Source: a virus. Taken from it: a DNA stretch of 57,742 nucleotides. The translations under genes and the position numbers were made by a program. Positions within the stretch are counted from its first letter, which is position 1, and the number at the start of each line of letters is the position of its first letter. Shown piece after piece: positions 1-57,742 of this stretch. The notes beneath the pieces are model-generated. The model was not told where the DNA came from. It searched no databases and saw nothing but the letters and a program-made list of their open reading frames with translations. The stretch lies in the IMG/VR virus record IMGVR_UViG_2616645027_000001; one strand, given 5' to 3'.

Positions 1-77
1 CAAATGGGCCGACAAAAACACGTTCGTTATTACAAAGGACGGGGATCAAATTTTAAAAGCGGAGTTTTCAGAATGAA
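1..77. repeat. Terminal overlap identical to 57666..57742 (circular-assembly closure)
   Basis: The first 77 nt recur exactly as the last 77 nt. Genes are continuous across the junction. Confidence 0.9.
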
Positions 78-408
78 ACACCAAATATTATTGTCTTTAC
101 TGATCTTGTGGTCAGTTACGGTCCTCTCAGCTTGCGGAGGTTCAGGAAGTTCATCAGGTGGCGGCATGGAGGTTGTTCCTAAGCAATGCTTTAAAAATGC
201 AAGTGAGTGGCGGCGACAGCATAATCGAGCCCACGCTATCTTAGGTGGTTGTGTTTCTTTAGTTCATCCAGAATGCACGCGAGAAAAACGTCAGCGCGGG
301 TGGAGAAGGCCAGCGACTGAATTTCATGCTAATAGTGGTCGAAATGTTAAAGCTTGTTATTCAGATGCAGAATTACGCGGCAGTGCCGAGGGGTTTCCAC
401 ATGGGTAG
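73..408 (+). CDS. Early lipoprotein, 111 aa (superinfection-exclusion candidate)
   Basis: ATG 73 lies inside track ORF 4..408, with GGAG at 61-64. MKHQILLSLLILWSVTVLSAC is a signal peptide with lipobox LSAC. The ATGA overlaps the stop of the YD-repeat gene across the junction. Confidence 0.6.
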   Translation: MKHQILLSLLILWSVTVLSACGGSGSSSGGGMEVVPKQCFKNASEWRRQHNRAHAILGGCVSLVHPECTREKRQRGWRRPATEFHANSGRNVKACYSDAELRGSAEGFPHG

Positions 409-643
409 TATCGAAATAAATGTATATCTGGCAATAGCCGCGACGGGCGTAATACTATACTGTTTTTTATGTCTATTGGAGTGGTTCTTAGTTGCTCAAG
501 TGACGTGGTTAAGGTTATTCACGTTTGAGTTTTGGATGCTTGTCTTGCTGATACCGAGCCTATTTGTGAGTTACTTGTATTGGCGCGTTGATGATGCGTG
601 GCTACAGCTGTACGAAATGATTTCCGGCGCGGGGTGGCAGTAA
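401..643 (+). CDS. Small integral membrane protein, 80 aa
   Basis: ATG 401 follows GAGGGG and overlaps the upstream stop (ATGGGTAG). Two to three hydrophobic spans are present (YLAIAATGVILYCFLCLL, FWMLVLLIPSLFVSYLYW). Confidence 0.5.
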   Translation: MGSIEINVYLAIAATGVILYCFLCLLEWFLVAQVTWLRLFTFEFWMLVLLIPSLFVSYLYWRVDDAWLQLYEMISGAGWQ

Positions 644-645
644 TC

Positions 646-1101
646 ATGAACAATAAACAAATAGACAGGTCCGCTTTTATCGGAACTGAGTTTGATTGTG
701 AGTTCACAGATGATAACGATTCCGACTGGTATCCAAGTCCGTTAACTCGTATAACGTTTGTTACCGACGGTGAAGTACAAACCGACAAGCAGTATCACTG
801 TTGTGTAGATCAAGGGGTAAGGTATTGCCGACCCCGCCTGAGCAAACCTCAAGTGTTAACTGATTACAGTAAGGTGCTTGTTCATGGGTTGGTGTGGAAT
901 GTTTGTGCTAATAATTATAAACAACTTAACAACGAGCCTTTCATATACGAAAAGCGAAGTAGCAATGCGGTTAAGTATATTTGTGGTAACGACAATTACA
1001 CTGTCCAATGGCTAGAATGCATCGGAGTAGAAGCTGGTAAAGGCTACGACGAATGGGCAGAGGATCACGCTATGCCGCTTATTGAATTGGGGAGTGTGTG
1101 A
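646..1101 (+). CDS. Hypothetical protein, 151 aa
   Basis: ATG 646 is in frame within track ORF 598..1101, preceded by GGGGTGG, 3 nt after the upstream stop. Confidence 0.55.
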   Translation: MNNKQIDRSAFIGTEFDCEFTDDNDSDWYPSPLTRITFVTDGEVQTDKQYHCCVDQGVRYCRPRLSKPQVLTDYSKVLVHGLVWNVCANNYKQLNNEPFIYEKRSSNAVKYICGNDNYTVQWLECIGVEAGKGYDEWAEDHAMPLIELGSV

Positions 1102-1226
1102 TGTCTTTAACCGGAAGAAAAAGATACAGAATTGAAAATCGCTTATTTAGGAGACCTTTATGTGTTTTACAGCTAGAAATTAAACATAAGGTTTTTAGTA
1201 GTGCTGCGGGGAGGGTGAGAAATGAT
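1101..1226 (+). CDS. Small basic protein, 41 aa (below track cutoff)
   Basis: TGATG overlaps the upstream stop and the ATGA overlaps the next start. Sequence begins MSLTGRKRYRIENRLFRRPL. Confidence 0.3.
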
Positions 1227-1425
1227 TGAATTTAAAAAATTGGATGCTGACATTATAGGAGTTCATAGCGATCAAATAACTCGCACAATAGGGAATATTT
1301 TTAGCCATGATGAAATTCAGCCAGCTCACTGCACCTTAGACGATATGGTGTGCTGGTATGCTGACGACCTAAGAGCCATAGCAGACAAGCTAGACGAACT
1401 AAACGCGGAGGCTGATAATGGCTAA
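1222..1425 (+). CDS. Small protein, 67 aa, paralog of 1628..1825
   Basis: Shares the N-terminus MIEF and the C-terminus DLRAIADKLDEL. The 46-nt segments 1366-1411 and 1769-1814 differ at one position. Confidence 0.55.
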   Translation: MIEFKKLDADIIGVHSDQITRTIGNIFSHDEIQPAHCTLDDMVCWYADDLRAIADKLDELNAEADNG

Positions 1426-1594
1426 CGAATACAACCCGCCTGCTGATTGGAGGCCTCAACATTGCGGCACATTAACAATGCCAATACTGGACGACATTAC
1501 CGAAGATTGTTTCAATAACACGGTTATAAGCTTTGGTATTCAGCATTCCATTGTTTTGGATTGCGAAACTCGTGAGGTGATTGACAATGACTAA
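1418..1594 (+). CDS. Small protein, 58 aa (below track cutoff)
   Basis: The ATG overlaps the end of the upstream gene. The ORF ends in AAT GAC TAA inside leader-element copy 1. Confidence 0.35.
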   Translation: MANEYNPPADWRPQHCGTLTMPILDDITEDCFNNTVISFGIQHSIVLDCETREVIDND

Positions 1595-1633
1595 GAAACT
1601 AGGTATGAGTGTATTGGAGGGTTTGGAATGATT
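1572..1633 (+). repeat. Leader element copy 1: SD plus 14-codon mini-ORF (MTKKLGMSVLEGLE) plus SD/ATG of next gene
   Basis: GTGAGGTG..ATGACTAAGAAACTAGGTATGAGTGTATTGGAGGGTTTGGAATGATT closely resembles 3681..3740 and 1964..1993. Confidence 0.6.
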
Positions 1634-1825
1634 GAATTTACTAAAGATAAAATCAAAACCCAATGGGTCGTAAAAATAAAATCTTGTATTAGTGGGATTA
1701 TAACCAGTTTCAACGATGGATATGTTTACAACCACAATCCAGACTATAAATATATTTTGCACGCAAGCGACCTAAGAGCCATAGCAGACAAGCTAGACGA
1801 ACTAAAAGCGGAGGTTTGGGAATGA
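1628..1825 (+). CDS. Small protein, 65 aa, paralog of 1222..1425
   Basis: Track ORF. GGAGGG SD. The ATGA overlaps the mini-ORF stop. Confidence 0.55.
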   Translation: MIEFTKDKIKTQWVVKIKSCISGIITSFNDGYVYNHNPDYKYILHASDLRAIADKLDELKAEVWE

Positions 1826-1971
1826 TTTTAAAAAGATTTAGGTGGTATCGCAAGATGAAGGGCGGCTATTGGATTAAGTATCATTACCTTGGCTGGCAGC
1901 AGGTGGGCAAGTTGGACCATGACTTTAGGCGTTCGCTTTATGAATCAGAGAGCTGGGTTAATAATGACTAA
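1822..1971 (+). CDS. Small basic protein, 49 aa (below track cutoff)
   Basis: ATGA overlap at 1822. Sequence begins MILKRFRWYRKMKGGYW. Ends AAT GAC TAA inside leader-element copy 2. Confidence 0.3.
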   Translation: MILKRFRWYRKMKGGYWIKYHYLGWQQVGKLDHDFRRSLYESESWVNND

Positions 1972-1993
1972 GAAACTAAATATGAGTGTATTG
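1964..1993 (+). repeat. Leader element copy 2 (fused in frame to the following gene)
   Basis: ATGACTAAGAAACTAAATATGAGTGTATTG matches copies 1 and 3. Confidence 0.55.
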
Positions 1994-2410
1994 TCAGAAA
2001 ATATGTTAGTCGAAGTTCATACAATGATTGGCGGTTTTTGGGGCTGGTTTATACATAAAAATCAAAAAGACGGTTTTTATGTTGAAGGGTTTTCTAATCC
2101 AAGACCAATCAGGCCGCTATCAAATCAGTGGTATTTCAACGACGGCAGCATGGTTTTACCTGATGGGCTGGTCTGCAAAGTGTCGAACATGCCGGAAGAT
2201 TTCATTTATAAGGTTTGGACGAGCGATAAATATGGTAAAGGGTTGTGGTTGATTTCTTCAAAAAATAAAGACCAAGCACTGCACAAGCTTTGTTTTGAGA
2301 AAGCTGACTACGGGTTATCTACCAAAGGTAATGCAATAAAAATACTAGGCGTAACCGAAGAATACAGAGAAGCTGGCGAGGCTTTGAGTATGGAGGTAAT
2401 CGAGATATGA
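1964..2410 (+). CDS. Hypothetical protein, 148 aa
   Basis: In frame with track ORF 1889..2410. I prefer ATG 1964 (MTKKLNMSVL), which is the conserved leader ATG. Confidence 0.5.
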   Translation: MTKKLNMSVLSENMLVEVHTMIGGFWGWFIHKNQKDGFYVEGFSNPRPIRPLSNQWYFNDGSMVLPDGLVCKVSNMPEDFIYKVWTSDKYGKGLWLISSKNKDQALHKLCFEKADYGLSTKGNAIKILGVTEEYREAGEALSMEVIEI

Positions 2411-2916
2411 ACACACAAGAAGAACTAGCCTATGCATTAGCTAAGCACGCACACGCTGGGCAAAAGTACGGCGACCATGATTATTTTGAGTATCACGTTT
2501 TAGGCGTGGCTAATCAGTTTGACCACCTTTGTTATTACGAAACAACCCGCGACAAAAACAACAGCGTCAGAATGAAGTGTAAAAAGTGTGGGCATGACGG
2601 GTTGAAATATCAAGATCGTTGCGCGGGTTACGACTCCAAAGCATACATTGTAGCCTTGTTACATGATGTTGTTGAAGATAGTCATATAAGTATGTTGACC
2701 ATAGAAAATTTATTTACAGAGGGTATTAGAAACTCGGTTAACGCAATGTCTAATATTTATGACGACACTTATGAAGAGTATATTTCGTATTTATCCAGAA
2801 ATAAAACGGCAATTAAAGTCAAAATAGCAGACCTTAAATTCCACCTATCGCAACCTGAAGTACGGCATAAAGAGCGGTACACGAAGGCCTTGCGATTATT
2901 GGAGGAATCTTTATGA
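2407..2916 (+). CDS. HD-domain hydrolase, SpoT/RelA-hydrolase-like (small alarmone hydrolase candidate)
   Basis: HAHAGQKYGDHDYFEYHVLGV and ALLHDVVEDS match the (p)ppGpp-hydrolase HD signature. A Cys-containing insert (CKKCGH..C) lies between them. Confidence 0.65.
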   Translation: MNTQEELAYALAKHAHAGQKYGDHDYFEYHVLGVANQFDHLCYYETTRDKNNSVRMKCKKCGHDGLKYQDRCAGYDSKAYIVALLHDVVEDSHISMLTIENLFTEGIRNSVNAMSNIYDDTYEEYISYLSRNKTAIKVKIADLKFHLSQPEVRHKERYTKALRLLEESL

Positions 2917-3176
2917 GCAACCCTAAGACTATTTACATTGATGACGAGCAATCGATAGAAAACCCCGCAGGGTTGTGGACTGATCACCGAGAGCTACCCA
3001 GCGACAAAGAATACCGCCTAGTAGGTGAGTGTGTTTGGGAGAAAGATAAATCCTATACGACGTTTACGGTTTTCCTGGCTAAATGCGGCAATCAATTCGA
3101 TCATGATGATGCTGACTTTAAACCTGATGAAGATTTATTCTGCTCATGCGGCGACAGGATAAAGGTGGAGTCGTGA
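2913..3176 (+). CDS. Hypothetical protein, 87 aa
   Basis: Track ORF with ATGA coupling to the upstream gene. Confidence 0.5.
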   Translation: MSNPKTIYIDDEQSIENPAGLWTDHRELPSDKEYRLVGECVWEKDKSYTTFTVFLAKCGNQFDHDDADFKPDEDLFCSCGDRIKVES

Positions 3177-3361
3177 GAGTATATTTTTTCTATGATTGTT
3201 GCTTAACAGGCTGTGTCTCGACATCGACAAAAAACTGGAAATACAGAGGCTTTGGTGTTTCATTCGGGAAAAAAGAAGATATGAGGTGCTTGAACTTAGG
3301 ATTGTTTTTTGTTTCTTTGACGATTGGATGGCTATCTGACGCCGATAAGGTGGAGGGCTAA
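3173..3361 (+). CDS. Hypothetical small protein, 62 aa
   Basis: GTG 3173 follows GGTGGAG. GTGA overlap with the upstream stop. In frame with track ORF 3146..3361. Confidence 0.3.
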   Translation: MRVYFFYDCCLTGCVSTSTKNWKYRGFGVSFGKKEDMRCLNLGLFFVSLTIGWLSDADKVEG

Positions 3362-3577
3362 GTGATTAATTATCGGTACATCGCGTTAGAGAAGTTAAGA
3401 AAGATGATAAGTTTAGGTTAAAGCGCGACCACTTAAGAGTGGCAACATTTATTCGAGGTTATCCTTTATACACAAGGGCCAAAGATACGAGCGAGAGTTT
3501 GAAAAGATATTTGCTCAACGCGGCCTAGTCACCAAAGCCAAGCAGTTTGCTAACGATATTATGGAGGGTATAGAGAA

Positions 3578-3697
3578 ATGAAAGACAGATCAGGATTATA
3601 CGTAATGGTATTTATAGCAATGATTGCCTCCTGTAGTGCCGATAACAATACAGCGAGGATAATTAAGATTGCTAACACCTGTGAGGTGCAGAAATGA
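3578..3697 (+). CDS. Mini-lipoprotein, 39 aa (below track cutoff)
   Basis: GGAGGG SD. MKDRSGLYVMVFIAMIASC carries lipobox IASC. The stop overlaps the ATG of leader-element copy 3. Confidence 0.4.
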   Translation: MKDRSGLYVMVFIAMIASCSADNNTARIIKIANTCEVQK

Positions 3698-3740
3698 CTA
3701 AGAAACTAGATATGGGTGTATCGGAGGGTTGGGAATGATT
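3681..3740 (+). repeat. Leader element copy 3: SD plus mini-ORF (MTKKLDMGVSEGWE) plus start of next gene
   Basis: GTGAGGTG..ATGACTAAGAAACTAGATATGGGTGTATCGGAGGGTTGGGAATGATT. Confidence 0.6.
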
Positions 3741-4130
3741 TGCCCTAATTGTAAAAGTACAAAATCAAAGGTGTTAGATACCGGAAGGGAAGGCGAAATA
3801 ATACTTCGTAGACGAGAGTGTAAGGAGTGTGGTGAACGGTTCAACACGTGCGAAGCGCTGACACAGGTTAGCGGTACCCGTACTAAGAAAACAAACAGGC
3901 AAAAACGTTTACTCAAGTCCACGAACGCGATAGCTGCATCAAAGGTTCGTTCTGTGAAGAACAATGCGTGTCTAATATCTGGGGTGGAAGCTAAGCGTAA
4001 GAGAGCAGAGAGGACCAAGCGCCGTCGGGACGCAGAGGATATGGAGGAGTATTATTCAGAAGAGTATGTGGACACCCTTGTGTCCGATGACGAAGTTAAA
4101 GACCTATTAGAATTATTTGGAGAGAACTAA
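3735..4130 (+). CDS. NrdR-like zinc-ribbon protein without ATP-cone, 131 aa
   Basis: MICPNCKSTKSKVLDTGREGEIILRRRECKECGERFNTCE mirrors the NrdR N-terminal CxxC..CxxC ribbon. The C-terminus is a basic then acidic tail. I prefer ATG 3735 over the track TTG 3729. Confidence 0.55.
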   Translation: MICPNCKSTKSKVLDTGREGEIILRRRECKECGERFNTCEALTQVSGTRTKKTNRQKRLLKSTNAIAASKVRSVKNNACLISGVEAKRKRAERTKRRRDAEDMEEYYSEEYVDTLVSDDEVKDLLELFGEN

Positions 4131-4345
4131 TGTGGATATTATTGATGATAGCTTATTTTGCTATGGGAATTAAAGTTGCACTTGATTTTAACAAGACGGA
4201 CGACCCTGCACTTGACTGCCCTGTAAATAGAGCAGGTTTATTTATAATCCATATAGTTCTTGGCCCCATTGTATGGTTGATTGAGTCACCGACTTTAAAC
4301 CTTTTTAGCAGAATCGGAAAGTATTTGGAAAAGATAAGTAAATAA
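4130..4345 (+). CDS. Small membrane protein, 71 aa
   Basis: TAATG coupling and two hydrophobic spans. Confidence 0.5.
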   Translation: MWILLMIAYFAMGIKVALDFNKTDDPALDCPVNRAGLFIIHIVLGPIVWLIESPTLNLFSRIGKYLEKISK

Positions 4346-4360
4346 AACAGGAGAGAACTA

Positions 4361-4609
4361 ATGCCCACACCATTAAGATACTACACTAATATGACCGAAG
4401 CAGAAGCGTTGAATAACCTTATCGAAGACGCCGGACTAGATTTACAAGAGGCACGGTTAGTCAAAGAAAAGTTGCATTCCATCAGCATAGAAAAAGCTAC
4501 GGATATGGAACAAGTCATTGAAGCCATTGAAGTCATTGAAGACATGGGGCACGCTATATTATGCTTACATGATAGAATAGATGAAGCAAAATATATCCTA
4601 GGTAATTAA
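4361..4609 (+). CDS. Hypothetical acidic protein, 82 aa
   Basis: Track ORF with a GGAGAG SD. Confidence 0.5.
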   Translation: MPTPLRYYTNMTEAEALNNLIEDAGLDLQEARLVKEKLHSISIEKATDMEQVIEAIEVIEDMGHAILCLHDRIDEAKYILGN

Positions 4610-4611
4610 AC

Positions 4612-4806
4612 ATGGTTGATATAACAAAGTGCTTGAATGAAGATTGTGTGTTAAAGTTGCACTGTTACCGATACACATCCGAGGCCGGAGGCAGGCAGTC
4701 ATATTCCGATTTTAAATATGATAATAATCATGGCTGTGACTATTACTGGCCAACCTTAGATAAAGAAAATAGAGAACGTTTTGAAGATACGGATAACAGT
4801 AAGTGA
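4612..4806 (+). CDS. Small Cys-rich protein, 64 aa
   Basis: Has the pattern KC..(E)DC....C.RY....CDYY, which I recall as recurrent in small phage proteins. Confidence 0.5.
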   Translation: MVDITKCLNEDCVLKLHCYRYTSEAGGRQSYSDFKYDNNHGCDYYWPTLDKENRERFEDTDNSK

Positions 4807-4978
4807 GGGCACCCACGTTATTAAACAAACTAAGCTCCCTAGAATGGAGTTTATCATAAAACTATGTGATCAACTAACACCCGATATAAAACAGGTAATA
4901 ACCTTGCTATCCGATCTAAATAGTGGTAAAGTACTAATTTACAAATACAATCAATACACGATTACCGGGCAAGTATGA
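4781..4978 (+). CDS. Hypothetical small protein (start uncertain: TTG 4781 or ATG 4844)
   Basis: Track ORF with no convincing SD at either start. Confidence 0.3.
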   Translation: MKIRITVSEGTHVIKQTKLPRMEFIIKLCDQLTPDIKQVITLLSDLNSGKVLIYKYNQYTITGQV

Positions 4979-5421
4979 AGATTAAAAAACTTAAAGAACA
5001 GATTCGTAACTTACGCAAGTTAGACGTAATCATCAGCAACAAGATAATTGAGGAGATCGACACAAGTCACTTAAATGACTGGATTACAAACGAGCCGTGC
5101 GGCGCTAGGGGGTGTATCTTAGGCGATTATGTGTTGCAAAATAAAATGACCCCCGATAATGCAGCTTTGTGGGAAACCGAAGTTTTACCTAATGGTAATG
5201 TACGGATTGGTAATCTCAGGAAATTTAGCGAATATTGTCAGTACTTAGACGCAAAAAAAGAGTTCGGTGTTAAAGTGCCTCGTGATTCTGCGGGTTACGG
5301 AGAGAATTCCGAGCACGCTATTTTTACAAGTGAGGATATCAGTTACGAAAAGCGTTTAAAGCTGGTGCGTAAGCAAATTAAGAAGTTGACTGCAAAGCTA
5401 AAATCGTATACCGAAAACTAG
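4975..5421 (+). CDS. Hypothetical protein, 148 aa
   Basis: Track ORF with ATGA coupling. Confidence 0.55.
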   Translation: MKIKKLKEQIRNLRKLDVIISNKIIEEIDTSHLNDWITNEPCGARGCILGDYVLQNKMTPDNAALWETEVLPNGNVRIGNLRKFSEYCQYLDAKKEFGVKVPRDSAGYGENSEHAIFTSEDISYEKRLKLVRKQIKKLTAKLKSYTEN

Positions 5422-5422
5422 T

Positions 5423-5737
5423 ATGTTAATTTCAGTAGACTACGACGGTACCTATAGCGCCGACCCTGAGACTTTTGACTTAGTTATAACCGAGTTCCAA
5501 ACCAATGGTCACGAGGTCATCATAGTTACTGCTCGGACAACCGATGATCCGGTCAAAATAAATCCTAATCTGGACATAGCTGTATACTACACAGAGGGAG
5601 CCGACAAAGACCCTTATATGGTAGACAACCACGGGCTAGACGTTGATATCTGGATTGAGGATCGCCCTCAGTCGGTTGGTAAAATAGATAATTGGAAATT
5701 CGATCAAGTTAAAAAAATGTGGTACCAAGAGTCATGA
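5423..5737 (+). CDS. HAD-superfamily phosphatase-like protein (nucleotidase candidate), 104 aa
   Basis: N-terminal VDYDGT matches HAD motif I (DxDxT). IIVTAR and WIEDRP are positioned like motifs II and IV. Confidence 0.45.
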   Translation: MLISVDYDGTYSADPETFDLVITEFQTNGHEVIIVTARTTDDPVKINPNLDIAVYYTEGADKDPYMVDNHGLDVDIWIEDRPQSVGKIDNWKFDQVKKMWYQES

Positions 5738-5777
5738 AAAACGACTGTATTGGTTTAATAGAAAGCAGAGGAATATA

Positions 5778-5996
5778 ATGAGAAAAGTTAATCCTAATTT
5801 CGGCATAAAGTTTTGGAAGAAGGGGCAGCGCATGTCTTCTGTTCAAGACCTTAGAACCGGGTTTATCTTATATTGGCCTAAGCAGAGAAATGCACCTGCT
5901 GGTAGGCAGGTCGATGAGAACATATTACGGTTCATGTCTAACGTACAACCCCCGCCGGAGCCGGAGCCGCTGCCACCTCACATAACAGTAAAATAA
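5778..5996 (+). CDS. Hypothetical protein, 72 aa
   Basis: Track ORF with an AGAGGAA SD. Confidence 0.4.
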   Translation: MRKVNPNFGIKFWKKGQRMSSVQDLRTGFILYWPKQRNAPAGRQVDENILRFMSNVQPPPEPEPLPPHITVK

Positions 5997-6065
5997 TGCT
6001 TTACATACTCCCCTAACCGTGATACTTTATGAGTAGATTAAACAACTAATATTGAGAAAACAATT

Positions 6066-6521
6066 ATGACGCCTTTTGAAGTACAATTTCCCACTGCGGA
6101 CGAAAACACCGTTTTTATTTACCATCGTAACGACCACTATAGTAGTGATAAATATAATGGGGAGTACACTCTTCGACACGATGACGGAAGTGTGTGCCCC
6201 AGTTTTAATAAAGTAGATGGAAACGGTTACTGTTATTTATGGTTACGCTATATGTCCATAAGAGAGGAGTTCAGCCACGGGGACCCTATCGTTTACATGT
6301 CTGGTGGGGAATCGAAGAAAGGGACCTATGTTGGTAGGACACACGGATTAAATAACATTGAGGTTGATGTGTTTATTGTGATCCATGAGGACGGACATTT
6401 GACCTTTGCCTCGCATTGTCAACACCCGCCTTCTACTGCAACCGTTACTTTATCGGATGGCACCAAGGTTGAGCTCAGTAAAGAAAGTGTTGATGCTTTA
6501 CGCGAGGGCATTACTAGCTGA
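6066..6521 (+). CDS. Hypothetical protein, 151 aa
   Basis: Track ORF. Confidence 0.55.
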   Translation: MTPFEVQFPTADENTVFIYHRNDHYSSDKYNGEYTLRHDDGSVCPSFNKVDGNGYCYLWLRYMSIREEFSHGDPIVYMSGGESKKGTYVGRTHGLNNIEVDVFIVIHEDGHLTFASHCQHPPSTATVTLSDGTKVELSKESVDALREGITS

Positions 6522-6802
6522 TGAGGGTAGAGGAGATCATGCAGTCGGTGGAAGGGATTGTCGGACCTAGCAGAAAGTCTTTGGAAAAAGATGCGATAAC
6601 CTACGCTTTGGGCACAAACCACTGGACTTTATTAATGGTGGCTGATAGAGGAGCTTACTTGGACCGGGAAGACGGGGTTGAAATATTTATGTTCGACGGT
6701 CGCCCGATGATAAGTTTTCGTAAACTCCTTACTGAAAATATCTCTGTTTATAAAATACAGCGTCATCATTATCAATATGAAGTACTGTATGAGGTAAAAT
6801 AA
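6521..6802 (+). CDS. Hypothetical protein (alternative start ATG 6539 behind AGGAG)
   Basis: Track ORF with ATGA coupling at 6521. Confidence 0.5.
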   Translation: MRVEEIMQSVEGIVGPSRKSLEKDAITYALGTNHWTLLMVADRGAYLDREDGVEIFMFDGRPMISFRKLLTENISVYKIQRHHYQYEVLYEVK

Positions 6803-6805
6803 TAC

Positions 6806-6834
6806 TTTACTTTTTAAAAAAGCTATGTTAAAAT
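6806..6834 (+). promoter_or_regulatory. Sigma70-like promoter TTTACT-17-TGtTAAAAT
   Basis: Read directly. It is followed by the ACAAGTTGCAT motif at 6853-6863 and the SD/ATG of the 6905 gene. Confidence 0.4.
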
Positions 6835-6904
6835 TTTTATACAAATTAAGGCACAAGTTGCATTTAGGAATTTCCCATCCTCACAAATAATAGGAGATAT
6901 TAAA

Positions 6905-7387
6905 ATGAGTAAGCAAGATTTTGAAGAAGAGTTAGCAGTAATAATAGAAACGGTTCGTGTAACGGCACTCGCGAATAAGACGGCGCAGGTTATGTCTAAA
7001 CATGTTCCTCATGCAATAGTTCTTAACTTCTTTTTTGATAACGGAAATGAAGGAGAGGCGATGACACAGCACTTGGATAGCGTGGGTAGCTCTGATGAGA
7101 TGTTAGAAGCATTTGTAGAGCTAGATAAGTTACCTAAAGAAGGGCCTTTTAGTGAGCCGCGTTTTGACTTTGATCTAAAGCAAATGCAGAAAGCGCTGCC
7201 AGTAATGGTCAGGTTTATGGATGCCTTTATCTATAACCTTGGCACCACAGCTGTAACTTTATCAAAATTACCAAATGAAATGGACAGGTTACTTTCAGAA
7301 AAGGATAAAGATAATATGTTTTCTCCGGCTAAATTACGATTTGAGGATGAAGGGCAGGAAGAGCAGGAAGAGCAGGTAATCCACTAA
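6905..7387 (+). CDS. Hypothetical protein with acidic C-terminus, 160 aa
   Basis: Track ORF. Its SD context ATAGGAGATATTAAA is identical to the one at 8603-8617. Confidence 0.55.
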   Translation: MSKQDFEEELAVIIETVRVTALANKTAQVMSKHVPHAIVLNFFFDNGNEGEAMTQHLDSVGSSDEMLEAFVELDKLPKEGPFSEPRFDFDLKQMQKALPVMVRFMDAFIYNLGTTAVTLSKLPNEMDRLLSEKDKDNMFSPAKLRFEDEGQEEQEEQVIH

Positions 7388-7433
7388 GATTTCATAAACC
7401 ATGGGCAATAGTACCTGATATTGGAGTAATAGA

Positions 7434-7571
7434 ATGGTTCTTTTTTTATGCGCAGCGCTAATGTGGTGCGAAATATTAGGCGTAACGAGTTTTGATGGTT
7501 TTGTAAAGTTTTTATGTTTGCTTATATTTTTTATTGAGGTGATTGATTGGTGGTGTGAGCTGCCCAACTAA
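7434..7571 (+). CDS. Small hydrophobic protein, 45 aa (below track cutoff)
   Basis: GGAG lies 7 nt upstream. Sequence is MVLFLCAALMWCEILGV...LCLLIFFIEVIDWW. Confidence 0.4.
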   Translation: MVLFLCAALMWCEILGVTSFDGFVKFLCLLIFFIEVIDWWCELPN

Positions 7572-7611
7572 ATAACCCAGCCTATTAAGGCTTTATGGAG
7601 GTATTGAAATT

Positions 7612-7887
7612 ATGAGTAAATTTGAGGAAATGTTTAACGAGCCATGCAGTTTTAGTAATGGTGAAATGCTATTGAGTGCTGTTAAATTTTCAAAAAGCGA
7701 AGCGGCTAAAATATTTTCCGAATACTTCGGGGAAGAAGTCGAAGAAAAATCCATAGGTTTTGATCGAGTAAGGTTCGGTTTCTTGCCCGAACATATTGAA
7801 GACAGAGGAATGATTGATAGCCCTAGCTGGTATAGCGGAGCTGGAAATGGTAAAGGCACAAAGCCGGTGTGGACGTGCTCAGATTAA
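7612..7887 (+). CDS. Hypothetical protein, 91 aa
   Basis: Track ORF with a GGAGGT SD. Confidence 0.5.
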   Translation: MSKFEEMFNEPCSFSNGEMLLSAVKFSKSEAAKIFSEYFGEEVEEKSIGFDRVRFGFLPEHIEDRGMIDSPSWYSGAGNGKGTKPVWTCSD

Positions 7888-7904
7888 CCCCCTAACCTAG
7901 AGAT

Positions 7905-8123
7905 ATGAATATTAACGATTTTTCAGATGAAGTGGAGTCGCTAGGTTTCACTTGGGATATTGGCTGGCGCGGCAGAGCTGATATTGAGGTGCGCATATGG
8001 AATTGGCCAAGTGTGATACATAGGCAGACCGTAAACAAGAGCAGCGACATTGATTGGGCTTGCGACATTGTTTTAAACAAGATTAGAGCGACCCAACCAA
8101 CTAACGTAGAGAGTGAGATATGA
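7905..8123 (+). CDS. Hypothetical protein, 72 aa
   Basis: Track ORF. Confidence 0.45.
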   Translation: MNINDFSDEVESLGFTWDIGWRGRADIEVRIWNWPSVIHRQTVNKSSDIDWACDIVLNKIRATQPTNVESEI

Positions 8124-8395
8124 ACAATTGGACATATAAAATACCCGAAGAATGCGACGAGTCTATCTATCAAGTACCGAAGCAAAGAAGAATACTTTCA
8201 GATGAATTGTTTGAATATAACCCCGATCAGCCTCAATATGCCGCTAGGTCTGCGGGGGAAAATGACTATCACAACCACGAAGGCTGGGACTCTGACTGGC
8301 CTAAAACATTTGAGCTGTTTTACAAAGGTGAGTCAAAGGGTTTATTCAGCGTAAACGCCGAGCCTGATATTCACATCAGTGCCACGAAAATCTAA
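8120..8395 (+). CDS. Hypothetical protein, 91 aa
   Basis: Track ORF with ATGA coupling. Confidence 0.5.
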   Translation: MNNWTYKIPEECDESIYQVPKQRRILSDELFEYNPDQPQYAARSAGENDYHNHEGWDSDWPKTFELFYKGESKGLFSVNAEPDIHISATKI

Positions 8396-8420
8396 ACCCA
8401 AAAAATAACGAGGTATAGCT

Positions 8421-8585
8421 ATGATAATTAATTTCGGAAAACATCAAGGCACAGACATAGAAGATTTGCCAGACAGTTACCTTCTTTGGCTAGCTGAAAA
8501 TTTGCAAGATGGGTTAATTCAATCTGAGGCAGAAAAGGAATACAACTTTAGGCAAGATAATAACACTATTGGAAATAACCCCTAG
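8421..8585 (+). CDS. DUF3820-like small protein, 54 aa (below track cutoff)
   Basis: GAGGT SD. FGKHQGTDIEDLPDSYLLWLAEN resembles the FGK.KG..i.e.P..Yl.Wl signature recalled from memory. Confidence 0.5.
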   Translation: MIINFGKHQGTDIEDLPDSYLLWLAENLQDGLIQSEAEKEYNFRQDNNTIGNNP

Positions 8586-8617
8586 CACTACTGTGCTGGA
8601 ACATAGGAGATATTAAA

Positions 8618-8950
8618 TTGAACAAGTCAGATATAGAGGATTTTTTCCGCATCGCATTTATTGCTGAAAAAGCAACCATTTTATCCGAGAAAGAAAAATC
8701 TAAATATAAAATTAGCTCTATTTTGGAAATAGAAACTAAAGACGGTCGCGGTACTTTCCATATTGCTAATGTTTTGGGTAGTGACATTAAACCCGATAAC
8801 CGTGTTGAGCGCATACGTGAGTTTGTTGAGACATATAGTCAGGGTGGGCCGTTCGCAACAATCGAAGGGGTTAATGCTTCTCGTCAGGTAGGCGAAGAAA
8901 TTTTACAATTCATAGACAAGCTGGAGAAAGAGAATGATAGACCAAATTAA
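8618..8950 (+). CDS. Hypothetical protein, 110 aa (TTG start)
   Basis: Track ORF. The TTG follows the same 15-nt SD context as gene 6905. Confidence 0.5.
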   Translation: MNKSDIEDFFRIAFIAEKATILSEKEKSKYKISSILEIETKDGRGTFHIANVLGSDIKPDNRVERIREFVETYSQGGPFATIEGVNASRQVGEEILQFIDKLEKENDRPN

Positions 8951-8997
8951 AACAGCTTTAGCCGATGGCGCTTGTGAGAGTGTTACTGAAATAAACT

Positions 8998-9234
8998 ATG
9001 AATAAAAACCCAAGTGTCAATAAAGTACAGATATTGGTCGAGGACCCCCACATCAGTCCCGAATTTAAGCGTTATAGAAAAGGGGATGTAGCAGAGGTAC
9101 TAGAGTACAAGTCGAGGTTAGCAGGTTCCCGGCAATGGAACTACAAACTAAGGGTTGCTGAAACTACCACTGATTCTGGCAGGGGGCTGTCGCGAATCAT
9201 CTATTTAAAAACAAAAGAGGTAAAGAAATTATGA
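8998..9234 (+). CDS. Hypothetical protein, 78 aa
   Basis: Track ORF. Confidence 0.5.
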   Translation: MNKNPSVNKVQILVEDPHISPEFKRYRKGDVAEVLEYKSRLAGSRQWNYKLRVAETTTDSGRGLSRIIYLKTKEVKKL

Positions 9235-9494
9235 GTTTAATACTTAGGGTTTTGGAGAGCGCGAGTGCTTTACCCAAAATGGAATTTATTTTGGACGCCG
9301 AAGATAGAGGACATTTTTTACCTCATGAGCTGAAAGGTGTGTCTAATACAGTAGGTGTCTTGGTGGAACAAGGGGACCCACTTGACATTGTTTCGATTTT
9401 GATTCTTATGTTAGATTTTATGCAAGACAATAATTTTTTGGCGACGGCTCATTGCTGTGCTATACTAAATGAGTTAGAAAAGCAGTACTATTAA
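9231..9494 (+). CDS. Hypothetical protein, 87 aa
   Basis: Track ORF with ATGA coupling. Confidence 0.5.
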   Translation: MSLILRVLESASALPKMEFILDAEDRGHFLPHELKGVSNTVGVLVEQGDPLDIVSILILMLDFMQDNNFLATAHCCAILNELEKQYY

Positions 9495-9514
9495 GACTAA
9501 TAAAAGGTAATATA

Positions 9515-9736
9515 ATGTCCTGTCCAAAAAGAAAAGAGAATGAAAGTTATGACGATTATCGTGCCCGTCGTAAGAAAGATGCTTTAGATACTAAGCGTGT
9601 ACTGCGTCCACGTCAGTTAGAAGAAGGTGTTTATATCGGTTCTCCTTCGCAGCACATAATAAACGGTATAAAGATTAACAAAGGAGTGCCTTATAGAAGG
9701 GGCCCCACCCACCCAAAAGTAGCGGAAGCTAAGTAG
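9515..9736 (+). CDS. Hypothetical basic protein, 73 aa
   Basis: Track ORF. Confidence 0.45.
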   Translation: MSCPKRKENESYDDYRARRKKDALDTKRVLRPRQLEEGVYIGSPSQHIINGIKINKGVPYRRGPTHPKVAEAK

Positions 9737-9737
9737 G

Positions 9738-11861
9738 GTGTTGTTTAAAGAATTCGACTCCTCGTTAGAAGCGGCGGAGTATTATATCGAACTAGGATGG
9801 CACCCGATAGCGGGCAGGCCCGGTGGTAAAATTCCAGCCAATAAAGACTGGAAGAAAACACCGTGGAAAGAGCAGGCGGAGTTGGGACGGTTCGGGGAAG
9901 GCCAAGCCAACAACATAGGTCTTTTATTGGGTAAGACTTGTGTTGATATTGACTTGGACTCCCCGAACGCTCGGCGCTATGCTCCTAAGCTCTTACCTAA
10001 AACACTTCAATTAGTAAAAGATGGTGTTACCACCCACTACTTATATAACATACCAACAGGCCATGAACCAATCCAAACCAAACAGTTTACGCTCCCGTCT
10101 AACAAGATGTCGTGCGAAATGCGCGGAACAGACGGATCAGGACACTCTCAGTACACAATGGTTGCGCCTTCACTGCACCCTTCTGGAGCTAAAGTGGAGC
10201 TTGTGGGTGACGTGCCCGACACTATTCAATCTGGTGAATGGCTCTATCGCCAAGTACGTTTGGTTGCGACATGTGATTTTATCACCCCTTATTGGTCAGA
10301 TGGCAGTCGTCACAACCTTGCACTCGGACTCGCTGGGTTCCTTGCCAAGAATCAATATGATCAGGAAACGATACTGGATGTTATTACCGCAATCGGAGAG
10401 ATCACAGGCGATACAGAGGACCGAAGTGCTCAAGTTAAGGCTACAATTAGAAAGCTTGATGGGGGAGGACGTGTGGCGGGAGAACAAACTCTTAGACAAC
10501 ATCTTCCAGCCGACGCTTTCGAAGCACTCAAGCGATGGTATTCAGATCAAGTAACCCGATTAGAAGATTATGTAATTGATGAAATAAACCTGCTACCTGT
10601 CGAACAGCGTCTGCCCTACCTAACCTATGTTATTGACGCGGATTGCTTTACAACAGATGGGCAGCACCTTAAGGCGAATCAGATACCTTTGATTTTCGGG
10701 CAGCATTTTCCTCAGAAAGAAATCAAGGCCCGGATGCTGGCGTGTAATAACGTGCGGAGCTTTGGTTACTTTCCTAACAAGGAACTGATCGTTAACTACG
10801 GAGTTGAGAAATACTGGAATAACTGGACACCCACAACACTTGTCCCTAAACAGGGTAATGTTGATCCGTTTTTAAAACATGTGAGTAGTTTGTGTGACGG
10901 CGAAGAACCTTCTATTAATTATTTATTAGGCATGATGGCACACGCTATACAAAAACCGGAACAAAAAGTTCGGCACATGCCTATTCTAATTGGTGGTCAG
11001 GGGTCGGGCAAAACGACGCTGTGTGATATATTGGGGAGATTGGTGGGGAACCACAATTATGCGTCTATCCCGGCCTCTGACATGCTAGGTAATTGGACAG
11101 GTATGTTAGAAAACAAACTTGTAGTGGCTATTGAAGAAATGCGTATCAGTCATTCCTCACAAACCAAAGCATTGGCTAACGCACTCAAAGATAAGGTGAC
11201 TAACGACAAGGTGACGGTTAAGAAGCGATACATCAATGAGTATCAGATTGATAACGTGACACGTTTCATTGGCCTGTCTAATCATCTAGTGCCTATCGAA
11301 ATAGAGCCCTCGGACAGACGCTATTATGTTATTGTATCTGCTACCGCGATTAAAAACTCCGGCGTGACCGTACACGACGCACGCAAAGATTGGATTGAGG
11401 GGTACCACGATTGGTTATACTTTGGTGGCGGACTTGAAAACATACTTGCGTATCTATTAGAGTACGACATTAGTAAATTTACTACTGACCAAGCACCTGT
11501 TCAGTCTGATCGACAAGCTAAGTTTAAAGCGGCCATTCAGGAAACCACTACAGCACCTGATCGCGCTGAAGAAACACAAGAGGCTTTTCAGCATCTTGCA
11601 ACCACCCACCCAATATGTGAGGTTTCTGCAATTAGGCGTCACATGGTTGAGTCACAGGGTATTAGTGGAATATCTAATAGGGCTATCAACACTGCCTTAG
11701 ATCATTATGGTGTGCGGCGGTTCGCTATCAACAAGAATCAAGCAGGTAAGCCCACCAAGCGTTACAGCTTGTGTGTGTTGTCCGATGATGAAATTTACCG
11801 TGATATGACGGAACGCCAGTTGCTTGAAGTGTACACTAAACATGTAACACCGGAGTTTTAA
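9738..11861 (+). CDS. Bifunctional primase-polymerase (Prim-Pol N-terminus) fused to SF3/D5-P4-type helicase, 707 aa
   Basis: The N-terminus YYIELGWHPIAGRPGGKIPANKDWKK is Prim-Pol-like. Walker A is GGQGSGKTT, Walker B-like is LVVAIEEM. GTG start. Confidence 0.85.
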   Translation: MLFKEFDSSLEAAEYYIELGWHPIAGRPGGKIPANKDWKKTPWKEQAELGRFGEGQANNIGLLLGKTCVDIDLDSPNARRYAPKLLPKTLQLVKDGVTTHYLYNIPTGHEPIQTKQFTLPSNKMSCEMRGTDGSGHSQYTMVAPSLHPSGAKVELVGDVPDTIQSGEWLYRQVRLVATCDFITPYWSDGSRHNLALGLAGFLAKNQYDQETILDVITAIGEITGDTEDRSAQVKATIRKLDGGGRVAGEQTLRQHLPADAFEALKRWYSDQVTRLEDYVIDEINLLPVEQRLPYLTYVIDADCFTTDGQHLKANQIPLIFGQHFPQKEIKARMLACNNVRSFGYFPNKELIVNYGVEKYWNNWTPTTLVPKQGNVDPFLKHVSSLCDGEEPSINYLLGMMAHAIQKPEQKVRHMPILIGGQGSGKTTLCDILGRLVGNHNYASIPASDMLGNWTGMLENKLVVAIEEMRISHSSQTKALANALKDKVTNDKVTVKKRYINEYQIDNVTRFIGLSNHLVPIEIEPSDRRYYVIVSATAIKNSGVTVHDARKDWIEGYHDWLYFGGGLENILAYLLEYDISKFTTDQAPVQSDRQAKFKAAIQETTTAPDRAEETQEAFQHLATTHPICEVSAIRRHMVESQGISGISNRAINTALDHYGVRRFAINKNQAGKPTKRYSLCVLSDDEIYRDMTERQLLEVYTKHVTPEF

Positions 11862-11865
11862 ACTG

Positions 11866-11874
11866 TGGTATAAT
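11866..11874 (+). promoter_or_regulatory. Extended -10 element TGgTATAAT (candidate internal promoter)
   Basis: Read directly in the 49-nt gap before 11911. There is no good -35. Confidence 0.3.
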
Positions 11875-11910
11875 GTTAGTATACTAAATCCGTACATATG
11901 GTGGTAAAAT

Positions 11911-12147
11911 ATGACAAAGAAAGTTCAAAAAAGAATTCGACAATTAGTTACGAAAGATAAAGAGAGTGAGAGTATTGCGTGGGATAAGGGGACACCTGAG
12001 TATGAAGTGCTGTGCGAGGCCAAACATTTTTATGTACGTAATCTAAAAACATGGTGTGATTTTTATGAGGTCAGTTATCAGATGCTGCTACGCAATTTAC
12101 GTGATGGTGATGGTAAGTATAAAGGCGTAGAAGTAGTTAAGTTATGA
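11911..12147 (+). CDS. Hypothetical protein, 78 aa
   Basis: Track ORF with a GGTGGT SD. Confidence 0.5.
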   Translation: MTKKVQKRIRQLVTKDKESESIAWDKGTPEYEVLCEAKHFYVRNLKTWCDFYEVSYQMLLRNLRDGDGKYKGVEVVKL

Positions 12148-12154
12148 TAGCCTA

Positions 12155-13606
12155 ATGACAGAACTTAAATTAAAAACCACTCCGATGGAGCACCAGCAAT
12201 GGAGCTACGACCATTTCAAAGGTAAGAAGTACTTCGGTCTATTCTGGGACCAAGGTACGGGTAAGACCAAAGCACTGCTTGATCACGCTTCTTACGCTTA
12301 CCACAAAGGGGCTATAGACTGCTTGATCGTGATTGCTCCGAACGGAGTACATGCTAACTGGGTAATAGAAGAGATACCTAAGCACGCCTCTGTTAACCAT
12401 ATCGCGATAACCTATTACAATGGTAAAGGTAAAAAGTGGGTGCGTGAGTTCGAAGAGATCGCTGATAAAGATAACCATCGGGATAAGTTAAAGATCATTT
12501 GTTTTCCCACCGAGGGCTTTTCTCGTGCTGTTAAGCAAATAGCGTACCTTGATTATCTACTTAAAACACATCAGTGTATGGGCGTAATCGATGAGGCTGA
12601 CGACTTTTCCAACCCCACTGCGAAGCGCACCAAGTATATGTTAAAGAAGGCATCGGAGTTTGTCGTGCGCCGTATTGCGACGGGTACTCCTATCGACAGT
12701 AAGCCTTTGGCGGCGTGGTCACAGTTGCAGTTCTTGAGTCCGTCAATACTCAAGCAAGATTATTATAGCTTTCGTGCGCGGTATTCGATCATGAAAGATA
12801 AGGTTGTTAAGGTGGGGGCCAAAGAGGTAGTCCAGAAGTTCCCGGTTGGTCATCGAAATCTGGACAAATTAGGGGAGATCATAAAGCAGCACACCGACAG
12901 AGTGTTGAAAGAAGACTGTATTGATCTGCCCGACAAGGTGTACCAAACTGTTCCACTTGAAATGGGACGGGACCAAACGCGGTACTACAATGATATGCTT
13001 GATCGAGCATTCTATGTACTAGAAGATAGTGATGATCTAGTGTACGCTAAGAACGCTCTCGACATGATGGGCAAACTGGCACGTATTACGGGGGGTTTCT
13101 CTGAGCAGGGGGTGCCTACTAAAGAGAACCCTAAACTTAAGTGGCTTGAAACCAACATAGATAAGTACACGGCTACCACTGATGTTATTATCTGGTGCCG
13201 ATACAGAGATGAAATAGATGCGGTAGTTAAAGCTATCGGTGAAGAAAGGTGTGCTGTTATACATGGTGGGGTGGTAGGTGAGGATCGAGAGAAAGAGATT
13301 TTTAGGTTTAAAGAAGATGAGAACTGTAATGTTTTGGTTACTAACAAATGTATGTCTCGCGGGCACACACTTGTCAACGCAACGTACAACATCTACTACA
13401 GCAACAGCTACTCACTTAGAGACCGAAGACAATCGGAAGATCGAACGCACCGTAAAGGTCAAGAGGCCACCTGTTTTTATCTAGACCTAGTGTGCATCGA
13501 TACAATCGATGAAGCCGTGCTACAGGCTCTTAAAGAAAAAAAAGATGTTAGTGATTTAGTACTTGGTGACCCTAAGAAAGCTTGGGTTGAAATGGTTAAA
13601 AAATAA
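12155..13606 (+). CDS. SNF2/DEAD-box-like (SF2) helicase, 483 aa
   Basis: Contains DQGTGKT (Walker A), VIDEADDF (DEAD box) and the C-terminal motif QSEDRTHRKGQ (helicase motif VI). Confidence 0.85.
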   Translation: MTELKLKTTPMEHQQWSYDHFKGKKYFGLFWDQGTGKTKALLDHASYAYHKGAIDCLIVIAPNGVHANWVIEEIPKHASVNHIAITYYNGKGKKWVREFEEIADKDNHRDKLKIICFPTEGFSRAVKQIAYLDYLLKTHQCMGVIDEADDFSNPTAKRTKYMLKKASEFVVRRIATGTPIDSKPLAAWSQLQFLSPSILKQDYYSFRARYSIMKDKVVKVGAKEVVQKFPVGHRNLDKLGEIIKQHTDRVLKEDCIDLPDKVYQTVPLEMGRDQTRYYNDMLDRAFYVLEDSDDLVYAKNALDMMGKLARITGGFSEQGVPTKENPKLKWLETNIDKYTATTDVIIWCRYRDEIDAVVKAIGEERCAVIHGGVVGEDREKEIFRFKEDENCNVLVTNKCMSRGHTLVNATYNIYYSNSYSLRDRRQSEDRTHRKGQEATCFYLDLVCIDTIDEAVLQALKEKKDVSDLVLGDPKKAWVEMVKK

Positions 13607-13618
13607 GAGAAGATTAGT

Positions 13619-14185
13619 ATGAGCGAAAAAAGTATATTAGATATGATGGAGGAGGACGTAGAGACTAGAGCTATGGACCTTCCGAGCTCCGACAAGGTAA
13701 CTGACCTGTCGGATTTAGTTGCACGACTGGACTACGCCGTACGCCAGCTAGGCGACCTAGAAGAGCAGGTTAAGTCGCAAAAGAAAGTGATCAAGAAGCT
13801 TTCGGAGCAAGACATACCTGATCTCTTCAAAGAGATGGGCAACATTAGGGCGTTCGAACTTGATGACGGGCGCAAGGTCAGTGTGTCAGAAGACTTTTCT
13901 ATTAGCGTGCGTAAAGCTGAGCAAGAAGAGTGTTTTAGTTGGCTCCGACTACACGGTAAAGAAGAGATTATTAAGCGTAAGCTTGCTGTCCAGTTTGATC
14001 GCGGAGAAGCCGCCGAGGCGCAGGCAGCAGCAACTTTACTGCTGGACAATGATTTGTCATTTAGTGATACTGAGTCAGTACATCCTCAGACACTGAAGGC
14101 ATCTATGAGGGGGATGATCGAAGAGGGGCTTACGCCACCGGACTCGTTCTCTTACTACCCCTACCAAAAAACTGTAATTAAATAA
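13619..14185 (+). CDS. Coiled-coil protein of the replication/recombination module, function unknown
   Basis: Track ORF placed between the helicase and polymerase genes. Confidence 0.55.
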   Translation: MSEKSILDMMEEDVETRAMDLPSSDKVTDLSDLVARLDYAVRQLGDLEEQVKSQKKVIKKLSEQDIPDLFKEMGNIRAFELDDGRKVSVSEDFSISVRKAEQEECFSWLRLHGKEEIIKRKLAVQFDRGEAAEAQAAATLLLDNDLSFSDTESVHPQTLKASMRGMIEEGLTPPDSFSYYPYQKTVIK

Positions 14186-14203
14186 AACTAGGATACCTTT
14201 ATA

Positions 14204-14968
14204 ATGAGTAAAAAAGAATTAGCAGAAAAACAAAACACTGAAGTTGCAGTGTTAGACTACGAAGCGTTGGCGGGAGAAGGTAATAACTTCGACCAAGACG
14301 ACTTAACGACACCGTTTCTAAAGTTGTTAGGTAAGTTGTCACCTGAATTAGATACGGTTGAAGGTGCTAAGAACGGCGCGTTCTACAACACAGGAACCCG
14401 TCAAGTTTTTGAGCAACCTGTGGTTGTAATTCCCGTAGCGTACGAGCGTCAGTTCCTTGAATGGGTGCCTCGTGATGCAGGCGGCGGTTTCAGGGGAGCC
14501 GTTGACAAGGACTACGCTTTGTCGCTAGAGCAGAACGAGAAGGGACAGTACCTGCACCCTAACGGTAACCTTGTGATTGATACACGATTACATTATGTGT
14601 TACAGGTGGTTGACGGCGACTTAGTGCCGTGTATTATCTCTCTGAAATCCACAGCTATTAAACGCTCTAAAAACTTTAACGCATTGATCTCCAACTTACG
14701 TTTACCGGGTAAAAACGGTAAGTTCAACCCACCTTGTTACAGCCATACATACATCGTATCAACGACGGATGAGCAAAAGGGGGAGGACAAGTGGAAGTTG
14801 CCGCAGTTTGAAATCGGTGCGCTGGTTGAGGACCCAGAAGTTTTTACCGCAGCTAAAGAGTTTCATGACATCGTTGTTGCGGGGGGTGCCAAGGTTGATT
14901 ATGCTCAGACCGAGGATAACGAGAAAACGGCACCAGATAACTATAAGGACGAACCAAACGAGTTCTAA
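14204..14968 (+). CDS. Replication-module protein, function unknown, 254 aa
   Basis: Track ORF. I could not assign a diagnostic motif. Confidence 0.55.
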   Translation: MSKKELAEKQNTEVAVLDYEALAGEGNNFDQDDLTTPFLKLLGKLSPELDTVEGAKNGAFYNTGTRQVFEQPVVVIPVAYERQFLEWVPRDAGGGFRGAVDKDYALSLEQNEKGQYLHPNGNLVIDTRLHYVLQVVDGDLVPCIISLKSTAIKRSKNFNALISNLRLPGKNGKFNPPCYSHTYIVSTTDEQKGEDKWKLPQFEIGALVEDPEVFTAAKEFHDIVVAGGAKVDYAQTEDNEKTAPDNYKDEPNEF

Positions 14969-14998
14969 CTTAGACCAAGGGTTCTCCATACCTAAAGT

Positions 14999-15030
14999 CG
15001 TCCTCCATGCAGGGAGGGCGCATTTATTTT
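14999..15030 (+). terminator. Intrinsic terminator/attenuator candidate before the polymerase gene
   Basis: Stem CGTCCTCC / GGAGGGCG (8 bp, including one G-U), 6-nt loop, then CATTTATTTT. Confidence 0.4.
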
Positions 15031-15053
15031 AACGGTCAATTGCGGATACCTTC

Positions 15054-16955
15054 ATGATATTTAAACAAGGCGTGGGCACAGAGCTGTCCACACAAGAAAC
15101 GCTTCCCGATCTACACGGGGCTACCAGATTGTGTGTTGACATAGAGACCTACGATCCTAATTTAAAAAAGACGGGACCTAGTGTACGAACAGGAGGATAT
15201 GTTGCGGGGCTGGGCGTGGGTGCGGAGTTCGAATCTGGTGAGGTGGTGGGGTACTATATCCCTGTAGAACATGAAGGCTATGAGGATGAATGCGAGAACA
15301 AAGAACAGGTAATGGGGTGGCTACAGGACCTGCTCGACAATCCCAACAGAGAAGTGTTGTTTGCAAATGCTTTATATGATCTTGATTACCTGTCTCACCA
15401 ACATCAGGTAAAGGTTCTGGGAAAGATCATTGATGTTCAAGTTGCAGAGCCCTTAATAGATGAGAACGCTAAGTCTTACGCGTTAGGTTCTTTGGCCGAC
15501 AGGTATCTAGGAGAGTCTAAAGTAGATGATGATCTTTATGAATACTGTGCTTCCCAGTTTGGCGGAAGAGCAACAAGAACACAGGCCGGTAACATTTATA
15601 GATGCCCCCCTCACATAGTAGCCAAGTATGGTATCGGTGATGTAACGCTGCCTATCAGAATCTGGGAACGACAACGCGACGAATTATCTAAGCAAGGGTT
15701 ATGGGACGTATTTGATCTAGAGACCGCACTGGTTCCTATGCTTTTGGATATGAAAGCGCGAGGTGTTAGGGTTAACATGGCTAAAGTGGATCAGGTTCAG
15801 TCCCGCGCGGCCCAACGCATGATATCCCTACAGAAAGAGATAGACGAGATGGCGGGAATGCCGATAGCTGTGTATGAGTCCAGCTGTCTTGAAGAAGCGT
15901 ACTTAAAGTTGCACTTGCCCTATGCTCGTACCGAAGCGGGTAATCCGTCTTTTACCGCGGCCGTATTAGAAAATTCTGAGTTTGGCTCTAAAGTTAACGA
16001 GCTTAAGAAAGCAACCAAGATGCATGACGTATTTCTTGATCGCTACATTAATAACTATGTGGTGCGTGATCGGATACACCCGGCTTTTAACCAGCTACGT
16101 GGTGACGAATATGGTACGGTCACAGGACGCTTCTCCAGTAGTTTGCCAAACCTGCAGAACATACCAAACGATAAGCTGATGCGGTCTCTGTACGTGCCCG
16201 AGGATGGCGAAGACTGGTACAAGTTAGATTACTCTTCTGTAGAGTACCGCCTAGCCTTGCACTATGCTAAGGGACCTGCTGCCGATGCGCTAAGAGCGAA
16301 CTACGATGAAGATATCAATTTTGATGCCCATCAATTGACGGCTAACGATATTGGCATAACCCGTAAGCAGGCTAAGACTATTAACTTTGGCCTGATCTAT
16401 GGTATGGGAGTAGGTAAACTTTCAGCATCACTGGGGGTCAATTTAGCTGACGGGAAACAAATTCTGAATCGCTTCCACGACAACGTACCGTTCATGAAAG
16501 AGCTGTTGAATATGGCGATGCGTCGAGCCGAGGAGAAGGGGTTTGTACACACCTTGGCCGGGCGGCGCAGACGGTTCGATCTTTATGAGCCAAGAAAATG
16601 GCAGAAGGGTAAGTTCGCTAAGCCCCATGCTGAAGCGCTACATGAGTACGGCCCTAGCATCAAGCGTGCTTTCACATACAAAGCACTCAATGCCGTTATT
16701 CAGGGGTCCGCCGCTGATGTCATGAAGAAAGCGATGGTTGATATCTATCAATCAGGTGTTTGTGACGTGGTGGGAGTGCCCATGTTAACAGTTCACGATG
16801 AATTAGACTTCAGCGCGAACCAAAGTAACGAACATATCGAAGCGATGCGCGAGGTAAAACATCTTATGGAAACAGCTTTTACAACAAGAGTGCCTTTAAT
16901 TGTGGACGCCGAACGTGGTCCAAGTTGGGGAGAAATTGAGGAGATTAGTTTATGA
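15054..16955 (+). CDS. Family A DNA polymerase with 3'-5' exonuclease domain, 633 aa
   Basis: Exo motifs are DIET, NALYDLDYL and YGIGDV. Pol motif A is DYSSVEYRLA, motif B RKQAKTINFGLIYGMG, motif C TVHDEL. Confidence 0.9.
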   Translation: MIFKQGVGTELSTQETLPDLHGATRLCVDIETYDPNLKKTGPSVRTGGYVAGLGVGAEFESGEVVGYYIPVEHEGYEDECENKEQVMGWLQDLLDNPNREVLFANALYDLDYLSHQHQVKVLGKIIDVQVAEPLIDENAKSYALGSLADRYLGESKVDDDLYEYCASQFGGRATRTQAGNIYRCPPHIVAKYGIGDVTLPIRIWERQRDELSKQGLWDVFDLETALVPMLLDMKARGVRVNMAKVDQVQSRAAQRMISLQKEIDEMAGMPIAVYESSCLEEAYLKLHLPYARTEAGNPSFTAAVLENSEFGSKVNELKKATKMHDVFLDRYINNYVVRDRIHPAFNQLRGDEYGTVTGRFSSSLPNLQNIPNDKLMRSLYVPEDGEDWYKLDYSSVEYRLALHYAKGPAADALRANYDEDINFDAHQLTANDIGITRKQAKTINFGLIYGMGVGKLSASLGVNLADGKQILNRFHDNVPFMKELLNMAMRRAEEKGFVHTLAGRRRRFDLYEPRKWQKGKFAKPHAEALHEYGPSIKRAFTYKALNAVIQGSAADVMKKAMVDIYQSGVCDVVGVPMLTVHDELDFSANQSNEHIEAMREVKHLMETAFTTRVPLIVDAERGPSWGEIEEISL

Positions 16956-17389
16956 GCGAAGCTAAATTCAAAAAGCAAGTACACAAAGCCTTTGAAAAGT
17001 ACGCTAAAGATAACTACTTACCTTTGCACTGGCAGTTACATGAAGACTCTCTTAGTGTGGGTATTCCTGATATAAGCTTTGGGCTAGGAGGGATAAATGG
17101 CTGGATAGAGGCTAAATGGGATAAGAAAATGCCCCGTGTAAACACAATTTATAACCCTCACTTTCAGCCCTACCAAGAGGCTTGGTTAGTGGCGCGAGGC
17201 GCGGCGGGAGGGAACTGTTACTTGTTACATGGGTTTGAAGATGGGTTTATGTTGTTTAATCACAAAGGACTTATGGGCCGCCGACCTAATACCCCCGCTG
17301 GTGTATTTCATGAAAGTGTAGGGGAAGGGGTCTTCTGTGCTGCAAGACAGTTCTCTTCTGAGAATGTTAACAAAATCTTTAATCTTTAA
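16952..17389 (+). CDS. VRR-NUC-like PD-(D/E)xK nuclease, 145 aa
   Basis: GIPDISFGLGGINGWIEAKW fits the G.PD...E.K core. ATGA coupling to the polymerase gene. Confidence 0.5.
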   Translation: MSEAKFKKQVHKAFEKYAKDNYLPLHWQLHEDSLSVGIPDISFGLGGINGWIEAKWDKKMPRVNTIYNPHFQPYQEAWLVARGAAGGNCYLLHGFEDGFMLFNHKGLMGRRPNTPAGVFHESVGEGVFCAARQFSSENVNKIFNL

Positions 17390-17484
17390 CATAACTTAGA
17401 TTCATGTTCACCATACCAACATGTCATTAGCCAAGGAAGGCGCGTTACCATAGAATACTGCTTCACTTAATTAGGAGAGCAGAT

Positions 17485-17571
17485 ATGGAACAAAGAATAG
17501 AAACAATCCTCACAAACACATTAATCGTAACATTTTTGGTGTTGCCTTTCGTGGCGCTACTAGGGCTTTAA
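17485..17571 (+). CDS. Hydrophobic peptide, 28 aa (below track cutoff)
   Basis: AGGAG lies 7 nt upstream. Sequence is MEQRIETILTNTLIVTFLVLPFVALLGL. Confidence 0.3.
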   Translation: MEQRIETILTNTLIVTFLVLPFVALLGL

Positions 17572-17586
17572 TACCCTAGTAGTTTT
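17558..17586 (+). terminator. Intrinsic terminator ending the plus-strand arm
   Basis: Stem TACTAGGG / CCCTAGTA (8 bp), 8-nt loop, then GTTTT. It sits at the convergence with the late operon. Confidence 0.45.
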
Positions 17587-19141
17587 ACACATAGTCAAAT
17601 ATAGTTTTGCCGTTAATGTGATTAACCAAGGCGCGTTTACCATTTGTATATATTAAGCAGTCTGTTAGCATCCACGTACTGTACCCTCTAGCATAAGGCA
17701 TCCGATCGGTACTGGTACCCACTTGCCAACACCCTTTTTCAATACACGGCGTGTGGCTGTGTCCTATCACAACCTTAAATGTTGTTTTAGCGAATCCTTT
17801 TGCGCTACCACGGGCACCGTTAGTGCCTACATCTCCATGTTGAGAGGTGTCAATAGTGGCTATCATCTTTGGATCATTGCGATCCAAGAACTCATAAGGA
17901 ACTGAGCACCCCCACTCATTAAAACAGGTCTCTAATGCCGATTGGTTCGTACCGTACATATGTGAGGATAACCAACCATGAAATTTAGCGTTGGCAGGGT
18001 CTTTATGCACATTGTATTTATTGTGCCATTGGTCTAGATGATCATTATGGTTAGAACCAACAATGTAGTTTAGTGTGCCTTGGCCCAACCGTTCCAGATA
18101 ATCGATCGACATACGTACTTCATCTTCAATGAACACGTCACCTTTCAATGCCATTTCTACTCGTTCACGAACGGTGTTGTGGTGCGACCCTATGTGTTGG
18201 TCATGCAGGTCATGCCAAACTTGTATTTCTGGTCGTACTCTGGCGTTAATTCTGTGTTTTGACGCCGATATCTCAGCGATTTCATGCCATACATGGCTGT
18301 CACCATGTACGATATTCGCGACAGCGGGCTCCTGTGACAGGCCATTTTCGGTCCAGTACTCATCCCCGAAGCAAAAACCGTTACCGTCCCACCCCAGCTG
18401 TATGTAATGAAACGCGCCGCGAATAACCTTAATGTAAACGGCGTAAAGGGTATGGTAGAACTTAGCCTTGCCTCCGGCATCGGTAGCCGAGTACTTCGCC
18501 CGGTTGCAAGAACCTGTGGTCATCATAACCTTTGGCGTTTTATTTTTAGGAGTGCCCACCAACTCCATAGCCAATTGTGGGTGCCCATAAATTGCACTTT
18601 TTTGCCCAGATAAGGCTTGCTTACCGGACAAGGGATTAACAGCCGTTGCATTAAGTCTGTGAGAAGAGATCACTAACTTGTTACCTAAGTGTAGGTCCTT
18701 GGTAAGTGCATACGGTTCTATTTCGGTAGGCCAGTTAAGTCCTTTCTCCTTCTGTTTCCTGATCGCATTTGGATTAGCATACCTGACAGGTACTACAAGT
18801 AACTGTCCCTCTCGATGATCAGAGAATTTTTTTAATGCTTGTAGGAAAGGCTTGATCAACGGAGAATCGTTAGTGCAGGAGGTGACAATAAAATCTTTAC
18901 TCTTTCGAGCAGATTTTAAATCCAAAGTGGAGGGGCACTGGATGTCCCAGAAGGATGAAAGCTCTGGGTTGTGTGGTGGGAGGGTAATGTCAAGCAATTC
19001 TTCAACTGCTCTTCTATTTCTATTTTGTTGTCTTGGGTCTTTTGTTATGAAGCCAGCCTTCTTCATGGCATCGGCTAGTGATTTTGATTCCGGCCAAACT
19101 GCAACGAGTTTTTTGGCCTTCTTTAAAGAAACGGTTGCCAT
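17585..19141 (-). CDS. Metallophosphoesterase-fold protein (calcineurin-like; phosphatase or Mre11/SbcD-type nuclease), 518 aa
   Basis: The C-terminal half has, in order, HGDSH, GSNHNDH (GNHD/E-like), HGD and GHSH. The N-terminal roughly 270 aa are unassigned. Confidence 0.45.
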   Translation of the reverse strand: MATVSLKKAKKLVAVWPESKSLADAMKKAGFITKDPRQQNRNRRAVEELLDITLPPHNPELSSFWDIQCPSTLDLKSARKSKDFIVTSCTNDSPLIKPFLQALKKFSDHREGQLLVVPVRYANPNAIRKQKEKGLNWPTEIEPYALTKDLHLGNKLVISSHRLNATAVNPLSGKQALSGQKSAIYGHPQLAMELVGTPKNKTPKVMMTTGSCNRAKYSATDAGGKAKFYHTLYAVYIKVIRGAFHYIQLGWDGNGFCFGDEYWTENGLSQEPAVANIVHGDSHVWHEIAEISASKHRINARVRPEIQVWHDLHDQHIGSHHNTVRERVEMALKGDVFIEDEVRMSIDYLERLGQGTLNYIVGSNHNDHLDQWHNKYNVHKDPANAKFHGWLSSHMYGTNQSALETCFNEWGCSVPYEFLDRNDPKMIATIDTSQHGDVGTNGARGSAKGFAKTTFKVVIGHSHTPCIEKGCWQVGTSTDRMPYARGYSTWMLTDCLIYTNGKRALVNHINGKTIFDYV

Positions 19142-19146
19142 ATAGG

Positions 19147-19191
19147 GCTCCTATTTTAAGACAAGACTTTATCTTACCATAAAATAGGAGC
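19147..19191 (-). promoter_or_regulatory. 12-bp perfect inverted repeat sequestering the SD of the 518-aa gene
   Basis: GCTCCTATTTTA (19147-19158) pairs with TAAAATAGGAGC (19180-19191). In the mRNA the AGGAG SD lies in the 3' arm, 7 nt before the ATG at 19141. Confidence 0.5.
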
Positions 19192-19196
19192 TGGTG

Positions 19197-20732
19197 CTAC
19201 TTACATTTTATGAACTTTACCGCTGTTCTCTCTTTACCGTTTGCTAATGTGCCGACCCTTGCTTGAGTGTGCGCCATAACACCAATAACGTCGCCCGGCA
19301 TGTATTCTATTTTATGTTTTCCTACGGTCTTGTGCTCGATGCTTGAGCAGCCTATCCCTTTCCTGATTTGGCCTGGCCGAAAATGATCAACAGGCCACTG
19401 TATTACTTTACCACCGCTAATAAATCTATAACTTAAATTGCCGTTAACTATAACATCCCTTCCGTTAGCGTCTTTAGAGTGAAACTTACCTTTCCAAACG
19501 TTCTTTTTAGTGTGATCTAAAATAGTTTTATGGGAGCTAATTTCAGCGCGAGTTATTTTTGATGTAACAGGCCAGTTGTTCGGGTTTGCTCCAAGCCCAA
19601 CAATAACTGGCTTACCTCGATAGTCGGCCGCTGTGTAAAGCTTGCGAGTTGGCTTTGTTGGGGGCTTTGGCTTAACAGGCAACGGCTTTAAATCACGCAT
19701 GATGTTAAAACCAGCCTTAGCCCGATTCATTATTGCGGTATAGTTTTTATATCCTTTGTAGGTTGCAGGTGAGCCGCTTAGCGCCCTATCGAAATTCATA
19801 AAGTCGGATATTCTGAGCGGAATATTGTGCTTACGCCCCTTTCTGCTTTGCAACAAATTCAATTCAGCGGCATGTTTCATTATCGCAGGGCTGAATACAG
19901 CATCCCACGCCCTAATGCTACGGTTATCTTTTATAAGCTTATTTTCATCGCCATTACCAGCAACGGGCATTTCGTCGATAAGAACACGATACTCTGGAGA
20001 ACCAATATTGATAATCTTAATCTTACCTTTAAGGTACTTAGCAGCCTCTCTAGCGCCTCCGCTGCGGAGTTCGTTGCTAGTGCCGAACAAAGTTCCTACT
20101 AGTGTTATGTTAGCCTTATTAGCACCTTGTTTAACGGCCTGAGCAACATCTCCAGCAGCGCCACCCATAGCAATTGTAAGCTTTCCTTTTTTAGACTCGC
20201 GTACAATGAAGTCAGATAGTTCACTTCGTCCTGAATGATCGATCCTATGTCCGTATAAGACAGGAATATCTAAACCAGATAGAGCAACAATTTTCCCAGC
20301 AACGTGATTGTCCAGCCCTTTGGTAGTAGATGTAACACCAATAGCCATTGGTAATTGATTCTTATGTAAACCAAGAGCCAAAGTAAATAGTAAATCTTGA
20401 GGTCCGTTTGCATCACCATGAAACCCAGCGCTTAGGCTAGTAACCATGTCATCAATGTAGATGATGCGCCCAGTGTTGAAGTTTGTTGGAGGAGGTTTAG
20501 AGTTATCACAATCAACGCCATAGTAAGGAGGTCGCTTTTCAGCCTTTCCGCTAGTTACGTAATGCTCCCAAGCGCCAACACCAGCCTTTGCAACATCATC
20601 ATTTAGTATTAAGTAGGCAGGCGCATCAAAACACGCAGGCGGGTTACCAATTCTAGGCTTTTTATCGTCGTCATCATCACACCCAACAAGTGTAACGGCG
20701 ATTAAAAAAGGAAGTATAAACTTTTTAAACAT
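19197..20732 (-). CDS. Large lipoprotein, 511 aa, Asp at +2 (inner-membrane retention type)
   Basis: ATG 20732 follows GGTGGT. MFKKFILPFLIAVTLVGCDDDDD carries lipobox LVGC. It starts 4 nt after the o-spanin stop. A weak nucleoside-hydrolase-like segment and a Pro/Lys linker PVKPKPPTKP are present. Confidence 0.6.
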   Translation of the reverse strand: MFKKFILPFLIAVTLVGCDDDDDKKPRIGNPPACFDAPAYLILNDDVAKAGVGAWEHYVTSGKAEKRPPYYGVDCDNSKPPPTNFNTGRIIYIDDMVTSLSAGFHGDANGPQDLLFTLALGLHKNQLPMAIGVTSTTKGLDNHVAGKIVALSGLDIPVLYGHRIDHSGRSELSDFIVRESKKGKLTIAMGGAAGDVAQAVKQGANKANITLVGTLFGTSNELRSGGAREAAKYLKGKIKIINIGSPEYRVLIDEMPVAGNGDENKLIKDNRSIRAWDAVFSPAIMKHAAELNLLQSRKGRKHNIPLRISDFMNFDRALSGSPATYKGYKNYTAIMNRAKAGFNIMRDLKPLPVKPKPPTKPTRKLYTAADYRGKPVIVGLGANPNNWPVTSKITRAEISSHKTILDHTKKNVWKGKFHSKDANGRDVIVNGNLSYRFISGGKVIQWPVDHFRPGQIRKGIGCSSIEHKTVGKHKIEYMPGDVIGVMAHTQARVGTLANGKERTAVKFIKCK

Positions 20733-20736
20733 AATA

Positions 20737-20988
20737 TTACCACCACTTAGTATTTGATTTCTTAACATATTCCTCTACTTTTTCAGCATGTGCTTCTAAA
20801 GCATCTCTATCGGCTTCGCATTGTGCAAGCGCTAACGTTACTTGATCACGACTAGGGTCAAGGGAAAGAGGAATATGTGTTACAGTAATAGGTTTCTGAA
20901 AGGCTTCAGGTATCGTTGTCGCGCAACCGCTTACGACGCTCAAAATAAGTACCGTCTTTAATAGCTTGCTTAGATTCGCGTAGTTCAT
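20737..20988 (-). CDS. o-spanin (outer-membrane lipoprotein), 83 aa
   Basis: MNYANLSKLLKTVLILSVVSGC carries lipobox VSGC. The start lies inside the i-spanin gene in another frame. Confidence 0.65.
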   Translation of the reverse strand: MNYANLSKLLKTVLILSVVSGCATTIPEAFQKPITVTHIPLSLDPSRDQVTLALAQCEADRDALEAHAEKVEEYVKKSNTKWW

Positions 20989-21193
20989 TTTCGTGCTCCA
21001 ACTTAATCTGGTTTGTTCGTCGAATATCGGCCTTGTCAACCTCGGCCTGTTTTTTAACCCTACGAATCTGCTTCCAAGTACTTATCTTACCCCTTAGAAA
21101 AAAGATAAGTAGGCCTACCATACCAACCACTACATATACTAGCTCAGAACTACCGCCGAGATACCCCGACAGCAGTTCTTTGATTGCATCCAT
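20906..21193 (-). CDS. i-spanin, 95 aa
   Basis: Has an N-terminal TM span (LVYVVVGMVGLLIFFL) followed by a charged coiled coil. Overlapped architecture with the o-spanin. Confidence 0.65.
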   Translation of the reverse strand: MDAIKELLSGYLGGSSELVYVVVGMVGLLIFFLRGKISTWKQIRRVKKQAEVDKADIRRTNQIKLEHENELRESKQAIKDGTYFERRKRLRDNDT

Positions 21194-21199
21194 TGGAGG

Positions 21200-21403
21200 C
21201 TAGCCTTCCTTAGAAATTGCTTTCAAGAAAGTCATAATTGCCATATAAGTAGCAAAAAGACTAGTCCAAATAACGTCTGCGTGTTCCATATACAAGGGGA
21301 GGTCTACTCCGTAATTGGCTAAGAACGCAGTGACTATAGCATAAATACCTGTCGTTCCGTGACGTTTCCAACCCTTAATAAAGTTATCGATTTTTTCAAA
21401 CAT
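21200..21403 (-). CDS. Holin candidate, 67 aa, two TM spans
   Basis: TM spans are GIYAIVTAFLANYGV and VIWTSLFATYMAIMTFL. It lies between the endolysin and the spanins. Confidence 0.55.
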   Translation of the reverse strand: MFEKIDNFIKGWKRHGTTGIYAIVTAFLANYGVDLPLYMEHADVIWTSLFATYMAIMTFLKAISKEG

Positions 21404-21424
21404 TTTAGTTTCCTTAAATTTTAG

Positions 21425-21853
21425 TTAGGCGTTCGCCCAATTAGTTGCTTCGGCAAGGCGTCTACGCACCAAACCCTTGATCCGGGCTCCCCCGCTTTTA
21501 TTCCATCGAGTAATTTCTTGAGGTACCTGAAGATATTTACCTTCATTAAGTACCCGCAGTAAGGTAGACCTAGCAAACTGAGAGGCACCTATATTATACA
21601 CTAAGCTAACCAGCATGTCAAACTGACGTTGGTTTATTGTTGCGGTAACAAGTTGCTCCACCGCTTTCTCCGCCCACCGCACATCCTCTTTAAAAAAGGA
21701 CTTAGCCTGTTCCTCAGTAATACATTGATCCGGGCCAGCAGTTTTAGTGTGTCCATATCCGATTGTCCAAACACCCTTAACATCTTGATAAGAGTTAAGT
21801 TCTAGTCCTTCCCACTTTTGTAAAAAGTCACGTCCTTCAGCACTAAGTATCAT
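21425..21853 (-). CDS. Endolysin, GH24 (T4-type) lysozyme, 142 aa
   Basis: KWEGLELNSYQDVKGVWTIGYGHT matches the E-8x-D-5x-T catalytic signature. Confidence 0.85.
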   Translation of the reverse strand: MILSAEGRDFLQKWEGLELNSYQDVKGVWTIGYGHTKTAGPDQCITEEQAKSFFKEDVRWAEKAVEQLVTATINQRQFDMLVSLVYNIGASQFARSTLLRVLNEGKYLQVPQEITRWNKSGGARIKGLVRRRLAEATNWANA

Positions 21854-21858
21854 AATGC

Positions 21859-22158
21859 TTACGAGCTTTTCATCAAAAGCTTCAGTATATCGTCCACTTT
21901 CTCTTCTATTTTATCTACGTCCTGTTCTATTTTTCCAACATCGCGACGTATTCCTTCAACCTTCGTTGCCGTTGTTGCAACATTTGTTTTTAATGTTGCC
22001 TCTTGCAAGAGAATTAAATGAAGTTTTGCGTCCTGCTTGTCTAGTTCTTTGGTGTTTTGTGCGCTGGTGTACTTCACTGCGGCAAATGCCATTACGGCCG
22101 CAACTAAGTACGGCCCCCATGTTTTTAACGAGTCGTTCATTTTATTTTTTACTACCAT
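21859..22158 (-). CDS. Membrane-anchored coiled-coil protein (holin/antiholin or lysis regulator candidate), 99 aa
   Basis: TAATG coupling to the fibre gene. TM span is WGPYLVAAVMAFAAV, followed by a charged helix. Confidence 0.5.
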   Translation of the reverse strand: MVVKNKMNDSLKTWGPYLVAAVMAFAAVKYTSAQNTKELDKQDAKLHLILLQEATLKTNVATTATKVEGIRRDVGKIEQDVDKIEEKVDDILKLLMKSS

Positions 22159-25100
22159 TAAGTTGATTTCTTTATGTACGTCATACAGCTTTCTGCTGGC
22201 ACAACAGGAGGGTTACCAGAATCAAACACTTCGCCACTGGCGATACCAGTAGGTAAGTGGTCTGGGTCCGGCATAACGGGGAATTTAAGTATTTTCGCGC
22301 CCATTGTTGGCGAGAAGCTATTCTTGGTGCCGTTACAAATGGTGAGCATGTTGTCGTGATCTTTCGCCATTACGCGATTGTCAACATTGGTTCCCTTGAA
22401 TATCTCAACACTGTAAACATAGAGTTCTGGGGTGACTCCAGAAGTGTCATTAACCCTAGGCAGTTCCATTCTTAGTTTTCGTTGCAATGAACTAGCATCA
22501 TCAGCCCCAGTAATTCTATGACCTGTTACAAGCTGCACTCGTTCGTCTGGATTACAATAAAGTATTTTCTCTGTACGAGAACTATTCGCTTGACCCGTAG
22601 TTGCTCGGATTTGCCCGTGAACGTTACATCCAATGTTCCAACGAACCATTAAGTCATCGCCTACGTCGGCATCGCCAGTGGCTATAATTTCAATATTAGG
22701 CTTAACATGTGCCTGACCAAAAGCATATCCATTAGTCCAGCCCGATACCTTAAGGCGACCGCCGTCAACAGCCTCATGAACCAATGTGACACCACCAGAA
22801 TTGCCGCCGCCCGTATTCCAGTCTGTAATGTCGGTAGATGTTTGAAAGTCATAAGCAAGTTCTGGTGTTAGCGCATCTAGATTAACACCAGAAATGTTAT
22901 ATTTATCCCCCATCGACTGTCCGCCCCATTGACGATTATTAAAAATCGTCGTCTGGTTTCCAGCTGTGTTAGCAATAGCCGTGTCGTTGGTTAGATCAAC
23001 GGCGGCAAATAAAGGCCAGTTGTCGATCTCGTCGCCGCCAGAACCCAGCTTATAGTTCATTGGCGCGAAAGGCATATCACACATTAAGGACATTCCCCAT
23101 TTAGTGTAATAAGCATCATTAGTGGTAGGCGCTGCGCCGCCGTCGTCTGGATCGGGGTACATAAGCGTTTCGTGCTTAGTAACCAGCGCTGAATACCAAG
23201 GCTTAGAGCTGTAATTGTTTAAATAGCAAGCACGATGTATTTGCGCCATCATGTCTGGAAACGTTTCTTCATCATCGTTGATATGTTGACCGCCGCCGCC
23301 TACATGCTCTACTTGAGCAAACTTAGCGTTTGTCATGTAGCTTTCACCTGTGCCACCTGAACCATGAGGCAGGCCAGTAAATAACATTGTTCCAAGCTCG
23401 TGCGCTTCCTTCCATCGATTTACGCCGCCAACAATACCATCGTCGTTATATGTTCCGTTACCGTCGAAGTCGATTGGGAATTGACCGTGCTCGCTATAAT
23501 TTTCTTCTGTTACATCAGAACTAGACGCCTCAAATATTGCGTTTGTTAAATTTCCTGCGCCATCGTAGCCGATCGCGTCATCAAAAAACGCACTAGCTGC
23601 TTCAAAGTAAGTATTTCCATTTGCATCATCAAACCCGTAGTTGGGGTGAATCTGCATAACAAAGTTGAGTGTTTGGCTCGAGCCTTGACCGTCAAGCACA
23701 GGCATTATGCAAGACCCGGCCGGGTGTGCTATAGGGTCACCGCTGGGCAAACTAGAGCCAAAATACCTAACGGGACTGCTTGAGTTAGGCATCACCACAC
23801 GCGACACAACCAAGCTAGAAGCGTTTATCGTATCTACTTCAAATAATTCTGCATCACTGAACGGCGTAGCTGTTGCATTTTCAGTTGCAAAGTCGCAAAC
23901 CCCCGAAGTATGCGGAGTCCAAACCACTACTGATTTGTTGGTGTGAAACCAATCATCGCTTAGGCCGGTTTCATTTACTGGATATGTCGCTGTACCTGTG
24001 TTTGTTATGGCGGCAACGGATGCGCTTGAAGTGGCCGCTTCAACGGGTATAAAATGACCTGTATAAACACTAAAATCACTTACGGGGCTGGTGCTTTGCG
24101 GGTCACCACCATCGGTTACAGGCCCAAGCTTGGTAAGCAACATACCATGCGAGTTCCAAGCCCCAGAATTTTGATAGGATCGCGGCGCGTTGTAGCTTTG
24201 AATATCTTGAAGCGATTCGTAAAATATTCCTAATGGATCAGTAGCGCAGTTGCTCTGAATGTTGTCCATTTCATCAGTGGAACCTTGACGTACAAATAGA
24301 GCGTCATACTTACAACCAGCCGCCCAGCCAATAGTAGTTAAACCAAAGTTAATCGACTCCGCCTCATTACGAACGATGCTAGGAAATCCGTTAAATCTAG
24401 CAGCTTCTCTAGCGTTCATAGTGTCTTCGGCAATCTGCCTTGATTGCGGCATACTGTCGATTGGATTGTTGGACTTTAAGCCCTCAAAGAACAACGACGC
24501 AACGTTACCTATAGATGGAAAATAGATTGACGTGCTCGCAGCTAAATCGACCTTTTCAATCTGTAGTTCAGAGAACGCTGTATTGATTAATGCATCACCT
24601 GTGTCGGAGCCAGAACCGTCGTAGTACAGTTCCACTCGAAACTCAACATAATCGTTTACGTCAACCCCAAGCATTGCGTTAACGCAGGCTCTAGCGTTGC
24701 GTTGAGCTGCGGCTAAATCCCTGTAGTAAACACCCGCTCCTTTAACCTCTTTTCTAACCGCGTCGTTTGAATTGTTTAAAGTAACCTTGATTACAGGTAC
24801 GTGCTGATTATCCAATCCACTATCATTAGTCGCGGCACAAGCATGTACCTGATACAACCCTGCCGTAGTGAATGTAATTCTATTATCACCGTTAGTAAAA
24901 GCAGCTATGTGGCCGCTGGTATCGGTCGCGTCATAGGAAAGCAATTGCTCAGAACCGTCTTGAGCAATGAATACTGAACTTGAAACATTGCCCAAGAAGG
25001 TTGCCACTAAACTACCTTCGGCTGATCCGCTGGCAGTTAAGGCATCAACCTTGTTTGCTACCGCCTGAACGTCCGTGTCGTTAGTATCTAGATTGCCACT

Positions 25101-25652
25101 AAAGCCGCTTGCGTCGACGGGAACCTGTGCCGCTGTTTGATCGTCACTGTGAGCGCCGGGGAAAAAGTTAGCAACACCAGTACCGTTGTAAAGCCTTAAT
25201 GTATCGTTAGCACTGTTCCACGTTAATTGACCTGCTATCGTAGGTGGCAAGTCCTGCAATATGGTTTCTGGGCTAAGGTCATTAGTGAACTCACTTAACA
25301 AAGTCGGGGTGTTAGCAACCTCTGTGTAATCAACCGCCCCACTATCAATAGAGATTACTGAACCAGCGGACGACACAGTCACATCACCATAGTCTCCGTC
25401 AGCTAGCCCCCCCGCCCCACCTAAAACAAAGGCATCTATTCGGTCAACAACTTTTTGAATAGTATCATCAAGTGGGTCAAGTGTCCCAGCAAAACCACTG
25501 GAATCTACTGGAATATCACCTGTGTTGCTTAGGTGGCTAGGCTCGATTGATAACGTAGCCGTATCCAGCGTTTGTTGGAGTTCGTTAGGGTTTATCTGGG
25601 CATAGGTCTGCCCCGCTAGTATTAAGCTAGCAATAAATAAAATTCTCTTCAT
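22158..25652 (-). CDS. Large tail fibre / host-recognition protein with N-terminal signal-peptide-like segment, 1164 aa
   Basis: Last structural gene of the tail module. MKRILFIASLILAGQTYAQ is followed by a duplicated fibre motif PVD(S/A)SGF(A/S)G.LD...D.Q. Confidence 0.7.
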   Translation of the reverse strand: MKRILFIASLILAGQTYAQINPNELQQTLDTATLSIEPSHLSNTGDIPVDSSGFAGTLDPLDDTIQKVVDRIDAFVLGGAGGLADGDYGDVTVSSAGSVISIDSGAVDYTEVANTPTLLSEFTNDLSPETILQDLPPTIAGQLTWNSANDTLRLYNGTGVANFFPGAHSDDQTAAQVPVDASGFSGNLDTNDTDVQAVANKVDALTASGSAEGSLVATFLGNVSSSVFIAQDGSEQLLSYDATDTSGHIAAFTNGDNRITFTTAGLYQVHACAATNDSGLDNQHVPVIKVTLNNSNDAVRKEVKGAGVYYRDLAAAQRNARACVNAMLGVDVNDYVEFRVELYYDGSGSDTGDALINTAFSELQIEKVDLAASTSIYFPSIGNVASLFFEGLKSNNPIDSMPQSRQIAEDTMNAREAARFNGFPSIVRNEAESINFGLTTIGWAAGCKYDALFVRQGSTDEMDNIQSNCATDPLGIFYESLQDIQSYNAPRSYQNSGAWNSHGMLLTKLGPVTDGGDPQSTSPVSDFSVYTGHFIPVEAATSSASVAAITNTGTATYPVNETGLSDDWFHTNKSVVVWTPHTSGVCDFATENATATPFSDAELFEVDTINASSLVVSRVVMPNSSSPVRYFGSSLPSGDPIAHPAGSCIMPVLDGQGSSQTLNFVMQIHPNYGFDDANGNTYFEAASAFFDDAIGYDGAGNLTNAIFEASSSDVTEENYSEHGQFPIDFDGNGTYNDDGIVGGVNRWKEAHELGTMLFTGLPHGSGGTGESYMTNAKFAQVEHVGGGGQHINDDEETFPDMMAQIHRACYLNNYSSKPWYSALVTKHETLMYPDPDDGGAAPTTNDAYYTKWGMSLMCDMPFAPMNYKLGSGGDEIDNWPLFAAVDLTNDTAIANTAGNQTTIFNNRQWGGQSMGDKYNISGVNLDALTPELAYDFQTSTDITDWNTGGGNSGGVTLVHEAVDGGRLKVSGWTNGYAFGQAHVKPNIEIIATGDADVGDDLMVRWNIGCNVHGQIRATTGQANSSRTEKILYCNPDERVQLVTGHRITGADDASSLQRKLRMELPRVNDTSGVTPELYVYSVEIFKGTNVDNRVMAKDHDNMLTICNGTKNSFSPTMGAKILKFPVMPDPDHLPTGIASGEVFDSGNPPVVPAESCMTYIKKST

Positions 25653-27226
25653 TATCTTTCTTCCGCTATTACGTAATGAGTAGGAGCAACATCAAAATCG
25701 AACCGATTAGTCGCTGGATCAGTTTCTGTAATGCCTGCTAGATTTCTGTAATTTAATCGATCAGACGACACTTCTAATTTTCCTGCTGTGTACGGCTGGC
25801 TGGTGAAAAATGTTTTATTAACCCCATCCACATCGCCAATTAACTCTGTATATCCGTTTGATCCATCGCCAAAGCTCGCATCTTTAAATCCATTTGAAGA
25901 TGCTCCGACGTTTAAGTCTAAAGTCCCTGAGCCTGAGTTGTACGTAGGAGTAAGGTTTTGGTGAGAACCGCCCGTTATCATTGCTGCTAGCGTGTCTCTT
26001 AATTGCTGGCCCGATCCTATATCCTGAGTTACAAACGGCTCGTCTAAAACAAAACTCATAATCCTAATGGTTAACTGAACAGATGTGCTGCTTGAATTTG
26101 AGTTATATGCTACTGGAATACTCGCTTGACCTTTGATTAACGGTATCTCTAAAACAATAGAATACTTGTTAGGTGCGGACTCAATAGAGTGTTTTACCTC
26201 GTAAACAATATTGTTAAAGGAAATAAAATCAAAAACGCTATTCTCGTCATTTATGTCAAATGAAATCTCAACCAATGCTCTTATTGCATTTGCCCCAGTA
26301 GGAACGCCAACCAAAGAAAGAGCAGAAGAACCATCGCTTTGTACCGCAATCTGATTCGTGTTGAAAGCTTCTCTTTGAATGTTTTCTGTTGTAACACTGG
26401 GAATGTATATTCTATTTCTAATGAAAATATGATCTTCTCTGATCAAGAAAAATGCAGTGTTACCTTGCCCGCTTTGGTATCTACAATAAATAGACCCGTA
26501 TTTGAAAAAATGTGTAGCATTATTAGGATGAACAAGCGTGTCGCTCTGTGAAAGAAATCCAACTTTCAAAGACGAATCACTCATCTTATAGAAAATAATG
26601 TCGCACCATTCGTCTGATATTGCATTGCTAACCGGGACCACTTCATTTAAAAAGTTTGTCTGATCGATGCTGATGGAGACGTTAAACTCGCTTACTGAAT
26701 CTGCCGCTGGATCGATAGGCAGTAGCGTCAAAGAATCAAACGATATTTCTAGGTTTGTTGGGGTGCTCGCGACTATTTGCAGGTTAGATATTTTTGAAGA
26801 AAGAGTAGACTGATTTTGCAAATATCCACCGAGCGCAGTAACGTCATCATCAATAGCCGCTACCGCTGCCACGTCATCACCATCAATCTGGGCCGCAAGA
26901 TTAATATTGCTCTCATTGGCAACTGCGGCGTTTATATTGGCCTCATTGTCGTTAGCCTGAATTATCTCTGGTAGTGCTAGATGCACATCGTTTAGCTCGG
27001 GCAGATCATCGTGCAAGTCTTGAAGAACACCTATATTGTCTGTGACCGTCATTAACGGCGTCGTATCAAGTTGATTAAAATCGCTAATAGCTTGCAATAA
27101 GTCAGACAGCTCTACAGGCGTAACCACAGTCGGCAACGTTCCAGAATACGCCTTAACCGGGACGTAACCTTGAACAATAAGATACTGCTTAACCGTTGGC
27201 CCCTGAACCTCCGCTCTTGCTGTCAA
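25652..27226 (-). CDS. Tail fibre-like structural protein (524 aa from TTG; the frame is open up to 27469)
   Basis: Track ORF. An 81-codon upstream open extension and a coupled ATG at 27483 in another frame are described in the findings. Confidence 0.65.
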   Translation of the reverse strand: MTARAEVQGPTVKQYLIVQGYVPVKAYSGTLPTVVTPVELSDLLQAISDFNQLDTTPLMTVTDNIGVLQDLHDDLPELNDVHLALPEIIQANDNEANINAAVANESNINLAAQIDGDDVAAVAAIDDDVTALGGYLQNQSTLSSKISNLQIVASTPTNLEISFDSLTLLPIDPAADSVSEFNVSISIDQTNFLNEVVPVSNAISDEWCDIIFYKMSDSSLKVGFLSQSDTLVHPNNATHFFKYGSIYCRYQSGQGNTAFFLIREDHIFIRNRIYIPSVTTENIQREAFNTNQIAVQSDGSSALSLVGVPTGANAIRALVEISFDINDENSVFDFISFNNIVYEVKHSIESAPNKYSIVLEIPLIKGQASIPVAYNSNSSSTSVQLTIRIMSFVLDEPFVTQDIGSGQQLRDTLAAMITGGSHQNLTPTYNSGSGTLDLNVGASSNGFKDASFGDGSNGYTELIGDVDGVNKTFFTSQPYTAGKLEVSSDRLNYRNLAGITETDPATNRFDFDVAPTHYVIAEER

Positions 27227-27482
27227 AAAGACCTCTTTTAGCCCCGCAAGCGCCTCTGATCTGGCTTCGTCTATATCCCCTATATCTGGGTCTGGGTCAA
27301 CAATAAAATCAAACAGGGCTGTATCTGAATCGCGCCCCGCTCTAGCCTGTAAGCTTATGATTGTTCCGTTAGCCCTAAGATCATCAGCTATCCAATTTAA
27401 GGGCAGCTTAGTTACTGAGCCGTATGAGATAGTCCAATCTTTCGGCCACTCTAGAGGCTCGAACTTTGTTCAATAAAGCTCA

Positions 27483-28250
27483 TTATATTCTCGCATTTTT
27501 AGCAGTTGCCACTAGCGGAGCAATTGCAGTGTAGTTTCCGGGGCTGCGAACACTTCTGCGGCCGCTAATATATCCTAGTATTAAATCTTCTTGTCCGAGG
27601 TCGTTATATTCTATAAACAGGGTCAGTTTTCCTTCTGCGTTTCGTATAAACTTCATTGCTTCCTCGACATATTTGTTTTCAATATTGTTAATAGAGAATG
27701 TTTTTACCAGCCCCTGCGGAGTAGTTTGTGGGAAGGCGAGATTCTGTGTTCTTTGATATGTAACATTGTTTGAATAATCGTACCCCCTCCCCCAATCATA
27801 ACAATATCCTCCGAGGTCTTTCATATCCACCCCGCCAAGGAAGGGGGGCGTTAAAGAAATTTTACTAGAAGCAGCACCTTGATCCGGTACAGTAAGTTCT
27901 AGTATATAAATCTCATAACAAATACCTGTGGTTAACATACACAACAAATAGTCATCAACCTGCCGACTATTTGATATCTCTACCGCAGGGTTGGTACCGT
28001 TCTTCCCCTTCACAACTAAAGAACACCCGCTTATACTTAATCTCTCAAAATAAAGGCAGGCCAAGTGTTGTTTTTCAGGGTAAGTCGCTGTCCACGTGAA
28101 TAAGGTATCTGCGTTACTTGTCAGGCTAAGTGACAATTTATTAGCCGAGGACGCAAGTGTATTACTTGTATTCTCAAGTGCTTCTCCGGGTTCTTTAAAC
28201 TGTAGAACAGGGTTATGTTTTTCTAGTATCAGGTTGTAATTACCCGGCAT
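27483..28250 (-). CDS. Tail structural protein, 255 aa
   Basis: Track ORF within the tail module, overlapping its neighbours. Confidence 0.6.
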   Translation of the reverse strand: MPGNYNLILEKHNPVLQFKEPGEALENTSNTLASSANKLSLSLTSNADTLFTWTATYPEKQHLACLYFERLSISGCSLVVKGKNGTNPAVEISNSRQVDDYLLCMLTTGICYEIYILELTVPDQGAASSKISLTPPFLGGVDMKDLGGYCYDWGRGYDYSNNVTYQRTQNLAFPQTTPQGLVKTFSINNIENKYVEEAMKFIRNAEGKLTLFIEYNDLGQEDLILGYISGRRSVRSPGNYTAIAPLVATAKNARI

Positions 28251-30504
28251 ACCATACTCCTCTTACAAATTGTGTCTTGTTGCCTGTGTCTAACATTATA
28301 GACAGCGGTATAAACATCCCTGTAGAAAGCAAAGGGTCATCTATCTGAATGGCAGTATTCTGTCTTATACGACCTGCCTCATTCTTAAAATAAAATTCTG
28401 CTGGCAGCTTTTCTCGCATAGCTAAATCAAAGTTTCTATCTCTAACTGTGTCGGCTGACTCCGTAGATGTTAAGCAAGTATCTTGCTCCCCTTGGACAGC
28501 CCCGTTAGCACCAGAATTACCACCGTGATTTTCAACCAATGAGCGTTGATACTCGCTCTTAAGTTGATTGTTGCTTGATTGCGGAGTCCACACTCTGTCG
28601 TAATTAACGATCAATTCATCGTAGAAATCCAAGTCCACGCCAACCCGCAACGACCCCTCAATAACGCCATTCTCTTCGCTTACAGTGCGGACATATTGGT
28701 CGGTGAATGCGACTCTGGCTTCAACGATCAATTCAAAATTTTCTATATACCAAATAGCATCTATAGGTGACAGTAACGCATCTAATGCCTGTTTCAATGT
28801 AACCTGCTGATCGAAATAGTAAGCCGCGCTTAATTCGCCTATAGCGGGGTCTATGCTTCCTACTGTAAGGCCAGCAATTGAGCAAATTCGCTCTATCATT
28901 TGTCCTAGGTTCTCTGCTGTTCCATTAGCATTAAAGGCACTTACATCGCCAGTAATTGTGCCAAAATCACCTGATATTCTGACTAGGTTGAATATGCCAG
29001 TCGGAGTTGTAAACGGATCAACAAGCGCGGATATGATTGGCGGGTTCGCGTTCTGGTTATTCTCAAACTCAATCAGACTTGTAACTATGGGTATTTCTAC
29101 ACCATCGTTACGTACCACCTGTGGCTCTGTTCCACCAAAATCGAAATAGATTCCACCCATATCTAGCGGCGTCACATTATTTAATATTCCACCTAGAGCA
29201 ATTGGCGACAAAGCCACTTTATCAGGGTCACTCTCTGCACTCTTTCTAATACGATTGAATCTAACTGATATACCAGCCTGATCGGATTCGTAAGAGACTT
29301 GATTACCATCGACAGACATAATCAAAGGTTGAGCACCACTAACACCGCTCAGAGTTGCTGTTATATCCAGCGCACTCATGTCAACATTGCTCCATCGATA
29401 AACGTTGTTAGCCAACATCGTTGTAGGAGCCACACTAAAAGCCAAATTACTTAAAGGCGGTATATGCTCCTTTATTTCAATGGGCCATAGCTTTACTGAA
29501 ATAGTGCCGTTGAATATGTGCGGTCTTGTCTGTGGGTCTGCTGGCGGCACAAAAATAGGAGCCGAACCTGTGGGCGCTTGCATATCAAAAGTGATCTGAG
29601 TTGCACCATCTAAGTTATCCCAAACAACAGTCGAATTAACGTTATCACCAAAATCAGGACTAATGCTTTTAGGCTCTATAGACCAGTTAGAAATAGTCTC
29701 GATATCAATGTCGCGAAAAATCCATTTCATGCTATCGGCTGGATCGAAATCCAAAACGATTTGCATGGGATTACTTCCCAATACGCTAATGCTAACGTCA
29801 ATATCACCGCCCACGCTCATAACTTGGGCGGGATCGAAATCTTCAAACGTAAAGTTCGTATGAACCTGTCCTGATCGTGAGTCAGTAACAACTAATTCCA
29901 AATCAGTTACGCTAGGCGAAAACGTTGTAGAGAGGGTCTGATTATTGCTAGTTAAGCTATTGGTCTCTATCTGCGTCTGTATTGCTAGTGATGATGTTGC
30001 TCTAGTGGCGTTATCAGCAGTAAAGTCAATATCACCCGCCCTAAAGTCGTCATCCTCTTTTAATGTTTCAACAAGTAGATTCTTTTTTAAAATCTGATCA
30101 TCAGAGCCCATAGAAAAAAGAAACTGGTTTTTTGACCTAGGTGAACCGTTCATCAAGCCGGAAAAGAAGTCCACCTTGTTGTCAAAATCAATCACCTGCT
30201 CTGTAGAAAGACCTTTATTTATAATACCCCACACCTTAATGTCATAAGCTTTACCCTTTAACCGCCTGCTAAATTCACTTGTTAATGGCGCTAAGTTAGT
30301 ACTCACTGCGGGTATTGAAGCTAGTGTAGACTGCACTCCCTCTCCCCACATATCAGGTATGGCCTGTGTGTACACAAGGCCTCCCGTCAATCTTTCTTCA
30401 ACACCACTGCCCAACTGGCTATTATCGGTGTAGGGGGTTCCGTCTACTGTTAAAAGAATAGAGTATTCTGATTGGCAGTTATAGAGTATATCTTCTGCTA
30501 TCAT
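28240..30504 (-). CDS. Distal tail / baseplate-hub-like structural protein, 754 aa
   Basis: Lies immediately downstream of the tape measure gene with a 4-nt overlap. Confidence 0.65.
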   Translation of the reverse strand: MIAEDILYNCQSEYSILLTVDGTPYTDNSQLGSGVEERLTGGLVYTQAIPDMWGEGVQSTLASIPAVSTNLAPLTSEFSRRLKGKAYDIKVWGIINKGLSTEQVIDFDNKVDFFSGLMNGSPRSKNQFLFSMGSDDQILKKNLLVETLKEDDDFRAGDIDFTADNATRATSSLAIQTQIETNSLTSNNQTLSTTFSPSVTDLELVVTDSRSGQVHTNFTFEDFDPAQVMSVGGDIDVSISVLGSNPMQIVLDFDPADSMKWIFRDIDIETISNWSIEPKSISPDFGDNVNSTVVWDNLDGATQITFDMQAPTGSAPIFVPPADPQTRPHIFNGTISVKLWPIEIKEHIPPLSNLAFSVAPTTMLANNVYRWSNVDMSALDITATLSGVSGAQPLIMSVDGNQVSYESDQAGISVRFNRIRKSAESDPDKVALSPIALGGILNNVTPLDMGGIYFDFGGTEPQVVRNDGVEIPIVTSLIEFENNQNANPPIISALVDPFTTPTGIFNLVRISGDFGTITGDVSAFNANGTAENLGQMIERICSIAGLTVGSIDPAIGELSAAYYFDQQVTLKQALDALLSPIDAIWYIENFELIVEARVAFTDQYVRTVSEENGVIEGSLRVGVDLDFYDELIVNYDRVWTPQSSNNQLKSEYQRSLVENHGGNSGANGAVQGEQDTCLTSTESADTVRDRNFDLAMREKLPAEFYFKNEAGRIRQNTAIQIDDPLLSTGMFIPLSIMLDTGNKTQFVRGVWYAG

Positions 30505-33500
30505 ATCGCTATACTTGGGTTTGCCGCAACTTGCCTAATGAAAGGTGCTATGTTTTTAAGTTCTTTGTCTGATTCCCCTACCGCCACCACGAGTTCTTGC
30601 ACGGCTTGTGTGAGGTCTTGTCCGAAAGCAGATGGTTGATTAGAAGTATTATCGTTAGAAGCAGAGGATACCTGTTGACTGTTTCTTTGAATCACATCTA
30701 CTATTATAGGATCAGGGTTAATAAAGTTACCTAAATCTATTCCATTGAATAAGCCTGTATAACTATTCTGTATATTTAATGCCCCAGAGTTAGCCGCCTC
30801 TGAAAAGCTCGCTACTGCTTCCGCTCCTGTTGAAGTAAAATCTAAAACGGAAGACAAGGCTTCTCCGCTAGCGTTATCAAATATTTGCCCGTATCTTTCG
30901 GCCGATAATTCACTTGAAGCAACCCAGTCGTTGGCCGCTTCAATGGTAGTATCAAAGGCCATAGAGTAGGCTTGCGCTAGCTTTTCAGAGCTAGTTAAAG
31001 ACTTGTCCTCTATCGAATCAAAGGCTTCGTCGAAGGCTAAGAATGCTCTCTGACTACCCCCTTCAATGGAGTCAAATGTATTCCTAACCGAATCAATTAT
31101 AGTACGCTCTTCATCAGTTATGGTTAAAGAAACTTCTGCTACAGCGTCTTTAACTTTTTGTATTATCTCTTCACTGTTCTGAGTAAAGTCTAACCCGTCT
31201 TTCTCTAGACGTAATACATTATCCCCTATACCACGAGCATCATCTACCAAACCCTGCTCTTGTAGTATCCTACCCACAGCATCATTTTGGTCGTTAGACA
31301 AGGTGTTATTAAAAAATACTCCATCCTCGTTAAACCCACCAAGGAAAGTGTTTCCGTTTCCTACATCGACTGCTTCTGCCCTTCCTTCTTCTAAGGATTC
31401 TAGAACCGAAGTTAGTTGATCAAAACCCAGTTCATCGGTACTCCTACCACCAAATGTTTCTGCCAACGATATACCGATCCCTTCGGCAAGGGAAAAAACA
31501 GGGTCTGTAAAATCACCATTAAAAGCATTACCAACAAAATCTTTAGTGTGCTCTAACTCAGCAGCGAAACCTTTCTGTACACGGCTATCGTTTAAGTAAG
31601 TGTCTATCAACAACCCTACGCCGATACCTGCTGCTGTAGCGCCTAGACCTGCCGCTAATCCGCCCCCGCCTGCACCTCCGGTCGCCGTTGCCGCACCTCC
31701 TGTCTGCGCGGCAATACCCGCGCCCGAAGTAACCTGCGTACCGTAAATGGACGCTATGGCGTTTTGTGCTATCGATGTTCCCGGACCTGCTATAACACCT
31801 GTGCCGAAACCGCTAGCTATGCCTGCACCTGTGGCAGTTGTTGCGCCACCAAATAAACCTAATCCTTGAAGCCCTTGATAAGTTTGGTACGCCCCCAATA
31901 AACCTTCTAGCGCATCACCATTTTGGATACCATTATACAGTCCCAAAATACCACCAGCAAGTCCCAGTCCTCCAGTGACACTGCCACTAAGCGGCGTACC
32001 CCCTGTCAGACCTTGGAAAGAGTTAAACGCTCCTACGCCTCCATTAGCTAGGTTTAAAGCGCCCTCAACTTCATTACCATTCTTTATCTGGTTAAAGCCG
32101 TTGTACAAAGACACTACTGCTGCTGCGCCTTGTACGATGTCAGCGGTTTGAGCAGAGTCTAATCCCAGTGCGTTACCAACAGAATCAGCGAAACCCCCGG
32201 TGTTTACAGTACCGTCCGTACTGGTTCCCCCAGAAGACCCACCACCGAAAATAGAACCTAAAGCACCTCCTAATACTGACCCGCCCGAGCCTCCGGTCGT
32301 GAACCCGCTTAAATCAAAACCCTTACCGCTAACTAAAGAACCTATTAACCTAGTTATGCCGGAAGCAAGGAAGTCTTTAACCATCCGCTTCCAAAGGTTT
32401 TCGAAGAAGTCCCCTAAGTCTTCTCCTTCAACAATGGCGTTGGCTAGTCCTTCGCTAAAACTCTTTACAGCATCGTTTACCGCTTCTAGCTCATCAACTG
32501 TTTCGCCAAGCGCGAGATTCTCTTCGATAATCTTTCTTGTCTTTTCAGGGATATCATCGATATTAACATCTAGTTCTCTAGCTGCCTCCGCTAATGCTTT
32601 GTATAAGGCCGCTGCACGAGGACCTTGAGACAGAAGAATTCTTTGTTCGGTAACTTGATCTTTTAAGGCTTGGTTAGTATCACGTAGTTTTTCATTTAAG
32701 CGATCTAGGACGGTTATTGTTTCCCCGGTTATTCTATTTATCTGCTCTTGTGTTAGTCCTAACGCTTTAAGTTGTCTTTCAAATTCATCGACACCTATAA
32801 TACCGTCCTTATACTGCTTTGTAAGTTCCTTGACCCTAGTCTTTGTTTCGTCTACAACGCCATTATGCGCGTCTAATGCTTTCTTTGCTTTATCATAAGC
32901 AACACTGTACTGAGAAACTTCTTGTCCGGTTGCTTTGTGTGCAGCCCCTAATTGCACAAGTTCCTGTCTTAGCTCACGCTCTTTTTTCTCTAATTGTTCT
33001 GTAACGCTAAGATGCTCTCGGGTACTCTTTGTGGTACCATTAAGCTCGTCGCCAATTTTCTTTATTCTTTCAGCTACAAGTTTTCTAAGTTTTATGCTTC
33101 TTTCATCAGACCCTTCAATCTCACCCTGCGCCAGTAAAAGTTCTTCCAGCTCTGTTTCTAGGGCTTCAATAGAATCTATCTGTTTGTCGAAAGAGGCTAA
33201 TGTTTTATCGATCTGCTCCGCTCTATTACCAAAAACAGTATTACCTTGTGCTATAGCGGCTAGATATAGTTTCTCTTCCTCGGCAAGAAAAACATTAAGT
33301 TCTGCCTGTGCTTTAGCTTGTGCCTCAGTAGCGGCCGATAGTTCAGCTCTAGCAGCTGTCGCGCCCCCACCAACAAAAATATCGTCAGAAAGCTGTGCTT
33401 CTTTTAATGCTAAAAAAGCATTAGCTGCTCGAAGCGCCTCTTCTGCCTCTGAGCGCAACGCGACCTTTCCCTCATCAGTTAGATCAATTCGCTCCTTAAT

Positions 33501-35087
33501 CTTCTTATTAAGTTCTTCGGCTATCCCTATCTGCTGTTCTAGTGCATCGCTAGTAAAGCCTAGTTCTTTGCGCCACTGTATTTCCTGCTCAGTCTGTTGC
33601 TGCCTTACAACTAACTCATCAAAAGATAAACTGTTAAGCGAAGACAGTTCAGAGTTAAGCTGCTCCATCGACTCGGAAGTGAGATCAATGGCGTCACTAC
33701 CATCTCGAAAAGCTAAGAAGGTTGCCGCCGCAGAAGCAAGTAACAGGGCAAAGCCCGCAGGACCACCAAGGAATCCAACAGTTGTCCCAAGTACGCCTAG
33801 TTTCTTATTGCTAACATCTGCGGCACCTGCTAAAACCCTTTTTGACTGGGCTAGGGCTGTCTCCGCAACAACTAACTTACCGGAGGCTCTTACAGAAGCT
33901 TCTTTAATCGTAACGGCCTGTGCTTCAAGTGCGTTGACCCTGTTCTGAGCAACTGTCCTAGCACCTTGGGTCGCCGCCGAGCGAGAAAGCTGTGCCGCTT
34001 CAGCGATTTGAACCTTTATTAAATCACTCTTAACTTTTAAAGCGCGAACATCAGCATTGGCGGCACCTACTTTAGCTAGGTTGTTTCGTACAAGTGATTT
34101 ATTTTGATTTTCCAGCGCTAATGTTTCTGCACGAGCAGCATTAGCTGAGGCTACCGCTCCATCTACAAAAGAACCAAAAGATTGAGCAACCTTAAGTGCC
34201 ACCAATCCAGCTAATACGATACCTAGCTTGTCTGCGTTTTCAGTAAGTGTTTCTACTGTACCAACAAGTTTTCCTGTTAGGTCAAAACTGTTGTTTAGCT
34301 CGTTAACACCTTGCAACGCTATGTTGGTAACGCGCTGCATGGCGTCGCCAAACGTTACAGGTAACGAATCAAACTGGGCTCTAATTTGAGGAGCTGAGTT
34401 GTTAAGGGCGTCTAGTATAAACTCAGTAGTTAGCTGTCCAGCAATAGACAACTCTCGTAGACGTGCTTGTGTTACACCCGCACCGTCCGCGATGTTCTGC
34501 ATCAATCCAACGGCATTCTCGGACAACGATCTAAATTCATCACCACGAAGCAATCCACTCGAAAGGGCCTGACTTAACTGTAGTAAGGAAGAAGTTGTTT
34601 CTTTAGCGGTAGCACCACCAATCTTTAGCGACTTGGCAACAAGTTCTGTTACCTCCGTCAGCTTTAGGGTCTGTCCCGAGGTGTCCCCTAAGCGTTGTGC
34701 TAAGCGCACATAGAAAGAGGTTGTTCCCTCTAGGCTAGCCCTAGAGTCCTGAGATACGGCAAATAGTTCGGCCTGTTTGGACGTTAAGTCCTCAGTGCCG
34801 TTAGTTACCAGTTTTAAGCGACCCTCTAACAACGTCATGGAATCGGCAGCTTGTACAAATCCCCTTGCAACAAGGCCGATTGTTATACCACCAAATGCTC
34901 TCGCGAAAGCACTAGTTGCGCGAGTAGATACCTGAAGGGAAGAGTTATATTTATTGAGCGCAGCCTGACCACGACGAGAACTTTCGTCTAATCTTTTTAT
35001 GGCTCCAGAAGAACTGTCTGCTGCACGAACAAGACCGGAGCTATCTCCGGTCAGTCGTAACAGGTGCTCATATATAGTTCTAGCCAT
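30501..35087 (-). CDS. Tape measure protein, 1528 aa
   Basis: Position after the G/GT chaperones, long Ala/Leu/Glu-rich helical N-terminal two thirds, and a Gly-rich hydrophobic block. Confidence 0.9.
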   Translation of the reverse strand: MARTIYEHLLRLTGDSSGLVRAADSSSGAIKRLDESSRRGQAALNKYNSSLQVSTRATSAFARAFGGITIGLVARGFVQAADSMTLLEGRLKLVTNGTEDLTSKQAELFAVSQDSRASLEGTTSFYVRLAQRLGDTSGQTLKLTEVTELVAKSLKIGGATAKETTSSLLQLSQALSSGLLRGDEFRSLSENAVGLMQNIADGAGVTQARLRELSIAGQLTTEFILDALNNSAPQIRAQFDSLPVTFGDAMQRVTNIALQGVNELNNSFDLTGKLVGTVETLTENADKLGIVLAGLVALKVAQSFGSFVDGAVASANAARAETLALENQNKSLVRNNLAKVGAANADVRALKVKSDLIKVQIAEAAQLSRSAATQGARTVAQNRVNALEAQAVTIKEASVRASGKLVVAETALAQSKRVLAGAADVSNKKLGVLGTTVGFLGGPAGFALLLASAAATFLAFRDGSDAIDLTSESMEQLNSELSSLNSLSFDELVVRQQQTEQEIQWRKELGFTSDALEQQIGIAEELNKKIKERIDLTDEGKVALRSEAEEALRAANAFLALKEAQLSDDIFVGGGATAARAELSAATEAQAKAQAELNVFLAEEEKLYLAAIAQGNTVFGNRAEQIDKTLASFDKQIDSIEALETELEELLLAQGEIEGSDERSIKLRKLVAERIKKIGDELNGTTKSTREHLSVTEQLEKKERELRQELVQLGAAHKATGQEVSQYSVAYDKAKKALDAHNGVVDETKTRVKELTKQYKDGIIGVDEFERQLKALGLTQEQINRITGETITVLDRLNEKLRDTNQALKDQVTEQRILLSQGPRAAALYKALAEAARELDVNIDDIPEKTRKIIEENLALGETVDELEAVNDAVKSFSEGLANAIVEGEDLGDFFENLWKRMVKDFLASGITRLIGSLVSGKGFDLSGFTTGGSGGSVLGGALGSIFGGGSSGGTSTDGTVNTGGFADSVGNALGLDSAQTADIVQGAAAVVSLYNGFNQIKNGNEVEGALNLANGGVGAFNSFQGLTGGTPLSGSVTGGLGLAGGILGLYNGIQNGDALEGLLGAYQTYQGLQGLGLFGGATTATGAGIASGFGTGVIAGPGTSIAQNAIASIYGTQVTSGAGIAAQTGGAATATGGAGGGGLAAGLGATAAGIGVGLLIDTYLNDSRVQKGFAAELEHTKDFVGNAFNGDFTDPVFSLAEGIGISLAETFGGRSTDELGFDQLTSVLESLEEGRAEAVDVGNGNTFLGGFNEDGVFFNNTLSNDQNDAVGRILQEQGLVDDARGIGDNVLRLEKDGLDFTQNSEEIIQKVKDAVAEVSLTITDEERTIIDSVRNTFDSIEGGSQRAFLAFDEAFDSIEDKSLTSSEKLAQAYSMAFDTTIEAANDWVASSELSAERYGQIFDNASGEALSSVLDFTSTGAEAVASFSEAANSGALNIQNSYTGLFNGIDLGNFINPDPIIVDVIQRNSQQVSSASNDNTSNQPSAFGQDLTQAVQELVVAVGESDKELKNIAPFIRQVAANPSIAI

Positions 35088-35448
35088 GACGTGCCTTCAA
35101 AAAAGACCGTTCAATAACTTGTAAATCTTCCATTAACTCTGGTATCTCATCCTGTTTATAAAAACAATTTAAGTATGCTGTGACGCCCGCGTAGTCCAGT
35201 CCCGTAGGAAGCACCTTCTCCCCGACGACGTATCTGAACTGCGTTTGCACGGCTTGAAATAAATTAAATGCTGGTATGTTTTCTTGAAAGAGTTCATAGT
35301 CCTTTACGGTGGACCTTTCTATTTGCTGGGCTTTGTAGTGATCCCTGTTGGCCCCCATAAAGACAGCCTCTTCCAACTCAGCATCTAATTTTTGTTCTAG
35401 ATTTTTGTTTACAGCTGCGTCCCCTAGATAAAGACCAGCCTGTTCTAG
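35080..35448 (-). CDS. gpT-like extension, expressed as a roughly 263-aa G-T fusion by -1 frameshift
   Basis: The -1 frame is open from the slippery site through track ORF 35080..35376 with no stop. Confidence 0.7.
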   Translation of the reverse strand, partial: LEQAGLYLGDAAVNKNLEQKLDAELEEAVFMGANRDHYKAQQIERSTVKDYELFQENIPAFNLFQAVQTQFRYVVGEKVLPTGLDYAGVTAYLNCFYKQDEIPELMEDLQVIERSFLKARHG

Positions 35449-35870
35449 TTTTTTAGGCGTTCACCTGTTGACTTCCAGAAAGCCGTGTCTATTGCACGCG
35501 CGTAAGCGGGGTGGTCAAGCATGGCTTTCAGATAGGCTTTTGAAAAGGAAACTTCTTTGTCATCGATATCATATAACTCTGTCCAGTCTACAATCCTTGA
35601 TACTAAATGATCATTACTTTCAGCGTTAAGCTTATCGATCTGCTTTTCTAGTTTTTTCCGCTCTGCATCATCCTCTGCAACACCCTTCTTACTCTCTAAG
35701 TCCCGTGCTTGCAGTGCCCGTTCCTGAGCGTCTTTAACAACCTTCTCTAGTTGTTTACGATCCAAACGTTTGAATTTAACTACAAACTCAACTGTTTCAT
35801 CATCCAACAACTCAACTAATACTGGAATATTTACGTGCTCTTCAAAGCCAAGGATTTTTAATTTACTCAT
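35445..35870 (-). CDS. Tail assembly chaperone (gpG-like), 141 aa
   Basis: Position between the major tail and tape measure genes, acidic helical composition, and a slippery site at its 3' end. Confidence 0.75.
   Translation of the reverse strand: MSKLKILGFEEHVNIPVLVELLDDETVEFVVKFKRLDRKQLEKVVKDAQERALQARDLESKKGVAEDDAERKKLEKQIDKLNAESNDHLVSRIVDWTELYDIDDKEVSFSKAYLKAMLDHPAYARAIDTAFWKSTGERLKN
35448..35454 (-). promoter_or_regulatory. Slippery heptamer A-AAA-AAC for -1 programmed frameshifting
   Basis: The G gene ends CTA AAA AAC TAG. The heptamer is read directly. Confidence 0.7.
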
Positions 35871-35898
35871 AATTGTACCGTTTACCGTTAGTTGACCG

Positions 35899-35943
35899 TA
35901 AAAAAGTTGTGGAAGGGAGTCACGGTCAACAACCCCCTTCCAC
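35899..35943 (-). terminator. Intrinsic (probably leaky) terminator after the major tail gene
   Basis: Stem GTGGAAGGG / CCCTTCCAC (9 bp), followed on the minus strand by AACTTTTTT. Confidence 0.5.
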
Positions 35944-35953
35944 TTTACACTAC

Positions 35954-36952
35954 CTAGACAGTAGCGTAAAAACCAAAATCAATTGCATTATCTTGCACTT
36001 CTATTTGCGCCTGAACACCCACGTTTCCGTCTTCTAATGCAACTTCTTGAACATTCATCATCCGGCCAGTAGCATTAATCTTAAAGATATGACCTTCACG
36101 ATCATCCATGCTAAGAACTAAAGGATAATAGTTAGCGTTCTCGTGATCTTCTGCCCACTCAAAAGGGTTACCTGATGTGGCGAAATCCAGTTGCTTAAAT
36201 GTAATGTCAATAACAACCTTCTCTTCTTGTAGCGTAATATCAGCACAATTAGGTTTATCGATAGGTGAAACAGTCCACCCAAGTGACGGTATATTAAAGG
36301 CGTGTGTACAAAGCGCTTCGCTATTAAACGTAAGTGTATTAAACGCACCGTTAGTAAACGTAACCGGAGCCACCGTAAGGGCAGGAACGTCCGTACCTAG
36401 AGGGGTACTTGTCACATCCACAGGTCGTTCGTACACTCCACCAAAATCTGATACAACAAACTTAGGTCGATCATCACTTAAGCTAATACCTAACTGGCCA
36501 CGAGCGTTTAACGTGTCATATCTGTACACACGAAAGTCACCGGGGCCGTTGGTTGCAACTGTACGTACCATACCAACCGACGCCATGTCAATGTTAGATC
36601 GATCAGACATGGTGAACACAACCTCACCTGCTGTCGATACATCCATGTCGTACCCGCAAGCTCGAATAACATCTGCCATAGGAGGCTCTTCAATGTTGCC
36701 TGCGCCGTCGCCACCGCCGCCAATCAAGTCCGCTTCAAAGCTGAACTTATTATAAAACGTAGTGTGCTTCTCTACAGAGTTACGACCAGTACCACCATCA
36801 TAGTCAATAGTTGTAGTGTCGCCATCATAAATAGACGCCTGTAGGTTAGACGTTCTTAAAATATCTGTCGCATCAAAAACTTCTTTAACACCTACGGCCG
36901 CTTGGGTTTCAACATAGAGCGCCTTCGAGCGTTCGTTGATATTAATAGTCAT
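35954..36952 (-). CDS. Major tail tube protein candidate, 332 aa
   Basis: Synteny: lies after the terminator-like/Z-like connector genes and before the chaperones. It is followed by a terminator. Confidence 0.6.
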   Translation of the reverse strand: MTININERSKALYVETQAAVGVKEVFDATDILRTSNLQASIYDGDTTTIDYDGGTGRNSVEKHTTFYNKFSFEADLIGGGGDGAGNIEEPPMADVIRACGYDMDVSTAGEVVFTMSDRSNIDMASVGMVRTVATNGPGDFRVYRYDTLNARGQLGISLSDDRPKFVVSDFGGVYERPVDVTSTPLGTDVPALTVAPVTFTNGAFNTLTFNSEALCTHAFNIPSLGWTVSPIDKPNCADITLQEEKVVIDITFKQLDFATSGNPFEWAEDHENANYYPLVLSMDDREGHIFKINATGRMMNVQEVALEDGNVGVQAQIEVQDNAIDFGFYATV

Positions 36953-37100
36953 CTTCGTTTACCTCTTCTGTTTTATTAGTGTCCTCTACTTCGGGGGACG
37001 GCATAACTTCTTTGTTGTCTATAGGCAGCCCACAATCGGTACAGCCGTTAGAGCCTTCTTTAATGAGGTTTCCCTCTTCATCATAATAAATCTTTGGCAT
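36942..37100 (-). CDS. Small protein, 52 aa (below track cutoff)
   Basis: TAATG coupling at 37100. Sequence is MPKIYYDEEGNLIKEGSNGCTDCGLPIDNKE.... Overlaps the major tail gene start by 11 nt. Confidence 0.4.
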   Translation of the reverse strand: MPKIYYDEEGNLIKEGSNGCTDCGLPIDNKEVMPSPEVEDTNKTEEVNEDDY

Positions 37101-37507
37101 TAACAGCCTCCTAGTGTGTAAGTTCTATACATGTCCATCCAGATACAAGTGTTACTTTTTATGGACCTTATCTCTCCTCCCGCAAATAACATCTCATGGA
37201 ACGGAATTTCCACTTCTTGTGGGTTAGGTTTATGTCCGCGAAAAACAGCTTTGGCATGACGCCTTGCTGTATATAAATCTTCTACCTTAGCCACAATAAC
37301 TAAGCTTATTGTCTCGTCTGTCGCTTGATCCTGAGAACCACTAAAGGTCTCTCCACGAGGGTCTTCGGTCATAGGATATAAATAACAAGCAGGGGTGTCT
37401 TTTAATTGTGACTCCGTAGGCTCCATGTAATTAGCTAGGTCGTACCGTTTAAAGTACTTCAGCATTTCATTAGATGTTTCATTTCTTAAACTTTCAATAT
37501 CTAACAT
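37100..37507 (-). CDS. Tail terminator-like protein (gpU position), 135 aa
   Basis: Called on synteny and size only. Confidence 0.4.
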   Translation of the reverse strand: MLDIESLRNETSNEMLKYFKRYDLANYMEPTESQLKDTPACYLYPMTEDPRGETFSGSQDQATDETISLVIVAKVEDLYTARRHAKAVFRGHKPNPQEVEIPFHEMLFAGGEIRSIKSNTCIWMDMYRTYTLGGC

Positions 37508-38061
37508 TACACTAGCCCCAAGCGTCTTCTAAAATGGTGATCAAACCGTCTGTCATACGTACGTTGAATAACTTCCTGTAGCCCACGTCTGTTAGACGTG
37601 GCGCGTACCATTTCTGGTATAGCTATGGTACGTAGTACTTTTATCTTTATTCTACGCCCCCTGTACCGACTACTTTGAGCCTCAATAGGGGTTAGTCGTT
37701 TCCATATTAAGGAACCAAAACGTTCTATCCGAAAAGCATTCCTAACGGTTTTAGTGCCCCCACCTTTTTTAACCTTTACTCTAACTTTTCTTGTTGCAGA
37801 GGTTGCAAACCTACCAAGGTGTGGTCGATTATCACGGTACGTGATGTCAACCTGACTCAACCTACCGCGTTGTCTTTGTATGTAAGATTTTTCTCTAACC
37901 TTAGCCGCCGACACATTAAAAACCTGTCTTACCTGCTTACTTATTTCGGTACGAGTTTTCCTACCTGTGTCGTTTAGTGCGCTTCTGGCAACGGCCGTTA
38001 CGGCAGGCGCGCCATATATTAAAGTGAGTTTTTCAGTATCCGCCGCTTGAAAAGCAAACAT
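37507..38061 (-). CDS. Minor tail protein Z-like / tail completion protein, 184 aa
   Basis: ALNDTGRKTRTEISKQVRQVFNVSAAKVREK resembles the gpZ family as recalled from memory. Synteny agrees. Confidence 0.45.
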   Translation of the reverse strand: MFAFQAADTEKLTLIYGAPAVTAVARSALNDTGRKTRTEISKQVRQVFNVSAAKVREKSYIQRQRGRLSQVDITYRDNRPHLGRFATSATRKVRVKVKKGGGTKTVRNAFRIERFGSLIWKRLTPIEAQSSRYRGRRIKIKVLRTIAIPEMVRATSNRRGLQEVIQRTYDRRFDHHFRRRLGLV

Positions 38062-38373
38062 TTACTCTTTCCCAACTTCTATTGTCCTCATATAACCATC
38101 GTCCTGAAGCTCTCTTCCAAGTATGTAAACTTGTCCTGTCTCAAGTGATGTTATTTTACTTCTGGAAGTATCGTGTTCAGGTAACTCCGAGTTTAAAACC
38201 TGAACAGCGTCCATTTGAAAAACAGTCTCATCATGCTCGCCCTCTAGTTCCACCATATGGTGATCTATAATGCGAACACGACAAGTCTTTCCATTACGGT
38301 CTTCATAGACGCCCGGGTAACTATGGTGCCGAAAGGCACTCATAGCTACTCGTTGTTCTCGGCGTCTACTCAC
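38062..38373 (-). CDS. Head-tail connector/adaptor candidate, 103 aa
   Basis: Position directly after the capsid gene. Confidence 0.4.
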   Translation of the reverse strand: MSRRREQRVAMSAFRHHSYPGVYEDRNGKTCRVRIIDHHMVELEGEHDETVFQMDAVQVLNSELPEHDTSRSKITSLETGQVYILGRELQDDGYMRTIEVGKE

Positions 38374-38376
38374 GTC

Positions 38377-39366
38377 CTAGCTCTTCGTTAGATTAACGAT
38401 AGCATTTGGACGAGTACACAAGTGGAGGGGGTTTGTTTGGGTTTCCATAACAACACCTTTATTCAACTCCATTGGCTCTGACTTCGCGTAGAAATCCAAT
38501 CCGATAGTGTTTACTGTCTCCATGTAATCCGCTGGTGCGTAACGTGCGATAAACAAGTCAGACACACCCATTGGGATAGCCCAAGCTTCGTCATCATCAA
38601 TTGTTACGCCTGCCCCGCCGCGATACTCTTCAAAAGTAACGCCGCCGTAAGGGAATCCCCGACGCAGGTCGTCACGCAAGTTAGAAGAACTTGTGAAACG
38701 TAACCAGCTTTCCTCTACTTTAGGATGGGCAACGAACTCGTCAAACCAATTCTTGCCGCAAAGTACGTGGATACCTGTGTAAGGTACTCCGCCCAATTGA
38801 GCGTCTACAATGCGCTTTAACTCAACAACTTCGTTTTGAATCTTAGCAGTAGCTGTAGTAAACGGAAAATCGTACGTAGTTGCGGTAGTGCCCATTTCAT
38901 TATGAAGGTCTAACAACACAGTACTGCCGTCAGCATCAATAATTTGACCCTTGATGGCACCCAACATGTGGTTTTCTTTGGTTAACTGCAAGTTCTGTAC
39001 GTGCTTACCTAGAAGTTCATTGATCTTCATTTCAACACCCGCAGCCGTATCTTCTGTGCCGAACAAGCGAACGTTTTGAACTTCTTCTGCTAGTACGTTA
39101 GAGCGCTGACTTAGATGCAAAGTTTTGAACGGACGAGACTCGTACTTGTCGCCTACAACAGTAGCCGGGGTTGAACCGCGTTCGCTTGCTGAAACTAGGT
39201 TTACAGAGTTTTGACCAATATCGATGAAAACAGAAGTGGTATCAATACCTCGGGTATTGAACAAGTTCAATTCGGCAATACGGGTCGGCGTATAGACCAA
39301 TTTCTTGATCGCAAGTGTTAGCGAACGAAGGCTGAAAAGGTCGCTATTAAAAACATCAACTGACAT
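38377..39366 (-). CDS. Major capsid protein, lambda gpE family, 329 aa
   Basis: The N-terminus FNSDLFSLRSLTLAIKKLVYTPTRIAELNLFNTRGIDTTSVFID and its size match the gpE-like family pattern. Confidence 0.8.
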   Translation of the reverse strand: MSVDVFNSDLFSLRSLTLAIKKLVYTPTRIAELNLFNTRGIDTTSVFIDIGQNSVNLVSASERGSTPATVVGDKYESRPFKTLHLSQRSNVLAEEVQNVRLFGTEDTAAGVEMKINELLGKHVQNLQLTKENHMLGAIKGQIIDADGSTVLLDLHNEMGTTATTYDFPFTTATAKIQNEVVELKRIVDAQLGGVPYTGIHVLCGKNWFDEFVAHPKVEESWLRFTSSSNLRDDLRRGFPYGGVTFEEYRGGAGVTIDDDEAWAIPMGVSDLFIARYAPADYMETVNTIGLDFYAKSEPMELNKGVVMETQTNPLHLCTRPNAIVNLTKS

Positions 39367-39383
39367 TATTTAGTTCTCCTTAA

Positions 39384-39746
39384 TTAAACTACTTTGATGC
39401 CTTGCTCTAACAAGCGAGCAATTGCAGCATCTTCCATTGCGGCATCGAAAGCAGCAGGAAAGGTTAAACGGGCACGTGCTACTTCTGCATCACGTGCGAT
39501 TACAACAACTTCCGATAATGTTTCGTCAATTGCTACTGGTGTGTAAAGTACAGCCACTGGGTCAGTTGCTGCATCTACTACTTCGCCGTACTCGTCGGCG
39601 GTTAACTGGACAACAGTGCCGCTGACTACCTTAGCTGTAGGTGCGACATAAGCAGCAGCAGGTGCTCCTTCTTCACGGCTACGGTAACCATTAGCTTCTG
39701 TAACGATAAACTCTCCAGTGTGGTTTCCTTCTTTTAGAACAGTCAT
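39384..39746 (-). CDS. Head decoration protein-like, 120 aa
   Basis: GEFIVTEANGYRSREEG resembles the l.SEANG.rSRe signature of decoration proteins. It lies between the protease and capsid genes. Confidence 0.55.
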   Translation of the reverse strand: MTVLKEGNHTGEFIVTEANGYRSREEGAPAAAYVAPTAKVVSGTVVQLTADEYGEVVDAATDPVAVLYTPVAIDETLSEVVVIARDAEVARARLTFPAAFDAAMEDAAIARLLEQGIKVV

Positions 39747-39762
39747 TTTTATCTCCGTTCAA

Positions 39763-41094
39763 TTAGTTAGTTTGGTAGCTGTAGAGGACTTCTGTTTCCT
39801 CGTCTAGCTGCTTAGATTGATCTCCTTCACCGGAAGTGATCGTATTACGAATCTCTGCATCTTCAGCCGTCATTTCTGCAATTACTGCAGCGGCTAAATC
39901 AGCAGGTGATTCGAAATTTGCTTCGACGCGAGCAACTTGCTCGGCGGTCATTTCCGCAGCAGTCAACTTGCCGCGTAACTGTTGTAACTTGTCCAAAGAA
40001 GCTGTAACAGTTTCGACAGAAGCTTGGTTTTTAACAAACCCTGCAACGTGATTAATGGCGTCCATTTTTTCACACAGTTCTGTAATAGCAACTGCGTCAA
40101 AAGAAGATGCTTCCGAAGTAGGTTGCTCATCCTTTACAACGGCCTCCTTTTGTACAACAGAATCTTCTGCTACTTGTTTGGTATCCTTTGCTTCCATAGA
40201 AGCGCCAGAAGGTGCTACAACACCTTTATCTGTTTCTTTACTCATTGTCTCAATAACCTCGTTAAATGACATAGTTTCATCCGCTAAGCCGATCTCTACG
40301 GCTGTCGCGCCTTCGTAAGTCTGGGCCTCGGTTGCCAAGACTGAATCAACAGACATCGAACGAGTTTCAGATACTAGTTCGGCAAATATTTGTCGAGTAG
40401 TATCGATTCGACTCTGAATCTTTTCCTTCACTGGGCCTGACAAGGCTTCAAACGGGTTACCGTCTACCTTGTGCTCGCCTGAGTGAATGAGAGTAACTTT
40501 GATACCCTCTTTTGTTAGTTTCTTAGAATAATCTTGATGCGCCACTAGCACACCAATAGAGCCCACAATACCTGTTTGTGGGACATAGATTTTTTCAGCC
40601 GCTGAAGCGATAGCGTATGCCGCTGAAGTGGCCTGTTCACCAACAAATGCAGCAATGGGTTTTTCGTCACGAGAGGCAGCTACTAATCGACAAAGATCAA
40701 AGCAACCTGCTACTTCCCCGCCCGGCGAATCAATATCTAAGACAATTGACTGTACGTTAGGGTCGTCCAATGCTTGGGAAAACATGGTCAGTATTCCGTT
40801 GTACCCCTGCATTCCTGAAGCTGTTGGTAGATAAGAGCCCTTATTAACTAAGGCTCCGCTTACAGGGATAACTGCTACCCCATCAAGTATTTGATAGCCC
40901 ACCACTTGTGTTCGCAAGGTTGGGTTTTCCAACGCCTGCTCGGGCGTGATGCCAGTTCCATCAGGCATAGTTATTTGGCCTATTTGTAGCGTGGGGTCTT
41001 GACCCGAAAACGCAGCAACGAATGTTGCTAGATAAGACTCCTCCACTAGCAAGGGCTGGTTAAATAATCTACTGGCTAGGTTTAGATACTTCAT
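39763..41094 (-). CDS. S49 (SppA/lambda gpC-like) prohead protease with C-terminal acidic scaffold-like region
   Basis: Contains LDIDSPGGEVAG, ATSAAYAIASAA and GEHKVDGNPF. I prefer ATG 41094 (MKYLNLASRLFNQPLL) over the track start at 41142. Confidence 0.8.
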   Translation of the reverse strand: MKYLNLASRLFNQPLLVEESYLATFVAAFSGQDPTLQIGQITMPDGTGITPEQALENPTLRTQVVGYQILDGVAVIPVSGALVNKGSYLPTASGMQGYNGILTMFSQALDDPNVQSIVLDIDSPGGEVAGCFDLCRLVAASRDEKPIAAFVGEQATSAAYAIASAAEKIYVPQTGIVGSIGVLVAHQDYSKKLTKEGIKVTLIHSGEHKVDGNPFEALSGPVKEKIQSRIDTTRQIFAELVSETRSMSVDSVLATEAQTYEGATAVEIGLADETMSFNEVIETMSKETDKGVVAPSGASMEAKDTKQVAEDSVVQKEAVVKDEQPTSEASSFDAVAITELCEKMDAINHVAGFVKNQASVETVTASLDKLQQLRGKLTAAEMTAEQVARVEANFESPADLAAAVIAEMTAEDAEIRNTITSGEGDQSKQLDEETEVLYSYQTN

Positions 41095-42568
41095 CTTTAT
41101 CTTTGTCCTCTGAGTTGTTAGTGTCGGAAGGCATTTCCACACCTTTCTCTTTCATCAACTTTTGCTTCTTAGCCATGTGCTCAACATTTTCGTCGAGAAC
41201 TTTATCGGCATCACAGTTGTGTTTACGGGCTTCTTTCTCGTGTGTACTCAAGTCCGTTTCGATTCTTAGAGCCGCAGCCTGCGCGTCTTGTAGCGGGTGG
41301 ACATACGCCCATCCTTGTGGACGCCAATCTACGTCTAAATATTCTGCTCTACGGTTAGCATAGTCTGGCAACTGTAGTCGTCCAGATAGCACACCCGCAT
41401 CCATCCACCAAGCTAACGTACTTTGACATAGCTGTGTGATCAGATAGATTTCTTGAATAGCCTCGATCTCTCTCTGGAAATCATTAAGAATGGCTCTTAA
41501 GATACGGTCATTCACTTCTTTCCAATCCCCGGTAACCAACTCGTAAGGCACGCCAAAAGATGATGAGATAGACATGAGCTGCTGCCGCATGTAATCAGCA
41601 TAAAACTCTCCGCCTTTTTCAGCGTCGAATAAGTTTAGCTTTTCTCCGTCACCAAGTTGTGTGATAACGCCCGCGATAAAATTAACATCTGGTATCTCCA
41701 TATCAGGGTCGAAATGCTCACCTGTTATAGGGTCAATCTGCATACCTCGAGAGTCGTACTTTGCCTCGCGCTCGATAGTACCTGTGAACGAAGCGTGGTT
41801 CTTTTTACGCTCAAGTTCGTAATCATCATAAGCTTCGAGGTTTGCGTTCTTGAACAAAGCCGAAGAGTGTATTGGCATACCGCGAAGTTGACCGGGGCGC
41901 ATAGGAATGTAGTGGTGTACTACGTCCTTTGCCAATATACGAACACGTTGATCTTTTGTTTTAAAATTATTCTGTTCGTCGTCAGGGTGATCTTTAAAGA
42001 AGTGATAGGCTACTCGATCACCTCTTGAGTTTAATTCGATACCCGCTCTAATATAATTACCGTTACTTGTAGTGGTATTGTAGGTTGTATCCAACAAGTC
42101 CGACTCAAGTAATTGTATTTGCATAGGTACACCATTAAACGAACGCGAGGGTCTACGTCTGCGACGTAAAAACACTTCGCCTGATTCGTTACGACCCCGA
42201 CTACCTAATCTTTGGCCGGCATAAAAGTGACCGATTCCGTCACTGTACATATTAGGCAAGCTTTCTTTCCAAGCGTCTGTTAACTGGCCTCTTACATCCT
42301 CATCTTCAACAAGAAAACGACACGTTATACCTGTGCCAATTTCGTGCTTAACAAGTGCCCTAAGAGCGTTACCAATATAAGGACTGTTTCTAACCGCATC
42401 CCTTGCGCGGTTTCTTACCTTTGCTAATTCTGGCGTTACAGCCGAATTGGGGCCTGCAGCTTTTCCTGACATAACAGTAGAACGCTTACCGCGACTAGCT
42501 GCCGTGTTATGGGTGGTTCTCGCTGTTTGACGCAAAGGAAACCCATGAATGTCTAAAATTGCTGTCAT
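41069..42568 (-). CDS. Portal protein, lambda gpB family, 499 aa
   Basis: Synteny TerL-W-portal-protease. RNRARDAVRNSPYIGNALRALVKHEIGTGI is portal-like. Confidence 0.8.
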   Translation of the reverse strand: MTAILDIHGFPLRQTARTTHNTAASRGKRSTVMSGKAAGPNSAVTPELAKVRNRARDAVRNSPYIGNALRALVKHEIGTGITCRFLVEDEDVRGQLTDAWKESLPNMYSDGIGHFYAGQRLGSRGRNESGEVFLRRRRRPSRSFNGVPMQIQLLESDLLDTTYNTTTSNGNYIRAGIELNSRGDRVAYHFFKDHPDDEQNNFKTKDQRVRILAKDVVHHYIPMRPGQLRGMPIHSSALFKNANLEAYDDYELERKKNHASFTGTIEREAKYDSRGMQIDPITGEHFDPDMEIPDVNFIAGVITQLGDGEKLNLFDAEKGGEFYADYMRQQLMSISSSFGVPYELVTGDWKEVNDRILRAILNDFQREIEAIQEIYLITQLCQSTLAWWMDAGVLSGRLQLPDYANRRAEYLDVDWRPQGWAYVHPLQDAQAAALRIETDLSTHEKEARKHNCDADKVLDENVEHMAKKQKLMKEKGVEMPSDTNNSEDKDKDEVSKPSQ

Positions 42569-42571
42569 TGT

Positions 42572-42802
42572 TTATAGTCCCTGATCAACACAAAGTCTAA
42601 AACTATTGCGTTCTCGTTTACCCTTTCCGTTGTTCTCATTAAGCGCTTTAATAGTACGCTGCTCAATACGAAGCATCTCATCCAAGTCTCGATAAACAAC
42701 CAGCCTATCTTGGTGCTTAGACTTAAGTTCCCCCGAAACAATGGCCTGTTGTAGTATCCGCAGGTCTTCTATTGTATAAAAGCAAAAATTAGCGACCGGC
42801 AT
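42572..42802 (-). CDS. gpW-like head-tail joining protein, 76 aa
   Basis: Size and position between TerL and the portal gene. Confidence 0.5.
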   Translation of the reverse strand: MPVANFCFYTIEDLRILQQAIVSGELKSKHQDRLVVYRDLDEMLRIEQRTIKALNENNGKGKRERNSFRLCVDQGL

Positions 42803-44855
42803 TATGTACCCTCCTATAAGGACGTTTTTTCACCTCGCGGCGCTGGCCGGACGTAACAACATTACTATTTTTATCAAGTTCTGCAGCCCACAAAGGGGGC
42901 CTCTGCCAATTGATATCGTGTCCACCTAAGTGGTGCCATATCGCTAACACATAAACAAACAGGTCGAGTGTTTCGTTAGCCTTTCCTCGTATTTGTTCCC
43001 ACCCGTGAGGCTCCCTTATCTCCGAGTTTAGTAACTCTTCGTAATGAAAATCTTTATAGTACTTGGGGAACTGCACATAACCCCAACCATCAAAATCTCT
43101 TTCAAGTTGACCCATTATGTCGTCTTTAAAACGATCAGTGTTTACCATTAACACAGGCACGTCACCTGTACTAGATACGTTTCGGCCCGCCTGCTTTCTA
43201 CTATCAGGCCAGCTTAGCGAAACCTTGTCGGCATTTTCTTTAATCTTTTTCTTAACCGAGTCTCCGCCCATACCACGGATGAGGTAACACTTTCTTTGTA
43301 GTTGGGGCTCCAGTGTACGATACCAATTAAGAGCATTATCGTAAACACCGGGCTCTCCCCCACAATCCACTACAAGGTAGTGGTTCATTAATTCTTTTCC
43401 GCCCGGTAGCTTAAAAGTAGCGTTTATTTTCGCGTTTAACTGCTCCCAGTCTTCTTCATAAACAGCAGGCTGTATTCTGTCAGTGGTACCGTTTCGATCT
43501 ACTTCTTTAAGTGCATACCTGTCCATAGCCCACATACGGTTCTCGATTCCCATTCCGATAACACAGAATTCAAAGCGAGAGTTCTTACCACCCTGTACGT
43601 CAACACTAGTAAGGATAGTCCTTACCCCATCAGGCACACTAAACCTTTCTACGTCCAAGGCTCTTTCTTTTAGGAGATCATAGTTAGCTGCCTTAGCACG
43701 CCTAGATTTAGGTATGTAAGGATAAACAAACTCTTGGTTGTAACAGTTCTTTAACGCTTCTTCGTCACCAGAACGAAGGTACTGATCTTCCGCTCGGGCA
43801 TAGGTCAGTGCTATTTCGTACCAACTGTTGAAAGATGCGAACCACCCCGCGCACCAAAAACTGGCACGCCTAGACTTTCGTCCTTCTCCACTAATAACAC
43901 CTTGGCTGTCTATGGTCTGACCTTCTTTTAGCCACACTGCTGTAGCTCGAAAAGCTCTTTCATGCTCCAAGGTAATGTGTCCTTCGCAATTATCGCAAAC
44001 TAAAGCGATTTGTTCGGCTCGCTCCTCTACGCTATCTGCCTCTGGCATATACATAGACTCATCAGGGTTAGGCGAAGGCTTAAAATATTCATCACAGTGC
44101 GGACACTGTGCATATACCATGCGTCGATCTCCTGTGTTGTAGAGACCTAGTATACCTTTAGTAGGAGGAGCCTCGTGAGGCGCATCCTGAGAGGCTACCC
44201 ACTTAGGGTCCTCAACTTCTTTTGAGGGGGTACTTTCTACCGCACACATGGCTTTACTCATGTAAGTAGTAGTACGCTTTTTCATCTGGTCAAAACCAGA
44301 ACCTTCTCCACCAACATCGTCAGGCCACCGATCATAATCGGTGCCAAGCATAAACCCAATGGGCTTACCTGCAAGTTGGTTTCGACTAGGCCAGCCTACG
44401 TTAAGGAGCTGACCAGACTTAAATTTCTTTCTAAATACCGTATCGCTCGTGCGGCCCGGTAACAACAAGTCTCTTAGCTTAGGAGAGTTGTTAAGCATTC
44501 GGTCAAGTCTTCTAACAGAGAAGTCATTGGCCGACGCCATATCTTTTTCAATAATCATTGCGTCCATCGGGTCAGCAACAATTTTATGCGCGGCACCATT
44601 CAAGATCACCGACTGTGTTTTTCCGTTCTGTACGCCAGCAGCAAGTATCACGCTATCAAAATATCTCGACGTTAGGCAATCCGCAGGCTCTGCCATCAAG
44701 GGAGCTAGATGAGGGGGATAATACCCTGTGTAAGCCTCATCTTTAAGATAAACATACTCGGCCGCACACTCAGTTACCGTAAGGCGCTTGGGTGGGCGTA
44801 CGATGTCTACTGTCGGCAACAACGTTGCCTTTGTTGAAGCAAAGTTATCCATCAA
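42789..44855 (-). CDS. Terminase large subunit, GpA family, 688 aa
   Basis: Walker A-like AAGVQNGKTQ, Cys cluster CPHCDEYF...CDNCEGH, plus size and synteny. Confidence 0.85.
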   Translation of the reverse strand: MMDNFASTKATLLPTVDIVRPPKRLTVTECAAEYVYLKDEAYTGYYPPHLAPLMAEPADCLTSRYFDSVILAAGVQNGKTQSVILNGAAHKIVADPMDAMIIEKDMASANDFSVRRLDRMLNNSPKLRDLLLPGRTSDTVFRKKFKSGQLLNVGWPSRNQLAGKPIGFMLGTDYDRWPDDVGGEGSGFDQMKKRTTTYMSKAMCAVESTPSKEVEDPKWVASQDAPHEAPPTKGILGLYNTGDRRMVYAQCPHCDEYFKPSPNPDESMYMPEADSVEERAEQIALVCDNCEGHITLEHERAFRATAVWLKEGQTIDSQGVISGEGRKSRRASFWCAGWFASFNSWYEIALTYARAEDQYLRSGDEEALKNCYNQEFVYPYIPKSRRAKAANYDLLKERALDVERFSVPDGVRTILTSVDVQGGKNSRFEFCVIGMGIENRMWAMDRYALKEVDRNGTTDRIQPAVYEEDWEQLNAKINATFKLPGGKELMNHYLVVDCGGEPGVYDNALNWYRTLEPQLQRKCYLIRGMGGDSVKKKIKENADKVSLSWPDSRKQAGRNVSSTGDVPVLMVNTDRFKDDIMGQLERDFDGWGYVQFPKYYKDFHYEELLNSEIREPHGWEQIRGKANETLDLFVYVLAIWHHLGGHDINWQRPPLWAAELDKNSNVVTSGQRREVKKRPYRRVHNAGR

Positions 44856-45339
44856 TCTGATTATCTTCTACTTCTAAATACTCCTCTAGATTATGAGCTA
44901 AAGACTGCCTAGCATCATCAATGGAGCCAAGGAAAACTTTTAGTTGGTCGGCTTGCAGCCCAACTTCATGTTCTATTCTATCGGGTAAGGTGTCTAATGC
45001 GAAAACAACAATCTTAAAGGCCTCTGCAACAACCTCTCGAACCTCGGTTACCGGGATAAGTTCTCTCAAAGAGCTTTCGTAGGTCAAACGCTTGTTCTGT
45101 GCGTCGTACCAATCTTTGGCATCCTTTGGGTCCATCTTAGTAGGGTCTGTCTCACCACTCTCAGAGTTCTCAACGCCCCAAGAAGGCATAGCACTCAGTG
45201 CTACAGCAGCGGTTTTGAATGAATACTCTTCTCTTGTATCTGACTTCTTATCGGGGGCGTACTTTCCCAAGTATTTTTTTAACGTACGTCTGTCGACGCC
45301 TGTAAGCTCCGACAATTTATTTATTGAAAAGGTTTCCAT
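44845..45339 (-). CDS. Terminase small subunit candidate (N-terminal HTH), 164 aa
   Basis: INKLSELTGVDRRTLKKYL looks like an HTH. It overlaps the TerL start. Confidence 0.55.
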   Translation of the reverse strand: METFSINKLSELTGVDRRTLKKYLGKYAPDKKSDTREEYSFKTAAVALSAMPSWGVENSESGETDPTKMDPKDAKDWYDAQNKRLTYESSLRELIPVTEVREVVAEAFKIVVFALDTLPDRIEHEVGLQADQLKVFLGSIDDARQSLAHNLEEYLEVEDNQIDG

Positions 45340-45366
45340 CTTATTGACCGTAAGTTGTTGTTTTTT

Positions 45367-46380
45367 CTATAAAAATATAGGCTCTATTGTTAGTTGATAG
45401 TTTTGTCCTGTTTGATCATCATCGCCTTCGATGTTCACAGCTTTGAATGCGATCTCATCTCCACCAGTTAGTGTCCCAAAGTATTTCATAAAAAATGTTG
45501 AAGAGCCGCTGTCTCCATCTGACGTAGCTCGGGCCTGCGTAACAAATTGGCCGTTCTTGTACATCTCAACCGAAAAAGACTCATCAGAAGTGGTTTCTGG
45601 CTCAAACTCACCAAAGAACTCTAACTTTATGTCCCTGTCCTGCGTTATAACAGCAGGTATCTTTAAAGCACGAGTAATAGAACCTGTTGCCTCGCCCCCA
45701 CTAGGCGTCGGGAAAGTCAACCCAGAATTAATTAGAGTAAAGTTTTCTGGATTAAATTGGATGGTCATAAAGTCCAAGTCAATAGTGTCATTATCAGACA
45801 CCGACTCGTCTTGACTATTATCATTTATAGAAGCATAAAAATAAGTGTTTTGTGGCGCAGGAGCAGGCGACTCTTGGAAGGCAGCTGCGTCGCCGTAAAC
45901 CCCGAAATAAGCTACTCGGTGAAAAGGTGCAGTTTCATCATCGCCTTCAAGTGTTACACTTCTAGTTGTATTTGTTTCGGTTGGATGAGCAGCGTTACTA
46001 CCACCTATGCGTCGATTAGTCTGTCTGCCCGAAGGATTAGCATCAATTACAGTACCTGTCAGACCATTAACAGCGGTCGTATCATCAACATGAACACCAA
46101 TAGAAGAACTACCCGCTCTTATAAAGTCATCGTGAGAAACAACTGTAAATGATCCATCAGCATTATCGGTTAGGAACCCATGTCCGTTTGCTATAAACTT
46201 AGCTTCTAGTAACGGATTGTCCGACCACTGATAAGTTTGCCCCATAAACAGCTTTCCATCTGTCGGAGTATTATCCGTGTCGTAAAATAACTGTCCAATC
46301 AAAAGGTTACTAACAACAGCAGAAGAGCCAGCACTGGAACCACCACTTGATCCCACGGTGCCTTGTTTGTAAAAAGGCAT
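45367..46380 (-). CDS. Fibre-like protein with tail-collar-like N-terminal half, 337 aa
   Basis: Gly/Ser-rich N-terminus, then IGQLFYDTD...GQTYQWSDNPLL...DFIRAG...GGSNAAHPTE, ordered like a collar domain. Confidence 0.5.
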   Translation of the reverse strand: MPFYKQGTVGSSGGSSAGSSAVVSNLLIGQLFYDTDNTPTDGKLFMGQTYQWSDNPLLEAKFIANGHGFLTDNADGSFTVVSHDDFIRAGSSSIGVHVDDTTAVNGLTGTVIDANPSGRQTNRRIGGSNAAHPTETNTTRSVTLEGDDETAPFHRVAYFGVYGDAAAFQESPAPAPQNTYFYASINDNSQDESVSDNDTIDLDFMTIQFNPENFTLINSGLTFPTPSGGEATGSITRALKIPAVITQDRDIKLEFFGEFEPETTSDESFSVEMYKNGQFVTQARATSDGDSGSSTFFMKYFGTLTGGDEIAFKAVNIEGDDDQTGQNYQLTIEPIFL

Positions 46381-46381
46381 A

Positions 46382-46654
46382 CTAAACTACCTGTACGTGT
46401 GCCGTACTATTAGAGGCTAAGTTTTTCCCCCAGATTTCCAAGGAGCCTGCTGCGATATTAATAGTTCTATCGACTACACTTAACATAACCCCTTGTTTTG
46501 AATCCGCTTCGGGTTGCGTACCCTCAGACAAAAGAACTTTATGAAAGCGTCCTTTATGCTGAAAAACAAACTCAGTTCCTACAGGGATTCCAGACAAGGT
46601 ATTTATACTCTGCCATTCCGTAGTTAACTCGATATCTGGTAATGTTTGTGCCAT
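46382..46654 (-). CDS. Small beta-rich structural protein candidate, 90 aa
   Basis: Track ORF, 1-nt spacing to the next gene. Confidence 0.5.
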   Translation of the reverse strand: MAQTLPDIELTTEWQSINTLSGIPVGTEFVFQHKGRFHKVLLSEGTQPEADSKQGVMLSVVDRTINIAAGSLEIWGKNLASNSTAHVQVV

Positions 46655-46664
46655 TGTATTCTCC

Positions 46665-47042
46665 TTATGCTAGCCCAACTTCTACATGCAAGTTGGTTGT
46701 CCATGTTTTATCGTAAGTATCAGAAGACAAGGTGCCGTCACGTGCTACATAAGGTCCCGAAACATTAATATCTAGTTTAACATTCCCATAAGGTATAGCT
46801 GTTAGCTCGCTAGCCGGAAAAAAGATGTCTACCGTGCTCAAGTCCCAATCGTCATTTCTACGTGAATTGTGCGTTAACACTTGCCAAGGTGTTAACGTTG
46901 TTTTACCGTCCGCTGATTTAACGCGACAACGTACAACTGAAGAAGCGTGAATCCTAAACTGCTCGTCTTCGTTTATTAAACCGTAAAGAACAACCCTAGA
47001 GGAAAAGTCTTGATTAGTTACTAGTGTTGCTATACTGCTCAT
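46665..47042 (-). CDS. Hypothetical structural protein, 125 aa
   Basis: Track ORF with a GGAGG SD. Confidence 0.5.
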   Translation of the reverse strand: MSSIATLVTNQDFSSRVVLYGLINEDEQFRIHASSVVRCRVKSADGKTTLTPWQVLTHNSRRNDDWDLSTVDIFFPASELTAIPYGNVKLDINVSGPYVARDGTLSSDTYDKTWTTNLHVEVGLA

Positions 47043-47060
47043 TACCGAGTCCTCCGTGCA

Positions 47061-47393
47061 TTAACAGCACTTACCGAGTTTTAGTTTCATTTTTGAGGGA
47101 GAGGTTTTTATTTTCAAGGGAGGATTGGAAGATAAAACCTGCACTTCTGTCCCAGAAACCTCTTTTGTTCCATCCCAATTTATTGTGCCGTCTGCGATTA
47201 TTTGTCCACCATCATAGAACCCTATAACGTATGTAGCAGCAGGTGTGCCCACAGGCATGTCCGCCAAGTAATTTCCATTAGCTACTTCATAGGCCGTGAT
47301 GTCCGCCCCAACCTGCACCAAGGCTTCTGTGTACACTCTTACAACAACAGTTGCACCGCTGTCGTAACCGATTATTGATAACTCGCCCGCCAT
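47061..47393 (-). CDS. Hypothetical structural protein, 110 aa
   Basis: I prefer ATG 47393 (TAATG coupling with the upstream stop) over the track start at 47408. Confidence 0.5.
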   Translation of the reverse strand: MAGELSIIGYDSGATVVVRVYTEALVQVGADITAYEVANGNYLADMPVGTPAATYVIGFYDGGQIIADGTINWDGTKEVSGTEVQVLSSNPPLKIKTSPSKMKLKLGKCC

Positions 47394-48925
47394 TACGCCA
47401 CCACCCAAGTTTCTGCGCCACCTGTTATGACGCGCTTATAAAACAGGCCATCCGTCCCCTCAGTAATCTCTGCTCTTAAGGTGGCGGGGGTCCAGCCAAG
47501 TGATAGTGTTTCATCATCATCGCAAGCTATCGCTGCCACTGTTGTTCCGTTTTGACTTCTGATCACAGGTCGTAGGTTAGCATCGCCGTTCTGCACAACA
47601 ACGGTTATCGGCACATCGGCTATTACAACGCCTGCGTTTAACTGACCTTCAAGTAATATGGAGCCTGTAGAGGTCTCATTAGCCACTAGGCCCGCAGACG
47701 GATGTTTTTGATCTTCTTTCGTAGTCACAGTAACCCCATTCCTATTCAGCGGAACGGTGTATGCTAGATCAAGTGTTTGAGTGACGTCGTTCCATTCCAT
47801 TACCTTGGCCGTGCCTTCATAAGGACTGGCTATAGCCACCCCTGAATTACCACCATCGCCATTATCCGCGATGTGCAACGGCTGTGCTACGACCTGCGAC
47901 ATAGCGCTTACAGGCATAGCAGGCGAAGCTTCTAGCCCAGCACTGTCCGCGCCTGAATAAGCTGAGCCCAATCCGTTAATCAGTGTTCTCGTCGCACCAT
48001 TAGGTTCATAGTCAGCGTCATTAGCGCCTGTGCCCCCAGCTCCATCGAAGTCTATAGGTGAACCGGGACTAACCGTAAATGTTCCTTCCGCACCATCACG
48101 AACAAACCAATTAACTAAGGTGTTCGCATAAGGGGCTGAGAATTGACCGGATCGAGGCCATGTGATTAGATCATTAGACAAGGGCATGATTAACCGACTA
48201 TCATAGAACCGTCCAAAAGGGCTGAGGTCCATGTTTGCGTTATGGCAAGCCATAACGGGGTTGGTCGAATCGATAACGTACTCTTGGTTTCCGCTCGTGT
48301 ACAATCTGTAATACTGCCAAGGGGTTAGGCTTATATCCTCTTGACCTTGAACAGTTACTCCATTACCGTCCGTCAACTTTATAGTTGACGATAAAGGGCC
48401 ATTGACTACGTGAACCCACCCTTGGTTTGCTCCTGTGCTTCCCGGGGCATACGTCTGACAATTACGAAACCCGAAAAAGAATGTGCTCTTAAACGACAAG
48501 CCATAAGACAACAAGGGCATAGGGGACTCATCCCCGCCTTCTAACTGCTCACTAAAACCATAAAACCCTTGAGTAGAGGTAATAATAGCTCCGTCCGACA
48601 AGCCTGTAAAACAAATCGGCTCTCCAAAGGACATAAACTCTCGGTACAACACGGTACCTTCATTGAAGTCGGCTCCGTTTGCATATACTTCGATTACGTT
48701 GCCCGCACCCAAGGATATTCCTTGGACCTTACCTGATGTTGTATAACCTACCGCAAGTACTGTTAGCGCAGGTTGTCCCTGTGCTGCAAGTAAGCCTTGC
48801 TCTAAGCCAAGCGTCGCGCCTTGTGCGTCGGCAACAGTGGCGATGGGGTTGTTCGCGGATGTCTCAGGTAACTGATCAAGCGTAACTACGCTCTTTGGGT
48901 CAACACGGGTACCGAGGTGGTCCAT
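47393..48925 (-). CDS. Large fibre/spike-like protein, 510 aa
   Basis: Track ORF with Gly/Thr/Asn-rich, beta-like composition. Confidence 0.55.
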   Translation of the reverse strand: MDHLGTRVDPKSVVTLDQLPETSANNPIATVADAQGATLGLEQGLLAAQGQPALTVLAVGYTTSGKVQGISLGAGNVIEVYANGADFNEGTVLYREFMSFGEPICFTGLSDGAIITSTQGFYGFSEQLEGGDESPMPLLSYGLSFKSTFFFGFRNCQTYAPGSTGANQGWVHVVNGPLSSTIKLTDGNGVTVQGQEDISLTPWQYYRLYTSGNQEYVIDSTNPVMACHNANMDLSPFGRFYDSRLIMPLSNDLITWPRSGQFSAPYANTLVNWFVRDGAEGTFTVSPGSPIDFDGAGGTGANDADYEPNGATRTLINGLGSAYSGADSAGLEASPAMPVSAMSQVVAQPLHIADNGDGGNSGVAIASPYEGTAKVMEWNDVTQTLDLAYTVPLNRNGVTVTTKEDQKHPSAGLVANETSTGSILLEGQLNAGVVIADVPITVVVQNGDANLRPVIRSQNGTTVAAIACDDDETLSLGWTPATLRAEITEGTDGLFYKRVITGGAETWVVA

Positions 48926-48930
48926 CTAAA

Positions 48931-49692
48931 CTAGCCTATAATAGTAGCTATGTATGCGCCATTACCGGGAGCAGAGGCAAATGTAAAAGTTGCTGTGTTC
49001 GTACTGGTAGCTTGCATGTCGCAAATCACAACATCATTACTCAACAGTTCTCTAACCGACATAACAACGTCTGATGTACCGAGGCTGTGGGTAACAACAA
49101 TTGCTGTTGCTGTGCCATCTCCGATTGCCTCAGAGTACTTACCAGTCTTGGTTGCAATATCTGCGGCCATTGCAGCAGCGGCACTGTCATCCGCAGCCAT
49201 CTCGTTCGCGATCTCAAGGAATGTATCGTACGCGGCAGGAGCGCCCGTCATACGAGCATCAATTAACGCATCAACAGCGGCCGTAAGGTCTGAAATTGTT
49301 GCAGCAACCTGAGTACCTGTATGGTTACCCCGGTTAAGTAAATTAGCATCTGTGTCATTTGCCGTAGCATTATCTTCAATACCTGTAAGCTTATTACGCT
49401 CTGTCAGTAACATCATAACGGTAGTTGTACCGTTCACCATGTTGTCAGTATTGAACGCGTCGTCGGCCACACCAGTTGGGTCGTAGGTAGACGCTAGCAT
49501 GTCGCCTGAGCCTGTAGCAGCACCAAAATCAGTCCAAGATGTACCGTCGTAACGGCGAACAAGTCCTGTAACTGTGTTTTGGTACATGTGCCCCACGCCG
49601 AACGGCGGGGGGTCGGCGGCTAAGTTCTCTAACCGAAGTCCTAATACCTGATTACCAGCTAAATCTAAACTAACTAATACTTTTTGCGACAT
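48931..49692 (-). CDS. Tail fibre-like protein, 253 aa
   Basis: N-terminus LDLAGNQVLGL...YDGTSWTDFG, NHTGTQVAATISDL motif, and a C-terminal H(S/N)LG beta-domain. Confidence 0.6.
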   Translation of the reverse strand: MSQKVLVSLDLAGNQVLGLRLENLAADPPPFGVGHMYQNTVTGLVRRYDGTSWTDFGAATGSGDMLASTYDPTGVADDAFNTDNMVNGTTTVMMLLTERNKLTGIEDNATANDTDANLLNRGNHTGTQVAATISDLTAAVDALIDARMTGAPAAYDTFLEIANEMAADDSAAAAMAADIATKTGKYSEAIGDGTATAIVVTHSLGTSDVVMSVRELLSNDVVICDMQATSTNTATFTFASAPGNGAYIATIIG

Positions 49693-49695
49693 TAT

Positions 49696-49932
49696 CTATG
49701 CTCCTAAATAAGCGCTTCCTGCAAACGGAGCGCTAAAGATTATCTGTGTTGTGTTTAGGTCCACATGAACGACATCACCTACAACGTCACTGCCCCCTGT
49801 ATCTACTACATGTACAGCAAAGGGCCTTTTTCCTAAGTTGTGGGGGATTGTCCAAGTTGACAAGGGTACTGCCTGATTATGATCGTACCTAATCGAATCC
49901 TCTGATCTAGAAGGTATTAAATTTCCTAGCAT
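49696..49932 (-). CDS. Stand-alone HNLG-type beta-sandwich domain protein, 78 aa
   Basis: WTIPHNLGKRPFAVHVVD..GDVVHVDLNTTQIIFSAPFAGSAYL parallels the C-terminus of the 253-aa protein. Confidence 0.55.
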   Translation of the reverse strand: MLGNLIPSRSEDSIRYDHNQAVPLSTWTIPHNLGKRPFAVHVVDTGGSDVVGDVVHVDLNTTQIIFSAPFAGSAYLGA

Positions 49933-50073
49933 AAGGACTCCTTAGTGTAGTTATATAGTAAGAGTAGCAAGGGACCTCAATTCCAGTATGAGGGTCAGAG
50001 CTTCAGCATCCTGTGCTTCGGGTTAAACCTGTTTTCCTTTCTTTATTAGTGTGCGTCCGCTGCTACTCTTGTT

Positions 50074-50256
50074 CTAGCGTGCCCAGTCCGAATTATATCT
50101 AAACTGACCACATTGTTTTTTCTTAAAGGTTGATTTTCCTTTCTCACAAGCCTCTTTTCCAAGGCTCTTGTAGTTTTCTACCGCGTGGGTGCACGCAGCA
50201 CAAGCCCCCAACAACTTTCGCTGTTGGCGACGTATTAATATCTGTTCGGGGTTCAT
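50074..50256 (-). CDS. Small Cys-containing basic protein, 60 aa, first ORF of the late operon
   Basis: Track ORF with Cys pattern CAAC....C....C. Two palindromes lie just upstream. Confidence 0.4.
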   Translation of the reverse strand: MNPEQILIRRQQRKLLGACAACTHAVENYKSLGKEACEKGKSTFKKKQCGQFRYNSDWAR

Positions 50257-50461
50257 TTTAGGACCAATGTAAAACTATAAGTTTTACATTTTGTTGTTTT
50301 TGCATACTTATATGTATGCAAAGGGGGAATGTTACTAAACCTAGTTCAATAAATTGTTTTGTTCAAGGTTTATGAACACTATAGTTACCTGAACAGGGTG
50401 TTTTGGTTTATATAATGCTCAATAGTGGTACTCACAGTACCACTATCTTGTTATTTTTAAA

Positions 50462-50487
50462 CAAGGCCCGAGTAGTCTACCTACTCA
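50462..50487. repeat. 26-nt direct repeat copy 1 (CAAGGCCCGAGTAGTCTACCTACTCA)
   Basis: 25/26 identical to 50765..50790. Contains the internal hairpin GAGTAG-TCTAC-CTACTC. Confidence 0.8.
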
Positions 50488-50764
50488 GCGTGTCCGATCT
50501 TTGCCTTAAAGATACTCGGGGGAATACATTTAAGGCAAAGTGCTGACCTTGTTCTACTCACAACCAAGCTAGTAGACCTAAGCGACGCATATGCGTTTCA
50601 TACCCACGTAATCATCAGGCTTAGTTTAAATTTGGGAAAACCCCGCCAGAATTAACTGAACGGGGTTGCCTATGCCCACTAGAGCGGCAACTCATTTAAT
50701 GGCGCGCTGCATCGCCCATTAGCGTACGTGGTTTCGCTTTCCTCAGACTAAATGAAATCTAATT

Positions 50765-50790
50765 CAAGGCCCGAGTAGTCTACTTACTCA
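50765..50790. repeat. 26-nt direct repeat copy 2
   Basis: Lies 303 bp from copy 1. Confidence 0.8.
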
Positions 50791-50847
50791 TTAATAAATA
50801 ACCCAGAAGGTTGCGCATTGTTAAGAGGCGTGCCGGGTTTTGTTAAC

Positions 50848-50925
50848 TGGTCTGTCGGGAAGGATTTGAACCTTCGGCAACTCCGTTCCAAACGGAGGAC
50901 TCTGGCCTGACTGAGCTACCAACAG
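50848..50925 (-). tRNA. tRNA-Pro (anticodon UGG), 78 nt with encoded CCA
   Basis: Hand-folded cloverleaf. Acceptor CTGTTGG/CCGACAG (one G-U). D arm GCTC-AGTCAGGCCA-GAGT. Anticodon arm CTCCG-TTTGGAA-CGGAG. Variable loop TTGCC. T arm GAAGG-TTCAAAT-CCTTC. Discriminator A, then CCA. Confidence 0.85.
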
Positions 50926-51192
50926 AGAGATATTGATCAGGCTGGACGTTACCCCAGCTGGTGTTTTTATCAAATGCCGAAAATAACTGCAGGTAGTTAC
51001 CCTATTTCCCATGTTTCGACTAAATGTTAAGAGGCTAATGCTCACGAAGCACCTTACCTACACCCTCACTTTATGAGCGTTCCTACTTTCAACGCCGCTG
51101 ATCAAATTCTTTAATTCTAAGGCAGAGTTTCATCATACCCGTAAATGTGTCGTAGAATACATAGATTTGGCGTCAGAACCCTACGAAACACT

Positions 51193-51221
51193 ATTAAACC
51201 ATACTTTGTTACTTGTGTCAA
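51193..51221 (-). promoter_or_regulatory. Promoter candidate TTGACA-17-TGgTTTAAT (late leader / tRNA promoter)
   Basis: Read directly on the minus strand, about 270 nt upstream of the tRNA. Confidence 0.35.
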
Positions 51222-51712
51222 CACTTTATTTATAAATAATCTTTGCCATAGCTTAAAACTCTTGTATGGGCTGTCGGGGACCCGATAATTTTAGTTCATC
51301 AAGTTTTCGCTTTTACGAAAACGGTCTGTGCCGCTAGTGAACTTGCTAGGAATCCTCGGTGATTCATAACAACTCCACCAATGATCGTTTATTGCTCTGT
51401 CCTGTATCCATTGTGAATTTCCTAAGTAGTAAAACACTACTTTACCATGCCCCGCAATTAAACGCAATGGTTTGTACAATTATTTTATTCCATGTTCTAT
51501 ATTGGAACATTTGCTGCAACATTAATAAACACAATGACTTAGGTGTCGTTCCAAGTGATTGATAGTAAAGGGTCTTTGTGGTGGTACTATGTAAAGTGAG
51601 ATTATAGTGCGAAATCGGGCTCAATCTGCGCCCACGATGCTGGGATAATTCTAGAGACCCCTATGTTTCACGTGGAACATTAACTACTGTATAAATGAAC
51701 AGTATGTTTAGG

Positions 51713-51740
51713 CAGCAAAAAGCCAGCGGTTAAACTGGCT
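51713..51740 (-). terminator. Intrinsic terminator (second of a tandem pair)
   Basis: On the minus strand: AGCCAG-8 nt-CTGGCT followed by TTTTGCTG. Confidence 0.45.
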
Positions 51741-51765
51741 GGTGCTACGTGTGTTGTGTACAGGC

Positions 51766-51793
51766 AATAAAAAGCCCGGTTGTTATCCGGGCT
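51766..51793 (-). terminator. Intrinsic terminator ending the minus-strand early arm
   Basis: On the minus strand: AGCCCGG-ATAACAA-CCGGGCT followed by TTTTATT. Confidence 0.6.
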
Positions 51794-51824
51794 GTGTCTT
51801 ATTACTTGTTGTACTGTCTGTTAT

Positions 51825-51938
51825 CTACTCGCTGTTACGTCCTCCTAGTATCGCTATGATTACCCATAAGATACCCATGATTATGCCTGTTAGTATATTA
51901 TCTATGTTACCGCCTTTTTGTTTATCTATATTACGCAT
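51825..51938 (-). CDS. Hydrophobic peptide, 37 aa (below track cutoff)
   Basis: MRNIDKQKGGNIDNILTGIIMGILWVIIAILGGRNSE. Weak SD. The terminator follows. Confidence 0.3.
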   Translation of the reverse strand: MRNIDKQKGGNIDNILTGIIMGILWVIIAILGGRNSE

Positions 51939-51971
51939 TGTATAATCCCAATTTGTTTTATCGTTTTGCTT

Positions 51972-52508
51972 TTAACTTACCGTACTTGTCCAGTCGTTGG
52001 CCTGTCCTTCTAGTATTTCCATACTAGTAGCTATCATACTAATACAATGATCTAGTAATATAGCCTGTCCAGTACAGCCGCGCCCCCATACATTAAAGCC
52101 CAACAGCTCTACCACTACCTCGCCCTGCTCTCTCAGCTTAGTAGCGAGCCAGTCGGACACACCGTAATACTCGGATGGTTCTAAATATTCATAATCTAAA
52201 CTGTTTTCTTGAATACAATCAATTTGAGCTTCTTCTTTAGTATCAAAACTATCTCCAAGAAGTTCGTCGCTGTTTTCAGTATCTACCCAATAATAAGCGG
52301 CTTGATACTTAACTATCACATATCCGTTGTTATCTAAAGTGTAATTATAATCAATAGCTCTTGTGAGTTGGTAAACTTCGTCCTCCCAAGCACCGGCACC
52401 GTACTCGCACAGATGCTGTATTAATTGGTTATGATTACATATTACTTCTCGTTCTACTAAACGCGCTTTAATTCGTTGATTGGTTGTGCTGTCATAATCG
52501 TGTTTCAT
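51972..52508 (-). CDS. Hypothetical acidic protein, 178 aa
   Basis: Track ORF with SD context ACAGGAACAAATAAAATG. Confidence 0.55.
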   Translation of the reverse strand: MKHDYDSTTNQRIKARLVEREVICNHNQLIQHLCEYGAGAWEDEVYQLTRAIDYNYTLDNNGYVIVKYQAAYYWVDTENSDELLGDSFDTKEEAQIDCIQENSLDYEYLEPSEYYGVSDWLATKLREQGEVVVELLGFNVWGRGCTGQAILLDHCISMIATSMEILEGQANDWTSTVS

Positions 52509-52558
52509 TTTATTTGTTCCTGTGTTGATTTATTTTATAAATTAGTTAGCTGTATATT

Positions 52559-52696
52559 TTAATCATTCCCCGTATAAAGGTTTATTGTGTCGTACGCTTC
52601 AGCCATACTAGCCAGTCCGCCTTCAATGAATTTGTTATCCAAGTATACACAAATTCCGCGCTTGTTTTGTTTGATCGTATAGCCTTTATATTTCAT
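52559..52696 (-). CDS. Small protein, 45 aa (below track cutoff)
   Basis: MKYKGYTIKQNKRGICVYLDNKF.... Starts 3 nt after the upstream stop. Confidence 0.4.
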   Translation of the reverse strand: MKYKGYTIKQNKRGICVYLDNKFIEGGLASMAEAYDTINLYTGND

Positions 52697-52699
52697 TTT

Positions 52700-52963
52700 T
52701 TATTTACCTGTATAGGGGTTAATTATATTTAGATAAGTGTCGTATTGCTCGCGCGTTATTTGCTTACACATATCGACCTTGTAAACCATTTCTTCCATGT
52801 CCCACCAATTTCCATTACTGTCAAAGTCTGCATCGTCACCGTGTGATTCACCTCTTAATGCATGGAGTCGTGCTAAACCTTCATTTTCAGCTTTTATTAC
52901 GGTTATAGTATTTTTTTCATACTCACCGATCAGCAATATTAGTTTTATTATGTAATAGTTCAT
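52700..52963 (-). CDS. Hypothetical protein, 87 aa
   Basis: I prefer ATG 52963 (SD context ACAGGCAAATAAAAATG). The track TTG 52996 would sit at the predicted transcript 5' end. Confidence 0.5.
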   Translation of the reverse strand: MNYYIIKLILLIGEYEKNTITVIKAENEGLARLHALRGESHGDDADFDSNGNWWDMEEMVYKVDMCKQITREQYDTYLNIINPYTGK

Positions 52964-53003
52964 TTTTATTTGCCTGTGTCGATTGATTAATTTCAATAAG
53001 TAA

Positions 53004-53032
53004 ATTATAAGTTTATTGGTTTTCTATTACAA
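53004..53032 (-). promoter_or_regulatory. Sigma70 promoter TTGTAA-17-TATAAT
   Basis: Read directly. Shares TAAACTTATAATTTA with the promoter at 54352..54380. Confidence 0.55.
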
Positions 53033-53120
53033 GTCTTTTTTAACATTTTTATAAAAAAGATTAAAAACACAATAACGTTAAGTATTAGCCAAGCTTTTAT
53101 AAATATCATTTTTATTAGTC

Positions 53121-53648
53121 CTATTGGTTTATAATCCTCTTAAATGTGTAAGCGCCCTTAGTTACTTCAAGGTATAAATGTTCCTCGTATATGCCGTATG
53201 TATCGCCATCTATGTGATAGTCAACTCTGACACCTGTTTCTTGCTCTAATAAATTAAGGTGATCTTCGATAAAATCCAACTCTTTATCAGCTAACGCCTT
53301 ATGTTTCAAATAGTCTCGTTTAGCGTCTGCCGGGTTAAAAAATTTACCGTTTTCGGGGTATTGTTTATTGCGCGGTGAAATGTATTCTTGATATTTTTCA
53401 CCTTTACCGAGATATTTATATAGCGTTGTCGCGTTTACATATTCCTTAGCGTTGTTAGGCGGCGCGCAGTACTTGTTGTATTCCTCAAACCAAGGTGCGA
53501 TTAACGCCCATTCTACAGGGTCGCAGATGATCCGCTTTGCTTTAGTTCGTGCCTCGTCTATATTCGCGGCTTCTATTTCAAATTCACCGCGTTTTGCATC
53601 AACTTGTATTGAAAAGTTCAAAGGTTGTTTTTTGATTACGTATTTCAT
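53121..53648 (-). CDS. Hypothetical protein, 175 aa
   Basis: Track ORF. Confidence 0.55.
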   Translation of the reverse strand: MKYVIKKQPLNFSIQVDAKRGEFEIEAANIDEARTKAKRIICDPVEWALIAPWFEEYNKYCAPPNNAKEYVNATTLYKYLGKGEKYQEYISPRNKQYPENGKFFNPADAKRDYLKHKALADKELDFIEDHLNLLEQETGVRVDYHIDGDTYGIYEEHLYLEVTKGAYTFKRIINQ

Positions 53649-53654
53649 GATATT

Positions 53655-53855
53655 TTATTTAAACCTCTTTTTTATACCAGTCCAGAATAAAACAGCTCGT
53701 TCGTATTTACGTTTTAAACGGTGTAATTCTTCTAGCTCAGCTAGTGTTGTGTTAACCACGCCTTTAGAGCTATAAAGCTTTATTCGTTCGTTTGTGCGAT
53801 CAAGTAAAAATAATTTGCTTTCTAGCTTCTCGTTTATTTGTTTTTGTAAAGTCAT
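53655..53855 (-). CDS. Hypothetical protein, 66 aa (track alternative GTG 53906)
   Basis: ATG 53855 avoids overlap with the upstream gene. Confidence 0.45.
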   Translation of the reverse strand: MTLQKQINEKLESKLFLLDRTNERIKLYSSKGVVNTTLAELEELHRLKRKYERAVLFWTGIKKRFK

Positions 53856-53884
53856 TACTTTATACCGTTTAATATATTGATTTA

Positions 53885-54127
53885 TTAAGTTAGTAGCGGT
53901 ACACACTCGCCTGTCATAAAAAAATGCATTCTTTGCGCTATCGTAAAATTATGGTCATGTAAACCGTTTTCTATTTCCTCAGCTAAAGTTATTTGTTTTT
54001 TAACATATTCTAGTTTCTTTTCATGCGTTACATGCTCGGCAAAGCCAAAATCAGGGGATAACGCTTCAGCGGCGCACTTTCTATTTATTTTAGCTGCAAA
54101 TATTCTAGCTTCTTGTAGTGTTTTCAT
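53885..54127 (-). CDS. Hypothetical protein, 80 aa
   Basis: Track ORF. Confidence 0.5.
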   Translation of the reverse strand: MKTLQEARIFAAKINRKCAAEALSPDFGFAEHVTHEKKLEYVKKQITLAEEIENGLHDHNFTIAQRMHFFMTGECVPLLT

Positions 54128-54128
54128 T

Positions 54129-54308
54129 TTAGTTTACTTCCTTTAACCATTTAGTTATTAACAACTTTGCAGCACGCTCATTAGTAACTTGTTGATGTTT
54201 AAACACACCGTCCCCATTGAATGTCGCAGTAACGACAGAACCATTAGGAGTATTATGCCCATGATAGTATTGTCCTTTATATTGTTTTGTATAAAAAGAA
54301 TTATTCAT
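54129..54308 (-). CDS. Small protein, 59 aa (below track cutoff)
   Basis: AGGTGAG SD. MNNSFYTKQYKGQYYHGHNTPNGS.... First gene downstream of the consensus promoter. Confidence 0.5.
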   Translation of the reverse strand: MNNSFYTKQYKGQYYHGHNTPNGSVVTATFNGDGVFKHQQVTNERAAKLLITKWLKEVN

Positions 54309-54351
54309 TTTTACTCACCTGTTTACTACTTGATTTATTTAACTCGAATAA

Positions 54352-54380
54352 ATTATAAGTTTACTGCGATACCTTGTCAA
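54352..54380 (-). promoter_or_regulatory. Perfect consensus sigma70 promoter TTGACA-17-TATAAT
   Basis: Read directly on the minus strand, 32 nt from the iteron array and 44 nt upstream of ATG 54308. Confidence 0.7.
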
Positions 54381-54412
54381 ATGTTTTTAACAAATTATTT
54401 TAAATACTTTTA

Positions 54413-54624
54413 TCTACATTTGGCCGATCTTTTATCTACATTTGGCCGATCTTTTATCTACATTTGGCCGATCTTTTATCTACATATCTACATTTGGCCG
54501 ATCTTTTATCTACATTTGGCCGATCTTTTATCTACATTTGGCCGATCTTTTATCCGATCTTTTATCCGATCTTTTATCCGATCTTTTATCCGATCTTTTA
54601 TCCGATCTTTTATCCGATCTTTTA
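54413..54624. repeat. Iteron array: 6 x 22-bp (TCTACATTTGGCCGATCTTTTA) then 6 x 12-bp (TCCGATCTTTTA), 12 GATC sites
   Basis: Counted directly. One 8-nt partial unit lies at 54479-54486. GATC spacing is 22, 22, 30, 22, 22, then 12 six times. Confidence 0.95.
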
Positions 54625-54658
54625 TTCGGTTTGTTAACGACTATAATAAGGCACAGAT

Positions 54659-54732
54659 ACAAGTTGCATTTTGGTGTGGGGCTACGGATACAAGTTGCAC
54701 TCTGGCCGATAAAACAACTACATAAGTTGCAT
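54659..54732 (+). promoter_or_regulatory. Three phased copies of the motif ACAAGTTGCA(T/C) (candidate operator)
   Basis: Copies at 54659-54669, 54690-54700 and 54722-54732 (ATAAGTTGCAT), spaced 31 and 32 nt. More copies lie at 6853, 55053 and 56288. Confidence 0.5.
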
Positions 54733-54740
54733 TTTGTACG

Positions 54741-54778
54741 GACAACAAAAATCCCCGCAGGACTAACCATACGGGGAT
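54741..54778 (-). terminator. Intrinsic terminator after the Q-like gene
   Basis: On the minus strand: ATCCCCG-14 nt-CGGGGAT followed by TTTTTGTTGT. Confidence 0.55.
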
Positions 54779-54850
54779 CACAGGAGCTAAACAAAAAATG
54801 AAAATAAAACGTTGGCTAATCAAACCAACAAACATAGTCTAACAAAACTA

Positions 54851-55270
54851 TTATTCGTTGTCAAGTTCTTTTGAAAGCATGAGAGATAAAATGTCTTTGG
54901 TAGTGGATAACATTTTCCTATGAGCGTTATAAGTGCGGCCAGACGAAGCCAACCAGCGTGTACGAACGTCGTTTCTGTCTTTACGTCTTACTACATACTC
55001 AATTAGTATTGTCTCTCTTTGTAAAACAGGCAAGGACTTCACGGCATTATCTACAAGTTGCATTTTTGCATCGTGCCCGGTAAGGTCGATCATTGGGGTA
55101 GGCTCATGATACATAGTTGTCTCGGTATTATTATTTTTAACTAACTCCCCTAACCAAGATTTTATACCGAGTTGTTTTAACTGCCCTCTGTTTTCATGAA
55201 ATACCCAATCAGCCCATTGGTTTAAATATTCTGCTACGCTGGCTCTTCCGGCCCTAGAATTTATTAGCAT
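54851..55270 (-). CDS. Regulator candidate: Q-type antiterminator-like / sigma70 region-4-like, 139 aa
   Basis: The N-terminal EYLNQWADWV and C-terminal LPVLQRETILIEYVVRR resemble the phage Q (PF06530-type) pattern as recalled from memory. Confidence 0.35.
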   Translation of the reverse strand: MLINSRAGRASVAEYLNQWADWVFHENRGQLKQLGIKSWLGELVKNNNTETTMYHEPTPMIDLTGHDAKMQLVDNAVKSLPVLQRETILIEYVVRRKDRNDVRTRWLASSGRTYNAHRKMLSTTKDILSLMLSKELDNE

Positions 55271-55504
55271 TTAACGTCCGAGGTCTTTGATTTCAGTTGA
55301 AGTTAGATGACGATACCCCTTAAAGGTATCTGACGACCTAATAGTAATGTTATCTACATGTATACCTGTACTCTCATAGAACTCATCTAACAAGTCACCT
55401 ATGTTTGAATCCAATTCCTTTTTCAATCTACGCACCGTACGAATCGAAATTAAATCTTTCGGTTTTTCTTTTTGAATTTCCGTTTTTGAATTTTGGTTTT
55501 TCAT
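55271..55504 (-). CDS. Hypothetical protein, 77 aa
   Basis: Track ORF abutting its neighbours. Confidence 0.5.
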   Translation of the reverse strand: MKNQNSKTEIQKEKPKDLISIRTVRRLKKELDSNIGDLLDEFYESTGIHVDNITIRSSDTFKGYRHLTSTEIKDLGR

Positions 55505-56247
55505 AATTGGTTTTTGAATTTTGGTCCTTCGAGTTCGAAATTAAATGTGGTTATCGGTGTGTTTTCAAAGCGGTCATCTAAAACCACCTCTTTTTCCTGC
55601 TCGTGAACAAGGTAAGGTAGATCGTTTCCTTCGGGAAATACTTCTACATAATGGAGTAGCATTTGTAAGTTGCACACAAACGCTGCCCAATGTGGCTGGC
55701 CACTCTCATCGTCAATAGTCTGACCATTTTCGGCTATCTCCAAGTAATGCCTAGCAGCACACCCAATAGGGATCGACCATTTCATTCCTTTTACCCAATT
55801 CCAGCGTGTGTACTTAACGGACTCCCCAAATTCCCAAAGTCGAACAACGGGTTCGAAAACAAAACCTGAAACCCCATTCTCTTTATTGTATTCCACAACG
55901 TAGTCATAGACATGCTGAATCGCTTCAACCAAATGGACTTTATTTCCGGATAGTTGGAACTCACCTAGTTCGTGAAAAGCACCGCTAAGTAAGTTATCAA
56001 CATTTTCAATATAAGGGTAATCGGATAACAACATCAAACTGTAATCAGGTTTGCCACTATTAAAGCGAGCGCCGGACCCGATCTGATCAGAAGTTAAATC
56101 ACCCACATTATCCTTTTTCGAAAACTCACCTGTCTCTTTCGCGATTTTTACTTCAGCCGCTTGTTCAGGTGTCAAAGAAATGTCTTGACAAACCTCGCGT
56201 TCGTCAAGAGCCCCTCCAGTAAGAGGATCAATATTCTTGTTAATCAT
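55501..56247 (-). CDS. MazG-like all-alpha NTP pyrophosphohydrolase, dATP/dGTP diphosphohydrolase (MazZ/DUF5664)-like, 248 aa
   Basis: FNSGKPDYSLM...KYTRWNWVKGMKWSIPIGCAARHYLEIAENGQTIDDESGQPHWAAFVCNLQMLL fits the family pattern as recalled from memory. Confidence 0.45.
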   Translation of the reverse strand: MINKNIDPLTGGALDEREVCQDISLTPEQAAEVKIAKETGEFSKKDNVGDLTSDQIGSGARFNSGKPDYSLMLLSDYPYIENVDNLLSGAFHELGEFQLSGNKVHLVEAIQHVYDYVVEYNKENGVSGFVFEPVVRLWEFGESVKYTRWNWVKGMKWSIPIGCAARHYLEIAENGQTIDDESGQPHWAAFVCNLQMLLHYVEVFPEGNDLPYLVHEQEKEVVLDDRFENTPITTFNFELEGPKFKNQL

Positions 56248-56279
56248 TATATATGACCGTTAAATTGTTAACAGCCATT

Positions 56280-56308
56280 ATTGTAATACAAATTGCATTT
56301 CAGTGCAA
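56280..56308 (-). promoter_or_regulatory. Sigma70 promoter TTGCAC-17-TACAAT for the minus-strand early arm
   Basis: Read directly. Its spacer contains the ACAAATTGCAT motif (56288-56298). Confidence 0.55.
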
Positions 56309-56333
56309 CAACCTGTTATTTTAATAGACATTT

Positions 56334-56741
56334 GTACAGTACACTTTCTACAAACAAAACGTACTCTACTTTCCTTAATGATTTCAAGTACTTAGTGGCG
56401 TGCTTTAAAAAAGTACACTTTCCAAAAAAGTAACGTACTCTGTTTTGTACTTTTGTTTCCTCAATGATTTCAAGTACTTACAAGTAAAAAGTACGAAAAA
56501 GTACACTAAAAAGTACAAAACTCGATTCAGAAAACTTTTGAGAGTTTTCTAAAAACACTCTGTGAGATTTTATAGGGTATCTTATTATATATATTTTTAT
56601 AAAGTTTAAAAATAGAATATAAAGTGTACTTTTGTACTTTCTGTCCTAACAACTTGATTTTAAACACAAAAACAGAGTACAAAACACAGTACGTTTTAAT
56701 CCGACGAAAGTGTACTTTGTACTGTAATGGACAGTATGTAC
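56334..56741. repeat. GTAC-saturated control region (18 GTAC here, plus one at 56961), mostly as AAAGTAC(A)/GTACTTT
   Basis: Counted directly. Includes a phased triplet at 56491/56501/56513 and a 22-nt direct repeat at 56373-56394 and 56459-56480 (21/22 identical). Confidence 0.85.
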
Positions 56742-56933
56742 ACTAATTCCTTCACAATCATTAACTTTCTGCAAGAAAGGCCATTCATGAAACTTATACA
56801 CGTTTACAATATGTCTAGTATTTATAATGGACATTCGTGGTATAAGTAATGTTTAATAGTATGATAAATCATATAGATAATATTATTACGGTTATTAAAT
56901 TTGGAAATACCGACATCTATTTTGGAAATAAAG

Positions 56934-56962
56934 TTGCTTTTGTAGGTCATTTAATGTAAAGT
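56934..56962 (+). promoter_or_regulatory. Candidate plus-strand early promoter TTGCTT-17-TAAAGT
   Basis: Read directly, about 40 nt upstream of ATG 57002. A weak -10. Confidence 0.25.
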
Positions 56963-57001
56963 ACTGTTTTACTAATTAATCAAAACGTAGGAGTTTTCAG
57001 A

Positions 57002-57076
57002 ATGAAACCAATTGACTTATCAGTTAAAAGACTTAAAGATTTAGAGGCCTGCCAAGAAGGTATCGATTTGGTATGA
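57002..57076 (+). CDS. Leader ORF, 24 aa (MKPIDLSVKRLKDLEACQEGIDLV)
   Basis: GGAG SD. ATGA overlap with the YD-repeat gene start. Confidence 0.35.
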   Translation: MKPIDLSVKRLKDLEACQEGIDLV

Positions 57077-57741
57077 GTGACCGGGTCATTGTTAATGTGG
57101 AAGGGGACTATAATGGTTTTATCGGTTGGAATCTTGAAAGCCAAGGGATAGCATTTACTTACGATGAAAACGGGAACATGTTAACCTACACTTATCCCGG
57201 TGGTAATGCTTATTCTTGCATTTACGATGAAAACGGAAACATGTTAACAGAGACTCATCCCGGCGGTGATGTTTATTCTTACACTTACGATGAAAACGGG
57301 AACAGGTTAACAGCGACTCCTCCCGGTGGTGATGTTTATTCCTACACTTACGATGAAAACGGAAACATGTTAACAGCGACTTATTCGAAGGATGAAACAG
57401 TTTCTTACACTTACGATGAAAACGGGAATAGGTTAACAGAGACTTATCCTAGTGGTGAGGTTGTTTCTTGGACTTACGATGAAAACGGGAACATGTTAAC
57501 CTACACTTATCCCGATGGTAGGACAGTTTCTTACACTTACGATGAAAACGGGAATAAGTTAACAGAGACTTATCCTAGTGGTGAGGTTGTTTCTTGGACT
57601 TACGATGAAAACGGGAATGTGCTAACCTACACTTATCCTAATGGTAGGACAGTTTCTTGGACCTACAAATGGGCCGACAAAAACACGTTCGTTATTACAA
57701 AGGACGGGGATCAAATTTTAAAAGCGGAGTTTTCAGAATGA
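57073..57741 (+). CDS. Minimal YD-repeat (Rhs-repeat family) protein, 222 aa
   Basis: Eight 21-aa repeats with core Y-x-YDENGN-x-LT. No signal peptide and no toxin or core domain. Confidence 0.8.
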   Translation: MSDRVIVNVEGDYNGFIGWNLESQGIAFTYDENGNMLTYTYPGGNAYSCIYDENGNMLTETHPGGDVYSYTYDENGNRLTATPPGGDVYSYTYDENGNMLTATYSKDETVSYTYDENGNRLTETYPSGEVVSWTYDENGNMLTYTYPDGRTVSYTYDENGNKLTETYPSGEVVSWTYDENGNVLTYTYPNGRTVSWTYKWADKNTFVITKDGDQILKAEFSE

Positions 57742-57742
57742 A
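57666..57742. repeat. Terminal overlap identical to 1..77
   Basis: Exact 77-nt identity. Confidence 0.9.

Follow-up and report, generated by a model that had tools for sequence, protein, structure and literature searches.

Repeated gene-start stubs in the early region of a virus genome are most likely scars of gene shuffling

The IMG/VR virus record IMGVR_UViG_2616645027_000001 has 57,742 nt, given as one strand, and this whole stretch is called the window. It contains a 30-nt core, ATGACTAAGAAACTANNTATGRGTGTATYG, in three copies at 1587-1616, 1964-1993 and 3694-3723, all on the + strand, against none expected (0 in 100 shuffles), and no fourth match at three mismatches or fewer. The original prediction had described a triplicated leader element at this place, and both the triplication and all of its coordinates were right. 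The features of the region are listed below, where SD is Shine-Dalgarno and J and R2 are two further repeats.

646-1101, + strand: divergent second family paralogue, 151 aa, 38% identity to 7139-7588 of the relative L001 (E 6e-25)
1210-1227, + strand: diverged J (15/18 positions), ahead of a 67-aa MIEF gene (ATG at 1222)
1365-1411, + strand: R2 island copy 1, 3' end of the 67-aa gene, encoding DLRAIADKLDELNAE; 98% identical to 1768-1814
1572-1633, + strand: copy 1, composite junction; SD1 GTGAGGTG at 1572-1579, mini-ORF at 1587-1631, family 5' end (1586-1616) fused to J (1616-1633)
1628-1825, + strand: 65-aa MIEF gene, 3' of copy 1; its body is not family-like
1768-1814, + strand: R2 island copy 2, 3' end of the 65-aa gene, continuing into J at 1810
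1810-1827, + strand: J alone, with no family 5' end, where the 65-aa gene meets a 49-aa ORF (ATG at 1822)
1963-1993, + strand: copy 2, family 5' end heading the intact family gene, from repeat identity and homologue starts
1964-2410, + strand: intact 148-aa member of the MSVLPDGF family, from homologue and profile searches; its stop overlaps the ATG of an HD hydrolase gene
3417-3578, + strand: 3' gene relic of 54 codons with no start codon, just 5' of ORF39 and copy 3
3681-3740, + strand: copy 3, composite junction; SD1 GTGAGGTG at 3681-3688, mini-ORF at 3694-3738, family 5' end fused to J (3723-3740)
3735-4130, + strand: NrdR-type zinc-ribbon protein, 3' of copy 3 (Pfam PF22811, E 2e-12), an anchor gene that relatives conserve

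Over 48 nt (1586-1633 and 3693-3740) the identity of copies 1 and 3 is 92%, and they have ~62 nt in common when the GTGAGGTG on their 5' side, starting at 1572 and 3681, is included. Between copies 1 and 2 the identity is 94% over 31 nt, and copy 2 has no counterpart of the element's upstream half. The ATG that opens the short ORFs in the other two copies here opens the 148-aa ORF, as had been claimed. The upstream ORFs (1418-1594 with TAA, 1822-1971 with TAA and 3578-3697 with TGA) do terminate inside the element.

The two mini-ORFs, which we call stubs, have 14 codons each and encode MTKKLGMSVLEGLE (1587-1631) and MTKKLDMGVSEGWE (3694-3738), followed by a stop. Both are preceded by a strong SD1, where GAGGTGAT matches the anti-SD 5-7 nt 5' of the ATG. 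Their starts overlap the upstream stop, as ATGACTAA at 1587-1594 and as ATGA at 3694-3697, and their stops share an ATGA with the start codon of the next gene (1628-1631 and 3735-3738). The GGAGGG of that gene is located inside the stub, 6-7 nt ahead of its ATG, so the original description of this SD and overlap is confirmed from the sequence. The stubs differ by four nucleotides, all of them non-synonymous, and the peptides therefore differ at four of 14 positions. Three of the four affect residues that the family conserves: copy 1 has G instead of the family D at position 6, and copy 3 has S changed to G at position 8 and L to S at position 10.

Phage and bacterial operons contain translationally coupled overlapping cistrons with ATGA or ATGxxTAA overlaps. 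The stubs appear to be of this kind, with the start overlapping the upstream stop and the stop overlapping the downstream start. The stop/start overlap and the SD inside the upstream coding sequence are found at most junctions between 1 and 5000. Unlike usual coupled cistrons, the middle one here is just a 14-codon fragment of a real gene.

By its sequence the 30-nt core is the 5' coding end of a phage protein family and not a free-standing leader. The original prediction had allowed that the element might be simply the 5' end of a duplicated protein family, and for the core this is essentially correct, as it encodes the conserved N-terminus. The family, unnamed and called MSVLPDGF here, consists of proteins of ~120-150 aa with the N-terminus MxKR(L/I)DMSVLPDGFLIE, and the block K(R/K)(L/I)DxSVLPDGFLIE is conserved at the N-terminus of every member read. 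For the 148-aa ORF we found 15 homologues, most of which begin within 0-2 residues of the start methionine of copy 2, and a profile search gave 69 family representatives among 1.84 billion entries; the profile E for the 148-aa member is 5e-44. The family is uncharacterised. No match was obtained in Pfam or PHROG, and matches of the family profile to long SpaA and M56 proteins were judged spurious, being short repeated stretches in proteins that Pfam puts in unrelated families. The AlphaFold model of the 148-aa protein (pLDDT 74.6) is predicted to be mostly beta-strands with a C-terminal helix, and it had no Foldseek match at E<=0.001; the best VIA-align Z was 4.1.

The gene at copy 2 matches the family N-terminal block in full, and also carries the central block RPALNxWHFNDGSMVLPDGLVVE and the C-terminal block AVKILGVTxEYxxHGxxLGMEVIEL. 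Copies 1 and 3 match only positions 1-11 and 1-9 of the family profile, with 6.2 and 4.8 bits, and neither the central nor the C-terminal block is present 3' of them; they are thus fragments and not family members. When all + strand frames between 1 and 17.5 kb were scanned with the family HMM, the only matches were the intact gene and, as the top two frame fragments after it, the two mini-ORFs. In relatives, a regular expression scan found the N-terminal block only at the head of full-length genes. The second paralogue of the window (646-1101) has a 5' end unlike the element in DNA, and one search links the two subtypes of the family. As a general observation, conserved blocks alternate with hypervariable segments in the family, and phages often carry several copies of it; the paralogues P0003 and P0014 lie on one 48,970-bp contig, and the identical protein P0001 lies on an 8,111-bp contig.

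Two candidates for further family members were rejected. The stretch 3361-3580 is not a decayed family paralogue; it is a relic of another gene. The 65-aa gene is not a degenerate member, since it has only the tetrapeptide FNDG in common with the family (hhalign probability 2%) and 124 of 500 shuffles scored as well as its body.

In both stubs the family sequence is fused to J (GGAGGKTTKGGAATGATT), a repeat that spans the SD, the spacer and the ATGA overlap, and this composite stands ahead of two unrelated genes. J has four matches against 0.17 expected, all on the + strand and all at gene starts within 1210-3740; apart from the stubs it precedes two further genes, at 1810 and 1210. The J part of copy 1 is 88% identical to 1210-1234 over 25 nt, and that of copy 3 is 95% identical to 1809-1828 over 20 nt. 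The order of J, R2 and the family 5' end stays the same when they recur, at a spacing of 377-406 nt, which suggests a tandem unit of ~400 bp. The islands of this putative unit are identical and the interiors between them unrelated, which a simple duplication does not account for. The start-less relic at 3417-3578 is a separate sign that genes in this block have decayed or been deleted. We also observed that the mini-ORF ends EGLE-stop and EVWE-stop resemble the family ending MEVIE-stop, as if the mini-ORF were an internally deleted family gene that keeps both termini; the need to encode GGAGG plus ATGA can explain this likeness.

The region is plastic among relatives, in which gene order and content vary. 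The gene 5' of the NrdR-like anchor is different in each of the window, L001 and L009 (the anchor itself is 44% identical in L001 and 62% in L009), and the complete relative G002 lacks the MSVLPDGF family. The window has only islands of 30-90 nt at gene ends in common with L013/G001 and G002. One of these is R2 copy 1, which is 95% identical to L013 over 39 nt, with unrelated gene bodies; others (3512-3584 and further ones) are 87-93% identical to G001 or G002. The triplicated core gave no exact-pattern match in IMG/VR or GTDB genomes and was not found in L013 either, and among known phage records neither the DNA nor the two proteins tested had a match. The family start is conserved in relatives as protein and not as DNA, the first codons differing at synonymous sites.

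We think that the stubs are probably relics of recombination or duplication that passively relay ribosomes between genes. Most likely they are scars of gene shuffling in a fast-changing early region and not a dedicated regulatory device. The element would then consist of the translation-initiation region and the initial ~10 codons of a family of small accessory early genes. In the phage it heads one intact member (at copy 2), and copies 1 and 3 would be 5' ends left as orphans; in both of these the family sequence stops after codon 9-10 and is joined to J. Because the orphaned family sequence ends at J, a repeat that also precedes other genes, the stubs can be read as recombination joints, which may be by-products of local duplication, deletion or cassette exchange in the hyperplastic region. 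The three copies are identical at synonymous sites and the relatives are not, which suggests that the copying was recent and took place within the genome.

As the joints are in frame, each stub comes with an SD of its own and with a start overlapping the stop 5' of it. With the stub stop overlapping the next ATG, ribosomes would probably be handed from gene to gene by translational coupling, which fits the anatomy of the stubs (an own SD and overlaps on both sides). We take this hand-over to be a tolerated or mildly useful consequence and not a purpose-built regulator. The joints keep the start, the frame and a stop overlapping the neighbours, so that the relay of ribosomes would not be broken, and this may show how gene gain and loss are tolerated in a coupled, tightly packed phage operon.

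A comparable case has been published. In the mycobacteriophage Island3 (gp67/gp68) a duplicated gene end of ~50 bp flanks an inserted or deleted gene, which was read as recombination between ~50-bp sequences near gene boundaries (Pope et al. 2011, PMC3029335). In both cases a piece of a gene end is repeated at a neighbouring junction, and in Island3 the repeats enclose a small gene that a relative does not have. There the duplicated piece is a 3' end, whereas here it is a 5' end, with the initiation region and 10 codons, in three copies, two of which survive only as a 14-codon ORF fused to another junction repeat.

Two arguments can be made against the stubs as relics. Both retain the SD, an intact frame and exact overlaps at both ends, and non-functional DNA is usually lost fast from phage genomes. 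Further, two stubs of equal length and like composition would require selection, or else a single origin with another copying event after it. Selection is the basis of an alternative in which the ~60-nt unit (SD1, 14-codon ORF, SD2, ATGA) is a portable translational-relay cassette, kept and copied for coupling the following gene to upstream translation in a long early operon with few promoters, its origin as a family start being incidental. We consider this explanation unlikely, and that such a selected unit is also mobile appears rather more doubtful. It agrees with the strong SD1, the overlap with the upstream stop, the exactly 14 codons and the overlap with the next ATG in both stubs, as well as with the position of the composite ahead of two unrelated genes and with relatives that reuse identical initiation regions at two to four unrelated gene starts. 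However, there are only two copies, none was found in other phages, and the downstream genes do not require coupling, each having a strong GGAGGG SD of its own at ideal spacing. The stubs show no sign of sequence constraint either, which with four differences only is weak evidence. If the unit were both selected and mobile, phages of this marine group would paste a ~60-nt unit ahead of newly acquired early genes, which would thereby join the coupled operon, and the start-associated repeats, one set per phage in all family-bearing relatives, would represent the same strategy.

A documented case of repeated initiation-region motifs, which also favours a relay cassette, are the start-associated sequences (SAS/ESAS) of Cluster K mycobacteriophages. 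The 13-bp SAS, with 93 sites listed, is conserved across three subclusters and its role is still unknown (Pope et al. 2011, PMC3203893). Like SAS, J and the repeats of the relatives are short and asymmetric, contain an SD core, have one orientation (four of four J matches on the + strand) and are located at or just before the starts of unrelated non-structural genes. Unlike SAS, J includes the start codon and has four copies, not many; it is absent from L013, and each relative has its own start-associated motif, so the same motif is not found across related phages. The 30-nt core differs from SAS in lying inside coding sequence, downstream of the ATG.

The original prediction had also offered a recombination linker that shuffles early gene cassettes. 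The element would be a linker of the Susskind-Botstein or PeSL type, a patch of homology across co-infecting phages through which early-gene cassettes are exchanged by homologous recombination. A part of this stands, namely the hyperplastic region, with its variable gene order and content, and the gene-end islands, including R2, that are common with relatives in spite of unrelated gene bodies; small sets of genes also lie between direct repeats of 30-48 nt (377 nt from copy 1 to copy 2, 1730 nt from copy 2 to copy 3). The core itself speaks against a linker, as it was not found in other phages (IMG/VR, GTDB genomes or L013) and the family start is kept in relatives as protein, not as DNA. In T4-type phages, PeSL (promoter-early stem-loop) cassettes have been proposed as substrates through which cassettes are gained and lost (Arbiol et al. 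2010, PMC2839356). Like these, the element is a repeated sequence of ~50-100 bp flanking small accessory ORFs in a hyperplastic early region. PeSLs are, however, intergenic and contain a sigma-70 early promoter and a stem-loop terminator, while the element consists of coding sequence and a ribosome-binding site, with neither promoter nor stem-loop. For the element as a whole we therefore rate a linker as improbable.

A regulatory leader, the first proposal for the element, obtained no support. As a cis-regulatory RNA site (the operator of a translational repressor, a leader peptide or an attenuator) it would co-regulate three early cistrons, and the identity of three initiation regions of one operon at the DNA level would agree with this, as would a long-range stem, weakly predicted for copies 1 and 3, in which one base pair differs by a compensatory change (U:A to C:G). 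However, units of 60-81 nt fold no better than shuffled sequence (z from +1.45 to -0.74), the elements contain no stable hairpin, no anti-terminator, no excess of promoters or terminators over shuffles and no Rfam match, and in copy 2 the upstream half is missing. A leader peptide or attenuator uORF was rejected for the same lack of significant folding and terminator, and because all four stub differences change the amino acid, i.e. the peptide is not conserved. As the core is coding sequence, its conservation needs no further explanation. We regard such a site as very improbable.

Hardly any weight can be given to copy 1 as a family gene with a mutational or programmed -1 frameshift, in which slippage at G_GGT_TTG (1619-1625) joins the mini-ORF to the 65-aa gene: the heptamer has the right phase, the 65-aa gene lies in the -1 frame and the product ...SVLEGFGMIEF continues the family consensus SVLPDGFLIEL, raising the family HMM score from 7.1 to 9.6 bits, but this gain is small (rank 3 of 110 control N-termini), the 65-aa body is not family-like by the shuffles above, the heptamer is absent from copy 3 and no stimulatory structure is seen at the usual 5-9 nt downstream.

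With the stubs read as scars of gene shuffling, the locus is a worked example of how a gene-fragment "conserved junction" can be told from a true regulatory element. The wider pattern in the relatives may hold more interest than the triplicated element. Each related marine phage has its own initiation-region sequence at several unrelated gene starts, and gene-end islands are near-identical between phages with unrelated gene bodies. These patterns bear on the old question of whether conserved linker sequences take part in phage mosaicism. In L001 we found an analogous orphan start: the initiation region of its family gene is repeated at 7917-7937, where it heads just 11 codons.

The 30-nt core of the triplicated element is present just three times, at 1587, 1964 and 3694; no further copy is found at three or fewer mismatches, and shuffled sequences yield none. 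Copies 1 and 3 are 92% identical, with the match extending to 48 nt, and both are preceded by GTGAGGTG. The anatomy given in the original prediction stands. Copies 1 and 3 each hold a 14-codon mini-ORF, here called a stub (1587-1631, MTKKLGMSVLEGLE; 3694-3738, MTKKLDMGVSEGWE; each closed by a stop codon), whose stop overlaps the ATG of the next gene, a 65-aa gene at 1628 and an NrdR-ribbon gene at 3735 (Pfam PF22811, E 2e-12), and each of these genes is preceded by a GGAGGG of its own, 6-7 nt from the ATG. In copy 2 the shared ATG starts, in frame, a 148-aa ORF (1964-2410), and for all three copies the upstream ORF terminates within the element. The ORF directly upstream of copy 3 (39 aa, 3578-3697) carries a lipoprotein-type signal (…FIAMIASC|SAD…), so that the mature lipopeptide would be about 20 residues long.

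Among 5.8 billion proteins searched, 15 are homologues of the 148-aa product; when a profile was run against 1.84 billion cluster representatives, 69 belonged to its family, an unnamed phage protein family of about 120-150 aa for which there is no Pfam or PHROG model. All members read open with the block MxK(R/K)(L/I)DxSVLPDGFLIE, beyond which hypervariable stretches alternate with two more conserved blocks, RPALNxWHFNDGSMVLPDGLVVE and AVKILGVTxEYxxHGxxLGMEVIEL. Because all of them begin with the same block, the triplicated DNA can be identified as the 5' coding end of the family. The alternative that had been named as a refutation, a 5' end of a duplicated protein family, is therefore, in essence, the correct description of the core, which encodes this N-terminal block. 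From phage to phage the protein sequence of the block is conserved and its codons differ; the three copies within the window are identical at all synonymous positions, which points to recent copying from one another.

A second, divergent paralogue is found in the window at 646-1101, and two paralogues are also present in the related loci L001 (5836, 7139) and L005/L006 (in tandem). When a family HMM is applied to all + strand frame fragments between 1 and 17.5 kb, the intact gene scores best and the two mini-ORFs next, and no family-like sequence is detected downstream of copy 1 or 3. Copies 1 and 3 each amount to a lone 5' fragment of the family. The tandem paralogues of L005 (3140-4033, equal to 5980-6873 of L006) share three DNA islands, 98% identical at the 5' end (50 nt), 91% in the FNDGSMVLPDGLVVE block (47 nt) and 90% at the 3' end (91 nt), with unalignable segments between them. 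This gives the family the look of a scaffold that is conserved and carries hypervariable inserts.

After codon 9-10 of the stubs the family sequence gives way to a second repeat, J (GGAGGKTTKGGAATGATT), a start junction with four matches at three or fewer mismatches (0.17 expected), all of them + strand sites between 1210 and 3740 that carry an SD, a spacer and an ATGATT start. Besides the stubs, J is found at:

1210, + strand: diverged J before the 67-aa MIEF gene
1810, + strand: J without a family fragment, before a 49-aa ORF

In copy 1 the first part is the family 5' end, which matches copy 2 at 94% over 31 nt, and the second is J, which matches 1210-1234 at 88% over 25 nt. The 3' ends of the 67-aa and 65-aa genes share a 47-nt island, R2 (1365-1411 and 1768-1814, 98% identity), and the series J, R2, family 5' end is seen twice, with 377-406 nt from one occurrence to the next, apparently the footprint of a tandem unit of about 400 bp. 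The segments between the islands of this unit are unrelated, so its history must, as we read it, include replacement or exchange besides duplication. Copies 1 and 3 have the entire composite in common, and between the J half of copy 3 and J at 1810 the identity is 95%; therefore, either the composite would have formed once and then been copied, or recombination among the repeats would have rebuilt it. Other early junctions are repeated too. Those ending the first early (YD-repeat) gene (TAAAAGCGGAGTTTTCAGAATGA) and the 65-aa gene, at 54-76 and 1803-1825, are 87% identical, with C-termini ...KAEFSE and ...KAEVWE and both stops overlapping the next ATG. Repeated initiation regions are seen in the early arm at 4119-4132 and 4350-4363 (GGAGAGAACTAATG, 14/14 positions) and at 6890-6927 and 8603-8640 (ATAGGAGATATTAAA(A/T)TGA..., 79% over 38 nt).

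Each of the family-bearing relatives reuses its own initiation-region sequence, 13-23 nt with SD, spacer and ATG, at 2-4 unrelated gene starts:

L005: AACGGAGTAAATGAAATGA in four copies and ACCAACTAAGAGAAWACTATGAA in three; sites 3143, 3579, 4341, 4555 and 7393, 7657, 7871
L002: AACAACGGAGTAAATAACATGA in three copies; sites 1608, 1909, 2300 and 3267, 3478
L001: GGTKAGCGATGAA in three copies; sites 5828, 7570, 7925

In L001 just an 11-codon ORF (MNQTGKIKLYS, then a stop) follows the third copy, which is thus an orphan start like the window stubs. J and the relatives' repeats are like the start-associated sequences (SAS) of Cluster K in position and content, but differ from them in copy number and cross-phage conservation (PMC3203893). 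The role proposed for PeSLs is analogous to that of the window repeats; however, PeSLs are defined by a promoter and stem-loop, which the window element lacks (PMC2839356).

We consider it fairly probable that what is triplicated is a gene start and that two of its copies are relics, left where recombination or duplication made a joint in a block of accessory genes under reshuffling. The closest precedent for the stubs is the duplicated gene end of mycobacteriophage Island3 gp67/gp68, about 50 bp, that flanks an inserted or deleted gene (PMC3029335). Both stubs keep an SD, a start overlapping the upstream stop, a 14-codon open frame and a stop overlapping the next start, and because these are preserved, ribosomes are probably handed along the operon through them.

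It seems unlikely that the composite was retained because this ribosome relay is useful. The regulatory leader originally proposed found no support, as the units have no promoter, terminator or Rfam match and their predicted folding is no more stable than that of shuffled sequence. The stubs differ from each other at four positions, all non-synonymous (G/D, S/G, L/S, L/W), and three of them, G6 in copy 1 together with G8 and S10 in copy 3, hit positions that the family conserves; the pattern is compatible with relaxed constraint on the peptide, four changes being too few for a test. A long-range stem of 7-9 bp is predicted in both stubs (1568-1610, 3675-3719), in which bases just before GAGGUG pair with UAUGRGU(GU) of codons 6-8, with one compensatory change (U:A to C:G) and folding z-scores that are not significant. 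Mini-ORF 1 has an in-frame G_GGT_TTG heptamer at 1619-1625, where a -1 shift would lead into the frame used by the 65-aa gene; the -1 reading, ...SVLEGFGMIEF, resembles the family consensus SVLPDGFLIEL with weak statistical support. Copy 3 has GGGTTGG here and thus no such heptamer, and no family likeness was found in the body of the 65-aa protein.

The window is the complete genome of an uncultured siphovirus, about 57.7 kb with a terminal redundancy of 77 bp (1-77 = 57666-57742), and its PHROG matches include tape-measure protein, major head protein, large terminase, primase, helicase and DNA polymerase. No close relatives were found in the collections searched. Against deposited phages, window 1-6000 has no DNA match, the two accessory proteins compared have no match and the primase reaches only 21-25% identity. 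Early and replication genes lie on the + strand from 1 to 17 kb. Those in the first 5 kb or so are very small and densely packed; for the most part their stop and start codons overlap, and the GGAGG-type SDs lie within the 3' coding end of the gene before.

The neighbourhood of the stubs is hyperplastic. Both L001 and L009 keep the NrdR-like gene, at 44% and 62% identity respectively, and directly upstream of it lies the mini-ORF in the window, a gene of 107 aa in L001 and one of 65 aa in L009. The family is found in G003, the record containing L001, and is absent from the complete 59-kb relative G002. L013 and the record G001 have only islands of 30-92 nt (87-95% identity) in common with the window, which sit at the 3' ends of genes and at initiation regions; the bodies of the genes show either no relationship or 36-37% identity. 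Among these islands is R2 (L013, reverse complement, 6089-6127, 95% identical), which encodes a C-terminal tail, (D/F)LRAIADKLDELNAE, common to small early proteins with unrelated N-terminal bodies; L012 3980-4213 has this tail too, its DNA diverged at synonymous sites. A second gene-end island, with the tail QRGLVTKAKQFAND, is about 89% identical between window 3512-3584, G001:C1:19896-19962 and G002:C1:57581-57625 (the G002 match covers 3516-3560), and in each of the three phages a different gene follows it and its position in the gene order differs. The recombination linker of the original prediction, with the repeats as homology patches for cassette exchange, has real cross-phage support at R2 and the 3512-3584 island but none for the triplicated core, of which IMG/VR, the GTDB genomes and L013 gave no copy, and we regard it as improbable.

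An open frame of 54 codons at 3417-3578, with no ATG, GTG or TTG start and ending in ...FIHKGQRYEREFEKIFAQRGLVTKAKQFANDIMEGIEK, has intact counterparts in G002 (L016, reverse strand) and in L013 (reverse strand, 4360-4656), with which its product aligns, and is thus the 3' relic of a gene, some 100 nt upstream of copy 3. It falls in the otherwise unexplained 217-nt gap 3362-3577.

Follow-up and report, generated by a model that had tools for sequence, protein, structure and literature searches.

The two large genes that follow the spanins in this phage genome are two separate accessory genes at the 3' end of its late, minus-strand transcription unit. The window, i.e. the whole 57,742-nt stretch analysed (IMG/VR record IMGVR_UViG_2616645027_000001), is a siphovirus-like genome of about 58 kb. 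Its gene 1 (19197-20732, minus strand) encodes a 511-aa lipoprotein with a nucleoside-hydrolase-like (NH-like) central domain; the family is undescribed and recurs as the closing gene in lysis cassettes of Gram-negative phages. The 518-aa metallophosphoesterase encoded by gene 2 (17585-19141, minus strand) belongs, by sequence and over its full length, to the T5 A1 family (PHROG 1745). We favour, with moderate confidence in the account as a whole, that these genes are independent, gene 2 encoding an A1-family takeover protein and gene 1 an NH-fold accessory lysis or release factor directed at the envelope.

Organization of the late-operon end

Both large ORFs are present after the spanins, as initially annotated. 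Upstream of them, on the same strand, lie an endolysin gene of the lysozyme family (21425-21853; PHROG 7, E 1.5e-53), a gene for a 67-aa membrane protein, and a spanin pair. The i-spanin candidate (20906-21193, minus strand; 95 aa) has one TM helix and a charged helical domain, and is overlapped by the o-spanin ORF (20737-21039, minus strand; probable start 20988, MNYANLSKLLKTVLILSVVSGC), whose lipobox VSGC is followed by Ala at +2; the pair thus has the overlapped architecture. A perfect consensus match to a sigma-70 promoter (TTGACA-17-TATAAT; 21593-21621, minus strand), one of just two 12/12 matches across the window, lies inside the endolysin ORF and points toward the 67-aa gene, the spanins, the NH-like gene and the A1-like gene. 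At the other end, a 10-bp G+C-rich hairpin (17557-17582) separates the convergent transcription units; it is followed by TTTT on the plus strand, and lies 3 nt past the A1-like stop on the minus strand.

A T5 A1-family gene with its own leader

The gene 2 product matches PHROG 1745 with an E-value of 7.5e-102, residues 71-513 aligning with positions 76-539 of the 542-position profile. Using tblastn, homologues are found in 1132 phage records annotated as A1 or DNA transfer protein, and in over 1000 phage records the alignment spans 82-86% of the query. PHROG 1745 is the 'DNA transfer protein' family, and T5 A1 is a hallmark of the Demerecviridae. All the metallophosphoesterase motifs initially reported are present, i.e. 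GDSH (280-283), HD (310-311), GSNHNDH (362-368), HGD (435-437) and GHSH (460-463). When the protein is aligned with the A1 proteins of Epseptimavirus GreteKellenberger (T5-like), XacN1, RcCronus and elemoA, residues G280, D281, H283, H310, D311, S363, N364, H365, H435, G460, H461 and H463 are invariant in the five sequences, and no loss of catalytic residues is found in the gene 2 phosphoesterase. Motifs of the N-terminal half are likewise invariant in this alignment. This half, previously described as unassigned, therefore belongs to the conserved architecture of the A1 family; variation is confined to the N-terminal ~70 aa, and the remainder matches the family along its whole length. The passing mention of a 'T5-A1-type' nuclease in the initial annotation was thus correct, and its statement that neither protein could be placed does not hold for gene 2.

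In T5, A1 is both required for breakdown of the host chromosome and enough to cause it, an activity known genetically and not from purified protein; it also governs second-step transfer and binds RNA polymerase, and T5 excretes the breakdown products of host DNA (bioRxiv 10.64898/2026.04.02.716235). Like T5 A1, the gene 2 product is homologous over its full length (27-35% identity to the T5-like and XacN1 proteins), is of similar size, and carries the five metallophosphoesterase motifs together with PTAxxPLSG, GHP and TTG..Y. Unlike T5 A1, it has an unrelated N-terminal ~70 aa, and its gene lies outside a pre-early first-step-transfer region, without adjacent A2 or dmp, as the last gene of the late/lysis strand. 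As it occupies the end of a late operon rather than a pre-early position with A2 and dmp, its timing and role may differ from those in T5. The T5-type context is present in one of our comparison loci (L004), and other A1 homologues outside the Demerecviridae also lack the pre-early context.

The A1-like gene is separated from gene 1 by a 55-nt spacer containing a predicted RNA hairpin (19147-19191, minus strand) with a 12-bp outer stem (CUCCUAUUUUA/UAAAAUAGGAG) and an 8-bp inner stem (dG -22.7 kcal/mol, z -4.3). The hairpin pairs the entire AGGAG Shine-Dalgarno sequence (19152-19148) of the A1-like gene and, as no T-run follows it, is not a terminator. Between its outer arms, overlapping the 5' arm of the inner stem, sits a consensus match to an extended -10-like element, TGGTAAGAT (19171-19179, minus strand), 29 nt upstream of the A1-like ATG. 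This element aligns with TGATAGAAT of the closest relative, L019, in which the upstream gene differs, and the ~45-nt leader is conserved between the two. L019 is 82% identical to the window in PolA, 62% in VRR-NUC and 79% in the A1-like protein; none of its proteins matches the NH-like, spanin, endolysin or tail proteins of the window. Its A1-like gene directly follows the o-spanin, with no NH-like gene at that site, and the mosaic boundary between the two genomes falls between the NH-like and A1-like genes.

A role of the A1-like protein other than destruction of host DNA, either as a nuclease for defence or exclusion, made from a promoter of its own, or as a DNA-entry or transcription-switch factor, is quite unlikely in our opinion. 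Such a role would be consistent with the promoter-like element, with the pleiotropy of T5 A1, and with the integrase that adjoins the A1-like gene in L016, a typical accessory or defence slot. It is opposed by the lack of any PADLOC match for the gene, and by the window phage itself, whose replication module is complete and among whose checked ORFs no integrase was seen. Furthermore, T5 A1 by itself is toxic and breaks down the chromosome, an effect that is incompatible with constitutive expression from a prophage.

A membrane-anchored protein with a nucleoside-hydrolase fold

The gene 1 ORF (19197-20768, minus strand) encodes 523 aa from its first ATG, at 20768, and 511 aa from an internal ATG at 20732, the latter form beginning with MFKKFILPFLIAVTLVGC followed by DDDDDKK; the mature lipoprotein is identical from either start. 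The internal ATG, preceded by an SD-like GGTGG, lies 4 nt past the o-spanin TAA (20737-20739; GGTGGTAATATTATG), confirming the 4-nt gap first noticed. The N-terminus, MFKK-FILPFLIAVT-LVGC, comprises a positively charged n-region, a hydrophobic h-region and a lipobox, LVGC, that fits the consensus [LVI][ASTVI][GAS]C (PMC6139136). Asp occupies positions +2 to +6 (mature CDDDDD), so that the lipobox and Asp run originally described are both confirmed. In Enterobacteria, Asp at +2 causes Lol avoidance, i.e. retention in the inner membrane. The gene 1 product is therefore predicted to be an inner-membrane lipoprotein, although the +2 rule is that of Enterobacteria and may not be that of the host.

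The protein contains a ~40-aa Cys-flanked motif (residues ~30-76), an NH-fold domain (~85-350), a Pro/Lys linker (about 347-365) and a C-terminal beta domain (~375-511, about 135 aa). The linker and the distinct C-terminal domain proposed earlier are thus real, and in profile searches this domain alone matches many unrelated proteins. It occurs on secreted PKD/Ig/fn3 proteins, and in other proteins is fused to PKD, Big_1, fn3, TIG and PhoD_N domains.

The weak resemblance of the central segment to nucleoside hydrolases, noted from the sequence at the outset, is supported by structure prediction, profile-profile alignment and weak profile matches, and we conclude that this domain, as modelled, has the nucleoside-hydrolase alpha/beta fold. 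An AlphaFold model built on 37 sequences (pLDDT 83.5) gives 39 Foldseek matches in the PDB at E<=1e-3, all 39 being nucleoside hydrolases, Sde_0182 (2yhg) or XopQ (4p5f); no BFVD structure matches at this threshold. With the Ca2+-dependent nucleoside hydrolases (IU-NH, E. coli RihA/RihB/RihC, PF01156) the central fold reaches a TM-score on target of 0.4-0.53. Pfam PF01156 does not match the window protein at E<=1 and gives sub-threshold matches in just 3 of its 37 relatives (best E 0.0045), and alignment of the family profile with RihB/RihC using hhalign gives an E-value of 2.3e-4.

In this alignment D107-A-N109-G-P-Q-D113-L114 is in register with D9-C-D11-P-G-H-D15-D16 of RihB. A DxNxxxDL motif in place of DxDxxxDD means that the general base Asp is replaced by Asn, nearly invariant in the family (N109), and one Ca2+ ligand by Leu. 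The helix after beta-1 is in register, as are the IPVxxG and GGP..D..A segments, and Asn220 aligns with Asn158 of RihB. In nucleoside hydrolases the third Ca2+-binding Asp, ~230 residues past the fingerprint, is preceded by the leaving-group His; here the invariant D310 aligns with D240 of RihB and S309 with H239, in a low-confidence extension of the alignment (mact 0.05), so that the His would be replaced by Ser. The protein further differs from nucleoside hydrolases by a 12-residue insertion after beta-1, by its membrane anchor and phage origin, and by its additional N- and C-terminal modules. As the catalytic fingerprint has not been retained, the protein is unlikely to act as a canonical nucleoside hydrolase.

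Sde_0182 and XopQ/HopQ1 are NH-fold proteins without nucleosidase activity, for which binding of a furanose or ribosyl group has been proposed (PMC8910321), and gene 1 shares with them the loss of canonical catalytic residues. Sde_0182 of Saccharophagus degradans, an extracytoplasmic protein tied to carbohydrate metabolism, is the second-ranked Foldseek match (E 2.2e-5) and has a similar two-domain layout, an NH-like domain being joined to a beta-sandwich-type domain. Unlike these proteins, gene 1 is located in a phage lysis cassette and has an inner-membrane anchor; its domain order and partners differ, and no relationship is seen at the sequence level, neither the window protein nor its relatives matching PF07632 in a Pfam search.

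Linkage of the NH-like family to spanins

No match to gene 1 was found in Pfam, PHROG, NCBIfam, PADLOC or INPHARED (about 50,000 cultured phage genomes). An exhaustive HMM search gave about 40 relatives at 50% clustering, with 22 library proteins at E<=1e-30 and 60 matches at E<=1e-10. These matches, like that of gene 2 to PHROG 1745, are far beyond chance. In all 11 phage loci compared (the window, L001, L006, L007, L008, L016, L018, L021, L022, L024 and L025), the NH-like gene directly follows or overlaps the o-spanin gene of an overlapped i-/o-spanin pair, and every one of these o-spanins carries a lipobox. The NH-like gene is thus conservedly linked to Gram-negative phage lysis cassettes. 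The site after the spanins is a classic slot for unrelated accessory genes, and adjacency alone is therefore no proof of a role in lysis.

Two topologies are predicted in the family. Export signals are carried by the window protein and six or seven relatives, including a lipobox in P0032 and signal peptides in P0024, P0025, P0028, P0034 and P0039, and P0004 and P0007 have N-in/C-out anchors. In about 19 relatives, an uncharged N-terminus is followed by a TM helix and then by a Lys/Arg-rich stretch, for which the positive-inside rule predicts a cytoplasmic domain, in conflict with the periplasmic location predicted for the window protein. Such anchors, the presence of XopQ among the structural matches, and the loss of the general base, and probably of the His, as in inactive NH-like proteins (PMC8910321) would suit a ligand sensor without catalytic activity, or a nucleotide-directed enzyme in the cytoplasm, that tunes lysis timing or counters a host defence signal. 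We regard this as very unlikely, given the export signals, the N-in/C-out anchors and the extracytoplasmic partners of the C-terminal domain; moreover PADLOC gives no match, and anti-defence poorly suits a late-operon position. Candidate ligands of such a sensor would be ADP-ribose, NAD-derived or cyclic nucleotides, as for XopQ.

The NH-like lipoprotein might instead be an envelope accessory unrelated to lysis, acting in superinfection exclusion or in receptor masking or modification, in the manner of T5 Llp or lambda Bor; it would then protect the infected cell or keep progeny off debris. Phage lipoproteins encoded at operon ends are typically exclusion or conversion genes, presence of the gene varies among close relatives (it is absent from the site in L019), two of the phages (L008 and L016, with an adjoining recombinase or integrase) are temperate, and a protein tethered to the inner membrane, whose fold probably binds sugar and whose C-terminal domain is of a binding type, would be appropriate. 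This possibility is nevertheless improbable, as translational coupling to or overlap with the o-spanin is strict in all 11 of the 11 loci, the NH-like gene showed no promoter of its own, exclusion poorly fits late co-expression with spanins, and the size and conserved polar pocket are more enzyme-like than those of Llp or Bor. Gene 1 shares a cassette or end position, a predicted envelope location and an accessory character with these two proteins and with mycobacteriophage LysB and Mu gp25 releasin, but it is non-homologous to them and much larger, and its fold is not known from any lysis protein.

Pairing of the two genes

The initial annotation had joined the two genes in a module. They are adjacent elsewhere, in L016 and L020/L021, making three lineages with the window, which speaks weakly for a module; each is also found alone. 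A true module would have the A1-like phosphoesterase act in the cytoplasm and the NH-fold protein then in the periplasm, on nucleic-acid breakdown products or nucleotide signals, for example from host DNA or RNA to nucleotides, exported nucleosides, and finally base and sugar. The three adjacent lineages, whose NH-like proteins are just 27-31% identical between clades, the excretion of host DNA breakdown products by T5, and the binding of ribosyl groups by the NH fold (PMC8910321) are consistent with it. However, the NH-like gene is spanin-tied in 11 of 11 loci and has no A1 neighbour in five (L001, L008, L018, L022 and L025), no NH-like gene is detectable among the 1132 cultured-phage records encoding an A1 homologue, and in L019 the A1-like gene directly follows the o-spanin. 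The A1-like proteins of the window, L016, L019 and L021 form a distinct subfamily with 63-79% identity, far above that of the NH-like proteins; the mosaic break separates the two genes, a leader of its own precedes the A1-like gene, and the catalytic base and, probably, the leaving-group residues of the NH fold are replaced. A functional module is thus decidedly unlikely. The pairing looks positional and not functional, the three adjacency loci leaving some room for a functional link.

Proposed roles of the two genes

As to activities, localisation, expression timing and any lysis role, we infer the following for two independent genes. By analogy with T5 A1, the A1-like protein would be a binuclear metallophosphoesterase that degrades, or triggers degradation of, the host chromosome at takeover. 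Its gene would be a self-contained cassette, with its own extended -10-like element and leader, co-inherited with the convergent replication module (PolA, VRR-NUC) and not with the lysis genes. The hairpin may mask its ribosome-binding site on late read-through transcripts, and transcripts starting at the -10-like element would escape this masking.

The NH-like gene would be translationally coupled to the o-spanin, and its product would be kept at the inner membrane, here through a lipid anchor with a Lol-avoidance signal and elsewhere through a TM helix. With a putatively remodelled NH-fold pocket and a C-terminal beta domain, it would bind, and possibly cleave, a ribosyl/furanosyl-type sugar moiety near this membrane. 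Our best guess is thus an accessory factor for lysis or the envelope, tethered to the inner membrane, which binds a sugar or cleaves it. A bolder proposal, which we consider rather unlikely, is that the family constitutes a new lysis class, i.e. an inner-membrane-tethered, spanin-cotranslated enzyme cleaving a ribosyl/furanosyl-type envelope linkage and needed for efficient disruption or release. Possible targets would then be a glycan linked to lipid or a polymer associated with the wall or outer membrane, in marine or environmental hosts.

Lysis by phages of Gram-negative bacteria is taught as a succession of holin, endolysin and spanin steps. The NH-like gene is conserved, enzyme-like and membrane-anchored, and it is coupled to the o-spanin in at least 11 divergent phage loci. 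This makes it a concrete and testable candidate for one more function in lysis or release. Its family also extends to viruses the use of the nucleoside-hydrolase fold for purposes other than nucleosidase activity. The T5 A1-type phosphoesterase, for its part, travels as a small, self-contained cassette among unrelated siphovirus-like genomes and, outside two-step DNA injection, such a cassette could help separate the nuclease role of A1 from its DNA-transfer role.

Genome organisation and lysis cassette

The window looks like a phage genome, roughly 58 kb long, and a megablast search of the region against cultured phages returned no near-identical relative. Genes for a primase, a helicase, PolA and a nuclease of VRR-NUC-like type form a replication module on the plus strand at 1-17389, and packaging, head and tail genes are read on the minus strand between about 56 kb and 17585, with a large terminase 38% identical to lambda-like terminases. 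A 248-aa protein of the early region (55501-56247, minus strand) matches the dATP/dGTP pyrophosphohydrolase (MazG-like) PHROG (E 4.8e-19); this further nucleotide-metabolism gene could be relevant to host takeover.

The head and tail genes are followed on the minus strand by a lysis cassette composed of a 99-aa membrane/coiled-coil protein, an endolysin (PHROG 7, E 1.5e-53), a 67-aa two-TM protein, an i-spanin candidate (20906-21193) and an overlapping o-spanin (20737-21039) with the lipobox VSGC. At the N-terminus of the i-spanin candidate the net charge is negative, and seven Lys/Arg residues come directly after the TM helix; an N-in/C-out i-spanin would be expected to show the reverse distribution. 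Beyond the spanins, the gene of a 511-aa lipoprotein starts at 20732, 4 nt past the o-spanin TAA and with GGTGG upstream, and ends at 19197; after a 55-nt spacer, it is followed by a 518-aa ORF (17585-19141, minus strand). The ORFs, the lipobox and the 4-nt gap are all as first described in the initial annotation.

The stop codon of the 518-aa ORF lies 3 nt ahead of a hairpin at which the minus- and plus-strand units converge. On the plus strand, an unannotated ORF encoding a hydrophobic 28-aa peptide (MEQRIETILTNTLIVTFLVLPFVALLGL; 17485-17571), preceded by an AGGAG ribosome-binding site, enters this hairpin (17557-17582) with its 3' end, and TTTT comes next; ORF and hairpin probably close the plus-strand unit, as its last gene and its terminator.

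The 518-aa protein is a member of the T5 A1 family

The 518-aa protein had been considered impossible to place, beyond its phosphoesterase motifs. PHROG 1745 ("DNA transfer protein") nevertheless matches its residues 71-513 with an E-value of 7.5e-102, and 1132 phage records contain a homologue by tblastn, in most cases named A1 or DNA transfer protein. The best of these matches is Xanthomonas phage XacN1 (34.8%), and identity to T5-like phages is 27-29% over 85% of the length. When the protein is aligned with its counterparts from a T5-like phage, XacN1, RcCronus and a Flavobacterium podovirus, the phosphoesterase motifs are all invariant (GDxH 280-283, HD 310-311, SNH 363-365, HG 435-436 and GHxH 460-463). 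The N-terminal half, previously left unassigned, also contains conserved motifs, namely Y121, PTAxxPLSG (165-173), GHP and TTG..Y..G.K..H. The family is easily missed, because sequence searches of Pfam, NCBIfam, PADLOC and the PDB give no match; phmmer finds no solved relative in the PDB, with spurious uS9 matches on the N-terminus only.

T5 A1 is described as a predicted metallo-phosphatase, essential for infection and toxic when produced alone; in vivo, degradation of the host chromosome requires it and is brought about by it alone, and it has further roles in the second step of DNA transfer and in binding RNA polymerase, nuclease activity in vitro being not yet shown (2026 preprint, 10.64898/2026.04.02.716235). 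The 518-aa protein is thus an addition to a family already known, and its genomic setting is unusual.

The lipoprotein has a nucleoside hydrolase-like fold

The lipoprotein gives only noise in Pfam, NCBIfam, PHROGs and PADLOC, the matches being to a bacterial microcompartment (BMC) domain (E 0.03) and to BSAP-5i on the signal peptide (E 0.024). The BMC domain was rejected as a chance match, and a structural or tail protein was rejected for want of any support. A word-indexed search, whether queried with the single sequence or with a 37-sequence profile, recovered one real homologue (P0002, 40% identical), probably because it was swamped by words of a repeat motif. A two-sequence profile HMM, run exhaustively against 1.84 billion representatives, gave 475 matches, which resolve three modules. 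The first (residues ~30-76, minus strand, 20505-20645) is a motif of some 40 aa flanked by Cys residues, FDxxxYLxxNxDVAxAGxxxWxHYxxxGxxExR, covered by no Pfam model; it is repeated 4-15 times in giant methyltransferase/GT2/GT4 proteins (15 copies in P0041, of 2198 aa) and is present in at most three copies in secreted relatives of the lipoprotein. The second (residues ~85-350) is the core domain, common to about 40 representatives. The third (residues ~375-511) is a C-terminal domain also found at the end of many otherwise unrelated proteins, which carry PKD, Big_1, fn3, TIG or PhoD_N domains.

With an alignment of 37 sequences, AlphaFold gave a model of pLDDT 83.5, as against a useless 33 with two sequences. 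All 39 Foldseek matches of this model in the PDB at E<=1e-3 are nucleoside hydrolases (NHs; 8qnd, 8oic, 5tsq, YeiK/RihB, RihA and others), the NH-related Sde_0182 (2yhg, at rank 2) or XopQ, with TM-scores on the target of 0.4-0.53; at the same threshold, the viral structures of BFVD give no match. Sequence comparison weakly concurs: the top four matches of a PDB profile search are all NHs (E 0.15-1.1), PF01156 is touched by 3 of the 37 relatives, and hhalign against RihB/RihC reaches an E-value of 2.3e-4. The early suggestion of an NH-like fold is therefore borne out.

The hhalign alignment puts the RihB residues D9 and D15 (fingerprint positions 1 and 7) at D107 and D113 of the lipoprotein and N158 at N220, all kept. 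The general base D11 is replaced by N109, an Asn nearly invariant across the family, and the Ca2+ ligand D16 is lost (L114). In a relaxed alignment only, the leaving-group residue H239 corresponds to S309 and the third Ca2+ Asp, D240, to the invariant D310. What is retained, therefore, is the fold and part of the sugar/metal pocket, but not the residues that make a nucleosidase; a canonical nucleoside hydrolase was rejected, the fingerprint being broken. In this respect the lipoprotein is like XopQ and Sde_0182, which have the NH fold and bind ADP-ribose or furanose but do not cleave nucleosides (PMC8910321).

The NH-like gene is linked to spanins and less so to A1

In every phage-type locus recovered, the NH-like gene starts within a few bases of the o-spanin stop or overlaps it, and each such o-spanin has a lipobox and overlaps an i-spanin. 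This is the case in the window and in the comparison loci L001, L006, L007, L016, L018, L020/L021, L022, L024, L025 and L008, the last being a temperate myovirus-like contig seen in 17 contigs. The linkage is old or recurrent, since the endolysins of these loci differ in type (lysozyme, M15 peptidase, DUF5675, SLT) and their NH-like proteins are 22-48% identical. One relative with a signal peptide, P0025 (L012/L013), seems to have non-phage surroundings. Searches for loci of the family by sequence pattern gave nothing in IMG/VR, in JGI metagenomes or among GTDB genomes; they are insensitive, as L021, which encodes a relative, was missed too.

The two genes had been proposed to form a post-lysis module, and their adjacency does recur: an A1-like gene comes after the NH-like gene in L016 (63% identical to that of the window, with an 82-aa gene between) and in L020/L021 (65%). 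Each gene is however also found alone. Downstream of the NH-like gene lie small genes in L001 and, in L008, L018, L022 and L025, unrelated genes in convergent orientation. The partial gene at this place in L017 and the gene in L024 could not be recognised as A1-like. Conversely, the closest A1-like gene (79%), in L019, lies directly after an o-spanin in a 15.5-kb locus devoid of any NH-like gene, and tblastn against 50,697 cultured phage records finds an NH-like match in none, as against the 1132 with an A1 homologue. Moreover, the A1-linked NH-like proteins belong to different subclades: that of the window is closest to those of the A1-less L001 (40%) and of L007 (43%), and is 27-31% identical to those of L016 and L021, whereas the A1-like genes of these loci are 63-65% alike.

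L019 (IMGVR_UViG_3300002038_000009) is the closest relative of the replication and A1 module of the window (PolA 82%, VRR-NUC 62%), with nothing detectable in common for lysis or tail genes, which places a mosaic junction in the 55-nt spacer. About 45 nt upstream of the A1-like ATG (TGnTAnnAT ... GGAG ... ATATGGC) are conserved between the two despite different upstream genes. All in all, a functional link between the NH-like and A1-like genes seems improbable, and their adjacency is mostly that of two cassettes occupying the same operon-end slot.

Two other features of these loci were observed. In the different lysis region of L019, two lipoproteins (211 and 239 aa; 4947-6311) ahead of the spanins replace the endolysin and NH-like arrangement of the window. 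A small conserved gene of 79-96 aa, absent from the window, lies right after the NH-like gene in L016 (1728-1976), L017 (1383-1673) and L024 (2200-2439); it has the motif KYG.G ... GH.E.S ... DG.TH, with a BLASTP E-value of 5e-7 between two of the three loci.

Possible control of the A1-like gene

A 45-nt hairpin (dG -22.7 kcal/mol, z -4.3) lies between the two genes and holds the whole AGGAG of the A1-like gene in its 3' arm. An intrinsic terminator was rejected here, as the hairpin has no T-run. An extended -10-like element, TGGTAAGAT, is placed between the outer hairpin arms. On read-through late mRNA the hairpin would mask the A1-like ribosome-binding site, and a transcript started from this element, lacking the 5' arm, would leave it exposed.

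The window contains two 12/12 matches to the sigma-70 consensus promoter (TTGACA-17-TATAAT), both on the gene-coding (minus) strand; about 0.02 such matches would be expected by chance according to our own estimate. One (54352-54380) is intergenic, in the AT-rich early region of small genes; the other (21593-21621) lies inside the endolysin ORF and, judging from its sequence, could let host RNA polymerase transcribe the spanin genes, the NH-like gene and the A1-like gene with no need of the late promoter.

Topology and nature of the NH-like family

Asp at position +2 of a lipoprotein is a signal for Lol avoidance, a rule that is enterobacterial and may not be that of this host. The N-terminus of the lipoprotein, MFKKFILPFLIAVTLVGC-DDDDD, agrees with the lipobox consensus (PMC6139136), and the protein is predicted from these signals to be exported, lipidated and kept in the inner membrane. 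Among its relatives, P0032 has a lipobox, five have signal peptides, and P0004 and P0007 have N-in/C-out anchors. In about 19 others, the majority of the relatives (including P0002, P0003, P0006, P0009, P0010 and P0013, with L001, L006 and L016 among their loci), the N-terminus is uncharged and the TM helix is followed by a stretch rich in Lys/Arg, which by the positive-inside rule predicts a cytoplasmic domain. The predicted compartment is therefore inconsistent within the family, export signals or N-in anchors being present in the window protein and in eight relatives. The i-spanins encoded by the L001 and L006 phages follow the positive-inside rule in the opposite sense.

Either these anchors are exceptions to the positive-inside rule, or the family is active on the two sides of the inner membrane. 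One speculative possibility is that a lipid-linked substrate that flips would permit action on both faces; how these proteins act is something we infer. As far as the libraries and the searched literature show, the lipoprotein founds an undescribed, lysis-cassette-associated family built on a repurposed nucleoside hydrolase fold.

Follow-up and report, generated by a model that had tools for sequence, protein, structure and literature searches.

The window analysed here is a stretch of viral DNA of 57,742 nt (IMG/VR record IMGVR_UViG_2616645027_000001), a circular assembly with a 77-nt overlap. Positions 50257-51971 had been described in the initial annotation as a single non-coding late leader of 1.7 kb, but this description is contradicted by a conserved gene, a conserved cis element, a gene remnant and an exchangeable cassette. 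The stretch is a mosaic of independent elements, which follow one another on the minus strand as a 37-aa gene, two terminators, a cis element of ~236 nt, the gene remnant, the cassette, a hairpin-rich zone and the first late gene. The hairpins, repeats, terminators and tRNA-Pro listed earlier are all present, and the density of hairpins is far above chance; the list omitted an Rfam abiF RNA match at 50801-50837, which is the most informative feature of the stretch. Comparisons were made with relatives gathered from IMG/VR through TerL (L001-L010). A megablast search of INPHARED with 17.7 kb of the window found no near relative, neither the 178-aa nor the 253-aa flanking protein gave matches in IMG/VR, and a distant blastn search with the region recovered tRNA-Pro genes only. 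No integrase was found among the early ORFs in PHROGs and Pfam scans, and GC skew was uninformative on a replication origin in this region.

The early operon ends with the gene of a 37-aa protein (51825-51938, minus strand), a small, single-pass membrane protein. It is conserved at the protein level in L001 at 1636-1758 (...IMAILWLIIFVLGGRSSD in the window, ...IIMGILWVIIAILGGRNSE in L001) and in L007 at 5126-5284, and its ORF was annotated as a gene by JGI in L255; the claim that the stretch holds no ORF with a credible start fails on this gene. The operon is closed by a first intrinsic terminator at 51766-51793 (minus strand; dG -13.0, z -3.7), followed by a second at 51713-51740 (minus strand; dG -10.3, z -2.1). 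Both had been listed as a tandem pair, and the terminator scan together with folding recovers them at 51793-51773 and 51740-51721. L001 has a tandem pair at the same place, with different stem sequences.

Beyond the terminators lies a conserved non-coding cis element of ~236 nt (51431-51666, no strand assigned). Its core at 51553-51637 (TCGTGGGCGCAGATTGAGCCCGAT...CATAGTACCACCACAAA) is flanked by inverted repeats of the TGTTCC/GGAACA type. The element is 67% identical to L001 over 244 nt, and 72-85 nt of the core are 78-81% identical in L004, L006, L007, L008 and L010, relatives whose TerL proteins are only 78% identical; the core is kept in all relatives that reach that region. In genomes of the L007 type, the element stands directly upstream of the genes for the homologue of a 125-aa protein, TerS and TerL. 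The packaging proteins are a TerL of the GpA type, a lambda-type portal and a DUF1441 protein in the small-terminase position. Contig L005 begins within the core, between GCAGAT and TGAGC, and contig L008 begins 34 nt upstream of it, so that these two starts at or near the core fall at different bases. A scan with an 18-mer of the core recovered the five relatives already known and nothing else, and none of the contigs terminates at the site from the opposite direction; a scan with a 14-mer gave almost only chance matches. Judged from conservation and position, the element is most likely a cos or packaging-recognition site used by the lambda-type terminase, and the earlier guess that the stretch might hold cos is supported to the extent that comparison with relatives reveals a conserved candidate.

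The next element, at 51297-51367 (minus strand), is the frame-broken remnant of a gene, corresponding to the N-terminus of a twin-arginine-signal protein. It starts with MNHRGFLASSLAA..., reaches a stop after 22 codons, and matches, with 70% nucleotide identity and with indels, the start of an intact 109-aa ORF of L001 at 3409-3738 (MNRRGFLATSLAACAAPAF...). A 62-aa ORF with a TTG start called by JGI at 51479-51291 was judged spurious, since the frame conserved there is a different, broken one.

The cassette opens with a candidate promoter at 51193-51221 (minus strand), consisting of TTGACA, a 17-nt spacer ending in TGG, and TTTAAT. The sequence, previously proposed as TTGACA-17-TGgTTTAAT, is present and identical in L001 (2746-2790) from the -35 hexamer to just past the -10 hexamer, while the flanks diverge; it was not called by the consensus scanner, which missed it because the second position of the -10 hexamer (-11) is T and not A. 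The missing A at -11 and the lack of a scanner call weigh against the promoter as a part of the antitoxin-mimic reading developed below. The 265 nt between promoter and tRNA hold no excess structure (z = -0.7). The tRNA itself is a tRNA-Pro(UGG) with an encoded CCA end (50848-50925, minus strand), and the initial call was reproduced by two independent methods, ARAGORN and Rfam (RF00005, 58.1 bits). The cassette is closed by an intrinsic terminator at 50639-50672 (minus strand; AACCCCG...CGGGGUUUU), in which the CCCCG/CGGGG hairpin followed by UUUU is found as expected (dG -21.3, z -4.0); L001 has a terminator homologous in position and sequence at 3921-3960 (AACCCCG...CGGGGTTTTTATTT). Between this promoter and terminator, the window carries tRNA-Pro(UGG) and an abiF-type RNA, whereas the cargo of L001 consists of small protein ORFs. 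By this comparison, the promoter-to-terminator segment is an exchangeable accessory cassette, a 'moron' with a candidate promoter of host type. Morons of lambdoid phages are units of promoter, cargo and terminator inserted between conserved genes. The present cassette resembles them in that its cargo varies from relative to relative while the enclosing promoter and terminator are shared with L001; it differs in that the cargo is RNA only, a tRNA and a small RNA, with no protein gene. The closest relatives, L001-L010, have neither the tRNA nor the abiF motif, and since the cargo is not conserved in the phage group, there is no within-lineage evidence of selection on it.

The zone from the tRNA to the first late gene (50257-50847) is highly structured, with a minimum free energy of -194 kcal/mol (z = -8.0) that none of 100 shuffled sequences equalled; the description of the stretch as highly structured therefore applies here, but not to the segment between promoter and tRNA. 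The 57.7-kb window has 14 perfect hairpins with stems of 9 bp or more, and four of them fall within 444 nt, where 0.11 are expected (Poisson P = 5e-6), and the hairpins of 12, 11, 9 and 11 bp all lie where they had been placed. The longest perfect stem of the window belongs to a hairpin of 12 + 6 bp with a CCCC loop at 50492-50547 (minus strand; dG -22.6, z -6.6). The 26-nt direct repeats reported before were confirmed on the minus strand as R1 at 50765-50790, which lies 10 nt beyond the abiF-type RNA and forms a weak hairpin, and R2 at 50462-50487, an 8-bp hairpin that abuts the conserved block GTTTAAAAA (two copies in the window, none expected by chance). A metagenome scan for the repeat gave three unrelated chance matches, and neither the repeat nor the palindromes recur beyond this locus. 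Three palindromes follow on the minus strand. The first, with 11-bp arms at 50422-50446, has flanks partly conserved with L001 4226-4262. The second, TTTGCATAC-N6-GTATGCAAA at 50299-50322, is unique in the window and conserved as TTGCATA-N8-TATGCAA at L001 4293-4317, just upstream of the same gene, and is a candidate operator or late-control site. The third, with 11-bp arms at 50266-50290, ends 10 nt before the first late ATG and is absent from L001. The first late gene (50074-50256, minus strand) encodes a 60-aa protein with four cysteines, which has 82% amino-acid identity to its L001 counterpart and the same ATG. Between it and the following 78-aa gene, outside the stretch 50257-51971, lies a conserved structured non-coding element (49950-50073, minus strand; about 80% identity with L001), whose 11-bp closing stem carries one compensatory and one wobble change.

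In phage lambda, the late leader under Q antitermination consists of pR', 6S RNA and tR', and the Q gene of lambdoid phages normally lies just upstream of the late promoter. On this pattern, a constitutive promoter would be followed by a terminator and hairpins that a Q-like antiterminator reads through into the late genes, and the RNAs of the cassette would be passengers. The window resembles lambda in having a promoter, a short terminated transcript (predicted here) and downstream late genes without an evident promoter of their own. The promoter-like site is followed, ~550 nt on, by the terminator conserved in L001; a consensus scan, which would miss an activator-dependent late promoter, found no sigma-70-type promoter from that terminator to the start codon of the first late gene; the head and packaging genes resemble those of lambda; and the hairpin density ahead of the late genes is exceptional. 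However, neither a Q-like protein nor any other recognisable regulator was found in 20 early ORFs (PHROGs) or in Pfam scans, the upstream 178-aa and 37-aa genes likewise gave no such match, and inspection by eye of the promoter-proximal transcribed sequence found no conserved -10-like pause element. Moreover, the promoter-to-terminator unit holds exchangeable cargo in L001, the hairpins, one palindrome excepted, are not conserved there, most of them lack U-tracts on the transcribed strand, and the stretch is broken up by the conserved gene, the conserved cis element and the gene remnant. A late leader of this kind is therefore considered unlikely, although the proposed order of promoter, terminator and late genes is supported. 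RNA polymerase may still be antiterminated across the hairpins, but the searches above turned up no direct sign of it.

The cargo of the cassette is the functional heart of the stretch. Its second RNA is an orphan abiF-type RNA of 40 nt (50800-50839, minus strand), which starts 10 nt past the CCA of tRNA-Pro. The match to Rfam family RF03085 at 50801-50837 covers model positions 1-37, the full length, and scores 43.9 bits where the gathering score is 37, with E-values of 8e-5 over the whole window and 3e-6 over the region. Members of the family have a P1 stem, a 3-bp P2, an 11-nt loop CCUCUYAACRAUG and a 3' bulge beginning with CAA. The minimum free energy fold of the window RNA has this structure, with a 7-bp P1 (AACCCGG/CUGGGUU), P2 (CGC/GCG), the loop CUCUUAACAAU and the 3' bulge CAACCUU. 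By score and structure, the hairpin is a member of the abiF RNA family, and the suggestion in the initial annotation that the stretch may contain non-coding RNAs is borne out by the Rfam covariance scan proposed along with it. At permissive E-values over 49900-52100, Rfam gave nothing else credible beyond the tRNA and abiF; a Trp-leader match was rejected as merely the terminator, and BsrG and plastid matches were rejected as noise. A second abiF copy was sought in the window, where only a half-site matching 12 of 15 loop bases was found (51021-51035), unable to form P2, and the number of loop matches with three mismatches equals the chance expectation. Folded alone, the abiF-type hairpin is of ordinary stability (z -0.2). 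Its tail is still partly U-rich, so that it may derive from a bacterial attenuator as a relic.

As established in published work, abiF RNA acts as antitoxin to AbiF (Abi_2, an HEPN RNase) in a type III toxin-antitoxin abortive-infection system. The family-typical location is beside, and mostly upstream of, an abiF/Abi_2 gene, and in the phage no such neighbour exists: Abi_2 was found neither in six frames of the window with a local HMM nor in Pfam scans, and no ORF occurs for 545 nt 3' of the RNA. The toxin half of a type III pair is thus absent, and the locus is that of an orphan antitoxin-like RNA. The 22-nt core of the window RNA (loop, P2 and bulge) is identical in 44 loci of Beta- and Gammaproteobacteria, and the similarity to some of these reaches 42-56 nt at 84-91% identity. 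Bacterial copies stand directly upstream of Abi_2 genes, with the toxin gene beginning within about 40 nt of the RNA; Pfam Abi_2 accounts for 19 of 26 downstream ORFs, and the local HMM detects an adjacent Abi_2 at no fewer than 24 of the 44 loci. In the phage, by contrast, the RNA lacks a toxin gene and follows a tRNA, its P1 is wholly unlike that of the bacterial copies in sequence while still pairing over 7 bp, and the U-tract of the bacterial attenuator is weakened.

The motif core also occurs in at least 120 IMG/VR contigs, a set gathered by an exact 16-base pattern of loop and bulge, which is therefore silent on the conservation of those bases. Among 18 viral copies tested, 15 exceeded the Rfam threshold (39.8-54.8 bits). 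An Abi_2 ORF accompanies 2 of the 120 viral contigs versus 24 of 44 bacterial loci (P = 1e-14), as judged by an HMM built from one proteobacterial clade and with many of the viral loci being short. A tRNA lies within 1 kb of the motif in 64 of 120 viral contigs, compared with none of 119 random viral control loci (P = 9e-25; the controls being chance matches of the 14-mer cos-core scan) and with 1 of 44 bacterial loci. In 42 of the 120 contigs, the motif is only 2-8 nt from a tRNA on the same strand, upstream of tRNAs in some cases and downstream in others; a subgroup associated with tRNA-Arg(UCU) is probably dominated by one cyanophage clade. Over 99 unique viral copies with 61 distinct arm sequences, P1 covaries, the longest helix averaging 6.24 bp with its own partner versus 4.41 bp with swapped partners. 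Carriers in culture are S-CREM1, S-SRM01, S-SZBM1, LittleE, Redno2 and Aeromonas T7-like phages, none of which is among 80 phage records encoding an AbiF homologue; by organism name, those records are of Firmicutes phages and satellites, with 8 human-faecal 'Bacteriophage sp.'. An antitoxin homologue without its toxin thus recurs across phages, as an antitoxin mimic should.

On balance, we favour, with modest confidence, the reading that the abiF-type RNA is co-transcribed with the tRNA and would act as an orphan antitoxin mimic neutralising host AbiF. Host RNA polymerase would transcribe the cassette from the start of infection, and tRNA-maturation nucleases would excise the tRNA, so that the 3' trailer yields the abiF-type RNA in free form. 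This RNA would then occupy a putative host AbiF once the host's own unstable antitoxin runs down, and the infected cell would avoid shutting itself down; the co-encoded tRNA may additionally offset tRNA loss. We infer transcription, processing, AbiF binding and the counter-defence effect from the sequence. The abiF RNA blocks AbiF in trans through direct binding (PMC12373285), and neutralisation in trans is likewise attributed to Zilberzwige-Tal 2025 in the summary given by PMC12737573. A hairpin from the sk1 cos site, unrelated to abiF RNA, has been reported to inhibit AbiF (PMC13064643), and for ToxIN it is established that a phage can mimic the RNA antitoxin (PMC3475682). More tentatively, phage tRNA clusters and small cassettes may form a general delivery platform for orphan AbiF-antitoxin RNAs, which would be cut out by RNase P and 3' nucleases and disarm host AbiF; this broader proposal could well prove too wide.

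Mimicry has to be weighed against the possibility that the RNA is a 5' fragment of bacterial abiF, taken up with or beside the tRNA by illegitimate recombination and now decaying. Such an origin would suit the decay and rearrangement seen in the region (the Tat-signal remnant and the degenerate loop half-copy at 51021-51035) and the lack of this cargo in relatives, and a core 100% identical to bacterial copies with a partly U-rich tail fits recent capture. Decay would, however, lose pairing, and the P1 of the window RNA is unlike that of bacterial copies yet paired over all 7 bp. In addition, the layout of an orphan beside a tRNA is found, with covarying stems, in dozens of unrelated viral contigs and in cultured phages, and this recurrence argues for selection over accident. 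We consider a decaying fragment to be rather improbable. Slightly more doubtful again is a role in cis, unrelated to AbiF, in which the hairpin would be a processing signal, stability element or weak terminator for the tRNA transcript. The constant distance of 2-10 nt to tRNA ends in phage tRNA arrays and the U-rich tail after the hairpin in the window are consistent with it, but the motif is found on either side of tRNAs, a misfit with one processing role, 56 of the 120 viral copies have no tRNA within 1 kb, and a U-tract ends only 32 of 119 viral copies versus 42 of 43 bacterial ones. Furthermore, an antitoxin that binds a known protein partner has this same loop and bulge (PMC12373285). It is highly improbable that the phage encodes an unrecognised toxin to which the RNA is the antitoxin, in a module for toxin-antitoxin function or superinfection exclusion: temperate Firmicutes phages do carry complete AbiF modules (PMC12373285) and many window ORFs have no assigned function, but no Abi_2 is present in six frames, and the ORF-free 545 nt contrast with the close spacing of RNA and toxin gene in bacteria.

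As an antitoxin mimic, the window RNA can be compared with several known systems. It shares with abiF RNA (AbiFr, RCd22; RF03085) the fold, the conserved loop and bulge and an above-threshold score. The closest functional parallel is the pseudo-ToxI of Pectobacterium phage PhiTE (PMC3475682), likewise a toxin-less phage copy of a type III antitoxin RNA, with a host abortive-infection RNase as the target, a proposed one in the present case. The toxin is ToxN for PhiTE and the HEPN protein AbiF here, and ToxI is a tandem array of 36-nt repeats processed by the toxin, while the window RNA has just one hairpin and is linked to a tRNA gene; mimicry by PhiTE was shown experimentally, whereas that of the window RNA we infer. 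RNA anti-CRISPRs (Racrs; PMC10651486) are also small phage non-coding RNA decoys, imitating the RNA with which a host defence nuclease works, but they are solitary CRISPR-repeat mimics sequestering Cas proteins, and the present mimic would target a putative toxin-antitoxin RNase. The abiF sRNA of cyanophage S-CREM1 (PMC9964418; reviewed in PMC12197685) belongs to the same Rfam family and lies inside a tRNA cluster, 4 nt before tRNA-Gly. In both papers it is merely annotated, with its role stated as unconfirmed; unlike here, no orphan-antitoxin or counter-defence reading is proposed and the linkage to tRNA is unremarked.

For annotation, the lesson of the locus is that several elements in succession can pass for a long 'non-coding leader' without forming one regulatory unit; here these are an operon end, a probable packaging site, a gene remnant, a moron carrying RNA only and a candidate zone of late control. 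AbiF has only recently been shown to be an abortive-infection system with an RNA antitoxin and is the likely ancestor of Cas13; the one reported inhibitor is a lactococcal phage cos-site hairpin. The recurrence, in many unrelated phages, of a toxin-less antitoxin RNA tied to tRNA genes offers a counter-defence mechanism open to direct testing. It also hints at what this RNA, listed unexplained in phage papers, might do, and at a new reason for phage tRNA clusters. If the delivery platform is real, RNA-level counter-defence would be part of the long-debated role of phage tRNA arrays, and AbiF would be a widespread obstacle, of ecological importance, to cyanophages, mycobacteriophages, T7-like phages and marine siphoviruses.

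The 1.7-kb stretch at positions 50257-51971 (minus strand), which the initial annotation had taken for a single non-coding late leader, is split into separate elements by comparison with relatives of the phage, although a promoter candidate and a terminator do precede the late genes. We lean slightly towards regarding the stretch as a mosaic, the core of which is an RNA-only moron carrying a tRNA and an orphan mimic of the AbiF antitoxin. The relatives used for fine mapping were found through TerL, and show TerL identities to the window of 87% (L001, the closest) and 78% (L003 to L008 and L010). The features originally listed are present near the positions proposed for them, but the view of a non-coding leader was not borne out, since a 37-aa membrane-protein gene (51938-51825, minus), called as a gene by JGI and conserved at the protein level in L001 and L007, lies in a region said to contain no credible ORF. 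Both of the tandem intrinsic terminators were recovered (51793-51773 and 51740-51721, minus), and L001 keeps their arrangement with differing stem sequences, as would be expected if the terminators are functional. At 51367-51297 (minus) lies what remains of a gene that is intact in L001, namely the N-terminus, its frame broken, of a twin-arginine-signal protein.

Genes flanking the stretch all lie on the minus strand. The window, which originates from JGI sample 3300002042 and has a GC content of 43%, ends in 77 nt (57666-57742) identical to its first 77 nt (1-77), which marks the assembly as circular and puts the true genome length at 57,665 bp. Its head and packaging module is lambda-type (GpA-type TerL, lambda-family portal, S49 protease and E-type capsid protein), with a DUF1441 protein in the small-terminase position, and its replication module includes a family A DNA polymerase and a primase-helicase. 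Two replication-region proteins (13619-14968, plus) match Pfam families named for gp33 and gp34 of cyanophage Pam3, a hint that the phage may share a replication module with the Pam3 group. A 222-aa RHS-repeat protein (57073-57741, plus) adjoins the assembly junction. The protein encoded at 55501-56247 (minus) has the MazZ-like N-terminal domain of dATP/dGTP diphosphohydrolase (PF18909) and is kept in relatives (e.g., L007 1072-1689); its tie to 2-aminoadenine genomes is unproven, because no PurZ-like adenylosuccinate synthetase was found among the large ORFs scanned.

Alignment with the relatives also reveals a conserved non-coding element at 51666-51431. Its core of 72-85 nt (TCGTGGGCGCAGATTGAGCCCGAT ... 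CATAGTACCACCACAAA) persists in the relatives at 78% TerL identity, where its flanks do not, and lies there directly upstream of the genes for a 125-aa homologue, TerS and TerL; the contigs of two relatives begin inside the core or 34 nt before it. The element is a candidate cos or packaging site, which gives some substance to the earlier guess that the stretch might hold cos. Inverted repeats of the TGTTCC/GGAACA type flank the core on both sides (51503-51536 and 51673-51706), and at the equivalent place in L001 (2108-2135) an ATTCC..GGAAT inverted repeat precedes the shared TAAAATAATTGTACAAA; proteins acting in the packaging region may bind at these repeats.

Morons are autonomous cassettes whose cargo can be exchanged. 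The cassette considered here runs from a promoter candidate at 51221-51193 (minus) to a terminator at 50672-50639 (minus). The promoter sequence, previously described as TTGACA-17-TGgTTTAAT, is present and identical to that of L001 from the -35 to just past the -10, but the consensus scanner makes no call, as the -10 hexamer TTTAAT has T at the critical second position. The terminator, a CCCCG/CGGGG hairpin with a U-run, is as originally described (dG -21.3, z -4.0) and has a homologue in L001 (3921-3960). Between these conserved ends L001 has small protein ORFs and the window has a tRNA and RNA hairpins, so that the cassette, with the same promoter and terminator and differing cargo, fits the definition of a moron. 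The tRNA is a tRNA-Pro(UGG) with encoded CCA (50848-50925, minus), identified by both ARAGORN and Rfam in agreement with the initial annotation. The closest relatives are without tRNA and abiF cargo, which makes it a recent, strain-level acquisition; such acquisition is typical of counter-defence cargo, but offers no within-lineage evidence of selection.

Ten nucleotides after the encoded CCA begins a full-length match to the abiF RNA family (Rfam RF03085) at 50837-50801 (minus), with a score of 43.9 bits where the gathering threshold of the family is 37 (E = 8e-5 over the entire window), so the suggestion that one or more ncRNAs might reside in the stretch was well founded. Folded alone, the match adopts the family structure, with a 7-bp P1 stem (AACCCGG/CUGGGUU), a P2 stem (CGC/GCG), the loop CUCUUAACAAU and the 3' bulge CAACCUU. 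No Abi_2 ORF, the Pfam family of the AbiF toxin, was detected in any frame of the window by an Abi_2 HMM or in the Pfam scans, and nothing is encoded for 545 nt 3' of the RNA. Matches to the abiF loop with three mismatches occur at chance level across the window. The first 11 bases of GCCTCTTAACATTTA, at 51021-51035 (minus), are common with the abiF loop region and P2 cannot form there; this sequence could represent the decayed remains of a second copy, or a coincidence.

In bacteria, abiF RNA serves as antitoxin to AbiF, and RCd22 of C. difficile acts in trans, neutralising the toxin through direct binding (PMC12373285). AbiF is described as an Abi_2-family HEPN RNase (PMC12373285, PMC12737573, PMC13064643) and as a type III toxin-antitoxin abortive-infection system proposed to be ancestral to Cas13 (PMC12737573 and PMC13064643, both of which summarise Zilberzwige-Tal et al. 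2025). When one genome from each bacterial species was scanned for the 22-nt abiF core of the window, 44 loci were obtained, almost all belonging to Beta- and Gammaproteobacteria (including Rhodoferax, Undibacterium, Methylotenera, Nitrosomonas, Arenicellales, Thiotrichaceae and Porticoccus), some of them resembling the window over 42-56 nt at 84-91% identity. Typically, an ORF of 300-320 aa starts within about 40 nt of the RNA; Pfam Abi_2 was assigned to 19 of 26 downstream ORFs tested, and an HMM built from the Abi_2 proteins of these loci matched in 24 of the 44. A U-tract ends 42 of 43 bacterial copies, and one of the 44 loci has a tRNA within 1 kb. The Arenicellales MAG OZ244840.1 (L276) carries four tandem core copies with a 205-nt period (328-964) directly 5' of its AbiF gene (955-1899), an array-like arrangement of possible interest for the AbiF-to-Cas13 story.

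The RNA recurs widely among phages. Scanning IMG/VR with the exact loop and bulge core of abiF returned at least 120 viral contigs, many of the loci being short, and 15 of 18 viral loci tested exceeded the Rfam threshold (39.8-54.8 bits). Among the matches listed, an Abi_2 ORF occurs in 2 of 120 viral contigs, in contrast to 24 of 44 bacterial loci (P = 1e-14), and none of nine ORFs immediately 3' of viral copies was assigned to Pfam Abi_2. Conversely, 64 of the 120 contigs listed have a tRNA within 1 kb, as against 0 of 119 control loci at random viral positions taken from an uninformative 14-mer scan (P = 9e-25). In 42 of the 120 listed, the motif lies 2-8 nt from a same-strand tRNA, just 5' of it in 38 (30 of these before tRNA-Arg(UCU), a subgroup that probably over-represents cyanomyoviruses) and just 3', like the window, in 4. 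Examples in tRNA arrays are L021 4310-4346, L013 2218-2254, L015 35-71, L025 2741-2778 and L028 519-555. The P1 stem covaries: the 99 unique viral copies among the matches listed have 61 different arm sequences, and the longest helix is on average 6.24 bp when each arm is paired with its own partner, as against 4.41 bp when partners are swapped (maximum of 200 permutations, 4.66).

Cultured carriers comprise Synechococcus phages S-CREM1, S-SRM01 and S-SZBM1, mycobacteriophages LittleE and Redno2, and T7-like Aeromonas phages; in S-CREM1 the motif is annotated 'abiF' and lies inside a tRNA array, 4 nt before tRNA-Gly. A tblastn search of 50,697 phage records with proteobacterial AbiF matched 80 records; their organism names indicate Firmicutes phages and satellites, apart from eight human-faecal 'Bacteriophage sp.', and none of the cultured motif-carrying phages is among them. 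Two classes of phage are thus distinguished, those with the full module (Firmicutes phages and satellites) and diverse others with the RNA only; C. difficile prophages are known to carry a complete AbiF toxin-antitoxin module (PMC12373285). In several cyanophage contigs the RNA is intergenic, 5' of an OprB/SLH porin gene and without an adjoining tRNA (L014 3642-5230; L023 237-1825; S-SRM01, L303, 184077-186391). Some contigs have the motif immediately 5' of a tyrosine integrase gene (L048 7597-8691; L016, motif then a 286-aa ORF); they may be prophage ends or integrative elements, and the RNA may belong to the element or to flanking host DNA.

The original interpretation of an antitermination-controlled late leader is partly supported at best. 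The scan called no sigma-70 promoter before the late genes, so readthrough from the cassette promoter may occur, but no Q-like protein was found in 20 early ORFs (PHROGs) or in the Pfam scans. The high degree of structure claimed for the stretch applies to the 591 nt after the tRNA, which fold far more stably than shuffled sequences (z -8.0), but not to the 265 nt that separate the tRNA from the promoter candidate (z -0.7). All four long perfect hairpins exist, and 4 of the 14 perfect hairpins of at least 9 bp in the window fall within 444 nt (0.11 expected, P = 5e-6). The 26-nt direct repeat is likewise present, in two copies (50462-50487 and 50765-50790; none expected by chance) that bracket the cassette terminator and the longest hairpin, and could mark past recombination or act as a duplicated RNA signal. 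The zone 3' of the cassette (50640-50257), extraordinary in hairpin content, has only short blocks in common with L001, namely GTTTAAAAA..GGTAC and the single shared palindrome TTGCATA..TATGCAA, after which a conserved 60-aa four-cysteine gene starts at the same ATG in both phages; none of its palindromes has a further copy in the genome. The zone may act as a late promoter or operator, as a target of antitermination, or as an array that stabilises RNA. A conserved non-coding element (49950-50073, minus; ~80% identical in L001) lies between the late genes for the 60-aa and 78-aa proteins; its 11-bp closing stem shows one compensatory and one wobble change, and the late operon may thus open with a structured RNA.

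For the mosaic with an antitoxin mimic, we propose that host RNA polymerase would transcribe the cassette from its own promoter, and that RNase P and 3' tRNA-processing nucleases would excise tRNA-Pro and thereby free the 3' trailer, which begins with the abiF-type RNA; for most of the other phages, the RNase P cut at the downstream tRNA would set the RNA 3' end. As infection depletes the unstable antitoxin of the host, the phage RNA would occupy AbiF and prevent abortive infection. Precedents are pseudo-ToxI of PhiTE, which mimics the ToxIN antitoxin (PMC3475682), RNA anti-CRISPRs (PMC10651486), and a hairpin of the phage sk1 cos site that is reported to inhibit AbiF (PMC13064643). The role of the S-CREM1 match has been called unconfirmed (PMC9964418, PMC12197685), and a full-text literature search, the coverage of which did not extend to Zilberzwige-Tal et al. 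2025, found no paper with the orphan-antitoxin reading or the tRNA linkage. RNA antitoxin mimicry is a known kind of mechanism; what appears to be new is the abiF family as a mimic, together with its association with tRNA genes and its wide occurrence across phages.

Follow-up and report, generated by a model that had tools for sequence, protein, structure and literature searches.

A perfect two-tier repeat array beside a consensus promoter in an uncultured marine phage: a candidate recent amplification of a promoter-upstream element

The viral DNA analysed here (57,742 nt, hereafter the window) carries 212 bp of perfect tandem repeats at positions 54413–54624, close to a consensus sigma-70 promoter. 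Our favoured reading, to which we assign a probability of roughly one half, is that a short element upstream of the promoter was amplified in this lineage, that the resulting array influences the neighbouring promoter in cis, and that it is not a replication origin. The identity of its 12 copies fits a very recent expansion. The first-pass annotation of this DNA had proposed origin or copy-control iterons and offered an upstream element of the neighbouring promoter as a fallback; the fallback is favoured by the transcription-control layout conserved among related phages and by a core sequence shared with one of them, L004.

Results

Structure and authenticity of the repeat array

Direct reading, Tandem Repeats Finder, exact-match counting and a repeat search gave a concordant structure: three 22-bp units, an 8-nt partial unit, three further 22-bp units and six 12-bp units (Table 1). 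This recount reproduces exactly the two tiers, the partial unit and the 12 GATC sites of the first-pass annotation, whose statement that the locus is not a CRISPR array also holds, as the units stand head to tail with zero spacers. The long unit, which reads TAAAAGATCGGCCAAATGTAGA on the minus (gene) strand, starts at 54413, 54435, 54457, 54487, 54509 and 54531, and the short unit, identical to the long one without CTACATTTGG, starts at 54553, 54565, 54577, 54589, 54601 and 54613. The partial unit can be described equally well in two other ways: ATCTACAT is duplicated in tandem, or the higher-order repeat is 74 bp long and occurs 1.9 times. Across both tiers the core CCGATCTTTTAT occurs 12 times, with 100% identity among the copies within each tier, and perfect repeats of this length cannot have arisen by chance. 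The short units lack the CCAA portion of the core that is common to the window and L004. GATC sites run from 54426 to 54616 with spacings of 22, 22, 30, 22 and 22 bp followed by six of 12 bp, a density about 18-fold above the window average.

The repeat itself is real, because an independent contig from a different sample (L001, 99.03% identical to the window with 12 mismatches) shows the same unit and the same distal junction: it has the distal flank in common with the window, includes four or more short units and then ends inside the array. The exact copy number comes from a single assembly. It is very improbable that collapse or expansion of a de Bruijn graph gave a genuine repeat its two tiers or its number of copies. 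Such an artefact would be in line with the break of L001 after four short units, with another contig (L074) that stops 70 bp short of the array, and with perfect sub-blocks of 66, 66 and 72 bp, which are below common maximal k-mers and hence in the size range that assemblers can traverse. However, 12 differences from the window mark L001 as independent, assemblers do not invent repeat units, and read support is needed for sequences as specific as the long-to-short junction and the 8-nt partial unit.

Table 1 Features of the array and its surroundings (window coordinates).
Feature	Position	Strand	Description	Basis
59-aa gene, first after the promoter	54129..54308	minus	good Shine-Dalgarno sequence; no family match	
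Consensus sigma-70 promoter	54380-54352	minus	TTGACA-17-TATAAT, 12/12	promoter scan; homologous L002 promoter
A/T-rich spacer, array to -35 hexamer	54381..54412	minus	32 nt, 3 G/C (~9% GC)	
22-bp tier, block A	54413..54478		3 identical TCTACATTTGGCCGATCTTTTA units	sequence; Tandem Repeats Finder; exact-match count
8-nt partial unit	54479-54486		TCTACATA	direct reading; Tandem Repeats Finder
22-bp tier, block B	54487..54552		3 identical units	sequence; Tandem Repeats Finder; exact-match count
12-bp tier	54553..54624		6 identical TCCGATCTTTTA units	sequence; Tandem Repeats Finder; exact-match count
Degenerate 13th unit	54625-54636		TTCGGTTTGTTA; 8/12 bases as in the short unit; adjoins distal edge of array	direct reading
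Palindromic AAAGTGCAACTT(G) sites (RTGCAACTTR), x3	54660, 54691, 54723 (span 54660..54732)	minus		motif and repeat searches; relatives
Intrinsic terminator of conserved three-gene operon	~54779-54743	minus		terminator prediction; relatives
139-aa protein gene	54851..55270	minus	small rare family, all-helical, C-terminal half sigma-region-4-like	

The surrounding non-coding gap and its genes

The array occupies a non-coding gap that we measured at 542 nt (54309–54850), in agreement with the earlier figure of about 540 nt; the window has just two other large non-coding regions. Both flanks described in the first-pass annotation were recovered: the promoter 32 nt from the array on one side, and three phased motifs with a terminator on the other. 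The promoter is the sole 12/12 match in a 3.1-kb scan (53800–56900) and appears to drive the 59-aa gene together with the small, hypervariable genes that follow. The tract between promoter and array has the position of an UP element and, compared with the known UP-element consensus, a matching composition. Among the AAAGTGCAACTT sites lies a degenerate ATCGGCCAGA (54701–54711), and the terminator hairpin is kept in relatives with compensatory changes. We read AAAGTGCAACTT as a binding site because it is a short palindrome; an ECF-type -35 element or a single-block promoter was rejected, there being no conserved -10 element at a fixed distance and no RNA polymerase in the phage. The idea that a small RNA lies between the terminator and the 139-aa gene was rejected as well, as the terminator hairpin alone is conserved. 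None of the ORFs that cross the array (88, 119 and 178 aa) is conserved, and they overrun the terminator, the promoter or antisense genes; the array was accordingly dismissed as coding sequence.

No family match was obtained for the four ORFs downstream of the promoter (59, 80, 83 and 175 aa), which are not conserved in relatives; exact-protein look-ups of the 80-aa and 175-aa products gave no match, and no helix-turn-helix (HTH) or RHH family was detected among the flanking small proteins. The 139-aa protein on the opposite side of the gap resembles sigma region 4, small phage sigma factors or activators, and Q21. This likeness marks the region as one of transcriptional control, and the protein is a candidate binder of the AAAGTGCAACTT sites. 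Sequence searches with it against Pfam and PDB were empty, and a first structure model, built from five sequences, was unusable (pLDDT 42). Both the window and its relatives contain CTGT-N8-ACAG LexA boxes, which suggest that the host belongs to the gamma- or betaproteobacteria; a search of genomes for prophage relatives found none.

Related phages share the layout but not the array

Relatives were found via the 139-aa protein, and 75 loci were fetched. Seven related lineages have a common layout, which in gene-strand order comprises the 139-aa gene, the terminator, three to four AAAGTGCAACTT sites, a second set of repeats, one or more sigma-70 promoters and hypervariable small genes. Each lineage has its own version of this second repeat set. 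In L004 the core ATCGGCCAA (gene strand) is present in just two adjacent copies, at the homologous place and in the same orientation (4464 and 4476 on the plus strand, about 20 nt upstream of a TTGACG -35 hexamer). These sites read AATCGGCCAA and GATCGGCCAA, one with GATC and one with AATC, and their homology to the window core is suggested by position and the common 9-mer rather than by a full alignment. Beyond the window and the L004 pair, ATCGGCCAA was encountered only once among the 75 fetched loci, elsewhere in L002; at the array position L002 has no core copy, or a possible remnant without GATC. Other lineages carry four copies of ATTGATTTGGTGAATG or four to five copies of GAGAATGATTCTC at this position. 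The L008 repeats were considered as Fur boxes and rejected, since matches at 13–14 of 19 positions are common in AT-rich DNA.

Repeat numbers were compared among relatives, as the first-pass annotation had suggested: the array core numbers two in L004 and none, or a possible remnant, in L002, and neighbouring repeats do vary, with the 32-bp AAAGTGCAACTT unit present three times in L008 versus four times in L010 and (TAAC)n of the region at 20, at least 14, or 5 copies among close relatives; for the array itself the only other strain, L001, breaks inside the repeats. The AAAGTGCAACTT cluster is about 290 bp from the promoter in the window versus 80–100 bp in L002 and L004.

The region had no nucleotide match among 50,697 GenBank phages in near and distant search modes, and the repeat unit had none in IMG/VR. 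In 596 Gb of genomes the sole match to the unit was a coding KRSD-type repeat of an alphaproteobacterial MAG, which we judged to be a coincidence. Scanning IMG/VR for a paired AGTGCAACTT pattern yielded 59 loci, with the 139-aa protein in only three (L042, L050 and L064) and the rest unrelated.

Predicted curvature

In a wedge model, the 200 bp from 54376 have an end-to-end/contour ratio of 0.353, the lowest in the whole window (mean 0.932, sd 0.047), a value that derives from one dinucleotide model in which repeats always score as curved if their period is close to the helical repeat or a multiple of it. The 22-bp tier and the A/T tract are thus predicted to be the most curved DNA of the window, and the 12-bp tier is not curved in the same model. 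In L005 and L008 no 100 bp of the locus are more curved than those in the homologous gap, and in L002 and L004 the gap is within the top 1–3%; the gaps of L011 and L013 show no curvature signal.

Discussion

How could such an array act on its promoter? Slippage in replication or unequal recombination probably generated it. The 22-bp units would be putative sites for a phage or host factor that recognises ATCGGCCAA, and their T-tracts, phased at about 11 bp, may impose a static bend from about -68 to -200. Bend and bound factor together could modulate the recruitment of RNA polymerase at a promoter that is already consensus and has an UP-like tract, and the array would in addition set the distance and helical phase between the AAAGTGCAACTT cluster and the promoter. 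The 12-bp tier may be a by-product of slippage, contributing more spacing and GATC sites while missing half of the conserved core. Among the points against this reading are these: with short units devoid of CCAA, half of the array perhaps offers no binding site; a 12/12 promoter with an UP-like tract is hardly in need of activation; and a neutral, transient expansion explains the identity of the units equally well.

Known systems provide partial parallels. Like upstream curved-DNA and UP-type elements, the array lies directly upstream of a -35 hexamer with an A/T tract in UP position, and the T-tracts of its 22-bp tier recur every ~11 bp and give the strongest curvature in the wedge model. It differs from them in being built of perfect tandem units that reach to about -280, in having half of its length (the 12-bp tier) out of helical phase and uncurved, and in carrying a sequence-specific core, ATCGGCCAA, that is common to a relative. 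A second parallel is with contingency repeats, e.g., the TAAA tract upstream of the Neisseria nadA promoter, which changes the spacing between regulator sites and promoter. Here too, perfect tandem repeats lie between conserved regulator sites and a promoter, a change in copy number would shift distance and phase, and neighbouring repeats vary in related phages, whereas the units measure 12 and 22 bp instead of 1–7 bp, the setting is a phage, and the array is known from one full-length copy. If the array does modulate the promoter, it would clearly exemplify, in nature, a phage that alters early-gene control through amplification of a cis-element and not through a change in a protein, and it would provide a way to study mutation dynamics in a group of uncultured marine phages.

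The same repeats might alternatively be a functionless minisatellite, i.e., a transient expansion by slippage or unequal crossover that is tolerated in a repeat-prone gap, to which we give a minor though appreciable chance. Complete (100%) identity of the units and the nesting of three periods (8, 12 and 22/74 bp) would fit repeated recent slippage; relatives get by with zero to two copies, the phage group has other unstable repeats ((TAAC)5-20 and the 32-bp unit in three or four copies), and no other collection that was searched contains the unit. However, the array sits precisely where every relative has repeated sites, directly upstream of the main promoter, its core is common to L004 at the homologous place, and a second strain that is 99% identical retains the distal part. 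Some 200 bp of additional DNA between -68 and -280, strongly curved according to the model, would also be unlikely to be transcriptionally silent.

The GATC sites raise a different option, that in a Dam+ SeqA+ gammaproteobacterial host a hemimethylated GATC platform sequesters or silences the promoter after replication starts, or titrates SeqA. SeqA binds pairs of hemimethylated GATC sites on roughly the same helix face and at restricted spacings, and on clusters it binds cooperatively (PMC2691817). The 12 sites in 212 bp do have such short, same-face spacings (12, 22 and 30 bp, of which 12 and 22 bp are about one and two helical turns), the LexA boxes hint at a gamma- or betaproteobacterial host, and both the GATC density and the loose likeness of the unit to GATCTnTTnTTTT recall the oriC GATC cluster. 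Unlike at oriC, no DnaA-box array is present, and GATC is conserved neither in the homologous L004 sites nor in the possible L002 remnants. No Dam methylase was found among the ~60 phage proteins scanned, GATC is neither enriched nor avoided across the window (186 in 57.7 kb versus ~217 expected from base composition), and 12 sites are the automatic outcome of amplifying one GATC-bearing unit. We regard a Dam/SeqA target as improbable. The same slender odds apply to a more elaborate, replication-coupled switch, in which infecting DNA that Dam had methylated in the preceding host would fire the early promoter, hemimethylated GATC on curved DNA would, once a first round of replication had passed, recruit a SeqA filament that shuts off or insulates it, and slippage of the 12- and 22-bp units would adjust the threshold, much as at a contingency locus. 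Slimmer still is the chance of a centromere-like partition site at the promoter of its own operon, or of a packaging or segregation signal such as an accessory pac/cos site like that of P1. Tandem direct repeats lie directly upstream of a promoter in R1 parC and pBtoxis tubC, and P1 pac contains clustered GATC repeats (GATC hexamers). The tandem 12- and 22-bp repeats of the array are comparable in place and size to the 11–22 bp repeats of R1 parC, pSK41 parC and pBtoxis/c-st tubC, but no operon for a recognisable centromere-binding protein and partition NTPase follows them: neither ParA, ParM, a TubZ NTPase, an integrase nor a protelomerase was detected among the window proteins, the genes downstream are hypervariable small ORFs not common to relatives, and there is no sign of a plasmid-prophage lifestyle. 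As for packaging, a cos site would be expected beside TerS because TerL is lambda gpA/Chi-like, and the DUF1441 TerS gene is ~9 kb from the array; for both functions the absence of the array from relatives is a further objection. We give the least credence to an RNA element, i.e., an array transcribed on the minus strand, by terminator read-through or from a start in the AAAGTGCAACTT region, as a protein-binding leader. All genes from 56247 down to 17585 lie on the minus strand, so that read-through transcripts would include the array, and in its 12-nt tier AUCGGAUAAAAG recurs six times with evenly spaced GGA motifs, offering GGA/A-rich sites of the CsrA/Hfq type. Against this stand the strong conserved terminator upstream, the lack of a detectable promoter between terminator and array, and again the missing conservation. 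A structured RNA or single-stranded DNA was rejected, with z scores of -1.6 and -0.6, respectively, the former not significant, and no Rfam match.

An origin or copy-control locus is unlikely on the present evidence, if less so than these last readings. It would consist of iterons bound by the Prim-Pol/SF3 protein or another initiator, with unwinding in the 32-nt A/T tract and timing by GATC methylation, as in P1 oriR/incA, P4 ori/crr or oriC. The array shares with P1 oriR/incA and P4 ori/crr its ~20-bp direct repeats, many GATC sites and the adjoining ~9% GC tract, and it lies in one of the few large non-coding regions. The Prim-Pol/SF3 helicase of the first-pass annotation is real (DUF5906/VapE-like, encoded at 9738–11861), and its architecture is like that of P4 alpha. 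There is a loose resemblance between the unit GATCTTTTATCTA and the oriC 13-mer GATCTnTTnTTTT, the 9-mer TTATCTACA, which occurs six times in the array and again at 55047 and 55350, differs from a DnaA box by a single mismatch, and the conserved AAAGTGCAACTT direct repeats next to the array could be the true iterons. However, relatives that have the same replication and regulatory modules do not conserve the array, and neither GATC nor the DnaA-like 9-mer is kept in L004 or other relatives. To our knowledge, known iteron sets are not perfectly identical, and the identity of the copies is thus atypical. Direct repeats of ~17–22 bp are indeed present, although no initiator gene adjoins them: the helicase gene is ~13 kb away on the circular map, has no flanking non-coding DNA, and encodes a protein with no detectable sequence similarity to the P4 alpha origin-binding domain; the proposal that it binds the array is not supported. 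The A/T tract may be accounted for by its UP-element position. No canonical DnaA boxes (TTATNCACA) were found near the array, and titration of DnaA via TTATCTACA was rejected, as this 9-mer is unconserved in relatives and is no more frequent across the window than chance predicts. Annotating a conspicuous array of GATC-rich repeats as an origin is unwarranted where comparison shows it to be lineage-specific.

A region 1.7 kb from the array (56248–57072) is a better candidate for the origin or for master control. It has an AT-rich core flanked by inverted GTAC repeats, the lowest GC content of any gap (28.7%) and a position at the cumulative GC-skew minimum, and it is conserved at the DNA level in every relative, even in those with 37% protein identity. 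Together with the AAAGTGCAACTT cluster, this region makes up the conserved non-coding elements of the family, and these are the places to seek its origin and master regulatory switch.

Structure and assembly of the array

We read positions 53900-55200 and analyzed them with Tandem Repeats Finder (TRF), exact counting and a repeat search, and the first-pass description of the array proved correct to the base, including its 12 GATC sites (spanning 54426 to 54616). Neither unit varies between its copies, and the long unit without CTACATTTGG is the short unit; on the gene strand, the long unit reads TAAAAGATCGGCCAAATGTAGA. TRF adds a higher-order period of 74 bp (1.9 copies) and, at 8 bp, a duplication (ATCTACAT twice), so that tandem duplication is nested at three levels. 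Across the window GATC is neither enriched nor avoided, as 186 sites compare with ~217 expected from composition. Spacers are absent, and the array is indeed not a CRISPR.

The non-coding gap that had been given as 540 nt is present but measures 542 nt (54309-54850). Its other elements were as first described: a perfect consensus promoter (TTGACA-17-TATAAT, 54380-54352, minus strand, 12/12 match) at 32 nt from the array, three RTGCAACTTR sites (54660, 54691 and 54723, minus strand) and an intrinsic terminator (~54779-54743, minus strand). The 32-nt spacer between array and promoter contains only three G/C and occupies the position of an UP element.

Over 2.9 kb, contig L001 (LBB22012_10009752, JGI sample 3300002035) matches the window at 99.03% identity; its 12 mismatches and 2 gaps mark it as an independent strain. 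It shares the distal flank and carries four short units, with the contig end falling inside the array. Both the repeat and the junction at its distal end are real, since L001 contains them, and a pure assembly artefact is highly improbable; how many copies there are, and in which order the two tiers stand, is read from a single assembly. On the promoter side, a contig from sample 3300002042 (L074) ends 70 bp before the array.

Coordinates of features in the window and in related contigs (L handles)
Feature	Sequence	Coordinates	Strand	Remark
Long 22-bp unit TCTACATTTGGCCGATCTTTTA	window	starts 54413, 54435, 54457, then 54487, 54509, 54531		all identical
8-nt TCTACATA	window	54479-54486		between two blocks of 22-mers
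Short unit TCCGATCTTTTA	window	starts 54553, 54565, 54577, 54589, 54601, 54613		all identical
Degenerate unit TTCGGTTTGTTA	window	54625-54636		directly after array
AAAGTGCAACTT cluster	window	54660-54732	-	further site 56289 (-)
AAAGTGCAACTT cluster	relatives	L002 5513-5566; L004 4351-4420; L005 5513-5581; L010 788-884; L011 6493-6572; L013 6207-6288
Two adjacent ATCGGCCAA	L004	4464 and 4476		~20 nt upstream of first -35 hexamer
(TAAC)n microsatellite	relatives	L011 7197-7276; L012 6121-6179; L013 6598-6617		upstream of small early gene's ribosome-binding site
Gammaproteobacterial-type LexA (SOS) boxes, TACTGT-N8-ACAG	window and relatives	window 51685-51703; L005 5809; L008 1195, 3492; L011 6729
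Divergent 825-bp gap	window and relatives	window 56248-57072; L002 3404-3961; L004 2260-2836; L005 3338-3920; L011 about 4290-4760
Prim-Pol + SF3 helicase	window	9738-11861	+
SNF2 helicase	window	12155-13606	+
Pam3 gp33/gp34-like proteins	window		+	plus-strand arm
Family-A DNA polymerase with exonuclease domain	window	15054-16955	+
Portal	window	41069-42568	-
Lambda gpA/Chi-like TerL	window	42789-44855	-
DUF1441 TerS	window	44845-45339	-

Conserved layout and transcriptional setting

The 139-aa protein (54851-55270, minus strand), whose gene immediately precedes the array on the gene strand, has a handful of homologues; with 6 representatives among 1.8 billion, its family is very small. Contigs fetched via these homologues were sorted into seven lineages: the window with L001; L002/L003/L042 (a 59-kb contig); L004; L005-7/L009; L008/L010; and two distant ones, L011/L012/L050 and L013/L014/L064, with 37-40% identity in the 139-aa protein. 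Most share one gene-strand order, in which genes for 248-aa, ~77-aa and 139-aa proteins are followed by an intrinsic terminator, 3-4 AAAGTGCAACTT sites, a second repeat set, one or more sigma-70 promoters and small genes that differ between lineages, none being common. Compensatory changes preserve pairing in the terminator hairpin across relatives; the L008/L010 lineage has no terminator, and its AAAGTGCAACTT cluster starts ~35 nt past the 139-aa gene.

The 139-aa protein has no sequence match in Pfam, PHROG or PDB. Its AlphaFold model (10 sequences) reaches a pLDDT of 74, and ~90 over residues 63-138. Foldseek returned no statistically significant PDB match; leading the list are mainly ECF sigma-L, through its region 4 that binds the -35 element (3hug, target TM 0.72-0.75), other sigma factors and, as a weak likeness, the Q21 antiterminator (6p18_Q, query TM 0.58). 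Among viral models, small phage proteins score best (E = 4e-3 to 0.1); their annotations are sigma-70-family or ECF sigma factor, or transcriptional regulator or activator. Based on these structural matches, we infer with moderate strength that the protein is a small sigma-region-4-like transcription factor. The AAAGTGCAACTT(G)YATCTGTGG element, a short palindrome (AAAGT-GCA-ACTTT) in 3-4 direct copies just past this gene, is kept even in distant lineages with 37% protein identity; the 32-bp unit is present four times in L010 vs three times in the 94%-identical L008. The cluster always lies downstream of the 139-aa gene, and a conserved phage transcription factor probably binds its sites.

The final codons of the 139-aa gene contain a further promoter (TTGACA-17-TAGACT with TG, 54836-54864, minus strand), which four lineages retain. 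Downstream of it come ~95 nt with three hairpins (z = -4.5), then the strong terminator ending at 54743. This arrangement resembles Q-pR'-tR', although in this phage group structure is kept for the terminator hairpin only. The surroundings of the array are all transcriptional machinery. LexA boxes (CTGT-N8-ACAG) occur in the array-homologous gap of L005, L008 and L011, and the window has a copy elsewhere. These boxes suggest a gamma- or betaproteobacterial host and an SOS input into early transcription. Neither an integrase nor a repressor was detected in this phage group, in whose early regulatory regions the boxes lie.

Origin and predicted curvature of the array

The second repeat set, located between the AAAGTGCAACTT cluster and the promoters, differs by lineage. 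Repeat number was compared among relatives, as the first-pass annotation had proposed: opposite the 12-unit array of the window, the core ATCGGCCAA occurs twice in L004, two GGCC(C)AAA motifs in L002 may be remnants, and the other lineages have other repeats, i.e., four copies of ATT(G/C)ATTTGGTGAATG in L005-7 and L011-14 and 4-5 of GAGAATGATTCTC in L008/L010. Among the 75 fetched loci, ATCGGCCAA is otherwise found once, elsewhere in L002. Because L004 holds its two copies at the homologous place, the array appears to be an amplified site. Nearby repeats also vary in copy number: the first small gene is closely preceded by a (TAAC)n tract, which puts stop codons into each of the three frames and comprises 20 copies in L011, 5 in L013/L014/L064 and at least 14 in L012, where the contig ends inside the tract. 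This variation and the perfect identity of the units point to recent slippage or unequal recombination. Tandem CCGATCTTTTAT has a sole other occurrence in 596 Gb of genomes (3-4 imperfect 12-bp units at 1925-1975 of L075, the alphaproteobacterial MAG JADHOM010000023.1), which is apparently coding and was dismissed as coincidental.

Under the Bolshoy-Trifonov wedge model, the end-to-end/contour ratio drops to 0.353 for the 200 bp from 54376 (A/T tract and 22-bp tier), which is the lowest in the window, compared with 0.932 +/- 0.047 for the window as a whole; the 12-bp tier is unremarkable (0.94-0.98). The strong predicted curvature results from the ~11-bp recurrence of T-tracts within the long unit. 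In L005 and L008, no other 100 bp of the locus are as curved as those in the homologous gap, which in L002 and L004 is still among the top 1-3%; in L011 and L013 it is not among the most curved DNA.

Function of the array

We give a probability of about 0.5 to the array being a recently expanded cis-element upstream of the promoter, a reading built on its position, its homology to the L004 sites, its recency and its predicted curvature. An effect on transcription and a binder are inferred parts of it: the 22-bp units would offer predicted binding sites for a factor and form a static bend at ~-68 to -200 relative to the promoter. With the array in place, the AAAGTGCAACTT cluster lies ~290 bp from the promoter, vs 80-100 bp in L002 and L004. 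In probable mode of action, the closest known systems are upstream curved-DNA/UP-type promoter elements and copy-number-variable repeats between regulator sites and promoter. Promoter-upstream tandem repeats are a known kind, of which the two-tier form is unusual. The comparative evidence identifies a young, lineage-specific expansion with a putative function, and a neutral minisatellite is an unlikely though serious alternative.

Origin or copy-control iterons, the main proposal of the first-pass annotation, now seem rather improbable. Repeat size, the adjacent A/T tract and the Prim-Pol/SF3 helicase of the phage would suit such a function; GATCTTTTATCTA loosely resembles oriC 13-mers, and TTATCTACA, the 9-mer starting each long unit, differs from a DnaA box at one position and recurs exactly, on the array-copy strand, in the 139-aa and 77-aa genes (55047-55055 and 55350-55358, plus strand). 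However, the array is not conserved in relatives, canonical DnaA boxes are lacking nearby, the near-boxes are missing from relatives, and a better candidate lies at 56.3-57.0 kb. There is also no adjacent initiator: the helicase gene, suggested as encoding a P4-alpha-like binder, is distant, and its product shows no detectable resemblance to the origin-binding domain of P4 alpha. SeqA prefers GATC pairs on one helix face (PMC2691817), which the 12-bp and 22-bp spacings suit. Spacing is the sole SeqA-target property found, and GATC is not conserved at homologous sites, being present in one of the two L004 sites only; a SeqA/Dam target is accordingly very unlikely. Little speaks for a centromere or pac site, which we consider still less probable as the partner genes of a tandem-repeat centromere are missing, or, least of all, for an RNA element, given that the array has neither significant single-strand structure nor an Rfam match.

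Candidate replication origin

The divergent gap at 56248-57072 has the lowest GC content of the window's gaps (28.7%) and coincides with the cumulative GC-skew minimum. Of the 10 AAAGTACA motifs in the window, it contains 7, in both orientations. Invariant repeats that include GTAC form inverted sets (AGTACAAGAGTAC / GTACTCT), which stand with an inverted pair, CAAGGGCTTAG / GTAAGTCCTTGA, around an AT-rich core (TTTATAAAATATATAATA...TATAG). The gap can be aligned at the DNA level in all lineages, including the distant ones, a conservation unmatched by the array region. Since this non-coding DNA is conserved where proteins are only 37-45% identical, we regard it as a key cis-element of the phage family and as the best candidate for a replication origin or master bidirectional control region. 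Arguably, more can be learned about this family from its conserved elements than from the array: the sigma-like factor of 139 aa and its palindromic sites, the AT-rich region with GTAC repeats, and the LexA boxes, which occur in a phage without lysogeny genes.

Genome organization

The window looks like the complete ~58-kb genome of a siphovirus-type phage, for which no close cultured relative was found. Plus-strand genes run from 57073 across the window end to 17389 and minus-strand genes from 56247 to 17585. The scan of ~60 proteins turned up neither an integrase nor a partition NTPase, and neither a Dam methylase nor a recognizable repressor. The 248-aa protein (55501-56247, minus strand), first in the conserved three-gene operon, carries at its N-terminus a dATP/dGTP diphosphohydrolase domain (PF18909, E = 9e-15) and may serve a nucleotide-pool or DNA-modification function. 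The plus-strand early arm begins with a 222-aa protein (57073-57741) consisting almost entirely of RHS/YD repeats (8 repeats; 63-bp DNA period, 7.7 copies), an unusual place for such a protein. A tRNA-Pro(TGG) directly followed by an Rfam 'abiF RNA' match (43.9 bits, gathering threshold 37) is located at 50801-50925 (minus strand), with ~1 kb of non-coding DNA containing two terminators upstream (50926-51971).
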